From Tubiluchus corallicola (lineage: Eukaryota; Animalia; Priapulida), in assembly GCA_030141605.1 (NCBI GenBank), contig JAQGDQ010000431.1:62001-126000 (forward strand): a stretch of 64,000 nt of DNA. The letters are read 5' to 3'. Every line of letters begins with the position of its first letter. The stretch's first letter is position 1. Shown piece after piece: positions 1 through 64,000 of this stretch. The notes below the pieces were generated by a model. That model made no database searches. It was not told the origin of the DNA and worked only from the letters and a program-made list of their open reading frames with translations. The position numbers and the translations under genes are program-made.

Positions 1-178
1 AATGGATTATGTACAGAAAAAGTCACTATCCTTGTTTATTATTTCTACATATTCACTATATCAATAATAACATATTCATATTACCAGCAGGGAATTGTCA
101 TTATGGATACAAGAAGTTTGTTATTACTACCTGGTAATTGGCAAATGATAATGTGCAAAGAATTAATACATGTGCTAC

Positions 179-330
179 TTAAAGGAAAGGCCAAGCCTTC
201 TGGGAAGTCAGGCTTATTTCAACGTTCGCGAAAAATGTTAGAAGGATTTAGTAATAAAATTGCAATAAGCGCCTCGTGTAACTAGTACAATCACTTTAAA
301 GTCGTGATCACTTCATGCTTGGGCGCTCCC
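179..330. mobile_element. 5' fragment of Kolobok-like MITE family A
   Basis: Begins TTAA-AGGAAAGGCCAAGCCTTC and is near-identical to the start of the copy at 22684. A TTAA target with AGG/CCT ends is typical of Kolobok. Confidence 0.55.
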
Positions 331-458
331 ACTACCTAGGGCCTAATCCCTGATCTTATACACTTTCCAATCCCAGGAGTTGTGCACTGAAATCTGCAAA
401 ACCTTTTGGAAAGCTGGGATAGAATAACATGGATCCCTCATATAAAAAAAACTTACTA

Positions 459-904
459 CAGTCGATCCTCGTTAAACTGGACCCCATTAGCCCGGATATC
501 GGATAAGACGGATTCCATCCGTGGTAAAGGAAACTGACCGATTTCTGACTGAGAGCGCTAAACACAACACGGCCTACCAACTCACCACGAGCCATTGACG
601 GGGCGAAGCAGCTCGCGGTGCCGCCCAGGCTGCTACGATTCCCGCCAAAATTCAGTTTGCTTACCCCATTGAATACGTATACTGTACTATTTTATTATCT
701 AAACTGTACAATAATTTCTTTATCCTCATGGGTTAACTGTTTTAAAGTAATATACAGTATAGTATATTGTGCAATGTATATAGGCCTTATTAAAGTGATT
801 ATTCCTGTATAATATAGACCATATATAGGCATATCGGATAAATCGGACAATCGGCTAAACCGGACCCCCCCTCCCAATTAGTCTGGTTTAACGAGGGTTG
901 ACTG
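459..904. mobile_element. Tc1/mariner (pogo/Tigger-like) MITE
   Basis: TIRs CAGTCGATCCTCGTTAAAC ... GTTTAACGAGGGTTGACTG, flanked by TA on both sides (457-458, 905-906). Confidence 0.8.
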
Positions 905-1824
905 TATTTATAACATTACATTATACTCCTAATATTTAACTATATCAAGCCTAATTTGCATGCAATATAATTATAACATATAGGTAAAAACAATTTCGAA
1001 TTTTTATGTTCTCTTTCCGATGAGCTTTTGATTCATATTCCTGTATCATGAATTAAGGTTGCTCCTGAAATATTACAATGAAAATGAATCAAAGTATTGA
1101 TGCTAATAGGTCTAATCTTGCAGACTGGTTAAGGGAAAACCAGATGACTGATTAGACTCAATCTCATTTTAATTTACTGTCCAAAATATATTTTTTCTTG
1201 CCTGTAAAAGTTAGCAATTTTTTCTAATATTTGAATAATTACCTTGGAAAGTTAATTAATGGCAACCAAATACAGCTATCACTTACATCACGACGAACTA
1301 ACCACAGTTTGTGCAATCGTACGGACCTTCCCTGCGTGTCAAGAACATTTGCGTAAGCTAAGATTTCTATAAGATCCCAATATGACGTCACGAAAATGAG
1401 CTCTATGTCGCACTGTCGTCACAGATGGACACGGCAGTTCACGATCATACTTATCACGGTACAGCGACTATTTTTTGGTCACACTAATGTTAAAAAATGG
1501 TGCCATTGCCGGTCTTAGTGGATTCGCTGAGCAGCGCGTAGCTTTGAAAGTTTAACAAAATTTAACTACCCGAGGTAGTTATTATTTCACCTAAGCTTTG
1601 ACTTAAAAAAACGCTGTTGTAGTTTTCAATGTTTTAGAGCATACTTTATCTTGAGCTGATGTCTACACAATCATCCAGTTTTCCTTTAAAACTGAGTACA
1701 GTCAGGACAGTATAAGTTGGTCTAGAGAGAGTTTAATTCCCACTGCCTTTTAAATGAAAAGGCTAGGAACCAAATACAGACTACAGCGTGAAAATGGCAG
1801 AAATGTAATTGAAGCCTGTTGGTA

Positions 1825-4800
1825 TCACATCCAGTATTCCATGACTTTGCGAATTTGCTCGCGCTGTGCTGGCTCCATCTGTCCCAAGGAAAACTCAAAC
1901 TCGTCGCTGCAGCACTCTTTAAGCTTGCCTAGAAACTCAGAAAACAGCTGCATAAGAGTGGCTTCATCATCAGAGTCACTCCACGAATCCCAATCTGAAT
2001 CCATACCAGCTTCATCATGTGACGAAGGAGACTTTATATGCGGAGACAACGAGTTACTGTTGGAGCTTAAATTTAACACAAGGGAATCCACGCCCACATC
2101 TTTAGCATCACCTTCATCTTCTTCATCACTAGATGATTGGAGGACAGAATTTTGAACCTGGAGCACAGGTATGTCATTAGACAGCATGCCCAGGTCACTA
2201 TTCTCACGGCTGCCTGACACAGAGCAAGAACTGGCCAACCGCACGCACACAGCCTGCAGAATCGGCTTCAAATGTTTTGCTGCTGTTGTGTGTAATGACA
2301 GCATGGCATATGTGTCCAATATCTCACGTAACAACGTGTGGTCAATAGACTTCTGTTGGACAAGAAAGGCCATTTCTCTCAACGACATGTTACAGTTCTG
2401 TTTTATGACTTCCACACTCTGATTAGACGTGCTTATTACCGGTCCCACCATGCTGACGATGGTTAAAATGCTGTTGAACAGTGCTCGGCATTCTAGTTGT
2501 TCTGTACAGTAAACACTGATCAAATGCGTCAAAACGGGAAGTATAGTTACGCAGTTGTGAAGGGTACAGGACTTGAGAAAGCTGGACAAATACTGATGTA
2601 TACTAGAGAGCAAATTTTGTTCAGCCTGCAGAGCGACCTGATCACCAGACATGCCAGACTTGTGTGTTAAGCTCAGAAATCCTTCACTAGGCGAGCTAAA
2701 ACTTTCGTCTAGCGATGATAGCGATTGTGCTAAGCTTGTTTCTTGGTGCGCATGAATGAAGACATGTTCTAAAAAACTAAACAGCGCCTCTTCTTGTTCG
2801 TTCTTCTTAACGTTGCTAAGACTTCTCGCAAAGTAGCAGTGCACCAGCACAAGAGCTTCCGCGGCAACCAATGAAAGTTTATCACATTCGTTACGACATA
2901 AAATAAGATGTAAATTGTCGCACCAAAGAGAAAGAGCGCTGGTCAATTTTTCAATAAAGGCATGGCCCGATTCTTTGAACATTATAAAATCTTGAAATGA
3001 TTGACTAGATTCGTTTTCTATCAGTGGCAGTAGCTTTGCCGCATGTGCAAGACAATGCTTTAGAGAAAGACATGCTCCATAACACAAAAGTTTTGGTGAT
3101 TTCGTCAAATGTATGTTCCACAGCTCGATCAATACTGATATGTCATACAGCCTAATAACTTCGACTACGGTTGGTAGCAGTTGATGTCCCATGCGGCGCA
3201 GTTCCCAGCGACCGTCGCCCAGGCACTCTATCGTCTGATGGAGAATCTGCTTGAGCATGTAATTCATGTCTTGCAAGTCAAAGTCGGTCATCCATATAGG
3301 GACAGGCAACGGTTGCGTTTCGCAGACTTTGAAGAGGGAAATGTAATCAGCGGCACATTCGATGCTCGCATTTAGTTGCAGTTTCCGCGTGCGCTCTAAA
3401 AGTGAGGTCGCACGATGCGCTGCGATGTTCTGCCGCTTGCTGTCGTCTTCGTCCACCTCCTTTATTACCGACCGATGTCGACCGATAGATTTCAGGGATC
3501 GATTACGAATCAAGTTTGAGTTAGAAGAGTTAAAAAAATCTACACTGGATGCTCGGCTTCTGAACGTGTTTTTTGGTCCGGCAGCTGCGTTGCTGCTAAA
3601 GCTGAGTCTTCCCGTCATCATGGTTGATCTGGGCAAATTGCTTTGTTTGAGATAACTGCTAGTACTTACAGAATTGCTACCAACTATTCTTTTTGTAAAT
3701 GAGTTACCAGGTGAGACATCGCTTGAAGCAACTTCATCAATAGTACTGCATGTGCTGTCCGAACTTGCTAACCTGGGCGTCATACCAGCATAACCAAACG
3801 TGTACAGCCAATGATTCTTAACTAGGTATTTAAGTATAAGCTCATAGGCTAACAACCTACCTTCCCGCCACTCCCAGGTATCCGAGAGATTCAAATTTGT
3901 ACACGACTTACGTTTTAAGCGCGACACGCAGATGCGCCGTACACACGGGTTCTGCGATGTCGAATCGAGGCAGTCCTGACTAGGTTCCCAGTCCGAAATT
4001 AAGCCCTGTAAAACCATTTCCAGAGTAACGGGATTGTTACAGTCCTTAGCAACGAGAAATTTAAACACATTGCTCGCGGCTTGCCTAACAGTAGACGCAG
4101 GATGTGTGAGGTATAGGGCAAATGTGGAGAAATAAAACGGCCAGTTCGGTAATAGAAAAACTGACGGGATATGTTTTATCAGAAATACGCAAACGCCAAA
4201 CAATCCTTCGGCCGCGTAAGCATCCATAAATTCAAAATCAGGACCATAAACGCCCAAATGCGGCCTGTCTTCAATTACTACATCATCCTCCAGCATGTTT
4301 ACGTCGATTTTGGAGTGACGCGTAAGATGCCAGATGATTTCCTTGAAGGATTTAAAGGCCTCCGAAAACTGACTTCGAGAGAGAAATGACGAAAACACTT
4401 TTGTTGCACTTTCTCTTATGCTAAGCTGAGGATGGGATAACATTGGGTAAATGATAGTGCGCATGTTTGCCTGAATGAACGACGGTAAAGAATGAGATTC
4501 TTCTTCTATCGTATCAACCTCGGTGTTTGTGTAATCAAACTCTACCCATCGGAATCTCCTTACTACGACATTAATACCCATCAGGCTTCCCTCTATCGAC
4601 TGCCACGACGACGCCTCGTTCTGACAAACGGAAACTAAATCGTTAAATATCGCTTCTAACTGAGTTAAACTAAATCTTGTAATAATTGCTGGCAAGCGAC
4701 TAGAACACGCTATCCGTATAGCTGACCACACGTCTGTTAGCCCTAGCAACAGTATATCTTTAACTAGGTTAAAATATTCACTAGAAATTTCAGGAGCGGA

Positions 4801-5286
4801 TTTCAGTTTAAACCACTCCATGCAATGTACGATTGTCTGATTTCTCACAACAGGTTTCTTGACAGCTGCTACAACGGCAGCCTTTAGAGATTCTAATAAA
4901 GGGATGGACATTGTCTGACACATGTACCATCGAATAACATCAGACAAATGTTCAATTAGGGTACCCTTAAACTTTGTCGCCTGTTTCTTTGGTAAGTTAA
5001 CGGCCTCTGACCATCCGTAGCGCCTGTCAAAAACGTAACAGGTGAACACGGGAAGTTCATCGGGATTAATGAACTCGATTAAATTTGTATGAGGAAACGG
5101 ATTATTAGCCGACGCTGAAGCAATAGCGAGCCATTCCCTTTCAGTGCTGTCTTCACTGTCGTTATTAACCTTGTTTGCTGACAAGTCTGGTGCAACTTGG
5201 TCCCTAAGTTGTTGGAGCAAGATGACCTCACGTTCAACGTCAGCAGCTGAAATCAAATCCGTAATGCTTCTTTCAGCTATGACCAT
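1825..5286 (-). CDS. Uncharacterised 1153-aa HEAT/ARM-repeat (alpha-solenoid) protein, single coding exon
   Basis: Uninterrupted 3462-nt ORF in a GC-richer island. HEAT-like signatures include LGLTDVWSAIRIAC, MLSHPQLSIRESATKVF, LTHPASTVRQAASNVF and CLGDGRWELRRMG. It also has a Ser-rich central linker and an acidic C-terminus (DSDWDSWSDSDDE). An acceptor TTTTCAG precedes the exon at 5378. Confidence 0.85.
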   Translation of the reverse strand: MVIAERSITDLISAADVEREVILLQQLRDQVAPDLSANKVNNDSEDSTEREWLAIASASANNPFPHTNLIEFINPDELPVFTCYVFDRRYGWSEAVNLPKKQATKFKGTLIEHLSDVIRWYMCQTMSIPLLESLKAAVVAAVKKPVVRNQTIVHCMEWFKLKSAPEISSEYFNLVKDILLLGLTDVWSAIRIACSSRLPAIITRFSLTQLEAIFNDLVSVCQNEASSWQSIEGSLMGINVVVRRFRWVEFDYTNTEVDTIEEESHSLPSFIQANMRTIIYPMLSHPQLSIRESATKVFSSFLSRSQFSEAFKSFKEIIWHLTRHSKIDVNMLEDDVVIEDRPHLGVYGPDFEFMDAYAAEGLFGVCVFLIKHIPSVFLLPNWPFYFSTFALYLTHPASTVRQAASNVFKFLVAKDCNNPVTLEMVLQGLISDWEPSQDCLDSTSQNPCVRRICVSRLKRKSCTNLNLSDTWEWREGRLLAYELILKYLVKNHWLYTFGYAGMTPRLASSDSTCSTIDEVASSDVSPGNSFTKRIVGSNSVSTSSYLKQSNLPRSTMMTGRLSFSSNAAAGPKNTFRSRASSVDFFNSSNSNLIRNRSLKSIGRHRSVIKEVDEDDSKRQNIAAHRATSLLERTRKLQLNASIECAADYISLFKVCETQPLPVPIWMTDFDLQDMNYMLKQILHQTIECLGDGRWELRRMGHQLLPTVVEVIRLYDISVLIELWNIHLTKSPKLLCYGACLSLKHCLAHAAKLLPLIENESSQSFQDFIMFKESGHAFIEKLTSALSLWCDNLHLILCRNECDKLSLVAAEALVLVHCYFARSLSNVKKNEQEEALFSFLEHVFIHAHQETSLAQSLSSLDESFSSPSEGFLSLTHKSGMSGDQVALQAEQNLLSSIHQYLSSFLKSCTLHNCVTILPVLTHLISVYCTEQLECRALFNSILTIVSMVGPVISTSNQSVEVIKQNCNMSLREMAFLVQQKSIDHTLLREILDTYAMLSLHTTAAKHLKPILQAVCVRLASSCSVSGSRENSDLGMLSNDIPVLQVQNSVLQSSSDEEDEGDAKDVGVDSLVLNLSSNSNSLSPHIKSPSSHDEAGMDSDWDSWSDSDDEATLMQLFSEFLGKLKECCSDEFEFSLGQMEPAQREQIRKVMEYWM

Positions 5287-5589
5287 CGTTCGTCTTTTGC
5301 CAGAATTGCCTTAAAGAAAAATTAGATGCAACTTAGAAAAGCGAACTTCTTACAGTGACACTGGGATCCATTCCATACCTGAAAACAGATAAAGAAAACA
5401 AAATGATCTAAAATCAACATTTTGTACTAATTTAGCATGCTTTGGGTCACTTTGAACTAATATTTGGTATTGGGATACATTTTTCAAGTACTGGCTCTTA
5501 GCATAGTTTTTTCAGTACATCACAAAAACAGTTAACTAGTGTTTACACAGGCAGCAAAAATCTGACTCATTACCTTTATCCTTATACCT

Positions 5590-7235
5590 GTCAAATACCT
5601 GCATACTCACCGGATTGTTAAGATTAAGCGGCAGAGAAGAAACTGTAATCATTTATATTCACAAATAAAAACAACCACTGGTACATTTTAACGAACTGCA
5701 CTGTTATGTTAACAACAAGCATTCTGTTATTACACCCTGAAAGCTTGAACACTCGAGCTGTAAGTCGTGAAAGTTGTTTTCCCCACACATTTGACTGAGA
5801 TTTTATCTGCCAGACTTTTTAATTGCTTAATTGCATGCTTCGTCAATGAGTCAACTACATCAGCCTAGGTAGTACCACACAGAGCACTATTAATACAGCG
5901 CAAGGATTACGGGAATTAAATATCTAGATTATCTTTTTGGTGTTCCGTTAAACTTAACAACCCATTTATTCGTACCTTTGTTAGTTTCGAATATGGATCA
6001 AATCCCAATCTTAGTTTAAAATAATTTTCAAAAACAAATCTAATTTTTGAATCTCGATATTTCAGCTATTTCTTCAAATCTCCACAGTTTTTAATCAAAT
6101 TATGGCAGATTGATAAAGCAGGAGCGATTTTCACGAAAGAAATTACAGATGACCTGTCTGGGCAGTGTAGGACACATAGGAGAAAATTTCGGACAAAATT
6201 GTCTGAAAGGAAGCACCTAATTAAGTAATTTTGCCAAAAAAATTTAAAAGTAAAAGGGTGTACAATTCTTTAAAGGAAAGGTCAAGCCTTCTAGGAGGTT
6301 GAGCGCTCCCCTTTTCAATGTCCATACTTCTTCCAATGACGTCACTCGTCCTGAAGAAAGGTAGCGCACTGTCAATCTTTATCCAAAATATAATAAGTTT
6401 TTACAAAAAATTAGATAGCTAATTTCGTGATATTTTTATAATATGTTTATGTATATAATATATTCTAATACATTAGGTAAGTTGTAAAAACTTGAATTAG
6501 TTTAAACATGGCGCGCTTACAGAAAGCCACAGTGCGCTTATGAAGTCACGAAGTCTCCCAGTTACCTCATGATTTTCAAGTGAATGGCGGCAACCACCGC
6601 TCCTGAAAATTTCCACTCAGAGGTAGTATATTTTTAGATTTGTGCTTTATAGGCAGTTCTCTGCAAATTTCTTTGTTATGTTTTTCTAAGTTTAAGTGAT
6701 AACAGTAAAATAAACCCAACATACTGAGTGACTTATTGTTCACTTATAGGTAAGAGGATTGGATTTTTGCCACAGGGGTGACTTACAAAAAACAAACTAT
6801 GACTTCTTTACCAAGAGGTTAATTATACTATGAAATTGTTTATTAACCTTTAAAAACCTATTTCAGGCCACTAACAAAGATACAAATAAACTGACTGTTA
6901 AGTTTAACAGCAAACAAAAAGGATAATATAGATTATTTTATTCCTGTAATCCCAATGTTGTATTAATAGTGCTCAGTGTTGTGCTACCTATACTGACGTA
7001 GCTAACTCATTGACGAAGCATGTAATTAAGTAATTAAGAAGTCTGGCAGATAAAAACTCAGTCAAATGCGTTGTGGGGAAACACTAACTTTCAGAACTTA
7101 CAGCTCTGGTGTTCAGGTTTGCAGGGTGCAATAAATGAATGCTTATAGTTAATATAACAGTGTTTTATTTGTGAATATCAATGATTACAGTTTCTTCGCT
7201 GTAGCTAAATCTTAACAATCGGGTACCCGACGGGC
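5590..7235. repeat. Inverted pair of ~250-280-bp repeats (5590-5870 and 6990-7235)
   Basis: GATTGTTAAGATT...CATGCTTCGTCAATGAGTCAACTACATCAG is mirrored by CTGACGTAGCTAACTCATTGACGAAGCATG...AATCTTAACAATC. Confidence 0.75.
6269..6745. mobile_element. Kolobok-like MITE family A, internally deleted copy
   Basis: Starts TTAAAGGAAAGGTCAAGCCTTCTAGGAG and ends AAACCCAACATACTGAGTGACTT, both shared with 22684-23194. Confidence 0.6.
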
Positions 7236-8669
7236 ATAAGGAAAAGGGTACCCACGCCTGATTTTTGCTACCCTGCAAACAGTAGTTTTAAATTTTGAAG
7301 ATTCAAGATTTATTTACTTAGCTAACACATAAACATTCAAGCAATTACAGATTTATGCATAACAGTAACAATTAAATGTAACTTAATTACAATAACACAT
7401 GCATTAAAGCTGTGTGGCTAAAGAACCTGAAAATGGTGATGGAGTCACACAAGTTAAAAGCCACCTCTAGAAATGGAAAAGAGAAAGAGAGGAATGGATG
7501 ACAAAGAGGAAAGGGAAGAGAGAGCGAACCAGAGAAGCTGTTTTGATGTGAAAAACAAAGCTGTGCTGACAACTAAAGTGTGCACATCAAAATCACACCT
7601 AAATTTTCTCACAACTGATCACGAGTTTTAATAAATATTGTAATGAAAATTAATTGTGTAGTGAAAGAAAATAACTCAAGCAATACAAAACATGGTACAC
7701 TGACATATTAATAATACTTATGCATTAACACAAGTAATAATAATGCTACAAAACTGAAGAATTAAAGGCCTCATTTTATGTGTAAAATAATGAATAAAAA
7801 TATGTTTATAAAAAATTAAAATACTAAATTAACAGAGAATTCAGTTAGACTCCAAAATCCATTAAATTAAGAGCTAATCATATATTTTCCATGTTGCATT
7901 TTCAGGGCTAGAATATTCATTAGAGTTAGGCTCATTTTTGTAACTTGTAACTTGTAATTTAGTAATTTTGTAACTCATTTTTGCGTTAAATTTTTGTAAC
8001 AGTTGCATAGTGTTATCACTTATACCATAATTATCAGAACATGCATCCATAGCGTACAAAAATAATTATGATAATTTAGTAATTCAAAACTAAAAAACTA
8101 AAAAACAAAGGGTGAAAAAAGCGCATTGGAAAAATTTAAAACATTGCTGCTAACCAGTGGGAAATAAATAAACTTTGATTTTAACTGATTTTAAATATTC
8201 CATGATTCAGCTTTAACATTCACAAAGCTTTAACTTAAAAATGTTTATTTTGAAAAAAAAATCCTCCCTCCCTACAAAGGCTACTGACAAGTAACATCTT
8301 TTGAAACTTATGAGGTAAGACAGAAACAACTTCTTGTGCCCAGCCTGTGAAGCGACAAAATTATTTTCAAGACTCAAGGTGCTAGCTAATTAACTTTTCC
8401 GATAAATTGCAAAACAGTGTGAATCTAAAACACGAACATATAATTTTTAGTACATTTAAAATCATTCACATACCCTGGCAATTCCGTATATTTCCAACTA
8501 CTGTTTAATTTGTTCTCTTCCATTTTTTTCCAAAATATATAATATAATATACGTATATAAACATTTTAGTCTTTAACTAAAGATTTGAGACTAGCTGACG
8601 TTGTACCTAAAACAAGGTAGGTTAATATTTAAACGTCATTAAAAATAATTTAAATTATGCAGTACTTAC

Positions 8670-8800
8670 AGTTTGCGACAGATTTTGTTTGTTCCGTTAA
8701 AGTAATGATTAAATTCTTAGATTGGAATTTTTGGAAATTATTTTGCTGATTGGAATTTTGTACCAGCCGCAGTTCCGCAACGCAACGAATGATAACAAAC
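8670..8800 (-). other. Putative non-coding first exon of the HEAT gene
   Basis: Consensus donor GTAAGT on the minus strand at 8669-8664 could pair with the acceptor before 5378. A CpG-containing stretch lies at 8760-8840. The 5' end is a guess. Confidence 0.4.
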
Positions 8801-9059
8801 TTAGTGATGGGAACTCGTCACGACTTCGTCGCTTACTCCTGAGCTGGTTAATGGAAATACCCAAGGGAATATGTAGTAACTTGTAATCAAAAAACAGTGT
8901 TGAGACAGAAAAGTTGATAAGACTTAATAACAGAATTCAAGAAGTAATGATAGTGAAAAAGAAAATGGGTTTGGATATAGACATAACACTAAGGAACATG
9001 TTAAAAACATAGAATGATGATTGATTATGTGTTGGGAAGCAAAAGAGATTATAGAGGGC

Positions 9060-9700
9060 ATCCTCTTCTTTTGTCCTAACCATGCATTGTAGACATAGAG
9101 CCTCTATCCTTTACTAGACAACTCCAATGTTTCCTGTCTGCAGCTAAAATTTTCAATTCCTGTGATGCTATTGTTAGGTTTGGTTCCAGATGTTGAAAAT
9201 CATTATTAATTCTTGATATACAAGCGGTTTTTGGTCTCCCGTGAGGTCGTTTAGCAGATTTCAGTGCCTCGTTTAGTGCTAATCTTACTGGTGTTGTTTC
9301 TGGCAATCTCATTAAATGTCCTATCCATCTTAGCTTTATGATTCTGATTTTTGTGCTTCAATGTTCTTCTTTGGTTCTGTTATACAGCTGCATATTTTAA
9401 ATGAATATGGCCATTTTATTTTTTAGATTTTTCTGAGTACGCCTCTGTGAAATACATTTACTTCTGCTTCTTGAGGTGCAATGAAGCCCCACATTTTATT
9501 GCTGTACATGAATATACTAGTTACGTATGCATTAAAGAGTTGCAGCCTTGTTTTGAGGGTTAGTTTCTTGCTGGTTAGAATTGATTTATTTTGGATAAAA
9601 CCACACATTGCCCGTTATTTCCTATTTTTGATATATTCTGTGTTAAGTAGTGATTCTATGTATTTGCAACGTTTCCCAGGACTGATTTGCATCTCGTGAT
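9060..9700 (-). mobile_element. 3' remnant of an RTE-clade non-LTR retrotransposon (LINE)
   Basis: Degenerate translation: LTLKTRLQLFNAYVTSIFMY...KLRWIGHLMRLPETTPVRLAL...KRPHGRPKT...AADRKHW. This matches the typical post-RT C-terminus of RTE elements. Confidence 0.8.
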
Positions 9701-10005
9701 GATGTTAAATTCGTGATATGCTATAATGTTATATTGATGACATAGATAAAATAATATTCTTACGCGATGAGGGACTCCTGCATAGTGCATACTCTTTGAG
9801 TCTTGATTTTCCGACGAAAGACGGCACTGCAGTCTATAGATTGCTTAATTTGCTGTTGTCTTTAAATGTTCACGTCGCATAATTCCTAAGCAAGAGCGGT
9901 AACAGAAAGAGCAAACAGGTGTTACTCTGTGTAGCTAAGTCGCTGTAGTGCCCATCTGTTTCGTTTAACTTCAGGAATGGCTACTTAGGATTATGATGAT
10001 ACAAC

Positions 10006-10129
10006 ATGGCTACTTCTGTTGATCGTGATTCTGGCGAAATGTCAGATATGGATACAAATGATTCCAGAAAAAGGCCTTTAGATGGAGATATTGAAACTGG
10101 TGTTTCAAAAAGGTCACATCACGGTTCAG
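10006..10129 (+). CDS. NOVA: Nova/pasilla coding exon 1 (N-terminus with NLS)
   Basis: Translates MATSVDRDSGEMSDMDTNDSRKRPLDGDIETGVSKRSHHGS-G. DSRKRPL...KR is the conserved Nova bipartite NLS. Donor CAG|GTAATT, phase 1, matches exon 2. Absent from the ORF track because it is under 60 aa. Confidence 0.9.
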
Positions 10130-10862
10130 GTAATTTTCTTAGTTATTATATTAATAGTTAACATATAGTTGTTATAGTCGTGTGATATGAGAAAGGAGAT
10201 TCCGCAAAACTTTCAGCTGAAAGATTTAATAATGGGGTAATTATTCGCAAATTCTATTTCTGTTTTACTATACAATTTAATTTTATGCTTTAGTCAGTTA
10301 TTTCTGAGCAGCTTTAAGTATTTATGCGTTTGCCTACTTGAAAAATTTTGAGAAAATGTGTGGTACCAAAATACGCTTCTTAGGTGTATGGGTGTTTGAT
10401 TTAACATTCATGTCCTAATTGAATGGGGCCCCTAACAGTTTGCAGTGAGACCAACCTGTCATTTTCTAACCCATTTTCTAGGAAATAAGTCACTAGACCT
10501 GTGTAAGTCGTTGGCCAACCCTGAAATTTATAGGAAACCATAATTATGATAATGGATACTAACACTTATGTGCCAGGTCCCATATACAAGCACCCTGACA
10601 AGCACATTCACAAGTGCTGAAGCCAAGGGCCTTTAGGTCCTCCAAAAATTCAGAAATTGGTGAAAAATTTGTCGTTGATAGCTTTTTGACAGAAACAGTT
10701 TATATAAGCAACAAAATCTAATATAATACTATTTATTTTCACAATAAGCAAAATAGCGTTACAAAATTTATCACAAGAAATACTTAGGTTCTGCACAACA
10801 ATGCGTAGAATATTAGTAAATAATATTTCGTTTGGCTGCCGTAATTAAAAGGACCTTATGCA

Positions 10863-11369
10863 CAGTGGCGGCTAGTAACTAAAATTACTGGGGGGGGGGG
10901 CTGCTTCAGAAAATTTTTAGCCATTCTTTTAATGCTGTGTAAAACTAAACAAACACATGAAATTTTAGTAGAATAATTTGCAAATAATTTTAAACAAACA
11001 AACATACGAAAATTTTCGACATAAACTTGATAAAATCCTAGACAAAAAATATTGTTTGCTTATGTGTAACCTAAACTGTCGCAGTTCAAAAATATGCCAG
11101 TACAGCATGTGACAGGAGTCTTTCTGCCTGAAGTGCAGCGCTTTATCTCAGACACGTGCCGCATGCTGCCAAACACCATGTTGCTGGAACTGAGCGCACT
11201 GTGCTGGGCTGTGAAGCAAACAGTACTACCCTCATTTGTTCTGGTTCCGTACAAGATTAAAGTAAGAACTAAGGAAAAAAGACTTTTTTTATATTTAATA
11301 TTATCCGTAATACTGAGTGAAAATAGGGGGTGTTGCAGTTCCACAGTACCTATACACGAGCCGCCACTG
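10863..11369. mobile_element. hAT-like MITE (CAGTGGCGGC termini)
   Basis: TIR CAGTGGCGGCT ... AGCCGCCACTG. A second copy lies at 46542-47064. Confidence 0.7.
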
Positions 11370-14019
11370 CTTACAAGTGCGTTCTGATTGTTTACTTTAT
11401 TAGATATGTAACTAGGTATGATTCACACAGTGACATCTTATTGCTGATACAATTACTATTTAACTACCTAGCATTGTATGCTCTAAGACAAGTGAGCTCC
11501 ATTAAGTTTTCTCAAGAATTTTTTTAATTGTTTTCCATATTTATTTGACAATAAAGAACTTCTTAGAAGCATTATGTCACCATAGGCCCAAGGGCTTTAG
11601 GGTTTTCAGTCAACACAATTCATAGATTGGTAAAAAAAATCTCAAAGAAAATGTATCTGACTAACTGACTATGTGGTGTGTAGATATTTATTTCTTATAT
11701 AAGACAAATGTAGCCAAAATACAGTTTATGGATGAACTTGAATTCTACCTGAAAACTTGATCTCTACTTTGTATCTTAGTCTTAGAGTATAAAGAATAGT
11801 TATACATCATACACACAATATTTATGTTCTATTTCAATGTTTATTACTATTATTATTATTATTATTATTATTATTATGTGCATAAAAATGTACAGCTTAC
11901 AAAGATAACAGATGTTAGTAAAACAGATAATGGGATGTTAGTAAAGTAACGTATCTACAGAAATTCAACTTTATAATATCCACTCATTTCATTACTCTTT
12001 TAATTATATTACGGTATTGCAAGAATTTACAACAGGTATCTTAAAACATAATCTTTAAATGAGTTCTTAACCTTTAATTTTATATTTTCGTTTAGATCTA
12101 CAGTACAACCATATTTAAATCTTAAATTTACTCAACTGTTTTTACATAATAGCATAGCTTTGGAATTCTCAATGTGCAAGACCTTGCAATTTTTCTCACA
12201 AAGTTTAATTTTCGACTATCTATTAAGTAATTCGCAGGCATTGTGCCACAAAAATACTTTAACAATTTGACGCTTTCATTTTGTCTAAAGTTTACCAAAT
12301 ATTTTTCTATAAGCAGTGTTGCATTTTACCCTAATGGCATTAACTTTATTGTTTGATATACCCCCAATTTCGTATCTGTATAACAAAATTGGTAAACAAT
12401 ATGTATTTATCAGGGTCTTAGCTACTGTGTCATTACGATTATGGCTCATACTTGAGAGAATATTATTTCATCTTTTTTTGCTTTGTTCTTAGTTTTTTCT
12501 GACTAAAGATAACTTAATTGTTTGAAATGTGTTTGGAGAGTGGTCTGCAAGTTTTCGGTTTTCTAGAATGTGAAAGAGAAATGCGTTTTTATCCTTTGTG
12601 GTTTTCAGAATATGAGTTCTGTAGTAGAATTGAGTTTTTATAAGGTAGCAGCTACAGTACGTTGTTTATTTATTGCACATATATGCAGTGCAATTCTGAT
12701 TCAGTTTCAGAAAACTGCCCCTCATTGGAGATTTCACATTTTTTGGAAAATATTTCATCGCCTTTTTTCAGGGCAGTGAGGCTGGCCACAAAAAATTGAT
12801 TTCTGCCTTATTTTATGAGCTCAGAAGGGAGGAAAAAAAATTTTTCGTGATTTTATTAAAAGCTTTGTGAATGTTTAAGGTTGAATCTTGCAATGTTTGA
12901 AATCAGTTAAAATCAAATTTATTTATTTCCCAGTGGTTAGCTGTAATGTTTTAAATTTTTTCAATGCATATTTTTTCATGTTTTGCTTTGTTTTTTACTT
13001 TCACATTACTAAATTATCGTATAATTATCGATTATTGCATAGTCTCTTTTTTTTGTATCATGAACGTGTATGTTCTGATATTTATGGCATAAGCGGAAAC
13101 ACTACTGGAGTGTTAATGCACCGATTTGGCGGAAAATTCGTTACCTTTTAGCCTCCAATGCAATAAGCATCATACAAAACGGTAATCCTGACCAACAGTT
13201 AGCCTTGGAAAAACATGGCCGCGTTCTGCATTCCCTGAAAGAACGATGTTATAATAGTTATTGCGTTTTATGTTTTAAATTAAAAAATACACTTTTATGT
13301 CTGCGTCAAGCAAGTGTATGAACGTACAAAAAATTATAAAATTCCTGGCCGGGTGTGCGATAGAAAAGTATTACTAGGGCGATTAGATGGAAACATAAGT
13401 ATTTTTGTCAGCCTGACTTGTGGCTTACTCAGTACATATATACAAAATCTTTGGTATCACTAACGGCTGCATTTTGATTTTTCGCAGGAAGTGCGCCTTC
13501 TTCTTTGCTTCAGAACAAATGATTTAAAACAAGCAATAAACAGTACCTTGTAGCTAATCCAATATGTAGGCTCTCCCAGATTAGGGATTTTATCTTCCAA
13601 AGATATTCTCACTGCTTCCTGTAGGCATCTGGCTTTGGCTATGGCATGGATCTTTAGCAGCCATGCCTTCTCTCTGTAAAGACTTTAATCTCTATATCGG
13701 AATGGTCTATCTCAGCTAGTATTGCATTCATATGTGTTAATTGTTCTTTAAACCATTTTTCCTAGAGATTGTAGATGTATGTGTGTTTTTTTTTCACTTT
13801 GTATTGCCCGTTTCTGAAATGTTAGTTATAAGTTTCTCAAATGGCTTGCAGCAAATGTGGACTAGAAAATGCGCTAGCATATTTTAGATCAAAAGTATTG
13901 AAATGTCTTGCATTTCCGGTGGCTTGCAGTGCAAATAATACAAGAGTTTAAACAAAAATGAAACAGTTTGCTGAATTATCTTGGCACCTAGCAATTTAAA
14001 ATTGTTTGATATCATATAT

Positions 14020-14433
14020 ATCACATCTCGGTTTGCTGGATTTCGCTTTTATGAATATCGGAAAAATCGGACAAAATCTGGACCATTAAAATGTCCCACA
14101 TACTACAGACACAGTCCATTGTTTTGCGAGCTGACCGCTAGTTGGCGGGCCATCACTTTGTTTACATCATTGTATCAGAGTTAAACCATGTGCAGGAAAA
14201 TATAGAATCAATTATGCGGAATTATTTGAGTCAATTGCCGACAGTTTTTATATATTTTTGCATAGGAGCAGTCCGTACTAGACGTTTTTGATACAATTAG
14301 GTGATTGATTCTACATTACCATGAGTCCCATGCACGGCACCTATTGTATTAGCTTAGCATGGGTAAATACGGACAGTCGGCAAATTCGGACCTACGTCTC
14401 CCCGCTTTTGTCCGGCTAACCGAGATAAGAGTG
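14020..14433. mobile_element. Tc1/mariner-like MITE family D
   Basis: Ends AACCGAGATAAGAGTG-TA. Reverse-complement copies lie at 50645-50905 and 61871-62312. Confidence 0.65.
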
Positions 14434-15269
14434 TATCACAGTACACACTGTGTTAACGTTTGCAGGCTTTAATGAAAAAGTAGATTAAGCTGTTCATTGA
14501 CAACTTAATGTACTTTCTTATTAAAACCTTCAAACGTTAATGTGTATCGTGAGGTTAGTTTCATGATATGTATAGTATCGTGACTTTTGCTGGTATCAAA
14601 GAGAGCATTTCTAATATGGCCTTTCTCATCAAGGTTTTAGGAGGATTGTGAGCCTAGATTTCACTGATAAGTATAATCGTCTGTCCATTTTAAAATAGGA
14701 CCATCGTCTGAGTTTGCAGCTGCAAGTAGCATAATCCTTGTAGAACATTTGGGAAGTTTTACACAGTTACGGGCAAAAATTGTTTCAAAGTGTAGATCTT
14801 CGTGTCGATACACAATGCAAACTCGGTGTGCCAACACGTGTAACACACATTCTGCCTGTGTAAACCCCCCCACGCAATGTTCTTATGTTGCTTGAGAGAA
14901 TTTGGCTACAAGACTTGTGGCCACATTAATGTTGCTTGGAGTTTTCATACATAGATAAGAAATTTCATACACTAGTTATTCCCACATGGTGTGCTTGCCT
15001 GAAAGTTAAAAAAAATTTCAGTTTTTTGATCAGAAATGTCATTTACATATACTCGTAATACAGTACATAAATTTGCATTGCTGTAGTCACCATGTATACG
15101 AGCGCTGGGTTCTGGCTTACACTGCATTACACTGTATTAAAAAACTGAACTTGAACTGAAGTCTTTTTTCGGTATTCGTGCAGATTTTGAGTGAGCGGAA
15201 TTGAGCAAAATCTGTGGGTGCAACGGGACGTGTGGAACTGTGTATCTAAACTTGCTACACACATACACA

Positions 15270-15733
15270 GACACTCATGTACACATATTTTCAACTTCAA
15301 AAATATTCCATGAGCGTGTTGCACGTGTTTGTGAGAGAAAAAATTGAAGTACAGTGCTACTGTAAGATATTCGGTGTGTTGTACTGAAACTCGGCAAGTT
15401 TTAAGATAAAATTAAAATTTCAAATTTACTGCTGTGCTCTCGCATGAGTTGTCTAACGTGTTACTGCATCACAAACAAACACCTCTGAACTGTGACATAC
15501 AATACCTGTTTTTTGTGCATCGTGTTTCCAAAATGCAAGCGCTGAATGTAACTAATGAATGGCGAAATGCACTTAATAGCAAAGAACTAGAGGCACGAAT
15601 GTGAAATTGGGTTTATATTGTAATAATTCTTTCACGTAAGTCATTTTTGAAAAAATAGTATGTGCACTTTCAATATTTTAAAGAGTAGATTGTCTTGATC
15701 TACAATTTAAGATTGTGCCCAGTTTTCCTTTAA
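15270..15733. mobile_element. Kolobok-like MITE family B, partial copy
   Basis: Homologous to 39314-39930; ends AGTTTTCCT-TTAA. Confidence 0.65.
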
Positions 15734-16229
15734 TGTATATCAGCCAACAGGTTTTTTTGTACAGAAAAAGCTGCTAAAAGTTTTCTATAAGCAAACGTAC
15801 AGTTCTTGTCCAGCTAGTTAAAAATAATTATCATGGTAATTGTATAAACATTATAAACTCAATCTTTGCTTAGTTTATATAACAAACAGCTGTGATTTAA
15901 GAATGTTCCAGAACTCTATACTGCCTTACTTTTGATGTTGTTTGTGTAAACATTGTTTTTGTGGGTATTTACGGAAAGTGGATCTGTCAAGGAGTTTAGC
16001 TGTTTAACTTTTCAAATACGAAAGCGTTCTAGAAATTATGTTCCTTTTCAACTGGCAGGCTTTCATGTTCAGCTGGTGTTTTTTTCCTCTAACCCTCAGT
16101 GCGGAATTGATCCTACAGTGTAAACGACAGCTGAATTCAAGTTATGAACATTTTAATAGTTTTAACTCGTAAAATTCCACATTTACATCAGCCATTAAAC
16201 CAGGGCAAGTATGTAGTACGAATGTGGGA

Positions 16230-16510
16230 AAGTTTAGTACAAGTAAGCTTGGTACAGGTAAGTTTGGCACAGGTAAGTTTGGTGCAGGTAATTTAGTACA
16301 AGTAAGTTTGGAACAGGTAATCTTGGTAGCAGGAAAATTTGGTGCTAGGAATTTTTGGTACGTGGCAGTTTTGGTAATGGTAAATTTGGTACTATCATCT
16401 TAAGGTACATGGAATTTTTGGTACTAGGAAATTTGGTACTATGGAAAGTTTGGTATATTTGGAAGATTTGATACTATGAAAGTTTGGTATGGAAAATTTG
16501 GTACTAAATG
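16230..16510. repeat. Degenerate ~15-bp tandem repeat (GGTACAGGTAAGTTT-like)
   Basis: Recurrent TTTGGTAC / CAGGTAAG units. A related motif occurs at 40495-40560. Confidence 0.65.
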
Positions 16511-16924
16511 AAAAAGAGAGCATTTCTGTATCTCAGTACAAAGAATTGTTTCAACTAGAAAATTCAGAAGTTTATTCAGTAAGGTGGAAATATGGTACTA
16601 GGAAAGCTTAGTTTATTAAAAAGTTCGTAAAACATTATACTGTAATTAATAGTGTCTGACAGCTAAAATTTTATCCGTGATCATCCCATCTATGCCTGTA
16701 CATTTGAGAATTCCAACTCAGCATGCAAATTTTCCAAAAAGCTCGGTCAAATTGTTTTTTTCCGGGAAAAATGATCACTTTCTCTGTTTTTTCTTTACAA
16801 AAATTATCAGACTGATATAAGAACATGGCAGTGATGGCTAATAATATCACGTGACAGAAATGTCCTGCATAAGCATAGTTTGGTTTCCTTGAGGGCCACA
16901 GTATGGAGTGACAACTGTGTTTCT

Positions 16925-16968
<44 letters not shown>

Positions 16969-16975
16969 GTGATGA
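16925..16975. repeat. (GAT)n microsatellite
   Basis: Visible directly in the sequence. Confidence 0.95.
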
Positions 16976-17521
16976 CAGTGGTGTAATGATTATTGATAAT
17001 AATGATGATGAAAACATCAACAAGTATGGTTATGATTTGGCGGTGATGACACTAACATTAATTCAGATCATTTCTCCTTTAGTGGAAAATTCTAACACAA
17101 TGCACATACTGAACTAAGGTACAAGAAGAATAACAACAACCTCAGTAACAACAACAATAGCAAGAACAGCAGCAGCAACAGCAACGATGACATCGGCAAT
17201 AACAAAACAACAATAACAACAGCATTAAAATCTCAATATCTCAAATCTTAATAACAAAGCTCAATATCTAAGTTTGATGGCAATGTTTGTTTGTTTGTAG
17301 GTGCATGTGGTGTACTTTCACTTTACAATAAACATAAGGCTTAAAATCATTGTCATTAACACTTTTATCTTTCCTGCTTTGCGTCTCCATCTACCATTTT
17401 TGATTGTTTACAAGTTGTCCATAAATTTATTAGTTTAAAACTGGTTGACAGTCAAATATCACCTGAAGATGTTTCAAGATAGAAGAATAGAAGGATCTGT
17501 GATAAAAAATGATTTAAAACT

Positions 17522-17974
17522 CAAGTCAAATTATACTTGAAAGCAATTATTGTTAAAACAACACAACTTGTATTAAAAGTTTTAATTTACAACTGCTTAA
17601 AAACATGTCCAAATGTTTCGACAGCAGTCCGCTGTTATCATCAGTGGTACACTATACAACCAAAAACCAGTTTATGTGTTATTGTCTTAATGTGCAAACT
17701 AGTTCAAATCCATTAATTTTATTTACAAACACTTAGCTATCTCTTACTGCATCTATTTCTTTTCTACGGATCTGTTTATTCATTACTTTGGCTTCTTTGT
17801 AAATACATAATTAGTGCATAATTTTCTATACTGTAGGCTCTGCCTGTATAAACTGGTTGCTGTTTGTATAGTGTACCACTGATGATGACAGCTGATTACT
17901 GTCGAAACGTTTGGACATGTTTTTAAACAGTTGTAAATTAAAGTTTATAATAAAAGTTGTGTTGTTTTAATAAT
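17522..17974. mobile_element. Penelope-like element remnant with inverted terminal arms
   Basis: Arms of about 128 bp (17548-17675 and 17848-17975) are reverse complements. Each holds a hammerhead-type core with an AATAAA-like signal downstream. A 15-bp direct repeat AAATGATTTAAAACT (17507-17521, 17975-17989) flanks the unit and looks like a TSD. Confidence 0.65.
17872..17917 (+). ncRNA. Minimal type I hammerhead ribozyme motif (Penelope-associated)
   Basis: TGT-A-CCA [CTGATGA] T GACAG-ctgatta-CTGTC [GAAA] C GTT TGG-ACA. The core is intact, stem II has 5 bp, stem III is a palindromic ACGT, and stem I is CCA/TGG plus TGT/ACA. Confidence 0.65.
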
Positions 17975-18399
17975 AAATGATTTAAAACTTCTTAAATGTG
18001 ATCGTGGCATCCATTTGTTCATCTGATAACAGGTCCACACTGTACATGTTCTTTTTGTAAAGTTAGGCTGCTGCGCATAGAACTGCTGCAGGGATATTTT
18101 GCAAACTTCTCATATGACAGTCTATCATGTATATCTTGACCCCATATCTACATAGAGCCATGTAGGCAACTGAGGATAAATAAGTAACTTATGCATGCTT
18201 GGAATTCTGTAAGCAGACCATCTGTTGTTATTGAATCCTGTGCAGCTGTTCCAATGGTTTCTCCAAGATTGACTGAACACTGTGGTTGGAGTGTATTCTT
18301 TGCCTGTGTTATAGTCTTGGTGTAGATGTAAAACCTTCATTGCAAAAATAGTCTGCCCGCTAGGGGTCTAAACAAACCCGTTTCTTTGAGCCTTCTACA

Positions 18400-21300
18400 A
18401 GCACTGTACATCGCATGCTCGTACATAATAGTAACCAGGCACAGTGCTTCTCTGCTAGGCACATCTACACACACTATACAAGAGACGCTCATACATATTA
18501 GCAACCAGGCACAGTGTTTCACTACCAGGCTCATCTACACGCACAAGACACGCTCGTACATGTTAGTAACCAGGCACAGTGCTTCACTACCAGTCACTTC
18601 TATACTCACCAGACACGCTCATTAATATTTGTAACCTGGCACAGTGCTTCACTACCAGTCACTTCTATATGCACCAGACACGCTCCTACATATTAGTAAC
18701 CAGGCACAGTGCTTCACTACCAGTCACTTCCATATGCACCAGACACGCTCGTACATATTAGTAACCTGGCACAGTGCTTCACTACCAGTCACTTCTATAC
18801 GCACCAGACACGCTCGTACATATTAGTAACCTGGCACAGTGCTTCACTACCAGTCACTTCTATACGCACCAAACACGCTGGTACATATTAGTAACCTGGT
18901 ACAGTGCTTCACTACCAGTCACTTCCATGTGCACTAGACACGCTCGTACATGTTAGTAACCAGGCACAGTGCTTCACTACCAGTCACTTCTATACTCACC
19001 AGACACGCTCATTAATATTTGTAACCTGGCACAGTGCTTCACTACCAGTCACTTCTATATGCACCAGACACGCTCCTACATATTAGTAACCAGGCACAGT
19101 GCTTCACTACCAGTCACTTCCATATGCACCAGACACGCTCGTACATATTAGTAACCTGGCACAGTGCTTCACTACCAGTCACTTCTATACGCACCAGACA
19201 CGCTCGTACATATTAGTAACCTGGCACAGTGCTTCACTACCAGTCACTTCTATACGCACCAAACACGCTGGTACATATTAGTAACCTGGTACAGTGCTTC
19301 ACTACCAGTCACTTCCATGTGCACTAGACACGCTCGTACATGTTAGTAACCAGGCACAGTGCTTCACTACCAGTCACTTCTATACTCACCAGACACGCTC
19401 ATTAATATTTGTAACCTGGCACAGTGCTTCACTACCAGTCACTTCTATATGCACCAGACACGCTCCTACATATTAGTAACCAGGCACAGTGCTTCACTAC
19501 CAGTCACTTCCATATGCACCAGACACGCTCGTACATATTAGTAACCTGGCACAGTGCTTCACTACCAGTCACTTCTATACGCACCAGACACGCTCGTACA
19601 TATTAGTAACCAGGTACAGTGCTTCACTACCAGTCACTTCTATATGCACCAGACATGCTGGTACATATTAGTAACCTGGTACAGTGCTTCACTACCAGTC
19701 ACTTCTATAGGCACCAGCCACGCTCGTGCATATTAGTAACCACGTACAGTGCTTCACTACCAGTCACTTCTATATGCACCAGACACGCTCGTACATGTTA
19801 GTAACCAGGTACAGTGTTTCACTACCAGTCACTTCTATACGCACCAGACATGCTCATACATATTAGTAACCACGTACAGTGTTTCACTACCAGTTACTTC
19901 TATACGCACCAGACATGCTCATACATATTAGTAACCACGTACAGTGCTTCACTACCAGTCACTTCTATATGCACCAGACATGCTCGTACAAGTTAGTAAC
20001 CAGGTACAGTGCTTCACTACCAGTCACTTCTATACGCACCAGACACGCTCGTACATATTAGTAACCTGGTACAGTGCTTCACTACCAGTCACTTCTGTAT
20101 GCACCAGACACGCTCGTACATGTTAGTAACCACGTACAGTGCTTCACTACCAGTCACTTCTATACGCACCAGACACACTCGTACATGTTAGTAACCACGT
20201 ACAGTGTTTCACTACCAGTTACTTCTATACGCACCAGACATGCTCATACATATTAGCAACCTGGTACAGTGCTTCACTACCAGTCACTTCTAAATGCACC
20301 AGACATGCTCGTACATATTAATAACCAGGTACAGTGCTTCACTACCAGTCACTTCTATACGCACCAGACACGCTCGTACATATTAGTAACCAGGTACAGT
20401 GCTTCACTACCAGTCACTTCTATACGCACCAGACACGCTCATACATATTAGTAACCAGGTACAGTGCTTCACTACCAGTCACTTCTAAATGCACCAGACA
20501 TGCTCGTACATATTAGTAACCAGGTACAGTGCTTCACTACCAGTCACTTCTAAACGCACCAGACACGCTCGTACATATTAGTAACCAGGCACAGTGCTTC
20601 ACTACCAGGCTCATCTACACGCACAAGACACGCTCGTACATATTAGTAACCAGGCACAGTGCTTCACTACCAGTCACTTCCATATGCACCAGACACGCTC
20701 GTACATATTAGTAACCAGGTACAGTGCTTCACTACTAGTCACTTCTAAATGCACTAGACATGCTCGTACATATTAGTAACCAGGTACAGTGCTTCACTAC
20801 CAGTCACTTCTAAATGCACCAGACATGCTCGTACATATTAGTAACCAGGTACAGTGCTTCACTACCAGTCACTTCTAAATGCACCAGACATGCTCGTACA
20901 TATTAGTAACCAGGTACAGTGCTTCACTACCAGTCACTTCTAAATGCACCAGACACGCTCGTACATATTAGTAACCAGGTACAGTGCTTCACTACCAGTC
21001 ACTTCTAAACGCACCAGACACGCTCGTACATATTAGTAACCAGGCACAGTGCTTCACTACCAGGCTCATCTACACGCACAAGACACGCTCGTACATATTA
21101 GTAACCAGGCACAGTGCTTCACTACCAGTCACTTCCATATGCACCAGACACGCACGTACATATTAGTAACCAGGTACAGTGCTTCACTACTAGTCACTTC
21201 TAAATGCACTAGACATGCTCGTACATATTAGTAACCAGGTACAGTGCTTCACTACCAGTCACTTCTAAATGCACCAGACATGCTCGTACATATTAGTAAC

Positions 21301-21990
21301 CAGGTACAGTGCTTCACTACCAGTCACTTCTAAATGCACCAGACACGCTCGTACATATTAGTAACGAGGCACAGTGCTTCACTACCAGTCACATCTATAT
21401 GCACCAGACACGCTCGTACATATTAGTAACCAGGTACAGTGCTTCACTACCAGTCACTTCTAAATGCACCAGACACACTCGTACATGTTAGTAACCACGT
21501 ATAGTGTTTCACTACCAGTCACTTCTATACGCACCAGACACGCTCGTACATACTAGTAACCAGGCACAGTGCTTCACTACCAGTCACTTCTATACGCACC
21601 AGACACGCTCGTACATATTAGTAACCAGGCACAGTGCTTCACTACTAGTCACTTCTAAATGCACTAGACACGCTCGTACATATTAGTAACCAGGTACAGT
21701 GCTTCACTACCAGTCACTTCTATACGCACTAGACACGCTCGTACATATTAGTAACCAGGTACAGTGCTTCACTACCAGTCACTTCTACACATAAGACACG
21801 CTCGTACATATTAGTAATCTTGCACAGTGCTTCACTACCAGTCACTTCTATACGCACCAGACACGCTCATACATATTAGTAACCAGGTACAGTGCTTCAC
21901 TACCAGTCACTTCTATACGCACCAGACACGCTCATACATATTAGTAACCAGGTACAGTGTTTCACTACCAGTCACATCTACATGCACTAC
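18400..21990. repeat. 65-bp minisatellite, about 55 copies, with higher-order repeats
   Basis: Unit GTAACCAGGYACAGTGCTTCACTACCAGTCACTTCTATACGCACCAGACACGCTCGTACATATTA. The ORF track recurs at 65-, 390- and 455-bp offsets. Confidence 0.97.
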
Positions 21991-22683
21991 ACAACTGAAG
22001 CGTTTTGAGCTTTAATATGATCTGAACTCTGCCAGGCTGCAAAAACATTGAAAGAAAACACTATAACTATTTGACTAAGACATCACAATTTACTTTTTAC
22101 ATCCTCATAAAAAATGAACTAATTTACTATGCTTTCACCCTATTCAGCACTTGTAAATATAACGGAGAAAAAAGACAGTCGGTGGTCGTATGTTGCAAGC
22201 TGACCTTTGCCAGGAAATAAGAGCTGTACCTAAGCCTTTCAAATGGTTCACAAACTGTAGCTGGGAGCTTTTTACTGTTTATCCTCTCACTTTTATCTGA
22301 CACCTTGAAGAAAATTTGAGAACCAGCTTTTTCCTTGGCAAATTATAAAACATTTAGAAGACGTTTTATGCATTCATATCAACACTGGGGAGAGTAGTAT
22401 ACTTAAACTTAATGACAACCATATGGGCTACGATGATGATGTTATACTGCTGTCACTACGTCATGAATCACGCCAGTTCTGCTGTTAAATTGGCTTAAGT
22501 GGGTTTAGAAATGCATGCAGTTCATCCGGCATAAGATTATTAAAATGTTTCGCAAGATAATATTATTTTAAGAAATTGATATGTGAGGTTGTATCGACGG
22601 ATTAGATATGGAAACAGTTTTTTTTTCAAAAGCTGTCTCAGATATCAGATATTTAGCTTGATCCAGTAGGTCTTGAGCTTGTG

Positions 22684-23194
22684 TTAAAGGAAAAGTCAAG
22701 CCTTCTAGGAGATTAGGCTTATTTTGTTGTTTGCGAAAAATGTCAAAAGGATTTAGTACTAAAACTGAAATAAGCGCCTCGTGTAATTAGTAAAATCACT
22801 TTAAAGATGAGATCACTTCATGCTTGGGCGTTCCATTTTTCCATTTTCAAAGCCCATTGTTCCAATGACGTCATTCGTCCTGAAGAAAAGCAGTGCATTG
22901 TCAATCTTCATCAAAAGTATAATAAGTTATACAGAAAAATTAGATATTGTAATTTTGTAATATTTTTGCATGAATATTAACTAAGAAGTTGAATTAGTTT
23001 AAGCAACGCATTATCGTAATCTTCAAGTCAATGGCGGCAACCACCACGCCTGAAAATTTCTATTTGGAGGGAGTGTATTTTAAATTTATGCTTCACAGTC
23101 AGTTCTTTGCAAATTTCTTTGTTATATTTTTCTAAGTTTAGGTTATAGTAGTAAAATAAACCCAACATACTGAATGACTTGCTCTTTCCTTTAA
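22684..23194. mobile_element. Kolobok-like MITE family A, copy with both ends
   Basis: TTAA-AGGAAAAGTCAAG ... CTTGCTCTTTCCT-TTAA: imperfect TIRs with TTAA at both ends. Confidence 0.7.
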
Positions 23195-23258
23195 TGCCTG
23201 ATTCAAACTTGTACTAAATATTTGTTAAACGCTTGGTATGTAACAAATATACAAAAAC

Positions 23259-23946
23259 TTAAAGGAAAACAGGATGGTTTTTTATATCCTACTCCGTTTT
23301 GAAGTATGGTAAAAAGTATACATTTTGACACCTCTAATAATACCAAGTGCGTAAGTTTTCTCTGATAATTAAACAATAGGTTAAAAACGGCAGCCAAGGT
23401 CCAACTAGTGATGACGTCAGAACTGAACGTAATTTTCAACAGCACAAACATTCCACGAGCGTGCTGAACGTGTTTGTGAAAGCAAAATTTAAAGTAAAGT
23501 GCTACTGTACAACATTCAGTGTGATACACAAAAACTCGGCAAATTTAAGTTTAAAATTCAAATTTCGATTTTACTGCCATGTTCACACTTCAGCTGTCGA
23601 ACGTTTATACTACGTCATAACTGAATACCTCTTGACTGACTTGTACACCACCTGTTTTTTATGCAACACGTTTTTTGAGAAGCAGGCGCTGATGGTTATT
23701 CGCTAGCTAGCGAACAGGAAAATGCGTGTAACAGCGAAGAACTAGCCGCACATGCGGAATATGTTTCTTAAAATTATGTTAGTTTGTGATGTCATCAATA
23801 CTTGGGTTCGTCCTCCGCTAACTAAGATTTTAATTTATTATTTAATTGTCAGAAACTCTTTTGCAATATTACTGGTGTTCAAATGTATACCTTTACAGTA
23901 CTTGAAAGTGGGGTAGTATATGAAAAATCATCCCTTGTTCCCTTAA
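23259..23946. mobile_element. Kolobok-like family B copy joined to an inverted family B end
   Basis: TTAAAGGAAAACAGGATG start, followed from about 23755 by the reverse-complement left end (...TCCCTTGTTCCCTTAA). Confidence 0.6.
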
Positions 23947-24039
23947 ACAAATTTTGGAAGTGATTAAATTACTTTTTTGTTGACGCTGGCAATGATTAAT
24001 GGTTGATCGTGAAAAGGTCAAAGGTTAAGTGTAGCAGAC

Positions 24040-24345
24040 AATGCATTTGCGTACACTTGACAGCGCCTCGCAGCCTATGCTATTGTAATAGTAATGAAAA
24101 AAAGGAACGAATGCTAGCTATAGAACCTTACCTAGTTTATTTTTTTGTTCCCAAGCAAGATCCCACACTGACTAATGCATAATTAAGTAAAGTCTAAGAA
24201 AACAACTGAAGTTATTGAACTGGGCTTTGCTTTACTCACTTGTCAGTGGTGGTTGTAGCTAAGATGCGTTGCTGTGGTACACTCAACCTTTGACCTACAG
24301 CAACTGCGCGTGCGCACAACGAAACTGCGAAAAGGGTTATTACAG
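24040..24345. repeat. Dispersed repeat of unknown class, also present at 54360-54645
   Basis: Shared blocks GTACACTTGACA, TTGTTCCCAAGCAAGATCC, ACTAATGCATAATTAAG, CTACAGCAACTGC and GCACAACGAAACT. Confidence 0.7.
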
Positions 24346-25409
24346 TTCATCCACGTAACATGACAAATATATTTATATTTATTTATATTTAATTTTTTCA
24401 CTACAGAACAATGTACAAAAAATAAAAGAACCAAAAAACGAAATAAATAACATCAAATCAGAAAAATTTACGTAGGTTGTACATATTGTTCTACAGAAAT
24501 GCTGAAGTAGCTGAGAGCTTGTAAAAGCTTTCTGAAAATGTGAAAAAGAGACGAAAAAACGTTAGTAGTAGTAATAAACGTTGGGGAAAAATAGTGTGAA
24601 AAATGGAGATCGATGGGGGTGGGGTGTATTGCGAAAAAAAACTATATTTTTAAATGATAAGTACAACGTATAAAGACATAGACAAAGATAGATATAAACT
24701 ACAATTACTGTTTGCAAATTTGACAATTGACAAAGATATTCGTTATGTACATATAATATATATTAACAAAATAAACAAACCATAAGACACAGAAAGAGAT
24801 AGACATAAATTACAATTAATGTTTGTAAATTTGACAGTTGACAAAGATGTTCGTTATGTACATATAATTTTATTAACTAATATAACTTTTATATTTATTA
24901 ACTTTTATAAATGATATTAACAAAATAAGCTAAAGGTAGCAAAATTTTGATGCCTAGAATGTATGTCAACTTCCTGACTAGAGATTTTTGTAAAGCAACA
25001 ACCCAAGTAAAAACAAGTGTTGATTGAATGGTGAATTGCAATGAGAGATTTTGGAAAGTTTTCACGAATACCTAAAGCAAGCACAAAAATAAAGTGAATG
25101 TAATGGGCAAAATGTCTATTACTTGTCGTACAAGAACGCAGAAGAAGAACCAAGAAACATAGAAGTACTAAGGTTATTGTCACTGGCATGACTCCTACTG
25201 ATTTTTGCAGTGACTCGACTGATTGATTTGTTTCTCTTTACATTTTCATTTGAATGTAATCTTCATTTTCCTCTTCATCTCATTCACTCTTCGTTGTCAT
25301 TTCCTAACCCTTACTATCCCCCTTACTACCCCAATTTCTTGCTTTTTTTACCGTGCATCTTTTACATCTTCTCTTTCCATTTTGCCTTTTGTTCAGTCCT
25401 GTACAATAT

Positions 25410-25760
<351 letters not shown>

Positions 25761-26230
25761 TAAAAGTCTGTCTTCCTTGCTTGAGCCGATATACGAATGT
25801 TGTGTAACAGCTTCTTTGTAAAACATGTAACAATGTTGCATTGGAAATAAATATGGCATTTTGGAAATAAACCAAACTAAAGTAAAACAAAGAACGTTTC
25901 TTGTCAAATTACCTTCCAACTTTGTTTTGTTTAACGTCACACTAATTGGCTTATACTGTGTGCAAACTAATGAGCTTTGTTTTGGTATCAAGTTGTAGAA
26001 TCTTGTTTCCGCACTTGCTTAACGCCAGCTGAAAATCTAGTTGCTTGTTTACAAACCCCCAAGCATAGTAATGTGATAGTGCTGTCCATGTGGCGGTCAC
26101 TATTGACCTCGTCTTAATTATACGGTCGTTGTCCAATAGGTTGCTGTTCCAGGGTTCCTGGACGCCCACAGCTAAATTATAATTGCAGTTGTATATCTCT
26201 ATGTCACGATAGGTAATATTTCATCTTTTA

Positions 26231-26810
26231 TTAAAGCAAAACTGGGCCCAATCTTAAAACAATCTACTCTTTAAAATACTGAAAAGAAAAATACTATTTT
26301 TTCAAAAATGACTTACGAGAAATAATTATTACCACACAAACACAATTTCACGTTCGCGCCACTAGTTCTTCACTGTTACATGTATTTCGCCATTCGCTAG
26401 TTAGACGGGCTCTAGCGCCTGCATCTCTGAAACACATTACACAAAAACAGGTGCTGTACCTCTCAGTTCAAATGTGTTAGTTTGCGACGAACTGTACACT
26501 TTTGACATGTCATGCATGAGCACAGTGGTAAATTTGAGATTTGGATTTTTATCTTAAAGCTAGCCTAGTTTTAGTGCAACACACTGAATATCTTGCAGTA
26601 GCACTGTACTTCAAATGTCGCTTTCACAAACACGTGCAACACGTTGGTATATTATTGATGTTGAAAATTACATTAATTTGTGATGTCATCAGTAGTTGGG
26701 CTCACCCGCCGTTAGTTAAGTTTTAAATCTATAACTTAACTATCAGAAACGCTTTTGCAGTTGTGTTAATTGTGTTAAAATGTATGATAAGTCATCCCGT
26801 CTTCCTTTAA
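26231..26810. mobile_element. Kolobok-like MITE family B, near-full copy in reverse orientation
   Basis: TTAA-AGCAAAACTGGG ... CCCGTCTTCCT-TTAA; reverse complement of 39314-39930. Confidence 0.75.
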
Positions 26811-26837
26811 GTAGTAATGTTTGTTATTCTTTATTCT

Positions 26838-27187
26838 GTACTTCCAAAGCTTCATTTCAAAGTACTTCCAAAGTTTCATTCCAAAGTACTTCCAGAGTTT
26901 CATTTCAAAGTACTTCCAAAGTTTCATTCCAAAGTACTTCCAGAGTTTCATTTCAAAGTACTTCCAAAGTTTCATTCCAAAGTACTTCCAAAGCTTCATT
27001 TCCAAGTACTTCCAAAGTTTCATTCCAAAGTACTTCCAGAGTTTCATTTCAAAGTACTTCCAAAGTTTCATTTCAAAGTACTTCCAAAGTTTCATTTCCA
27101 AGTACTTCCAGAGTTTCATTTCAAAGTACTTCCAAAGTTTCATTTCAAAGTACTTCCAAAGTTTCATTTCAAATTACTTCCAAAGTT
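26838..27187. repeat. 21-bp minisatellite, about 16 copies
   Basis: Unit AAAGTACTTCCAAAGTTTCATTYC-like; produces 7-aa periodic ORFs on both strands. Confidence 0.95.
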
Positions 27188-28599
27188 TTTGTGTAATTTT
27201 AAAGCGTTGTTTGTGATGTATACACGTCAAATAAAATGCTGTCTTCTGGCAGCTAGTCTTCATAACTTGAATTTGTCTGATAACTCTTAATAGATTTAGT
27301 TCACCTGGAGTTCATTTACAGATACATCTCTTCCCTTGATCCTTGTCAGTTTAATCCCAGTGGTTTTCCTTCTGATCTTACAGGCTTGCTATACAGGGAT
27401 TCGGTTTCCTCTTCAAATCCGAAGAGAAGGTAACTTACTAGGTAAAGTTTGAAATTGGTATCTGCTGCTTCTGCTTATGCACATAGCCCTGGTGGCCTGG
27501 TCCAGACAATCGCTGTTGGAGCAGTAGGAAAGGATAGAATCTTATTTGCATCGTAAATTTACTCTGTGTGAACATTGGTGCTTCATAACCTCAGTAACGC
27601 TTCTCAGAAGTACGTTTCTACCAGCTTAAGTTGGCTTAACAGATTCTCTTTTGAAATATCTCTTCGTGTTAAAACTAAGCTGGCTGCCTGTCACTGTGTA
27701 GTAAGAACTTTACTCCCCTGTTCTCAGGGACGTCTTAGGGTCATGTTAGTTAAATTCAATCTTTTCCATTACGTGTTGTGGAGGTCCACATTTTGATGAT
27801 ACTTGACTAACTCGAGTATGGGATTCAATTCATATGTTGTTTATTGTGTACTATGATTGTTTTCACAAAATGTGATCATGACATATAGTTCGGTGTGTAC
27901 TTGTATGCAAACCAGATTTCTGGAGTAATATTATCAGCAGCAGCAGCAGCAAACTCTAGTACACATGTTTCTCTGTTCCACAGCTTCTCATACATAACAA
28001 GCATTTTTTCCTTAGTCTTTTGAACTTTCAATAGACAAGCTTATATTCTTGCGGTTATGGAGTCAGAGTCAAGTCAGACTTACCAGACGGTTATCATCAC
28101 CACTTGTGAATCATTCTCGCCACTGATGTTCTAATTTCCGTTCTAATGTTCTTAATGACCGTTAATTAAGTTTTTTATCTATTATTTAGTTATAAGAAAA
28201 CCTTTTGCAGTATTAACTGTGTTAAAATTTATATTTTTACGGTACTTGAAAATGGGGGGGGGAGCATATGAAAAATTATGTTGTCTTCCTTTAACAGTAT
28301 TTGGTGTAATTCAGAAATTCTAAATTTGTTGAATATCGTTACCAGCATGTTTTTTTGCCAACAAAAATTTCTCTTGAAACCTTTCTGTTTTTAAACAAGC
28401 CTTTCCAAGTTGAGTGACTATGTTGGAAGTCGTTGAAATGTGTTGTTTTTCAGCAAGTGTGTGACGTATTGGGTACATGTTGTGGAATATTTTATGTACC
28501 GTCAAGTTGTGAATCTTTGGTGGTCGGATAATCTTATCATATGCATATTAAACCGTAAAACACTTTGAAAAGCTGTTACTCTGTCAGCCATATGGTAAT

Positions 28600-29530
28600 T
28601 TGACCCTCGCTTTCGGATACGGATTTCTCAAAAATCTGGCTTCCATATTGTGTGTGAAAAATATGTATATGTTTTGATCCTTCGCAAGATTCTTTAATCA
28701 GTACCATAAGCAGCTGGGCTAACGCCAAGATGCTGATGCTGCCTGTCTGTTAATTAATCGCAACAGTTCAGTTGCAAGCAAATTAGATGCGCTTCGTGTT
28801 TCTGTCATCATACTAATTGATGCACGCGCCTTGCAGAGTGTAATGTTGGCTTCAATTGGCAACACCTTTTTTGGAGGTTGATTCAGAATCCGGAGTTCGG
28901 AAAGGGTTAACTTTGAGCTCCTTTCAACGGGCAAGAAGGGGGCGAACTTCTTTAGTGTTGCCTTTTCAGGGATTGCTGTTTAGGATACTACCCTGGGTTC
29001 GTGTGACCTAGAAACAGATAGATGTGTATACCGTGCGCCCCAGGCGTTCTGGTTTCGGTTCGTGGATCCGCCACCTTCCAATTATCTATGACCCTCTAGA
29101 TCCCGAACATGTAGTGTTAAAATAATGTTAGCTGTAGACGGTATGACAGAGAAGTGTGTTGCCATTATACATGGGGAGAGGAGACGGCAACGGTTCCGTG
29201 TGTTTATAAAGACGTTCATTGGACGGGTCTTTATAGACGAGTTAGTGCTGCTTCATAGTTGACTACAACCGCCTCCTGCCCCCTGGTGTTGTGTCTTGTG
29301 CAGTGCCCACAGAAGCAAAACAAAGTATGGAATGGGCCAGGTTCGATTTCTGTCCGGCTTACCAAACAGCTGCTGCCAATATCGCGAATCAACATTCGAT
29401 GTGTTGAAAAGAATGCAGGCGCGTGGAATTCTGGGATGCATGCCTGCATTTGGCTGAGTTGACACGTGTGATGTTGCAGTTGACAGGTCGTATAATTATG
29501 ATTTATGGCGTTCACTTGCTTGCTGTATAA
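28600..29530 (+). pseudogene. GC-rich coding-like island, possibly a decayed C-type-lectin-like gene
   Basis: Stop- and frameshift-broken fragments GFLKNLASILCVK, DADAACLLINRNSSVAS, GMTEKCVAIIHG and RCVEKNAGAWN loosely echo CTLD motifs (A..AC, ECV, G.WN). Weak evidence. Confidence 0.25.
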
Positions 29531-30273
29531 ATATTAATTCATTAATGTCATTTTTTATGGATTTTTTCTGGGCCGGATTTTGATTTTGTAGACTCAAATA
29601 TTGAGAGGCCCCGGCCCCCAGTGACGATTAACAAAAGCGTGAATGTTGGATTCTTCAAATCAGTTTATTCAACTTCTATATTTCTATAATGCCAACATTA
29701 GGTCCACATAGATGGGTGCAAGTCTAACTCAAGAAAAAGAGAAGAGATATTTACAAAATTAAATTTATACATCTCATCTGACACAGGTATCTTATCTCTG
29801 TCAGATGAGATGTGACCTCAATTCCTATAAAATTGTGTCATTGTAATCAGGATTGCCAGTGTGACAGTACCAATGAGTTGGAATAATGGACTAGAAACAA
29901 TTCCAGTGTATTATTGTGCAGTATATTAATAAATTGAATCCTTTAAAGAGATAATTCAGCATGCTGCTACTCTCATTCTGTCGTAACTTTTCATGGTAAA
30001 TTAATTTCACTTAATCTTTGGAGGCCCCTGAGCTGGTAGAGGTCCCTGGACTGCATCCTATAAAGCCCATGCCTTAATTTGGCACTGATTTTTGTCACTC
30101 GTTGTTCAAACTCGGCTTCTTGAACTTCACAATAGTACAAAAGTATGTAAAAATGTACAGCTGATAGAACTGGTGTTTGATGGAAAATTAGTCGAAAATT
30201 AATAAATAACATTTAAAGAAAGGCTGTCGGATATTGGAAAACTGTGAACCAAGTCGAAATCGAAACTCATAAT

Positions 30274-30832
30274 TTAAAGGAAAACAGCACGATTTTTCAT
30301 ATCTTACCCATTTTAAAAGTATGGTAAAAAGTATACATTTCAACACGTATAATAATTGCAAAGTGTTTGTGATAATTAAATAATAGGTTAAACACTTAAG
30401 GGCGGGCGAGCCCAATTAGTGATGACGTCACAACCCAACATAATTTTCAACAACACAAACATTCCACAAGCGGGTTGCACTTGTTTACGAAAGCGAAAAT
30501 TGAAGTACAGTGCTACTGTACAAACTCGGGAAATTTTGCGTTTAAAATTGAAATTTCAAGAGTTCACACATGAACTCTCGAACCTGTTAAAATGAACATC
30601 TCTGAACTGACAGGTACAGTACCTGTTTTTTGTGCAACGCGTTTCTGTGATGGAGACGCTAGTGCCCGTCTAACAAGCGAATGACAAAATGCACGTAACA
30701 GCGTCGAACTATCCGCGCGAGCGCGAAATTACGTTTCTGTGGTAAAAATTATTCCACGTAAGTCATTCTTGAAAAAATAATGTTTCCTTTCGATGCTCTA
30801 CAGGGTAGATTATTTTGAGCTATAACTCAAGA
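30274..30832. mobile_element. Kolobok-like MITE family B copy
   Basis: Starts TTAAAGGAAAACAGCACGATTTTTCAT and is colinear with 39314-39930. Confidence 0.7.
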
Positions 30833-31934
30833 GCAACAGTTCGGCTGAGAGTCCCCGCCATTGTTTTTTTAGTGTTCAAACTATGACTTACACAGAACAC
30901 TATTATTGGATCAGCTCTGTTATTATCGACACATAACTCAGGAATTACACCTCAACCCTAGACCTGCTATTATTTACAACGACATTTTTCATAAACTCAG
31001 ATCAGGTCATCCATCCAGTGGCATTCTCTTCAAATTGTTGCAGAACTACATAAAGTCTACTAAACGTTTTGCTAATTGATTGAACGTGTAATTATTGAAT
31101 TGTAACCACAATTAGTTTGAAATTTGGACTTTTGAATTAAACACCAGATGTTGAGCAGTCATACATTTGTATAACTAATAGGATGATGTATATTGATAAT
31201 TGTTTCTAGTATCGCGTCTGTACTCTATGAACTTTGTATATTTCAATTTTAAGTGCTAACTAATGAATTACTTGTGTTTTTGAACTAAATATCTATGTAA
31301 CTATATTCTTGATAACCAGTTCTCTATATCCGTTCTCAACAAAAATATATTTTTTGCACAGTGGAAAAACTCTCAGTAATATTACTGTATGGCAATCCAC
31401 TTAAAAAAATAAAGTTTATATATATATATATATATATATTTATAATCGTATATATATATATATCTATATATAGACAATTTAAGACGTTTATACATCTTTA
31501 TGCAATCATACAATTTTATACATATATATACTAAATATCCGCAATAGGTAAAGAGTCTTTGAACTAGTGTAGTTCAGTACATGCGTGTCAAACTCGCCAA
31601 CAGTTTATTGAAACTAGAACACTTTGTACTATGTAATCTACTACTTACAGTCTAGAACTACATGCTGTGAATTAAATTGAATGTTTTTACAAATGTTTTG
31701 CAGTTCGGCAGATTAAGTAACAAGATCCAATGACTATCTGTTTTAAATGGCAACAAGCTTTTTTTTGCTGAGAACGTTTGGTAACTCAATTTGCCCCTGA
31801 AACGCCTTTTAGACTGGGTTTCAAAGTTGTAAGTTTAGTCAGAAAGTCTGGCCGAGACTGATCTTTATCTATAGAATTCAAGCCGATTTGTAAACGTGAT
31901 GTGAGATAAGAACGGACCCCTTTTGGTAAACAAA

Positions 31935-32017
31935 TTGATGATGGTGGTGGTGATGATGATGATGAGGAGGAGGAAGATGACGCTGACGATGACGAGAACG
32001 ACAACAACGAGGATGAT
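31935..32017. repeat. Compound trinucleotide microsatellite (GAT/GGT/GAG/GAC)
   Basis: Visible directly in the sequence. Confidence 0.85.
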
Positions 32018-32249
32018 AAGTTTTTGTTAGCCTGTTTTTCCCAGCAAACATTTCTGTACAAACATTATACAATTTTGCATATATAGAGTGAATTCTACAA
32101 TATTACATGTTACGCATTCTGTAATTAGCTTTTTTAATTTGTGCGTGTAACATTATTTACAGTGAAGGTAAACAAGGAGTATTAAAGTGAGTGCTAAAAT
32201 CAAGGTTATTAAAGAAGCAAGTTTCCTGTTGAGTAAAATAAAAATGCAG

Positions 32250-32620
32250 TTAAATTATAAAATCCCCTATTTATTTATTTAAGACCACAAAGAGTTTCAA
32301 TCAGTAATCTCGAAAACTTCATAAATTTAAGCCCTATCTTGCTCAATTTTAGCAGCAAGATCCTGAAATAAAAGGGTCCTTTACAAAGTAAGTTTGTGAT
32401 GATACTAAATTTACATTTTTGGTGCCATACACAACACTCAAGATGTCATTTCCCAGTTCATTTAGTAATACATTTCGCTTGTTTACGTCAACTCGAAGAC
32501 ATCTGTACATCAAATGTTCTGGATTCTGGGCTTCCATACGACATTCACAAAGCTCATCTCTAGCAAATCCAATACGAGTCATCGTATGGCAAACAAACTT
32601 AAAAACAATATAACTAAATT
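32250..32620 (-). mobile_element. Non-LTR retrotransposon 3' fragment with a C-terminal CCHC knuckle
   Basis: MTRIGFARDELCECRMEAQNPEHLMYRC contains CxC...H-x4-C, typical of the ORF2 end in I/R1/Tad/Nimb-type LINEs. Confidence 0.6.
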
Positions 32621-32660
32621 TTGATACCTAATTTGAAAGACAGGAATTATGAAAAAGTGA

Positions 32661-32732
32661 GAATACGGTCTGGATTTGAACCATGGTCCTTTTGTTTAGC
32701 AAACCAAATGCCTTAGACCACTAGACCGTCAC
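32661..32732 (-). mobile_element. tRNA-derived SINE head or tRNA pseudogene
   Basis: Minus strand GGTCTAGTGGTCTAAGGC (A box) ... GGTTCAAATCC (B box); no clean cloverleaf acceptor stem. Confidence 0.55.
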
Positions 32733-33824
32733 ATTACAAGGTCACCAAAGCGTTTCATACCTTATGGCTAGATCAAGTGATTCTAAATTTTTTGTTTCGA
32801 TTGATTATGAACCTAAAATTTCCGTGAGAAGTTTGTCGTATGATATTTGAAAGTGAATGTATATGAGAACACGCACTTTCCGTATTTTGACTGAGAAAAT
32901 GTTAACACTGTCACGTTTACAGTGTCGCTGGCGATTCGGATAATGCTTGTATGCACTCGGGAATGTAAACACAAAGACCACGATGTGTGGTACTCGCTCT
33001 GCAAGCACAGGCGGTCTAGTTTCCTTATTCGGTTTTTCGTTAGATGCAGCAGCTTTTGTTGACCATTGTGTTCGCTGAACTTTGTCTGAGAGATGGCGTT
33101 TCTATGACAACCAGTTTTTCAAAAATGTTATTTTTTAGTAACGTGTGCGCCGTCTGTTGAGCAGCTCGCAAAACAGTGTTCCAGTAATGGAACCTTGTAA
33201 AATATAAAAAAATCTATCATTGCGATTTATTTACAAATGAACACGTGTTCTTTTCCAATCACTTTGTGTACTTATACAGGCCTTGCCATGAATTAACGAA
33301 TTAATTTCTAAACATTGTTTGTGTCTTTAAAACCAATAATTACTTGCAACCATGGGTTGGAAAATATCTCTCTCTTAGTGTCTAGAACTTTGTAAAGATG
33401 ATCTAAGCACTAGATAAACAAACATGCTGTAATAATTTTGAATGTCTGTCTGCTAAACCGACATCTTGCGTTCTGTAACTCACGAGCCTAGTTTGATTAA
33501 TGATGCTTTGGCTTCCCTGGTATTTACGACTGTAATAAGGTACACTCATCTGAGAAGATGAAAAAGTAAAACCGACAGGAAGATTTTAGCAGAATAAATT
33601 CACTTCCGTGTTGTATGTATATTGATGCAGATTCTGTGGAAGTGTTTGATGTGTTGTAAGAATTTCAACAAGCTGTTTCAACAGAATCTTTATTTAGTTG
33701 GTTAGTTAGATTGTATTGAACTTTTCACTGAGATTGTGAAGTCTCAAGTGTTCCACCAGTTGTCTTCTTCGTATATCCGCTAAATACGCTTGGTTTTTGT
33801 CTTGTCGGTCTAGTACGTACGGTA

Positions 33825-34272
33825 AGAAAATATGCTGTTTTTTTCAAAAATGACTTACGTGAAAGAATTATTACCACACAAACACAATTTCATGTTCGCG
33901 CCACTAGTTACATGCATTTCACCATTCGCTAGTTAGACGGGCACTAGCGCCTACATTTCGGAAACGGATTGCACAAAAACAGGTGCTGTACCTCTCATTT
34001 CAGATGTGTTAGTTTGTGATGACCAGCACACGTTCGACAGCTCATGCGTTAGCACAGCGGTAAATTTGAAATTTGAATTTTCATTTTAAAACTTGCCTAG
34101 TTTTAGTACAACACACTGAATATCTTACAGTAGCACTTTACTACAATTTACGCTTTCGGAAACATGTGCAACACCCTCGTGGAATATTTTTGCTGTTGAA
34201 AATTATGTTAGTTTGTGATGTCATCAATAGTTGGGCGCGCCCGCCGTTAATTAATTTTTTAATCTATTATTT
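33825..34272. mobile_element. Kolobok-like MITE family B, partial copy in reverse orientation
   Basis: Colinear with 26290-26730. Confidence 0.7.
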
Positions 34273-34571
34273 TCTTTACTCAAATTCAGATATCTTCAGT
34301 GGCTCCTCGATAGCGGTACTAGCCTAAGGTTTCAGCTACCCGTTTTCCTATTAGTTACGCCTGGCGAAACGCCACAATGCACAGCTAGAGTTGGATCAAC
34401 TTCCAGTTTAAAGTTTCAAACCATTGACACAAAATTGTCGGTTGATTACTGTTTTGCCGGGAGGAGCAAATATTGCCGATTTCAAGTGCCTTTAACCGTT
34501 TGGGAATAAGTGGAAACGCTGCCGGGAAAACTCCAGTTAAAGAACTATGCCACATGTGCATTTTTTGTCGA

Positions 34572-35015
34572 AAAACTATAGTTGGATGCGCTAGAGTTGA
34601 AGGCATGGCATCCATTCGTTACTAAATTGGGAACTTTGTTCATTGTAATTAAAATTTACGGATATCGTACAGCTTAGGCCATTTGCTTGACCAGTAAACA
34701 TTGCATTGTATGTTTGTGGATAAAATTATAGTTGGTTGCGCTAGAGTTGATCTCGTACCAGCGATGCGTTATTAAATTGGGAACTTTGTTCATTGTAACT
34801 AAATTTAGGAATATCATACAAGCTTAGACCATTTGCTTGACCAGTAAACGTTGCGTGGTGCGTTTGTCTGTCGATAAAGCTATAGTTGGCTGCGCTAGAG
34901 TTGAAGACATACCAGCTGTTCGTTACTAAATTGGTTAACTTTGTTCATTGTAATTAAATTTATGAATATCATACAAGCTTAGACCATTTGCTTGACCAAT
35001 AAACATTGCGTTGTA
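34572..35015. repeat. About 152-bp tandem repeat, 3 copies
   Basis: TATAGTTGG.TGCGCTAGAGTTGA...AACTTTGTTCATTGTAA...CCATTTGCTTGACCA recurs at about 34577, 34727 and 34881. Confidence 0.85.
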
Positions 35016-35488
35016 CGCCAAATAATTTGTTGAACATTCGGAGTAAACATTTGGAATTCTGGCCGTGCTTTTTTTCATTTTCCGACTTTTCGTCTGAACA
35101 GCCACAGTAATGCATCTGTTCAGTAAAAGTTTAAAAGTGAATTTTGGCTATTATGTTAGGAGCTAATCGTTTCCGGTTTGTGGTTTAATTGCGGTTTTCT
35201 CTCGTGCAAAAACTCGAGCGATGATCGTTATCTGCTGATGCGTGTTCACACCAGACAACCTCATTCGCTTATTCATTCAAATTAATTGTTCGTTGGCATG
35301 CTTAAGTAGCTGTGATGGTTCATCCACTGTCGCTTTTGCTTGCACTACTGACATAGTGACCCAGTCACGTGGTTAGTACAGTGTTACACAGTAGTTGTTT
35401 CATGCCAAACCTTCTAGGGAATATCCGCACTCTTTCCACGGGCTAGCGAGTTAGAAACGACATGTTTGGAAGTATTTTCCGCGTGAGT

Positions 35489-36150
35489 TTAAAGGACAAG
35501 AAAGGGAGTACCTGAAGTAGGTTTCAGAAACGCTATAAAAATATATGTCGTACTCGGGTTAAAAAGAATTTTTGTTTATTTTCATTTTAAATCTCGCGCA
35601 ATACTGTTCCGACGGCACCATCACGTGACGTCATATACGCACAAAGTAAATCAGCGGAAGAAAAGTAAATGTTAAACTGTGTCCCAAAAAGCTTTCCATG
35701 CAAAGAAATACTACTTTGCGTTTCGATTACCTGCTTGAAAGACTTGGGTAACTAGGAAAGAAAATTATTAATTATTTAAAATGTTTTCGCCAATTGGTAA
35801 AATGTCGCTGATTCACTCTCTAGGGTGCACCACTCATTAACCAAAAACGTATTCTTTATCTTAGTGACAAGATACAATAATTTTAAATTTCACTTAAATA
35901 GTGACGTGTGTGTTACGAACGCTTTGATTATTTTTTCAAACTTTACACAATGCTATTTTAACTTGTTTCAAATGACTTATCGTCAAAATGGCTGCGTCTA
36001 ACGGTCATCATGGGAGTTTAAATTTACACGTTTTATACAGAGTTACTGCCGACGTAAGCTCTGTATGCAGAAAGGCAGTATGTAAGTGGTATAAAATTTC
36101 AAGACGATTTTTTAAGCTTTATGTAAGTGGAGGGTTTTCTTGTGCTTTAA
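35489..36150. mobile_element. Kolobok-like MITE family C, uninterrupted copy
   Basis: TTAA-AGGACAAGAAA ... TTTCTTGTGCT-TTAA. A second copy lies at 44992-46185. Confidence 0.75.
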
Positions 36151-38090
36151 CGCCGTCCTGCTCTGGAATTCACTGCCAGTCGAAATCAAACGTATTGAAT
36201 CATTAACTGCATTCAAAAGCGAAGCAAAAGCTTTAGTGATGTCATGATTTGAATACGCAACTTACCAATATGACAACTTGCACACTAATGCCGAATTCAT
36301 TTACCCCTGGTCATATTAAACGAGTTAATTTTATTGATAGTCAGTTTGTAAATATGTAAAATATGTAAAAATTTAATTTAAAGTTATAGTTTATTTCTGT
36401 ACCTGTAGTTTAGTTTCTGCACTGATGCATTTGCCTCCAACATTGACTGTTTTTTACTATCAATGATTGAGCATCTTAATATTTTGTTATGATTCTCCAT
36501 ATATTATGACAAATAAAGATGTAACTTATTTACATACTTACCACTTACTTTGTGATATAGTTTGTCTACTCTGATAGATGTAATTATATTTGTAAGGCTT
36601 TCTTAATCTTACTCAATATAAATAATAGTAGTTTTGGTTACAAGTGACCTAGTTTAGCTTGGCAGGTTAAAGACTAATTTGAAATAACAACAACGCTCAT
36701 TGTGGGTATCGTAGACCGTCATCATGGTCTAGTTGTCATCGTTTTGATTGAAAACTTTAAAAAGTGAAATTGAATGGGCGTTGGCGATGTTCAGACTGGG
36801 CGGGTCGTCAGGTCTGTGGGACGCGCTGTCACAGATTTCTACGTGCTACGCATTCTTTATCGGCTAACAAAAACAGCTGCTATCATTGGTGCAGAATCTT
36901 TCACCGTTTTTCGAGGATTAACCCTTTACGGGGGAATTTTAACAATTATCAGGATTGTACGTAATTGCGTTCAGACTGCCAAACGGTTAATCCTCGCTAA
37001 CCTGATTTTTTCAGTATGTTTGTGTGTCTGCGTGAATTAACTTTTCAACTGAAATGTTTTAGCATTTATAAGCATCCCATGAATAAGAAAATGACAGCAT
37101 GAGCGAAAGAACATATACACAAACAAGCGGCTGAACTCGCAAGTTAATCATTTATAACTTTTTGTGTGGTAAAGCATTTCTAGCAATCAAAATTTATTAT
37201 TTTCCAATTTCTGTGAATTCAAGACAATTTTGCAATAAAATTATAAGCCATTGTAAGTTTTGGTAGAACACTTGGCGTGTGCGGGTCAAAAGTTGCCGAA
37301 TTTATATCATTTCCGAAAACCTAAACTTCAATTTAGATCGAATTTGTTTAGAAATTATTTTATGTACATGCAGTTCTGCACATTACGAACTGATTATTTT
37401 ATAAGTAAATTATTATGTCACTGTTGTTGAGTGCTTGAGGCAGGGCCGGAACCCCGTGACGTAGGATTGTAATGCGTTTGAGGTGTCTTAACCATGTTTA
37501 GATGATATATTGTCCCTCACTGAAAGAAATAACTAGAGGCAGTGTAGTCCAAAGGCACGTTTTTCAGTGGTTGTAAATCCATTTATGAACTAGGTCTAGC
37601 ATTACTCAACTTTGGTCGGAAATCACTTGCGATGACTACTTAACTCTTTAGCTCGCGCATCATTGTCTTCTTCGTGACTTTTCTCTAGTGGAATGACTGG
37701 CTTGGTCAGTCACTCAGTCAGTTTAGCAATTAATTTAGTGTTTGGTCTGTCACACCTCGATTAATCAACCAGCTGACCAACGCACAGAGATTTGGTGATT
37801 TGATCATATAACTAATTAATATTAATCATTTAGCTATTAATAGTCAAAAATAAGCCAGTTGATCGATAACAGTTATTCATTCAGTTTAGTAGATAGACAG
37901 CTAATCACCCAGTCACGCAGTCTTTCAGCCAATCAGCCATTCAGGCTTGTTGTAAGTCAATCAGTTAATCTCCATAATCAGTCGTCGTTACAGATAGGAA
38001 ATTGATGTTGCAGAGACGTTCTCTTGTTCCTTTTTTAGAACAATCAACAGACATTCCACAAATATTTGCAGTCTAGATTAAAATGAGAGT

Positions 38091-38156
38091 ATGAAAAGCA
38101 TCGTTCACCTCATTTCTGTAATGGCTTTTACTTTCGCTACTTTGACAGCGGGGCAG
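38091..38156 (+). CDS. Candidate nested gene, signal-peptide exon (MKSIVHLISVMAFTFATLTAGQ)
   Basis: Sits in an exon bounded by a strong acceptor (TTCTCTTGTTCCTTTTTTAG|, exon start 38039) and a strong donor (CAG|GTGAGG, phase 0). The translation has n/h/c signal-peptide organisation. Confidence 0.5.
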
Positions 38157-38577
38157 GTGAGGGCGTATCCACGTCCCTCTTCCAAAACAGACACCCTTCT
38201 TGGTTTTGCACACCAAAGCAGGTTGTCGTCCAAAAGAGGCAATCCGTTGTGTTTTCTATGCTCATTTAATCGTTTATAAAATTCAAAAGAGCTGCTGTCA
38301 CAGCTGTGTAGACGCGATGGACCGAAAAACAGACGATGTTATAGAAATGGTTACGCCACTGTTATGGCGGAGCTCAGTGGCCCATATTCGTTCATATAAC
38401 TGATAGCTTGTCCGCTTGGCCTGCATGGCCGACCTACAATAGCTTAGTCATCATCATGTCTGCTCATTTCACATTCGTTCACTTCGCTATCGTCGGGTAG
38501 TTGTGCTTTCTAACCGTTGTTCTTACTGCTGCTGTTGTTATTGTTGCCGTTGTTGTTGTTGTTGTTTTCTTCACATA

Positions 38578-39096
38578 ATTACTGCGGTTAGCGTTTATTT
38601 ATTTATAATCGCGCATAACGTTTTACCAATGTTTAGTATCAGTAGACGTTGCAAAATAAAATGCTATAATCGATGCTTAAATTTACTTAAAATACTGTGA
38701 CTGTTTACTGGTTATAATGTCTTGTTTTGCAGCGCCTGATGTTGTCAAATACTTGACGAAACACTCGGATTTTAAATGAATAAATCTTGAACATAAGTAT
38801 CTGTTTTTATTAATCTTTATTCTTCTAGTGCTTGATCTTTTATTATCATATATAATAGTCATTATTCATTAGTAATGACAGATACTTGTGTTCAAGATTT
38901 ATTTAATTAAAATCCGCGTATTTCGTGAAGTATTTGACAACATCAGACGTTGCAAAACAAGACATTATAACCAGTAAACAGTCACAGTATTTTAAGTTTA
39001 TTTAAGCATTGATTATAGCATTTTATTTTGCAACGTCTAATGATACTAAACGTTGGTAAAACGTTATGCTCCATTATAAATAAATAAAGGCAGTAA
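38578..39096. repeat. About 520-bp palindrome with four degenerate hammerhead-like cores (Penelope-like remnant)
   Basis: Arms 38578-38812 and 38872-39096 are reverse complements. They contain CTGATGTT-GTCAA-atac-TTGAC-GAAAC and CTAATGAT-ACTAA-acg-TTGGT-AAAACGTT, each followed by AATAAA. Confidence 0.75.
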
Positions 39097-39313
39097 TCAA
39101 CAGGATTATTGTGTTGGCGATCAAATCTTCACTCTTGATATTTCTGTGCCGTAAAAATGATGAGTTTAGTTTTCTGAACGTTCTGCAGTTCATTAGCAGT
39201 TTATTTTCATCTCGTAATGCATTTAAATCAAGTGTGAATTACGTTCATTAACCGCCTTAGTTTATAGAATGTGATGAAAATTTCTGTTTGAAGCCCCGAG
39301 GGAGTCAAAGGAC

Positions 39314-39930
39314 TTAAGGGAAGACAGGATGATTTTTCATATACTACCCCATTTTCAAGTGCGATAAAAAGTATACATTTTAACACAATTAATACTGCAA
39401 AAGCGGTTCTGATAATTAAGTAATAGATTGAAATCTTAATCAACGGCAGGCGAGCCCAACTATTGATGACATCACAAACTAACATAATTTTCAACAGCAA
39501 AAATGTTCCACGAGGGTGTTGCACGTGTTTGCGAAAGCGCAGATGAAGTACAGTGCTACTGTAAGATATTCAGCGTGTTGTACTAAAACTAGGCAAGTTT
39601 TAAGATAAAAATTCAAATTTCAAATTTACCGCTGTGCTCACACATGAGCTGTCGAACGTGTGCAGTTAGTCAAAAACTAACACATCTGAACTGAGAGGTA
39701 CAGCACCTGTTTTTGCGTAATGTCTTTCCGAGATGCAGGCGCTAGTGCCCGTCTAACTGGCGAATGGCGAAATGCACGTAACTGCAAAGAACTAGTGGCG
39801 TGCAATTGTGTTTGTGTGGTCATAATTCTTTCACGTACGTCATTTTTGAAGAAGTAGTGTTTCCTTTCAATATTTTAAAGAGTAGATTGTTTTGACCTGC
39901 AGTTTAAGATTGGGCTCGGTTTTGCTTTAA
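39314..39930. mobile_element. Kolobok-like MITE family B, full-length reference copy
   Basis: TTAA at both ends. At least 8 related copies or fragments occur in this window, in both orientations. Confidence 0.75.
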
Positions 39931-39997
39931 GGGAAGTCACGTGACGCATGCTATTTGTGTGAGGAAAACAACAATTTTACTGCTGTGCCTTTTGTAG

Positions 39998-40195
39998 TGG
40001 TTTCCGTCGAGTTGTCGTCGTGTTGCACCTCGGTGTAAGCGCATATATGTGAGCACAAGAGATGTGGTGCATTGGAGCGGTGCACCTATAGGCAAGGCGT
40101 CGATCTGGAAGGTTTGTTTATCCCGAGGCCAGAGGTTGTCCAGGTTGGTGGAAGGCCAGAGGGCTGGCAGGAGGTGCTGTGGCCGGATGCCATGA
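39998..40195 (+). CDS. Candidate nested gene, exon encoding the mature Arg/Cys-rich peptide
   Basis: Acceptor GCCTTTTGTAG|TGG. The phase-0 frame is open for 65 codons (WFPSSCRRVAPRCKRIYVSTRDVVHWSGAPIGKASIWKVCLSRGQRLSRLVEGQRAGRRCCGRMP*), while the other two frames stop within 20 codons. The exon is a GC-rich island. Confidence 0.45.
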   Translation, partial: WFPSSCRRVAPRCKRIYVSTRDVVHWSGAPIGKASIWKVCLSRGQRLSRLVEGQRAGRRCCGRMP

Positions 40196-40672
40196 CGATC
40201 TGGGAATGGCTGGATTATAATGAGGCCATTGTGGCGTCTGGATATCGCAGCCCTGTTCGGAACGACGGTTCGCCCAGTAGCTTTCGTAATGTTTCTCGAC
40301 AGAGCAACACTAGTGGAAGCAGCGGTACGAATTTTAGCTTTTCGTAATTTGATGGTAATCTATGTGGACGGAGCTTTACTGTCTATATGCCTTACATGTT
40401 ACAACAGTTTTTTAAACTTTTGATCCATTGGGAACATTTAACTTTAAAGCACTGAAGGCGCGGAACAAATTTTTAGCATTTATAAAGGTATATAATGGTA
40501 AAAATGGCACAGGGAAAAAATGACAAGGTGAAAATGGTGCATGAAAAAATGCCACAAATTAAAATTATTTCTCTGTTCAATACTAACTCAGTTGTCACAA
40601 GAAAATAGGCATATGTCTTTTATGCTTATAAATTATGTTAATTATTTAATTATAATTATTCTTTTGTTTAAA

Positions 40673-41283
40673 TTAAAGAAAAACAGGATGATTTTTCCTA
40701 TCCTACACCATTTTGAAGTATAGCAAAATGTATACATTTTAACATCTATAATATTTCTGATAATTAAACAAAATGTTAGAAACTCAATTATTGACAGGCG
40801 AGCCTAGCTAGTGATGACATCACAAATGTACATCATTTTCAACAGCTCAAACGTTCCATGAGCGTGTTGCAGATGTTTGCCAAACGAAAATTGAGAAGTA
40901 CTGTACTACTGTACAATATTCAGCGTGATATAAAAAAATTCGGCAAATTTTCAGCTTAAAATTTAAATTTCAAGTTTACCCCTGTACTCATGCTTGAGCT
41001 TTGCAACGTGTGCCTATGTCACAGCTGAACACCAGTGAACTGAGTGTTCTTTTTGTGAACTTTCTGTGCATTGTGTCTCCGAGATGCAGGCGTTGGTGCC
41101 CATCTAACTAACGAATGTCAAAATGCTTATAACAGTGCAGAACTAGCCGCGCGAATGTGAAATTAGGTTTTTATAGTAATAATTCTTTCACGTAAGTCAT
41201 TCTTGAAAAAACAGTATGTTCCCTTTCGGTAATTTACAGGTTATAGTGTTTTGAGCTATATATTAAGACGGTGTCGGGTTTTC
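40673..41283. mobile_element. Kolobok-like MITE family B copy
   Basis: Starts TTAAAGAAAAACAGGATGATTTTTC and is colinear with 39314-39930. Confidence 0.7.
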
Positions 41284-41609
41284 TGGACCAGCATTCATAT
41301 CTTCCTTTCTAACTGTATCTCGTCTCGACTATGAGTGTCCACAGACCACGAGTTTTGTTTTGATGGACTGTAGGGAAAAATGTAAGGTTGTTGTATTAGA
41401 TTTCGGGAAGTATTATCGCTTTTTGTCATTCTCGGTACTAATTAAACCAAAACACATTGTTGGTGGTGTAAGTGAGTTTCCAGTGTTTTATATGTTTCAA
41501 AAACTTTAGTTTAGTTATCAAAGGCTATGGATTTTCGAGAATTTACCAAGGCCTGAATATGTGCGTTTGTCTGCATGTATCAATGCAAGATCATGCATGA
41601 AATTTTGCT

Positions 41610-43108
41610 ATACAAGTTTACCATGCTGTTACATCTGAACATGTTTCACCCTCAACCAATACTTTCTGAGGGTACACAAGTTTACCATCCTCTTACATCT
41701 GAACATGTTTCACCCTCAACCAATACTTCATGAGGGTGCACAAGTTTACCATCCTCTTACATCTGAACATGTTTCACCCTCAACCAATACTTCCAAAGGG
41801 TACACAAGTTTACCATCCTCTTACGTTTGAACATGTTTCATCCTCAACCAATACTTTCTGAGGGTACACAAGTTTACCATCCTCTTACATCTAAACATGT
41901 TTCACCCTCAACCAATACTTTCTGAGGGTACACAAGTTTACCATCCTCTTACATCTGAACATGTTTCACCCTCAACCAATACTTCCAAAGGGTACACAAG
42001 TTTACCATCCTCTTACATCTGAACATGTTTCACCCTCAACCGATACTTTCTGAGGGTACACAAGTTTACCATCCTCTTACATCTGAACATGTTTCACCCT
42101 CAACCAATACTTTCTGAGGGTACACAAGTTTACCATCCTCTTACATCTGAACATGTTTCACCCTCAACTGATACTTCCTGAGGGTACACAAGTTTACCAT
42201 CCTCTTACATCTGAACATGTTTCACCATCAACCTATACTCCCTGAGGGTACACAAGTTTACCATCCTCTTACATCTGAACATGTTTCACCCTCAACCGAT
42301 ACTTCCAAAGGGTACACAAGTTTACCATCCTCTTACATCTGAACATGTTTCACCCTCAACCGATACTTTCTGAGGGTACACAAGTTTACCATCCTCTTAC
42401 ATCTGAACATGTTTCACCCTCAACCGATACTTTCTGAGGGTACACAAGTTTACCATCCTCTTACCTCTGACCATGTTTCACCCTCAACCGATACTTCTTG
42501 GGGCTACACAAGTTTACCATCCTCTTACATCTGAACATGTTTCACCCTCAACCTATACTTCCTGAGGGTACACAAGTTTACCATCCTCTTACGTTTGAAC
42601 ATGTTTCACCCTCAACCTATACTTCTTGAGGGTACACAAGTTTACCATCCTCTTACATCTGAACATGTTTCACTTTCAACCGATACTTCATGAGGGTACA
42701 CAAGTTTACCATCCTCTTACATCTGACCATGTTTCACCCTCAACCTATACTTCCAAAGGGTACACAAGTTTACCATCCTCTTACGTTTGAACATGTTTCA
42801 CCCTCAACCTATACTTCCTGAGGGTACACAAGTTTACCATCCTCTTACATCTGAACATGTTTCACCCTCAACCTATACTTCCTGAGGGTACACAAGTTTA
42901 CCATCCTCTTACATCTGAACATGTTTCACCCTCAACTGATACTTCCTGAGGGTACACAAGTTTCACATCCTCCTATATCTGACCATGTTTCACCCTCAAC
43001 CGATACTTCCAAAGGGTACACAAGTTTACCATCCTCATACATCTGAACTTGTTTCACCCTTAACCGATACTTCCAAAGGGTACACAAGTTTACCATCCTT
43101 TAACATCT
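41610..43108. repeat. 64-bp minisatellite, about 23 copies
   Basis: Unit GGGTACACAAGTTTACCATCCTCTTACATCTGAACATGTTTCACCCTCAACCRATACTTYCTGA; units start at 41670, 41734, 41798 and onward. Confidence 0.97.
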
Positions 43109-44284
43109 TTTAATGTTTTCCTTCTTTGGCCTTTACTTTCTGAGGGTTTAATCTAAATTTTGTGAACCTGTTGCAGCTGGCTAGAACTAGGGAAGTTTCC
43201 CCTGGACAGCGGCTGATTAACAACACGGCGGTTGTTGAATGTTTACATCATGTAATACGGTCTGGCACAAGAAGCGAATCGTCGAGCAAGTAGCACCCTT
43301 GATCTGTCATTCAGCACTCTATTTCGTCAAAAATATGGCTTCAAATACAATCAAGGTCACACCTAGCAGACATGCCTTTCATCTGTAAGCATACGCTTCT
43401 GATAATTTCTTCTACTGGACGCTGATGACAGATTGAGGTGGCTTCCCCTTTGACTTAGAGCAGCCTTGCCCTTCTGTAAACATACAGTCATTGGAAGGGA
43501 ACTGCTATAAATATATACAACTCTTAACTGACTTCATATACAAACATTTAGTGTGTCTGTGTTTGGAAAGTGTGTTCTTTTTTATCAGCTTCTGTGTTAC
43601 ATACAAGTGGGTGTTTGGGCTGATGGTGCTGCTTGGTTTTCACTAATCTATCACTAATGTCGATATTAGATTTCAATAAAATAAACAGTTCTTGTTTAAT
43701 GGCAAAATCCTTTCTGTTACGGTCTTTCTTTTTTTTCTTGTAAACTTGATTGATTCCACAAGCGTTCTTTACTCCAAGGCTGGGATTTTGACAAAACTCT
43801 CGGATAAAATCACTGTTATTTACGAGAGTACATTCCACTAATTTACAGCATGTTAACAGTGGCTTAGTGATGACTTACTGATTAACTTAACAAAGTCGTT
43901 ACTGTTTAAGTACCAACGTAAGGTTTAAACATGCTTTTACTCCCAAAATCTTGAGGCCCGATGAGATTGTACCCAGGGCTGGATTACCCTATAGGCTAAT
44001 ATAGGCTACAGCCTAGGGCCCCTCAAGCTTGGAGCGCGCATACTTTGCTTTGTTGCCTTTAAAAAAGGATTTGACATCCCATTTTAAAGTGGCCTCTAAT
44101 TTGAGATAAGTGATATCTGAATCGTGGAAAACGAATTTTTAATATAAAATGATTCCCAGCAGCCGCTTAAGCAAACACGACTTCTATTCAGATACAAACA
44201 TTTGCAACGTTTTGACCCACCGTATGTCATGATCACGCTTTATTGATTTATTTTTTATAAATGATCTCTAATTGAAGCCCTTTG

Positions 44285-44698
44285 TCAGTCGCACATTGTC
44301 ATTGACACATTGTTGCTCACACATTGTCACTCATGCATTGTCACGCACATTTATCACTGACACACTGTCGCTCACACATTGTCACTCATACATTTGTTGC
44401 TCACGCATTGTCACTCATGCATTGTCACGCACATTTATAACTGACTCACTGTCGCTCACACATTGTCACTCATACATTTGTTACTCACGCATTGTCACTC
44501 ATGCATTGTCACACACATTTATCACTGACTCATTGTCACTCGTGCATTTTTTGCTCACGCATTGTCATGCACATCACTAACACACTGTCGCTCACACATT
44601 GTCACTCATACATTATCATTCACACACTTGTCACTCGTGCATTTGTTACTCACACATTTTCACTCACAATCACACTGTTTAAAGTGTGACACTCACTC
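44285..44698 (+). promoter_or_regulatory. YCAY-dense intronic element upstream of Nova exon 2 (candidate Nova-binding splicing silencer)
   Basis: Hand count of about 38 TCAC/TCAT motifs in about 415 nt. No AG dinucleotide occurs between 44289 and 44682. A branch-point-like CACTAAC sits at about 44575. The tract ends about 55 nt before the acceptor. Confidence 0.6.
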
Positions 44699-44753
44699 AA
44701 GTAAAACAAGTGGGAAAATGGCGATTACGTGACTACGTGTAATTTATTTCCAG

Positions 44754-44903
44754 GGTATGAAGGGGCCAACTATCACTTCAAGATTCTTGTGCCCAGCGTG
44801 GCTAGTGGCGCCATCATTGGGAAAGGAGGAGAGACGATAGCACAGTTACAAAAAGATTCTGGCACAAAAATAAAAATGTCAAAAGCAAGTGATTTCTATC
44901 CAG
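44754..44903 (+). CDS. NOVA: Nova coding exon 2 (N-terminal part of KH1)
   Basis: TTTCCAG| then GYEGANYHFKILVPSVASGAIIGKGGETIAQLQKDSGTKIKMSKASDFYPG, then |GTAAGT. 150 nt, phase 1-1, with the Nova-diagnostic SK..DFYPG motif. Confidence 0.95.
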
Positions 44904-44991
44904 GTAAGTGAACCTGCTGTGTTTGAGTGCTATTAATAATCTACAATAACACAAAACTTTAGAATCAAACTGGTGTTTAGGCTGTGTTCAG

Positions 44992-46185
44992 TTAAAGGAC
45001 AAGAAAAGGGGTACCTGAAGTAGGTTTCAGAAAAATCGTTTTAAAAAATTATACTATTTTACAGCAATTTTATGCATATATCGTACTCGCATTGAAAGGA
45101 ACTTTTGTTCGCTTTCATTTTAAATCTCTCGCAATATTGTTCCGACCGCGCAATTACCGTATTTTCCCATGTATAAGAGACCCTTTTTTGCTCAGAATTT
45201 TCACTTTAAAAATAGGGGGTCTCTTATACATTTGAGTAAGTCTTTTCAATAAGATGCATAAATTGTGACACTAATTGTGCAGCTGGGTCCTCAAGGCATG
45301 GAATGGTGTAAAGCCAGAGGTCATTATTAAATCTTTCAAGAAGTGTGGCATCTCCAATGCCATGGACGGCACAGAGGACAATGCCATTTTTGAGCAGAGT
45401 GACTCCTCTGATGATGAACTGGCTGGAATTGCTGAAGGTCTGACTCCAGTTGATATTTTTGATGAGAGTGATGAGGAATTTAATGATTTCTATGATGAAT
45501 AAAGTTATTCATTACCAAAAAACTTTTTTCCAGAATTTTTGCCTAAAATTGAAGGGGTCTCTTATACATGGGAAAATACGGTAGATGACGTCAATTATGC
45601 AAACGTACATCAAACGAGAAGAAAAGTAAATATTAAATTATGTCCCAAAAAACTTTCCATGCAAATCTATCTTACTTAGCGCTTCGCTTATCTGCTGGAA
45701 AGACTTACGTAACTAGAAATAATAATTTAAAATTTTCGTGCCAATTGGTAAAATGTCCCTGACTCACCCTGCAGGGTGCACCACTCACTAACCAAAAACG
45801 TATTTTTAATCTTATTGACAAGATACAGTAACTCAAAAGTTAACTCAGTTAGTAACATGTGTGCTACAAATGCGCCGATTTTTTTTTCAAACTTGACGCA
45901 ATGACATCTAAACTTGTTTCAAATGACGTCTTTAAAATGGCTGCGTCTAATGGTCATCACGGGAGTTTAAATTTACAAGTTTTATACAGCGTTACTGCCG
46001 ACGCAAGCCCTGTATGCAAAAAGGCAATATGTAAGTCAGTCATCGCAGGAGTTTAAATTTACAAGTTTTATACAGCGTTACTGCCTACGCAAGCCCTGTA
46101 TGCAAAAAGGCAATATATAAGTGGTATAAAATTTCAAGAGGATTTTTTTAAGCTTGATGTAAGTGGAGGGTTTTTTGTGCTTTAA
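44992..46185. mobile_element. Kolobok-like MITE family C copy interrupted by a pogo element
   Basis: Same termini as 35489-36150; small internal tandem duplication at about 45960-46120. Confidence 0.75.
45157..45581 (+). mobile_element. Deletion derivative of a pogo/Tigger DNA transposon
   Basis: Perfect TIR CCGTATTTTCCCATGTATAAGAGACCC with TA on both sides. The internal ORF WVLKAWNGVKPEVIIKSFKKCGISNAMDGTED plus an acidic tail matches a pogo transposase C-terminus. Confidence 0.88.
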
Positions 46186-46197
46186 AATAAAATAAAA

Positions 46198-47220
46198 TAA
46201 AGGCTTATTTCAGTATTTGCAAAAGTGTTAAAAGTATTTAGTAATAAAAGTGTGATAAGTGCCTCTTGTAATTAGTAAAATCACTTTAAAGTCGTGATAA
46301 TTTCATATTTGGCCGCTCTCATTTTGAACGGCTATTTTTACACCAGTGACGTCGTCCGTCGACTGAAGAAAAGCAGAACACTGTCAGTTTCCGTCAAAAT
46401 ATAACATGTTTTTATGAAAAATTAGACAACTATAATTTTGTGATATGTTTGCATGAACATTAGGTAAGCTGCAAAAGTTTGAATTAGTTTAAGCAGCTCG
46501 CGCTCACGGCAAGCCATGATGACCTTACAAAGGTCATAAAGCAGTGGCGGCTCGTAGCTAAAATTGCTGGGGTGCTGCATCAGAAAATATTTAGCCATTG
46601 TTTTAATACTGCGTAAAACAAAACAAACATATGTAACTTTAATGTTGTAAATTTTGTAATTTTAAACAAACAAACATAGGAAGATTTATACGTAAACTTG
46701 ATAAAATTCTAAACAAAAAACATTGTTTGCTTACGATGGAATAGCCTAAATTGACACAGTTCAAGAATGTGCTGGTACACGGTTTTTAAGCACATGCCAG
46801 CTGACAACACACACTGTGTGAGCAGCAGCACTTTTTCTACCTGAAGTGCAATGTGTTATCTCATGGCCGCATGCACACAACAATCATGCACCTCTCACAG
46901 CTGTGAATGCACTGTGCTGGTCTGTGAAGCAAACAGTACTACCTTCACGTGCTCTGGACCGTACAAGTGTAAAGAAAGAACTAAAGAAAAAGACTTATTT
47001 TATTTGAAATTATCGATAATATTGAGTAAAAATAGGGGGTCCTACAGTACATGAGCTGCCACTGCCAAGAAGGCCACCACTGTGCCTAAAAATTTCTGTG
47101 CAGTGGAAGTATAAGTTAACGTTTTAGGTATTTTTTTGCAAATTTGTTATGTTTTTGTAAGTTTAATTGACAACAGCAAAAATAAACCCAACATGCTAAG
47201 TGACTTGTCCTTTCCTTTAA
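46198..47220. mobile_element. Kolobok-like family A copy interrupted by a hAT-like MITE
   Basis: Colinear with 22715-23194; ends GACTTGTCCTTTCCT-TTAA. Confidence 0.65.
46542..47064. mobile_element. hAT-like MITE (CAGTGGCGGC termini), second copy
   Basis: CAGTGGCGGCTCGT ... ATGAGCTGCCACTG; homologous to 10863-11369. Confidence 0.7.
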
Positions 47221-47222
47221 AG

Positions 47223-47543
47223 CAGTGGTTCCCAAACTTTCTCGGACCGTTACCCAAATCGGGAAACCCGGTCGTGTCCATTACCCCCCACCTAGTACTA
47301 CTTCTCCAACTCGAAAAGTAAACACACGTATATGCCACAAGCAAGCAAAATTATTTATGTTTGCTCGTGACATAAATAAATTTCCAGGTGTTGTTGTTGT
47401 ATTGTTGCCAAAAAATTACGTAAAATGCATTCCGAGCGAAGTTTTAAAAATTTTCAGAGGGGTGCCCGTTACCCCCCCCCCCCCCCAAAAAAAAAACCAT
47501 ATTACCCCGGGGGGGTAATTTACCCCTACTTTGGGAACCACTG
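47223..47543. mobile_element. hAT MITE with a perfect 8-bp TSD
   Basis: TIR CAGTGGTTCCCAAA ... TTTGGGAACCACTG; TSD CTTTAAAG at 47215-47222 and 47544-47551. Confidence 0.9.
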
Positions 47544-47652
47544 CTTTAAAGATTATGCTATAATCACTTTCTTTTAACTCCTTTAGTTATAATTAGTAAC
47601 CGGTGTCTTACTGAACTTATGAAGAAAGCTGAATAGTTTTTATGTCTTGTAG

Positions 47653-47807
47653 GTACAACAGAACGGATATGTCTTATAGTTGGTTCGGTAGAGTCCATCA
47701 TGCAGGTTCACTGTTTCATAATGGAGAAGATTCGAGAGAAGCCAGATCCGAATGCGAAGCCGGCTATGGATTACGATCACAAATTCGCTGCAGAAAGAGA
47801 TAAACAA
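47653..47807 (+). CDS. NOVA: Nova coding exon 3 (end of KH1 and the KH1-KH2 linker)
   Basis: CTTGTAG| then (G)TTERICLIVGSVESIMQVHCFIMEKIREKPDPNAKPAMDYDHKFAAERDKQ, then |GTACTG. Phase 1-0; continues DFYPG-TTER as in Nova proteins. Missing from the ORF track. Confidence 0.93.
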
Positions 47808-48616
47808 GTACTGCACATTTGGGTTCTACATTGTTTCAAACTGACCACTAGAGGGAGCTAGAGCCTTTGTCACATAGTTGAGGCATCTATTTGTAAATAC
47901 AATAATTTTGTATGATGCGCCACAATACAGAGCTGGGCAGTGCAGATATTAATTGCCATGACACCAGGGATGTTACTGAAATGAGATAATTGCACTTTCA
48001 GATAATTTTCGGTAGCATTTTTCCGAGGTTTCACTGGTATTTATCCAATTTACCTCTTCTTTTCTCCTAGATGTCAAAACCGCTGAAAAATCTTGGCTAA
48101 AATAGTTCAAACAAAGCGAAAATTTTGTTTACATTACAATTTGTGACACGCTTTTGCAGGCAATGTGGCGTATCTTCTTTGCTGACCACTGTGAAGTTTT
48201 ACGGTCTTCAGGCCCATTCATCCAAATCTCGAACCACGTTTGTATAGCAAACAAACAAAAAACAAAATGTTTTACTTATTTTGGAATTTTCTTTTTTCAG
48301 TATTAGTAGTAGTTGGTTTTGCAAAAAAAGTTTGTTCGGTTTCCTATGTTTCATAAATTTCGGTTTCAGTTTCAGTTTGTAAATTCAGTATCGGTAACAT
48401 CTCTGCACGATACCGCCAGTACCTAGTGCTATTGGAAAGCATTTGTGTTGGCCACTGTCACACTGAAAGTATTACAATCCTGTCTACAATGCTGCAAGCT
48501 CCTACCTTGTATAAACGGGTAGCTGTGAGAAGAGCAGTTAAAATGTGTTGCTGCTGAAAATCAAATGTTTTGATGCAGTTTGGCACGATTATTAACACAC
48601 AAACTTTCTGTTTTAA

Positions 48617-49328
48617 CCTTTAGCCGACCAAGGTTATTTGCATTTTTTCTATTTAGGCATACAATGAAAACTTTTCAAACTACAATTTGTCACGCAATCA
48701 TACCTTGGGTTTGTTCAAAACTATTATTCATGCTTTCTACAAAGCACGAGTACCAGATACTACCTGATGAGGGGTAATATATTACCCCTTCTTGGTCTTT
48801 TATGTGGGCAGAATTTTAGAGCTTACATAGAAGTATTTTTCATTCTCGCAAAACAATATGTCTTGATAACTGAGAAGTGTTGCAAACCTCCAATTGCAGC
48901 CTGCAGCTCTGCAAAGTGATTTTTCTAATAATCTTCTGAGGAAATTTCATATATGCGGACATTTTTCATTTAGCAATATGGCGGGAACTTTAGCTGTACA
49001 GGTGGCTAACGTTAAAGCTGATGAAGATGAAATTTTAGATGATCCAGCAAGTGAAGACGATGTGGATGTCTCAGAATTAAACAAGGCTTGAAGAACCACA
49101 TATAAACAATACAGTGGAATGGCGGAACGCCTCTTTTTATCCTTGACGCCCTCATATCTATCCCAACTTGCCACAGAACTTGGTTTTGTCTAAAAGGAGT
49201 ACCTGGATTACTAGTTGATCATTCTATCCAGTCAGTAACACATTTTAAGCAAAACTTTCATGGAGCAATTTGTTACCTCACTTGGTCTTTATCATAATAA
49301 TTATAAAAACTCCTTGGTCGGCGGAGGG
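48617..49328. mobile_element. piggyBac-like non-autonomous element
   Basis: TTAA-CCTTTAGCCGACCAAGG ... CCTTGGTCGGCGGAGGG-TTAA. An internal acidic stretch (DEDEILDDPASEDDVDVSE) resembles a transposase N-terminus. Confidence 0.75.
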
Positions 49329-49604
49329 TTAAAGCTTCGCAGCCATGGCATAGGCGTATCCATTTTACTAATTAAATATAATGGGACAAAATTAACAAGA
49401 CAGCTTGTCGATTTGAATCTCAGCTCAACATTATAATTCTTGTTCTTGGTTCGTCATAAGCCACCCGATAGTGGATAATCATTATTACCTCATTAATGCG
49501 TTTAGCAAATGTTATAAATATTACTCGTGTCGCATGTTTTTTGCAAGCCTTGTATCGTCATGTTATATACACAGCGACAATCGTTTATTTTATATATATC
49601 TGAA

Positions 49605-50415
49605 CATGACGTCGTAGTCATCTGAGTGCTGCTATGCTCTAAAAGCATGGCATGTCCCACCTGTTGATGCCACGCATTCCTGTCCACCCCCATTGCCCAC
49701 GATGCATCATCCCTCAAATCTAAAGTTGTATATTTACTATCAGTATATCTATATACATCAGTAGCTGACCTCCTCTTGGCTTTTTTGTCTTTTCAAGAGT
49801 TTTGCGTAATGCTATAGGAAGAGGAGACTCTTGAGCTAATCTTAGTGCATGCCCAATCTAATGCAATCTTCTTACTTGTATTTGTTTACTCCAAGGATTC
49901 TTCTTGACCACATCATACAGATCATCATTGGATATTCTGTCAGACTATTTAATCTTAGTGCATACCCAATCCAATGCAATCTTCTTATTTGTATTTGTTT
50001 ACTCCAAGGATTCTTCTTGACCACATCATACAGATCATCATTGGATATTCTGTCAGACTATTTAATCTTAGTGCATACCCAATCCAATGCAATCTTCTTA
50101 TTTGTATTTGTTTACTCCAAGGATTCTTCTTGACCACATCATACAGATCATCATTGGATATTCTGTCAGACTATTTAATCTTAGTGCATACCCAATCCAA
50201 TGCAATCTTCTTACTTGTATTTGTTTACTCCAAGGATTCTTCTTGACCACATCATACAGATCATCATTGGATATTCTGTCAGACTATTTAATCTTAGTGC
50301 ATACCCAATCCAATGCAATCTTCTTACTTGTATTTGTATACTCCAAGGATTCTTCTTGACCACATCACACAGATCATCATTGGATATTCTGTCGGGTGAT
50401 TTAATTGCCTGTAAC
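49605..50415 (-). mobile_element. 5'-truncated RTE-clade LINE with an internal 113-bp tandem amplification
   Basis: Minus-strand frame: IKSPDRISNDDL...KKNPWSKQIQVRRLHWIG(H/Y)ALRLAQESPLPIALRKTLEKTKKPRGGQ...DRNAW. Confidence 0.75.
49838..50393. repeat. 113-bp tandem repeat, about 5 near-identical copies
   Basis: ORF offsets 49974/50087/50200; the unit starts TAATCTTAGTGCATACCCAATCC. Confidence 0.95.
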
Positions 50416-50644
50416 TTTTTATAAACCCGTCTTTGGAAAGCGTCAATTTTGCTTCTGTTGTTTAACTTTTATTGTCCATAGCTCAGCGCTGTACAAACAA
50501 CACGTTCAACTAAAGTCGAAAGGATCCGCACGCTACAACGTCAACTCCAAAAATAAATTTAAAGTGCAGATACAATCACTACGTTTCTCGCTGTCTATAT
50601 ACATTATGTTCAAACTGTAGACGCTTTTTGCACGACATTGTAAT

Positions 50645-50905
50645 ACACTCACATCTTGGTTTGCAAGACAAAAGTGGGGAGACATTGGTCCGAATTTGCG
50701 GATTGTCCGTATTTTGCGATACTAAGCTAATCACAGTAGGTGCTGTGTATTAGACTCACTGTTATGTAGATTCAATCACCTAATTGTCTCAAAAACGTCT
50801 AGTACGAGCCGCTCCTATGCAAAGCTATATAAAAACTGTTGGCAATTGACTCAAATAACTCCGCATAATTGATTTTATTTATGACTCTATTTTTTCTGCA
50901 CATGC
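50645..50905. mobile_element. MITE family D partial copy, inverted relative to 14020-14433
   Basis: TCACCTAATTGTCTCAAAAACGTCTAGTACG is the reverse complement of about 14274-14305. Confidence 0.65.
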
Positions 50906-51060
50906 TTAAATGAGATACTTTTGTGTGACGAATGAGCTTTTACTATGTATGTCACACAGTTTGATTCTGAGGTTATCATATTACACCAGAGCTAAATTAT
51001 TCTATGTTAAAGTTTGGAACAATATTACAAAGCTTGTAGTTCAACGGTTTTTGTTTACAG

Positions 51061-52128
51061 GTGAAAATTTTGGTTCCAAATTCGACGGCAGGGATGATCA
51101 TAGGCAAGGGTGGTTCGTACATCAAACAGATCAAAGAAGAGACCGGTACATTTGTACAAATATCCCAAAAGGCGAAGGACCAACAGCTAACAGAGCGGTG
51201 CATAACCGTCATAGGCGAAGCGGAGCAGTTGCAGTTGGCGTGCCGTATGATACTCGGAAAAATTGCTGATGATCCGCAGAGTAACAGCTGTCCCAACGTG
51301 AGTTACAGCGATTTCACGGGTCCGGTAGCAAACGTAAACCCGTCAGGATCACCATACGCTCACACACATTCCAACATCGGAGCACTGCAGAATGTTGCCC
51401 CCGCACTGAGCCAAGCCAATGCAATCAGCAACGGTTTAGCCAACACGCTAAGCGGAATTGCGACTAGCTTGCCGATACAGCAGTCGAGTTCCGCCCTGTT
51501 TGAACAGATTCAGACCACGCTGAGAAACAGTGGCTTCTCTGAGCAGGCCACGGCTGAAATTACCGTCGCGATGAATACGTTAGCTACTTACGGAATACTA
51601 GCAATCGGACTCAATGGCCTGCAGGCATTAACAAGCGGCCAGGCCAATAATAACAACAGTTTACTCAGTGCTAACTACACTAATAGTAGTGTATTTGGAC
51701 CGGTTGGCAGCTCAAGCGGAATGGGAAGTCCTGGGCGAAACGAGTTAGCTAGGTACACTGTAGGCGATGCCACGACTGCAACTGTAGCGACAAGTCATTC
51801 GTTTAACGGTCACAACAGCGCAGCACAAAATTCGGGTAAGCGTAGTCCGGACAAGGATGCGTCCAAGGTTGACCTAGAAATTAATGATAACATCGTCGGT
51901 GCTATCCTGGGTCCCGGCGGGCGCACCCTGGTGGAGATTCAACAGTTCAGCGGAGCTAACATTCAGATCAGTAAGAAGGGAATTTATGCACCGGGAACTC
52001 AGAACCGCGTGGTGACCATTACAGGTGACGCCACGCAGATACAACGGGCGCAATTTCTTATGCACCAAAAAATATCAAACGAGGAGGCTAAAAGGATGAA
52101 ACAAGGGAGTGGCAGTGTATCACACTAG
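51061..52128 (+). CDS. NOVA: Nova coding exon 4 (KH2, long spacer, KH3, stop)
   Basis: TTTTGTTTACAG| then VKILVPNSTAGMIIGKGG, KIADDPQSNSCPNVSYSDFTGPVANVNPSGSPYA, EITVAMNTLATYGIL and IVGAILGPGGRTLVEIQQFSGANIQISKKGIYAPGTQNRVVTITG, all Nova/pasilla hallmarks. Confidence 0.97.
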   Translation: MKILVPNSTAGMIIGKGGSYIKQIKEETGTFVQISQKAKDQQLTERCITVIGEAEQLQLACRMILGKIADDPQSNSCPNVSYSDFTGPVANVNPSGSPYAHTHSNIGALQNVAPALSQANAISNGLANTLSGIATSLPIQQSSSALFEQIQTTLRNSGFSEQATAEITVAMNTLATYGILAIGLNGLQALTSGQANNNNSLLSANYTNSSVFGPVGSSSGMGSPGRNELARYTVGDATTATVATSHSFNGHNSAAQNSGKRSPDKDASKVDLEINDNIVGAILGPGGRTLVEIQQFSGANIQISKKGIYAPGTQNRVVTITGDATQIQRAQFLMHQKISNEEAKRMKQGSGSVSH

Positions 52129-54221
52129 TGTCACCATGTACAGAATTCATTCAATCATTGCGCACTATACATGAACTTGTAAGAATATGTCGCCACATCT
52201 CATTTTAGAAAAAAGAGAGTCGACCGATTTCACTGTAAATTTCGATGAAAATTTTAGGTGTACAGAAGATGATATTCCCTCGCCGGTGTTGTTGCAAATG
52301 ACTAGTTAGACGAAGATATGAGATTCGAAGAATTGTTGTCCCGAAATGCTACATCTGTAAATGCGCTTACTAAACATTTTGGTAGTTTTTTTCCGCAGTA
52401 AATTTTAGTTCAAATGTCAAGATTTAGCACGAAGCGAAGACTTATTCAAGTGGATAAACGACCATTTTTATTCGAACTGTGCTTCAAGGCCGAGTGCATT
52501 CATTTTGAGTATCCATGTGTAACTGTGGCATGTTTGATGGGTATTTGGAAATATCCAACTTACAAGGAAATTCAACCTGCTGTATTTTCCTTTTTTCACT
52601 CAATGCTGGAAAGCCTGCTAAAGCTTCCTGGGGAAAGGAGGCTCGGTGTCCGGAGCTTTTGTGAAACGTGTTTTTGGACAACGATGATTGTTGTGTTGTA
52701 TTTTTGGTTTTCTTAAACTGCAATTTGTTTTGTTTTGCTAATCAGTGAGACTACCGTGCCGTACAGTACTTACCGCACAAGTCTTACAAGCGCATTATGT
52801 CACATTCCGCATTTTCTGCACGTTTGCTGGGTGAACTAGGGATAAAATTAGCTGTGTACTCTCAGCTGCAGCTAATAAATTCACGTCACCGCTTCATCAT
52901 GTCAGCTGCTATCATTTTCATTTGTGCACGAGCAAATTGGCATTCTTCCAAATCGGAGCACGCTTCACTTTCGCATTCAGACGCATGCACACAATGAGTG
53001 TCCTCATATTTCACAGGAAGACACTTATCAGATCTTCATTTAAACACTCGTGTGTTCGATAAGTTGAAAAAAAATTTGATTTTATTGATTTTAACTAAGT
53101 AATTTTAGTTCTCAAGATGAATGTTTGTAACTCAGTAAGACGTCTTAAAATCGTAGTGATCGCTAAACTAATTTTGTGTTCACCTTTTAACATTCTGCTG
53201 TAATATTCAATGTTTGTGAATTTTTGTTTGCCTGCTGTTGCTTATCATTAGTGAAGTTTTCATTTTTATACTCAGTTTATTTCATTCATGCTGTTTTATG
53301 TTTTCATTTCATACTTTTGCAAATTAGGCTTTTGCATATTTTTTCCGGTGTGTTAATTACACTCATTTTCTCCACATGTATGAATACATCTAAAATGTTT
53401 TATTGGGTCGCTTTGGTGTTGTGAAAGCATAGTTCTCGGTATCGTGTTGTATATCATATCTATATATCCTGTTGTATATACTTAGCATATTGTCTTAGTT
53501 AATTGTATTATATAATCAGTTCTAACTAATGGACTCAAATACGCCGGTAGTTCTTGGTCAATTTTAAACTCCCATTAGATTTTACAGAACAAGTAGAGAA
53601 TGTACTAAGATGTTAAAAATTAGGATCGTTCCCTCCTGTCAAGTATTTGTATAGATTCACTGAAATCACTTCTCGTTTAGACAAAAGCTTGCAATAACTG
53701 TAAGGTACCATTCCGCGATTCATTCATTTACATCATTCTAGCAGATCACGTCATTTTTTGACCAGAGCGGTTTCATAATGACGTGTTTCCAGAGTGTGTC
53801 AACATGCCACATGGTAAAATCAACTATTGACTTTACGAGCATCAATGCATAGAACAGGGCAGTGCTAGAAACTTGAATGAACATGTAAAAATCTGTAAAA
53901 CACAAAGCACTTCTTCTATTAATGGCAATCATTAGCAATGGAGGTGGAGTAATTTACATGGATTCGTTCATGCATCATCGTCATGGTCATCGTCCGAACC
54001 ACATTCACCGTCTGGCAGTCTTGCTTTTTGTTGATCGTGTAATTTATTTCCTGCTGCTGAGGTACATGATTTGACACTTCTAAGCTTTTCAAACTTCAGA
54101 CTTATTAGTTCTAGTGCATCATACTTGTTATTAGTCTGTATATCTGTTTTTTGTTCTTCAAAGATATAATTATGTTCAATAACATATATGGTGTTAGTTT
54201 GTTTTTTGTGCAGTGCAGTTT

Positions 54222-54259
54222 AAGTAGTAGTAATGGTGTTAGTACTAGTAATAGTAGTG

Positions 54260-54291
<32 letters not shown>

Positions 54292-54355
54292 GCTGGTTGT
54301 AATGCTAGTAGTAGTGGTGGTGGTGGTAGGCAGTAGTACTAGTAATAGTAGCAGT
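54222..54355. repeat. (AGT/GGT)n microsatellite
   Basis: Visible directly in the sequence. Confidence 0.85.
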
Positions 54356-55797
54356 ATAGGTGTACACTTGACAACGCGTCACAGCCCATGCTATCGTAAT
54401 AGTAACAGTTTTAACAGCTAGACAGAACTTTACTTACTTCATTTTTTCTTGTTCCCAAGCAAGATCCTGCTGGTAAATCATTCTAAGCACAGACTAATGC
54501 ATAATTAAGACAAGTCCACGTAAAACAACTGTAGTTACTAAACTGATGCGGTTGTAGTTAAAACATGTTGTTGTGATTCACTTAACCTTTGATCTACAGC
54601 AACTGCACATGTGCACAACGAAACTATGAAAAGGCTTATTCAAATCTCCTGTAGGTATGATGTGTAGAGCTCTAATTAAAACTTACTAAACATATGTACT
54701 GGTTAACAAAGAAAATTCTGCATCCACCCGAAGCTTCCTGTTTGCAATACAAAAACTTCTTGACTAGAGTTCATTAATCACTCACAAATCAACCTTAATT
54801 TTTAGTTGATTCTGCTGTAGTTGAACGAAAAGAGTTGAACATGTGTCGCATAACAATCTTGACTAACCCAGCTTATACAGCCATTCTAAGAAATTCAGTA
54901 ATTTTCAATAATACTCCACTTTTGAAGTAAGGCTAGTTTAACCTTTGTCTCAGAACTCCATATAGAACCATGTTTAGCCAAACTTACTGGCTAAGAGGCG
55001 CCCTCTGTATGTAGCATGAATTTCAAATTGAAATGCAATAATTGTGTGCTTGCAAATCAAAATTGTCCATAAGTTGGCATAATTAAAACTATGTTATGAT
55101 GCTTGAAAGTAGAATGCTGCCAAAATTTGTTGGTCAAATGTCAATTTTTATAAAAACAAACACTAAATATATTGGACTTGTGTATTCTACCACCAATTTG
55201 TCAAGAAAATGTTTAAAATATAGTAAAACTCTAATTTTATAACCCCTGTGCTCACTTTTCTGTCTAGAAACTACAATTCTTCTGTCTAGAAACTACAATT
55301 GAGAAAAACTTGCGTTTTGTAGAAACGTAACAAAAACAATGGTCAACTTTAACATTGATTTTCTCAAGATTATGTTTTTCAGTGTGCAGTCTGCACCTCA
55401 ACTTCAATGTGGTTTATCTCAGCTTAGAAATAACATAGAGCAATGGTTCATAGAGCAATAATGAATTTGGTATTAAAATAATCCTCACGAAATGGAGATT
55501 CAGGATATGTGAATAACTAGAAAAGCTTAATTGCTGACTTATGTTATGCAAGCACACAATTATCAAGTAATTAAGATCAGCAAAACAGAAATCTAACAAA
55601 TTGTTACAAACGAAAATGTTTAATTTTCTATTACAAGAACAAAAAACGCACGACAAAGTGCAAATGAATTCACATCGCATACAGTAAGTATTATATACAA
55701 GCCAAGAATTTGAGAAACATGACGACAAAGTGCGAAGAAGCATCACGAAGTCGGCTGATCATTCAGAGAAGAGATTGGTATAGAAAGTTTGTGTTAA

Positions 55798-56418
55798 GCT
55801 ATGACTCCATGTGAGCGTAATGCCTGATGCGCATTGACTGTTTCCATGTGTCTGTAAGCATGTATTAACAAAGCTCACGGCACTTTCGCCATTTTCGGTC
55901 ATTATTCGTGAAAATTACAAGCAATAATTTTTGGTAACCGTGTCGCTGAAATTTAAGCATGACAATTACAGGTGCAGCTTAGCTTAATATTTTACTATTA
56001 GACGGAAAAGAGGTTTTGGGTGCACAACATTTTGCAGGGGAGAGAACAATACGGCACATGTCATCCATTAGTGAAAGAACTGCAATTACATGCACAACAC
56101 ATAATTACATGCTTCTCCCAACTCTCAAAAACTGAAATGGAAAAAATATTATTGTTTATAAGTCCTAAAGTGACCAAAACTCATCTACCTAGAATTTTCA
56201 GAAAGCTAAACAGTGAAAATGGTCACCAGAAGCTTGAAAACTCGCTATAATCACCTAGGCAACGGCGGTTTCCCGCCTGCGTGATGCGTATTCGGACGAA
56301 TGAATACAGATCACACATCATGCATTATGCACACATGGAAACACTTCTACAAATTTAAATACAAACTGTTGTATACGGATTAACGGATCACGCATTACAT
56401 ACACATGGAGTCATACCT
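55798..56418. mobile_element. MITE of uncertain superfamily
   Basis: TIR TATGACTCCATGTG..CGTAATGC ... GCATTACATACACATGGAGTCATA. Confidence 0.65.
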
Positions 56419-56725
56419 TTACAGTGCTATAAAAATGGACGACATTGATAAAGTTTTAATGCTAACATATTCTGAACAATTTGCAAGATTGCAAGGTTAG
56501 GTACTGTCTTGCTGTTGGTAAACTACATTTTCAAGTATGTAACTATCAAAAAGCATACACATATAGCTGTTACTATTGCTTTCCATTTAGTATCTGCAAG
56601 ACATTTTTGAAATAAACTTTAAAATTTCTGAAAAGTGCATGGTTTCGTCTGAACATCATCATATGCCCATCATGTCTGTTGTAGACAATGGGCAGGCAGA
56701 ATTCTAAAATTCAATATACTTACAA

Positions 56726-57825
56726 TAGGGGTGAGCATCGGACATTCGAATTCGATTCAAACGAGTTCTTTTACTTCGAATTTATTCTAACCGAAAATTA
56801 TAGACACGAACGATTCAGCACTTCAGCTGCATTCGTTCTTTATCGTTAAAACATTTGAAATAGCATGGAAACGGCACAATTTAACTGCCGTTTCTGCACA
56901 CATTTTTTAAACAAATTTGTTAGTGTTTTTACTGCAGAATATAATCAAGTAATATGCATGATCTTTGCGAGATTGTTTTTTATTAACTCCGTCAGGACTG
57001 TACCATTCAAGATAGGCATAAGACCTATGACTTTTCCACTACTGTATGAGCACAGATATAACTAAATGATTACAAATTATGTACTGTTCCATTCAGGAGA
57101 ATCTCGGCTATCCAGTCACGCTATCTGTTTAAACATTTATAAGTGATTTAGTTGGATACAATTAAGAAAAACCCGCCCTCTTCAGGCACTCCAACTTGTC
57201 CTATTCAGTAACTTAGTCTGGAGTACACAAGCATGATCGTAAACACTATTTTATTGATCACCTGCTTGCTACAGCCCAAGCTGTGCAGTGTTCTGCAGCC
57301 ATTCCAGGAGAAATGGATCGATCAGTCCAGGAAAAATTAAGATCATTTCATCTTTTAACAGGAATTTTTCCTTAAAAATAGAGTAGACTTGAGGCCAAAG
57401 TGAATCAGAGTGTTGTGTCTGGATGATTGAAATTTTCTGCATTAGCCGATTTCACACAAGTGATGCTGTACATTGTTACAGTGCAAACACTGCAGTTACT
57501 AAAAGCTTTTTTCAATTTTTTCATCAAAAAATCGATTTTTAATTTGCCTAAGGTAAGCAAATTCATATAATTTTGTATGAAAATCCATTGTTTGAGGAGC
57601 AGAAACCTGCAAAAATTATCAATTATAACGTAATCACTGCTTTTTGAGAGCAGTTTTTCATGAACCAGTGCGAAATGCATCAAATGTTTACGGCCCATAA
57701 CGAGTTAATGAATCGAAAATCTTTGCTAGCTGAATTCCGATTCGAAATTCGATTTGTGTCAAATTCAAAATTTATAAATTCGATTCAACTCGAATTGACT
57801 TTCTGGCAGAGAATGCTCACCCCTA
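56726..57825. mobile_element. hAT-like non-autonomous element with TTCGA subterminal repeats
   Basis: TIR TAGGGGTGAGCAT ... ATGCTCACCCCTA; flanks ACTTACAA and TTTTACAA form a 6/8 TSD-like match. Confidence 0.7.
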
Positions 57826-58039
57826 TTTTACAAATGATTGTCTAAGCTATGCCAGGTTCCAAAATCGTGAATTTTAAATGCATTCACGAGATGTAAAAAC
57901 TTACTGCCAACTGCACATATTGTAACGACGATGTCAAAACGTAAGGGCTGAATATGTCAGTACTGTGGGTCGGCTAATCTGATATGAATGCATCACAAGA
58001 CAAATGCATAAACAATAGTTGACTAATTTACCTAAGACA

Positions 58040-58112
58040 TTAACGAATCTGGATTAATCCTGAGGTAAGTAACTTCTCAATTTTTGCTGCTACGTCTGGG
58101 TTCTTTAAATGC
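58040..58112 (-). CDS. STIP1: STIP1/Hop last coding exon (end of DP2)
   Basis: TTTTTCAG| then (E)HLKNPDVAAKIEKLLTSGLIQIR*, matching the STIP1 C-terminus HLKNP...GLI.IR. Confidence 0.92.
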
Positions 58113-58714
58113 CTGAAAAAGCAAGAATTCACTCAGCATGTAACGTAAATTAGGGGTAAATAAAACCTGTGAAGATGCAAAACAGCATAAATATCTACAT
58201 TTAAGAGAACTACACAGAATTTCACACTTCTTTAGTAGGTAGTCAAAACTTTTTTATACTGCCTACTTTGGGACTGCAAAAAAGTTGGTGTTATGGTGAG
58301 TTTGGCACTATAACAAGCTGCATTAATACATACATGTCTATTCAAATACAGAAACGGTAAACTATGTATAACTCGAGCACTTTTGGACCGGAAAATTTGT
58401 TCGAGTTATGCGATACAACGCGTTAGACAATGTTCATAAGAAAGTAAGATTGAGTCACTCATCAACGTCGAACAATACACTAGTAGAACTGCAGCTACAC
58501 TAGTAAATCAACTAAGCTATGGTCACAGTTAGCAACAGCTGAAGAATGTCTTATTGGGGCGGGCCACAGCAAAAATCATATTACAAGTGGTTTTTTATAT
58601 TGAACTCATATTGGCAGGACTTTGAGTAATCATTGTTTCGGAGTTTCGTATTAATCATAAGAGATTACAAAGGTTTAATTATAACCTTGGCAGAGACATA
58701 ACAAAATCATCATA

Positions 58715-59252
58715 CAGTAAACTCCACGATTCAAATCCAAATATTTTGAGTTAGGCGATGTTGGCCATTTTCTAGCACAGAAACTCTAAACCTCTACTCC
58801 ACACGGAGAGCAAAATAGAAGGCAGAAACTCAACCCTTTTATACATAAATAACAAGATCTGATGACAATTATATAATGAATAACAAATTATGTAGTGAAA
58901 CACGATTTTTTTACGTTACAAAAGGACACGCACACAACACGGAAAGACCAATCCCAGGGAAAACAATCGGGGTGCATGACTTGTAAGACATTAGAGTTTT
59001 CCCGGATACAGTTTTTGAGTTGTAGGAAACTTTTTATTTTTCTAGAGCACAAATTGCATTTCTGAGTTAGGCGAAGTAAATTGCATGTTTTTTGATTAAA
59101 TGGACCACAATTTTTTGTTTGAGTTAGGTAAAATTTTGAGTTACACATTTTGAATTAAGCGAAGTTTTTTGTGGGAACATCCGTTCCGCTGAAATTCTTT
59201 AAGTTCGGCCAAAATTTGAGTCATGCGATTTTGAGTTACTCAGAGTTTACTG
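58715..59252. mobile_element. Tc1/mariner-like MITE in the last STIP1 intron
   Basis: TA-CAGTAAACTC ... GAGTTTACTG-TA, with repeated TTTTGAGTTA motifs inside. Confidence 0.6.
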
Positions 59253-59372
59253 TATTGTTACCGAAGTTTCGTTACAAAGCCGAATCGTATTACCGGGATT
59301 CGACTGTAATATTCAGATGACAGGTAAAGAAAGACAAAACGCACACTAGTCACAATGCAAAAATGTATTTAC

Positions 59373-59533
59373 TCTGACAAAGCCTTGGGATCTTTCTGCA
59401 TTTGTTCTAGGATGAGCCTCATTGCCGGGTCCGCAAGGATACTCTGGATTTCTGGATCAGCCATGGCTCTCTTTCTCACCTCTTCCGGGTCGTTTGACGT
59501 CATCATGCAATTTCTGTACCCATCCAGCGCTTC
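59373..59533 (-). CDS. STIP1: STIP1/Hop exon (DP2/STI1 domain)
   Basis: [53 protein letters not shown](E); AAG| acceptor and |GTAAAT donor; phases match the neighbouring exons. Confidence 0.95.
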
Positions 59534-60439
59534 CTTTTAACACAAATTAATATAATTATATGTAAGTTTATTTATCATTACAGTGAACCAAACAGTTGAA
59601 TTACAGTACAGCATAAAATTACAATGAAAAAAAATTTAAAAGAATGAAACAAGGCAGAACACACAGCAACAAGCATTATTACACTGTTACAATATACATG
59701 AACTGCAGTACAGTAGGCAGCATTTGTTAGACTGTCATCTTCACTTTGACTGTGCACTACAATAAACATAGAAACAGTCATGTTAGGTACAACATTGTTT
59801 GTAAGTACATACAGTATGTTTATCATATGCACTAAAATGTTAGGATAGCGGTTTTGCTTGGAATCTGTCGCCCGCTTATGCGCTGCAATTAACCTCGTTG
59901 TTTCTGGAAGTTAAACATTTAAGTACTTGCCCAGGGGTTTGCTTTTGAAACCTGCTGCTTTTCACTACAGCCCAAGCACCATGTGACTAAGTGTCTTACG
60001 TGAACATGTGCATCATACAGCAACAGATTTTAAAAAAATCCAAAAAAATCCCAAAAACCTGATTATTAAAAATTACAAAAATTTGAGCAAGGTCTGTAAT
60101 TTTTAATTTTTGTAATTTTTAATAATCAGATTTTTGGGATTTTTTTATTAATACTCCTAATAAATTACATAGTTATTAATTAATAACGAAATATAATTAC
60201 GAAAATAATTAACAAATTTCGCCAATAATTTCACATAGGTATTTTTGCCATTAATTCGTCTCTAAAATTCATTTAAAGCCTTTGCAATGCATTCTAATGT
60301 GATGAGTGATCACTCATACTTCTATAGTAGTAATATACTAAATTCTGATCAAAGAGACATTTTACATCCGGCATCAGCATCCGAACCTAAACAGCAGAAT
60401 GGAGCGTTATAGCTGCAAATGACTTTATTTTAACTGTAT

Positions 60440-61492
60440 CAGACATGGCTGGCAGACTTGGCTCATGGATGACAAATACACAATACAAGCACCAGACTTG
60501 GCGGGCGGATGAGAAATACACAATACAAGTATCAGACTTGACTCGTGGATGACAAATACAAGTACCAGACTTGGCTTGTGGATGACAAATTCACAATACA
60601 AGTACCAGACTTGGTTGGCAGATGACAAATACACAATACAACTACTAAACTTGGCTGGGGGATGACAAATACACAATACAAGTACCAGACTTGGCTGGCA
60701 GATGACAAATACACAATATAAGTACCAGACTAGGCTGGTGGATGACAAATACACAATACAAGTACCAGACTTGGCTGGCGGATGACAAATACACAATACA
60801 ACTACTAGACTAGGCTGGGGGATGACAAATACACAATACAAGTACCAGACTTGGCTAATGGATGACAAATACACAATACAAGTACCAGACTTGGCTAATG
60901 GATGACGAATACACAATACAAGTACCAGACTTGGCTGGGGTGTGGTGTTGGTGGGGTGTGTTGGTTGTGGTGGTGTTGTCAGACTTGGCGATGGATGACA
61001 AATACACAATACAAGAACCAGACTTGGCTAATGGATGCCAAATACACAATACAAGTACCAGACTTGGTTGGCGGATGACAAATATGCATTACAACTGCCA
61101 GACGTGGCTGGCAGAAGACAAATACACAATACAAGTATCAGACTTGGCTAATGGATGACAAATACACAATACAAGAACCAGACTTGGCTAATGGATGACA
61201 AATACACAATACAAGAACCAGACTTGGCTAATGGATGACAAATACACAATACAAGAACCAGACTTGGCTAATGGATGACAAATATGCATTACAACTGCCA
61301 GACTTGGCTGGCGGATGACAAATACATAATACAAGAACCAGACTTGGCTAATGGATGATAAATACAAAATACAACTGCCAGACTTGGCTGGCGGATGACA
61401 AATATGCAATACAACTGCCAGACTTGACTGGTGGATGACAAATACACAATACAAGAACCAGACTTGGCTAATGGATGACAAATACACAATAC
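60440..61492. repeat. 40-bp minisatellite, roughly 25 copies, beginning at a STIP1 splice donor
   Basis: Plus-strand unit GACAAATACACAATACAAGTACCAGACTTGGCTRRYGGAT, interrupted by a GT-rich insert at about 60938-60978. Confidence 0.95.
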
Positions 61493-61596
61493 CTGACACT
61501 TTGGATCCAATTCTAAAGCTTTCTGATACGTTTTTCCTGCTTCGCTCATATTCTTCATTGCTATGAGGATACCACCTTTCCGAAGATAAGCTTTCA
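61493..61596 (-). CDS. STIP1: STIP1/Hop exon (third repeat of TPR2B)
   Basis: TTCTTTCTAG| then (V)KAYLRKGGILIAMKNMSEAGKTYQKALELDPKCQ, then |GTATTG. Confidence 0.93.
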
Positions 61597-61870
61597 CTAG
61601 AAAGAACAATCATTAAAAATGAATGCAAATACATTATTCTTCCAAAATTTATGCACTGTTATCTAAACTTGTTTCAAATGACTTTCATTAGCGTTACTAC
61701 TAACGCAAGCACAGTTTGCAATAAGACAGTATGTAAATGATGCAAAATTTGAAGACAAATTTTTTAGGTTTTATTTATGAAGAATGTTTCTTGGGCTCCA
61801 ATGCACAGCTTGCTAATTTGACTCTAGGAAAACTTTCTTACAAAGTTTTATTTTTACCTCATTTAGTAAA

Positions 61871-62312
61871 CTCATATCTCAATTTGCCGGACAAAAGTGG
61901 GGAGACGTCGGTCCGAATTTGTTGATTGTCCATATTTACCAATACTAACTAAGCTAATACAGTAGGCTCCGTTTATTAGACTCACTGTAATGTAGAATCA
62001 ATAGCCTAATTGTCTCAAAAACGTCTAGTGCGGGCCGCTCCTATGCAAAAGTATATAAACTGTCGGCAATTGACTCAAATAACTCTGCATAATTGAATCT
62101 GAACAACTTACACATGCTGACATACAAGCTACACACATGTCGTTACATGCTGGTTGGCTACACTGATGTAATGATGTAAACAAAGTGGCGACCTGCCAAC
62201 TAGTAGTTATCTCGCGAAAAAGCGGACTGTGTTCATAATATGCGGGACTTTTACCGGTTCAGATTTTTCCAATATCCACAACATCGAAGTCCAGCAAACC
62301 GAGATAAGAGTG
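61871..62312. mobile_element. MITE family D, near-full copy
   Basis: CTCATATCTCAATTTG ... AAACCGAGATAAGAGTG-TA. Confidence 0.65.
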
Positions 62313-63214
62313 TAAATAGCAAATGAATGACTAGTCTAAACTCATACATTTTGTAGAAGGGATGTCATGAATCTGAAATTACAAAATCCGAAGCAAAACT
62401 GAATCTCGTTTTATGATAATTTTTGAATCTGAATCTCAGTTTAAAATAACTTCGAATACGGATGAAATCCAAATCTCAATTTCAAATAATTTTCGAAACA
62501 GATTCGAATCTCAATTTTTAGGTACTTTTTTAAACCGAATCTTATTCGAGCACCTTTACCTGCGCTCGGCGAAAAAAACTGTGTTCATCCAAGCCAGGAC
62601 GCATGCAGCGTTGTGTTAAGCAATACAAGAAATCTTAGCATTTTTGTTGAAACTAGCAGCTCAAATCGTAATGTGGTGCATGTTTTCGTGCAGGATTTCA
62701 TGAGTTGGACACTTAAACTGATATTTGTATATTTCAAGTAGGACAAAATTATCAAAAAAATGCGGGTATTGGGTAATTTTGCGAAAAATTTAAAGGCAAA
62801 AGTTTGTATAATTGATTTTGTAATAAAGTGCTACCATCACACTTCTGCAGTTGAAGAAAAACTTTATTTTTTAAAAAAATCGCTGCTGAATCAGGTCAGA
62901 TCTAAAATAACTAAGAACATCAGCAAATCAAGTTGAATCAAAGCTAAGAATCGGATTGGGTTTGGTTTAAACATGATTTATTGAACGTGTAACATCTAGG
63001 TTTGAAACAGACAGTTTTACAACTGATATATGTTCTCCCCTTAGTGGGAGCGAAAAATTGGATTTGAGGCTCAAGTTCTGCAGGAGTTTCCTAACATTCC
63101 TAACGTGACGACCTAATGACCACTAACAAATATTAATATTTTTGTCATTTCAGGTCTTATACTGAAATTTTGAAAATGTCTCCACAGCACACATTTCATC
63201 CGAATGTAACATAC

Positions 63215-63376
63215 CAAAGTCTTGGTCTAATTCAATGGCTTTGTTGCAGTCTTTCAAGCCGAGTCCAAACTCCGCTAACTTGGTGTAAGCTGCCGCACGG
63301 TTGCTGTACAATTTGGCATCTTCAGGATTCCGCCGGATTGCTTCCGTGTAAAATTTAACAGCAGCTGGATAGTCGC
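63215..63376 (-). CDS. STIP1: STIP1/Hop exon (TPR2B)
   Basis: TTACAG| then (G)[53 protein letters not shown], then |GTATGT. Confidence 0.96.
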
Positions 63377-63900
63377 CTGTAATTAAAGTTATACTGGCAT
63401 CTATTAGCTCGACACGTTTTTAACGTAGATAGCAGCACACAAGGAATAAATCTCACTGTGAACGGTATATATCAAAGAATTTCATTGCCACAATAAAAAG
63501 ATTTTTAAGCAGGTAATAGTAGCTACTAGCGACATAATAAAATTAACGTACTACAGAGAGTTTTGTTACAAGCCAAATTGTATTACCGGGTTTCGACTTT
63601 GTCTAGTTATGAGAACAACATAAAAAAGAAAAAGAAATAACACAGCTAAAAACTTCAATTCCAAAGTTTACAAATCAAGTTAATTATTTTTGCTTTCTTG
63701 ATTTGACTAAAACGACCTATTGGACGAAAGTGTGGCTGATTTCGCTTCAATGGACAAGTGTCACTGTGTTTAAAAACATGATCATACTACTAAAACGGCC
63801 TATATTTTCAATCAGACACTGGCAAGTGTACTGTAGCACTTCTAAATTATAACAAACATTTCAACTAAACCATCAACTGGTCAGTCAATAGGACGTTTAC

Positions 63901-63997
63901 CTTTTTTAAAACACTCGTTGCCCTTTGACTTTTCCTCTAATGATTTTGCTGGGTCGATGTAAGCCTTCTCTTCTTGTTCTTTCAACATTTTCTCTGC
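63901..63997 (-). CDS. STIP1: STIP1/Hop exon (TPR2A-TPR2B linker); the gene continues beyond the window
   Basis: TAG| then [32 protein letters not shown](G), then |GTAAAC. Confidence 0.93.
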
Positions 63998-64000
63998 CTA

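What the first reader, a model, noticed from the sequence alone, without database searches (positions are those of the whole stretch)
44285..44903. Candidate Nova autoregulatory switch: about 38 YCAY motifs directly upstream of the symmetric KH1 exon
Seen: about 415 nt of TCAC/TCAT-rich degenerate repeat, AG-free for nearly 400 nt, containing branch-point-like CACTAAC and CTGAC motifs and ending about 55 nt from an acceptor with a short pyrimidine tract. Exon 2 is 150 nt and phase 1-1, so skipping it is in frame and deletes the KH1 GKGG loop. Established: Nova binds YCAY clusters, binding upstream of an exon represses it, and vertebrate Nova1 autoregulates a different exon through YCAY elements. 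Inference: an independently evolved negative-feedback loop that yields a KH1-less Nova or stalls intron 1 removal.
Basis: partly seen in the sequence, partly recalled or inferred. Interest (0 to 1): 0.85.

Follow-up and report, generated by a model that had tools for sequence, protein, structure and literature searches.

The report
Nova-motif minisatellite inside Nova's own intron
A 400-base tandem repeat carrying 38 copies of the binding word of the splicing protein Nova lies just before the first RNA-binding exon of an invertebrate's own Nova gene; it is likely a young chance repeat that Nova would bind, and nothing yet shows that it makes the gene regulate itself.

Summary
The sequence claims hold: 38 YCAY (all TCAY), the window's longest AG-free stretch, and a 150-nt phase 1-1 exon carrying the KH1 GKGG loop of a Nova gene, probably from a priapulid-like animal. 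The 200 nt before the acceptor score as a strong Nova cluster (1.38; 4 of 638 tiles), and chance placement is about 0.5-5% per gene.

The tract is, however, a 14-bp minisatellite with an 84-bp higher-order repeat, one of many arrays in this intron. Its mutations do not spare YCAY (7 of 14 destroy one) or avoid AG. The last 57 nt before the acceptor hold no YCAY, and three AGs separate the CACTAAC from that acceptor. The exon is also symmetric in 7 of 7 orthologous loci, and none of 9 has a tract. None of 155 NLS-bearing relatives skips KH1; relatives instead vary the exon joined upstream.

Best reading: a neutral repeat that Nova likely binds (0.55). If it is functional, it more likely tunes intron-1 or upstream-exon choice (0.25) than KH1 skipping (0.12). 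No RNA test was possible. The scan noted a YCAY cluster in octopus Nova at a different position.

The parts
44284..44676 (+). 14-bp minisatellite (consensus GTCACTCACACATT), about 28 units, with an 84-bp higher-order repeat in its first three blocks; 37 of the 38 YCAY
   Evidence: TRF; unit registration; YCAY positions
44575..44581 (+). CACTAAC, a branch-point-like variant of one repeat unit, about 175 nt from the exon-2 acceptor with three AGs between
44683..44710 (+). three upstream AAG dinucleotides (AG at 44683, 44700, 44709); each would add a premature stop if used as the acceptor (use not shown); last YCAY at 44693
   Evidence: in-silico translation
44711..44753 (+). 43-nt AG-free zone and acceptor (TTTATTTCCAG) of exon 2; likely branch point GTGAC near -22 (inferred)
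44754..44903 (+). Nova exon 2, 150 nt, phase 1-1; encodes the KH1 N-terminal part with the GKGG loop; consensus donor CAG|GTAAGT
9975..10129 (+). upstream exon with the start codon (10006) and an RKRP NLS-like motif; preceded by an acceptor-like pyrimidine tract and CAG, so it may be internal (inferred)
47653..47807 (+). Nova exon 3 (155 nt, phase 1-0): end of KH1 and linker; holds a small exonic YCAY cluster (score 1.0)
51061..52128 (+). Nova last coding exon, KH2 and KH3, to the stop codon

Best explanation
The tract is a 14-bp tandem repeat in intron 1 of a Nova gene that likely arose recently by ordinary repeat expansion and happens to carry up to two TCAY words per unit; Nova would likely bind it on the unspliced RNA, but exon 2 likely stays included and no self-regulating switch has been selected. 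Shown: the repeat structure, motif count, position, gene identity, mutation spectrum and absence at orthologous positions. Inferred: young age (from 87-96% identity between higher-order copies), CpG-type decay as a source of the CA/TG variants, Nova binding, and constitutive inclusion.
For: Repeat context: TRF finds a period-14 array with an 84-bp higher-order repeat, in a window holding 46 TRF rows, several of them kilobase arrays in the same intron. Higher-order copies are 60-66 of 69 identical. Mutation spectrum over 23 registered units: 7 of 14 distinct changes destroy a YCAY, against about 5 expected from class frequencies. Mismatch rate is 0.17 in YCAY columns and 0.14 elsewhere. The two YCAY-forming CA sites are intact in 14 and 15 of 23 units, while the CA that is not part of YCAY is intact in 23 of 23. 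One AG gain is seen, against about 1 expected. Two of the three variable sites show the full CA/CG/TG/TA set (the third CA/CG/GA/AA), in an intron with CpG o/e 0.73. Comparably dense YCAY runs occur on the antisense strand of the same intron (33 per 400 nt at 16828). The array in the neighbouring STI1/HOP gene is also YCAY-rich on its own sense strand (41 per kb). Orthologues: no tract before the KH1 exon in 9 of 9 genomic loci, about 6 independent gene lineages (6-17 YCAY against 38; scores 0-0.78). 0 of 155 NLS-bearing relatives lack the KH1 loop. The tract folds less stably than 99 of 100 shuffles, so it is likely accessible.
Against: Position is the main counter-evidence. The 200 nt before the acceptor hold 14 YCAY and score 1.38 by the Jelen 2007 formula (threshold 0.6; log base 10 assumed). 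Only 4 of 638 tiles reach that score, and every other intronic flank of the gene scores 0. Random placement of such a tract next to a splice site of this gene has a chance of only about 0.5-5%. Jelen 2007 (sections 6 and 9 read) says clusters within 200 nt predict regulation, that Nova-regulated exons have ordinary splice-site strength, and that regulation can evolve directly on constitutive exons. With 38 copies, selection per motif would be weak, so the mutation test has low power (14 events, related units). No orthologous locus comes from a close relative. Nova1 self-regulation is known in mammals (PMC1877881, passages).
Confidence: 0.55

Rival explanations
1. The repeat has been co-opted as a Nova-responsive element at the 3' end of intron 1, but it would act on how intron 1 is resolved rather than on KH1 skipping. 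Nova binding would slow use of the 44754 acceptor (retention, or a shift to an upstream AAG that adds a stop), or would set which upstream exon joins it (the NLS/start exon or an alternative first exon), changing the amount of nuclear Nova.
For: In relatives, variation at this junction is almost all in the upstream partner: 105 of 290 proteins keep the KH1 loop without the NLS motif (some are partial or diverged), and 3 start at the internal Met of the KH1 exon. Ciona Nova has two first exons, one without an NLS (PMC12445529, passages). The NLS exon here has an acceptor-like 5' edge, and exon 2 has an in-frame ATG at 44876. A Nova site near the branch point of the downstream intron is an enhancer position for an upstream exon, and Nova's effect is confined to the intron holding the site (PMC3165201, passages). 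ExOrthist Table S1 marks an 811-nt fly exon as REGULATED on pasilla knock-down, clustered with two mouse exons; reading these IDs as ps, Nova1 and Nova2 first coding exons is recalled. All three upstream AAG acceptors would give premature stops.
Against: No alternative first or cassette exon was found in intron 1: tblastn of relatives' N-termini gave only low-complexity or 6-residue hits, and a crude consensus scan gave no open in-frame candidate. The upstream acceptors are weak AAGs. A knock-down can distort inclusion values for its own gene. The array shows no selection signature.
Confidence: 0.25
2. One reading: Nova bound upstream would silence exon 2, joining 10129 to 47653 in frame and giving a KH1-less, possibly dominant-negative Nova as negative feedback.
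For: The exon is symmetric and carries the GKGG loop. [quoted passage not shown] FOX1 has TGCATG sites around a skipped exon that encodes part of its RNA-binding domain (PMC1877881, passages). Ciona Nova needs KH1 for Agrin splicing (PMC12445529).
Against: 0 of 155 NLS-bearing homologues show the skip; this set favours complete proteins and holds one priapulid. Symmetry is ancestral (7 of 7 loci). There is no YCAY in the last 57 nt and only 3 scattered ones in the exon (score 0), whereas the mammalian Nova1 element needs exonic sites (PMC1877881, passages).
Confidence: 0.12
3. The tract would act as a CA-rich element for another protein (hnRNP L-type or IGF2BP/Imp-type; these specificities are recalled), or as a distal branch-point platform, independent of Nova.
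For: 83 CA dinucleotides and 42 RCAY against 38 YCAY in the tract; the best-kept CA is in ACAT/GCAT context. CACTAAC lies within a 394-nt AG-free zone.
Against: The AG-free state follows from the unit sequence (1 gain seen, about 1 expected). A distal branch point would meet three other AGs before the real acceptor. No binding data exist.
Confidence: 0.08

Closest known systems
Mammalian Nova1 exon E4 autoregulation (Dredge et al. 2005; paper not held; described in PMC1877881, passages read)
   Same: YCAY cluster in Nova's own pre-mRNA next to an internal exon
   Different: There the sites lie in the exon and extend downstream, the intronic part alone is insufficient, and the flanks are highly conserved. 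Here the sites are only upstream, form a lineage-specific tandem repeat, precede the KH1 exon, and no alternative splicing is shown.
Nova/Pasilla RNA map, NISS2 and NISE3 clusters (PMC3165201 passages; PMC2014790 sections 6 and 9 and passages)
   Same: A dense YCAY cluster within 200 nt upstream of a 3' splice site; score 1.38 against a 0.6 cut-off
   Different: The same position reads as a silencer of the downstream exon or an enhancer of an upstream one, depending on which exon is alternative, which is unknown here. The map uses conserved clusters; this one is not seen in orthologues.
FOX1/FOX2 (Rbfox) autoregulated RRM exon (PMC1877881, passages)
   Different: Rbfox sites overlap both splice sites and are conserved from human to Xenopus; neither holds here.
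Intronic minisatellites with higher-order structure (general class, recalled)
   Same: 14-bp unit, 84-bp higher-order period, transition-dominated decay, low copy elsewhere, repeat-rich intron
   Different: Unusually rich in the host protein's own motif and close to an acceptor.

Membership tests
Nova/Pasilla gene family (host gene) | Three KH domains, best matches to Nova/Pasilla | tested here: met
   Pfam KH_1 once in exon 2 and twice in the last exon; top hits are Pasilla/Nova at about 50% identity; PDB Nova-1 and Nova-2 are the top hits; the KH3 GPGG loop is shared with 216 of 235 scored relatives
Nova-regulated splicing element (Nova RNA map) | YCAY cluster score of 0.6 or more within 200 nt of a splice site | tested here: met
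   score 1.38, 14 YCAY at -200 to -61
Nova-regulated splicing element (Nova RNA map) | Motifs single-stranded and accessible | tested here: inconclusive
   Predicted only: the region folds less stably than 99 of 100 shuffles and the centroid is largely unpaired
Nova-regulated splicing element (Nova RNA map) | Cluster conserved at the orthologous position | tested here: inconclusive
   Absent in 9 of 9 distant orthologous loci; no genomic DNA from a close relative was available
Nova-regulated splicing element (Nova RNA map) | Adjacent exon is alternatively spliced | tested here: inconclusive
   No usable RNA for this species; 0 of 155 NLS-bearing homologues show the skip
Nova-regulated splicing element (Nova RNA map) | Nova binds, and splicing depends on Nova and on YCAY | not testable with these tools
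   needs CLIP/EMSA and a minigene
Nova1 E4-type autoregulation | YCAY sites inside the regulated exon, extending downstream | tested here: not met
   Exon 2 and its downstream 200 nt both score 0
Distal-branch-point intron with long AG exclusion zone | AG-free stretch runs from the branch point to the used acceptor | tested here: not met
   AGs at 44683, 44700 and 44709 intervene; the acceptor's own zone is 43 nt
Minisatellite | Head-to-tail units of about 10-60 bp with mutual similarity | tested here: met
   period 14 x 27.9 and period 84 x 3.0 at 92%; units registered
High-copy dispersed repeat | Many similar copies elsewhere in the genome | tested here: not met
   No second copy in the window (best blastn E 0.25). 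In DNA run X1, at 90% likeness, summed contig depth is 21 over 44006-44506 against more than 10,000 over the neighbouring element at 45008-46009. Depth is no true copy number, and diverged copies would be missed.

The most novel reading that the evidence does not exclude
A young minisatellite built from Nova's own binding word has been captured as a tunable autoregulatory element: array length would set how strongly Nova damps or redirects splicing of its own first intron (KH1 skipping, retention, a poison upstream acceptor, or choice of the NLS exon). With the octopus leader cluster (scan note, unchecked) and mammalian exon E4, this would mean that Nova feedback was re-invented at different gene positions in several phyla.
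Probability: 0.35. Interest if true: 0.65.

Novelty: new member of a known kind. Interest (0 to 1): 0.33.

Why it matters
Splicing-factor autoregulation is common and is known for mammalian Nova1, so one more cluster is not surprising in itself. It would matter if functional, for two reasons. It would show a feedback loop being created from a tandem repeat, with repeat number as a dial. It would also give a compact, testable case of convergent Nova self-control outside vertebrates, which my 10 literature searches did not find described (most subscription papers are not searchable). If neutral, it is a useful caution: in repeat-rich genomes, motif-dense tracts land near splice sites by chance in roughly one gene in 20 to 200.

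Tried and rejected
No whole genome is held, so there was no genome-wide repeat census.

RNA: no RNA holder was listed. Run X1 behaves as DNA and may be the source sample. Run X2, a guessed RNA run with about 92% identity in coding parts, gave a 159-nt contig over exon 3 but no cover of exon 2 or the tract, and no Nova splice joint, at 90% or 80% likeness. A filter drops human-like records, so this hole is no evidence either way. One X1 contig differs at 44446 within a TCAC; this may be an allele or a mis-laid sister unit.

Other searches: Rfam gave only 3 sub-threshold chance hits over 43500-45500. The exon-1 peptide found no homologue. Searches for a hidden alternative exon in intron 1 found nothing credible. 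YCAY-rich 5' leaders in two mite-like transcripts (L006, 19 against 14.1 in shuffles, 9 of 300; L008, 17 against 13.6, 32 of 300) are largely compositional, and 3 of 5 transcript leaders show nothing, so a general leader rule was not adopted. Of 80 metagenome loci, the top 16 were inspected and 14 scored; L013 and L016 were dropped, and L017-L080 were taken as non-Nova KH proteins from their low identity. The automatic unit alignment mis-registered some units and was replaced by fixed registration of 23 regular units; short or irregular units were left out. The tree is the quick version; the careful search did not finish. Scan look-ups by place and by sequence found no look-alike.

Papers: Dredge 2005 and Irimia 2011 are not held and are cited only through other papers. 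Searches listed no paper describing a YCAY repeat before the KH1 exon or invertebrate Nova autoregulation; I saw listings for all and passages for eight papers.

Full report
Gene. The window holds a Nova/Pasilla gene on the + strand: start codon 10006, exon 1 ending at 10129, exon 2 at 44754-44903, exon 3 at 47653-47807, and a last coding exon at 51061-52128. Pfam, homologue and PDB searches agree. No close relative is in the protein database. A quick tree of 35 rows puts it beside Priapulus with support 88, unstarred and on long branches. Unreviewed scan notes on the same genome also call the animal priapulid-like. Its neighbours are a 1161-codon open frame with a weak HEAT match and an STI1/HOP gene, both on the - strand.

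Observation. It is confirmed: 38 YCAY in 44285-44700, all TCAC or TCAT; an AG gap of 396, the longest in the window; CACTAAC at 44575; and a 150-nt phase 1-1 exon with the GKGG loop. This is the densest sense-strand YCAY stretch, 38 per 400 nt against 19 for the next. With the cluster formula of Jelen 2007 (PMC2014790, section 9 read; log base 10 assumed), the 200 nt before the acceptor score 1.38 against a 0.6 cut-off. 84 of 638 tiles pass 0.6, 4 of 638 reach 1.38, and all other intronic flanks of the gene score 0. The RNA is predicted to be weakly structured.

What it is. TRF resolves a 14-bp minisatellite of about 28 units with an 84-bp higher-order period; three registered higher-order copies match at 60-66 of 69 positions, which suggests recent expansion. 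The intron carries several other arrays, two of them 1.5 and 3.6 kb long. The tract has no second copy in the window. In the one DNA run it does not behave like the high-copy element beside it: summed depth 21 against more than 10,000 at 90% likeness, which is not a true copy number.

Is YCAY being kept? Over 23 regular units there are 14 distinct column changes. Seven destroy a YCAY, against about 5 expected from the possible transitions (4 of 14) and transversions (14 of 28). The YCAY-forming CA sites are intact in 14 and 15 of 23 units, while the CA outside YCAY is intact in 23 of 23. One change creates an AG, against about 1 expected. The variable sites show CA, CG, TG and TA, which looks like CpG decay, in an intron with CpG o/e 0.73. 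So both the YCAY density and the AG gap follow from the unit sequence. The test is weak, since there are few events, the units are related and the sites are redundant.

How unlikely is the position? Other tracts of similar density exist in the window, on the antisense strand (28 per 200 nt at 16906, 15 at 31899). Taking 2-5 such tracts per 128 kb of strand and a target of 100-200 nt at six splice sites gives about 0.5-5% per gene. That is suggestive, but a scan of many animal Nova genes would meet such a case by chance.

Splice anatomy. The last YCAY ends 57 nt before the exon; there are 4 YCAY at -100 to -61 and 10 at -200 to -101. Three AAGs lie between the CACTAAC and the real acceptor, whose own AG-free zone is 43 nt, so the branch point is more likely near -22 (inferred). 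Using any of those AAGs would add a premature stop. The exon-2 donor is full consensus, but Jelen 2007 (discussion, part 1 read) notes that Nova targets have ordinary splice-site strength, so this does not argue against regulation.

Relatives, DNA. A metagenome scan with a KH1-exon alignment gave 9 genomic Nova loci from about 6 gene lineages, insect-, mite- and mollusc-like by sequence. None has a tract before the exon: 6-17 YCAY against 38, scores 0-0.78, longest AG gap 58-122. The exon length is a multiple of three in 7 of 7 loci measured, so symmetry is ancestral and no sign of a switch. None of these loci is a close relative.

Relatives, protein. Among 290 proteins, 155 have the NLS-like motif and all 155 keep the KH1 loop. 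105 keep the loop without that motif (alternative N-termini, partial or diverged), 3 start at the internal Met of the KH1 exon, and 27 are fragments or N-terminally incomplete models. Other common isoforms lack KH3 or add a short exon before KH1. The sample favours complete proteins, listed at most 15 members per cluster, and holds one priapulid. Still, what varies at this acceptor in relatives is the upstream partner, as in Ciona, where an alternative first exon drops the NLS (PMC12445529, passages). Here the NLS exon has an acceptor-like 5' edge at 9974|9975, and exon 2 has an in-frame ATG at 44876. On the Nova map, a site near the end of an intron can enhance the exon upstream, and Nova acts on the intron that holds the site (PMC3165201, passages). 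ExOrthist Table S1 (two supplement look-ups) marks an 811-nt fly exon as regulated on pasilla knock-down, clustered with two mouse exons. That these are the ps, Nova1 and Nova2 first coding exons rests on recalled identifiers, and a knock-down can distort its own gene's values.

Known systems. Mammalian Nova1 autoregulation uses sites in exon E4 that extend downstream, in highly conserved flanks, and the intronic sites alone are insufficient (PMC1877881, passages; the original paper was not held). This tract fails that layout. The conserved Nova/Pasilla mechanism across animals is taken from PMC3245913 and PMC8379844 (passages). PMC4930328 and PMC11836289 (passages) added nothing. Ten searches listed no description of this element. 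An unchecked scan note reports a YCAY cluster in the leader of octopus Nova, a different position.

Verdict. The feature is real and is a strong candidate Nova-binding tract. The most likely account is a young minisatellite whose motif content is a by-product, bound by Nova with little effect on an ancestrally constitutive exon (0.55). If it has been co-opted, tuning of intron-1 resolution or upstream-exon choice (0.25) fits relatives better than KH1 skipping (0.12); another CA-binding protein or a distal branch point is least likely (0.08). No step about splicing outcome is shown: RNA from this species is the missing test. Interest 0.33; 0.65 if any autoregulatory function is shown (probability about 0.35).

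Noticed in passing
window 9955-9975: The exon with the Nova start codon and NLS-like motif is preceded by a pyrimidine tract and CAG, so it may be an internal exon after an unseen non-coding leader.
   Followed up: partly
window 47695-47720: Exon 3 (155 nt, frame-shifting if skipped) holds a small exonic YCAY cluster scoring 1.0, partly dictated by the codons for Ile-Met, His and Phe-Ile.
   Followed up: no
window 52129-54200: The presumed Nova 3' UTR has 51 sense against 30 antisense YCAY, with several small clusters (52120-52160, 52881-52900, 53708-53735, 53968-53990). The intron background is 14 per kb on both strands.
   Followed up: partly
window 18417-21987, 26838-27188, 41612-43108, 49837-50393, 60453-61492: Most longer-period arrays carry their YCAY-rich face on the host gene's sense strand (36-41 per kb against 0-2), in Nova introns and also in the STI1/HOP intron; non-array intron DNA shows no such bias (465 against 464).
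   Followed up: partly
window 1825-5310 (-): A single 1161-codon open frame with only a sub-threshold HEAT match, head-to-head with Nova.
   Followed up: no
window 59372-63419 (-): Exons of an STI1/HOP co-chaperone gene (TPR and DP domains); a 40-bp array starts right at one of its exon ends near 61492.
   Followed up: partly
window 16230-16506: A 15-bp array in intron 1 whose units repeat consensus donor words (CAGGTAAGT at 16258 and 16273), a possible source of cryptic exons.
   Followed up: no
L006:1-315, L008:1-256, L010:1000-1500: Mite-like Nova transcripts and a locus have YCAY-rich 5' leaders (60-66 per kb in the two transcripts), only slightly above dinucleotide shuffles.
   Followed up: partly
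proteins P0123, P0126, P0128, P0205 and others: Many hymenopteran Pasilla models of 377-436 residues lack the KH3 loop motif, a recurrent C-terminal isoform.
   Followed up: no
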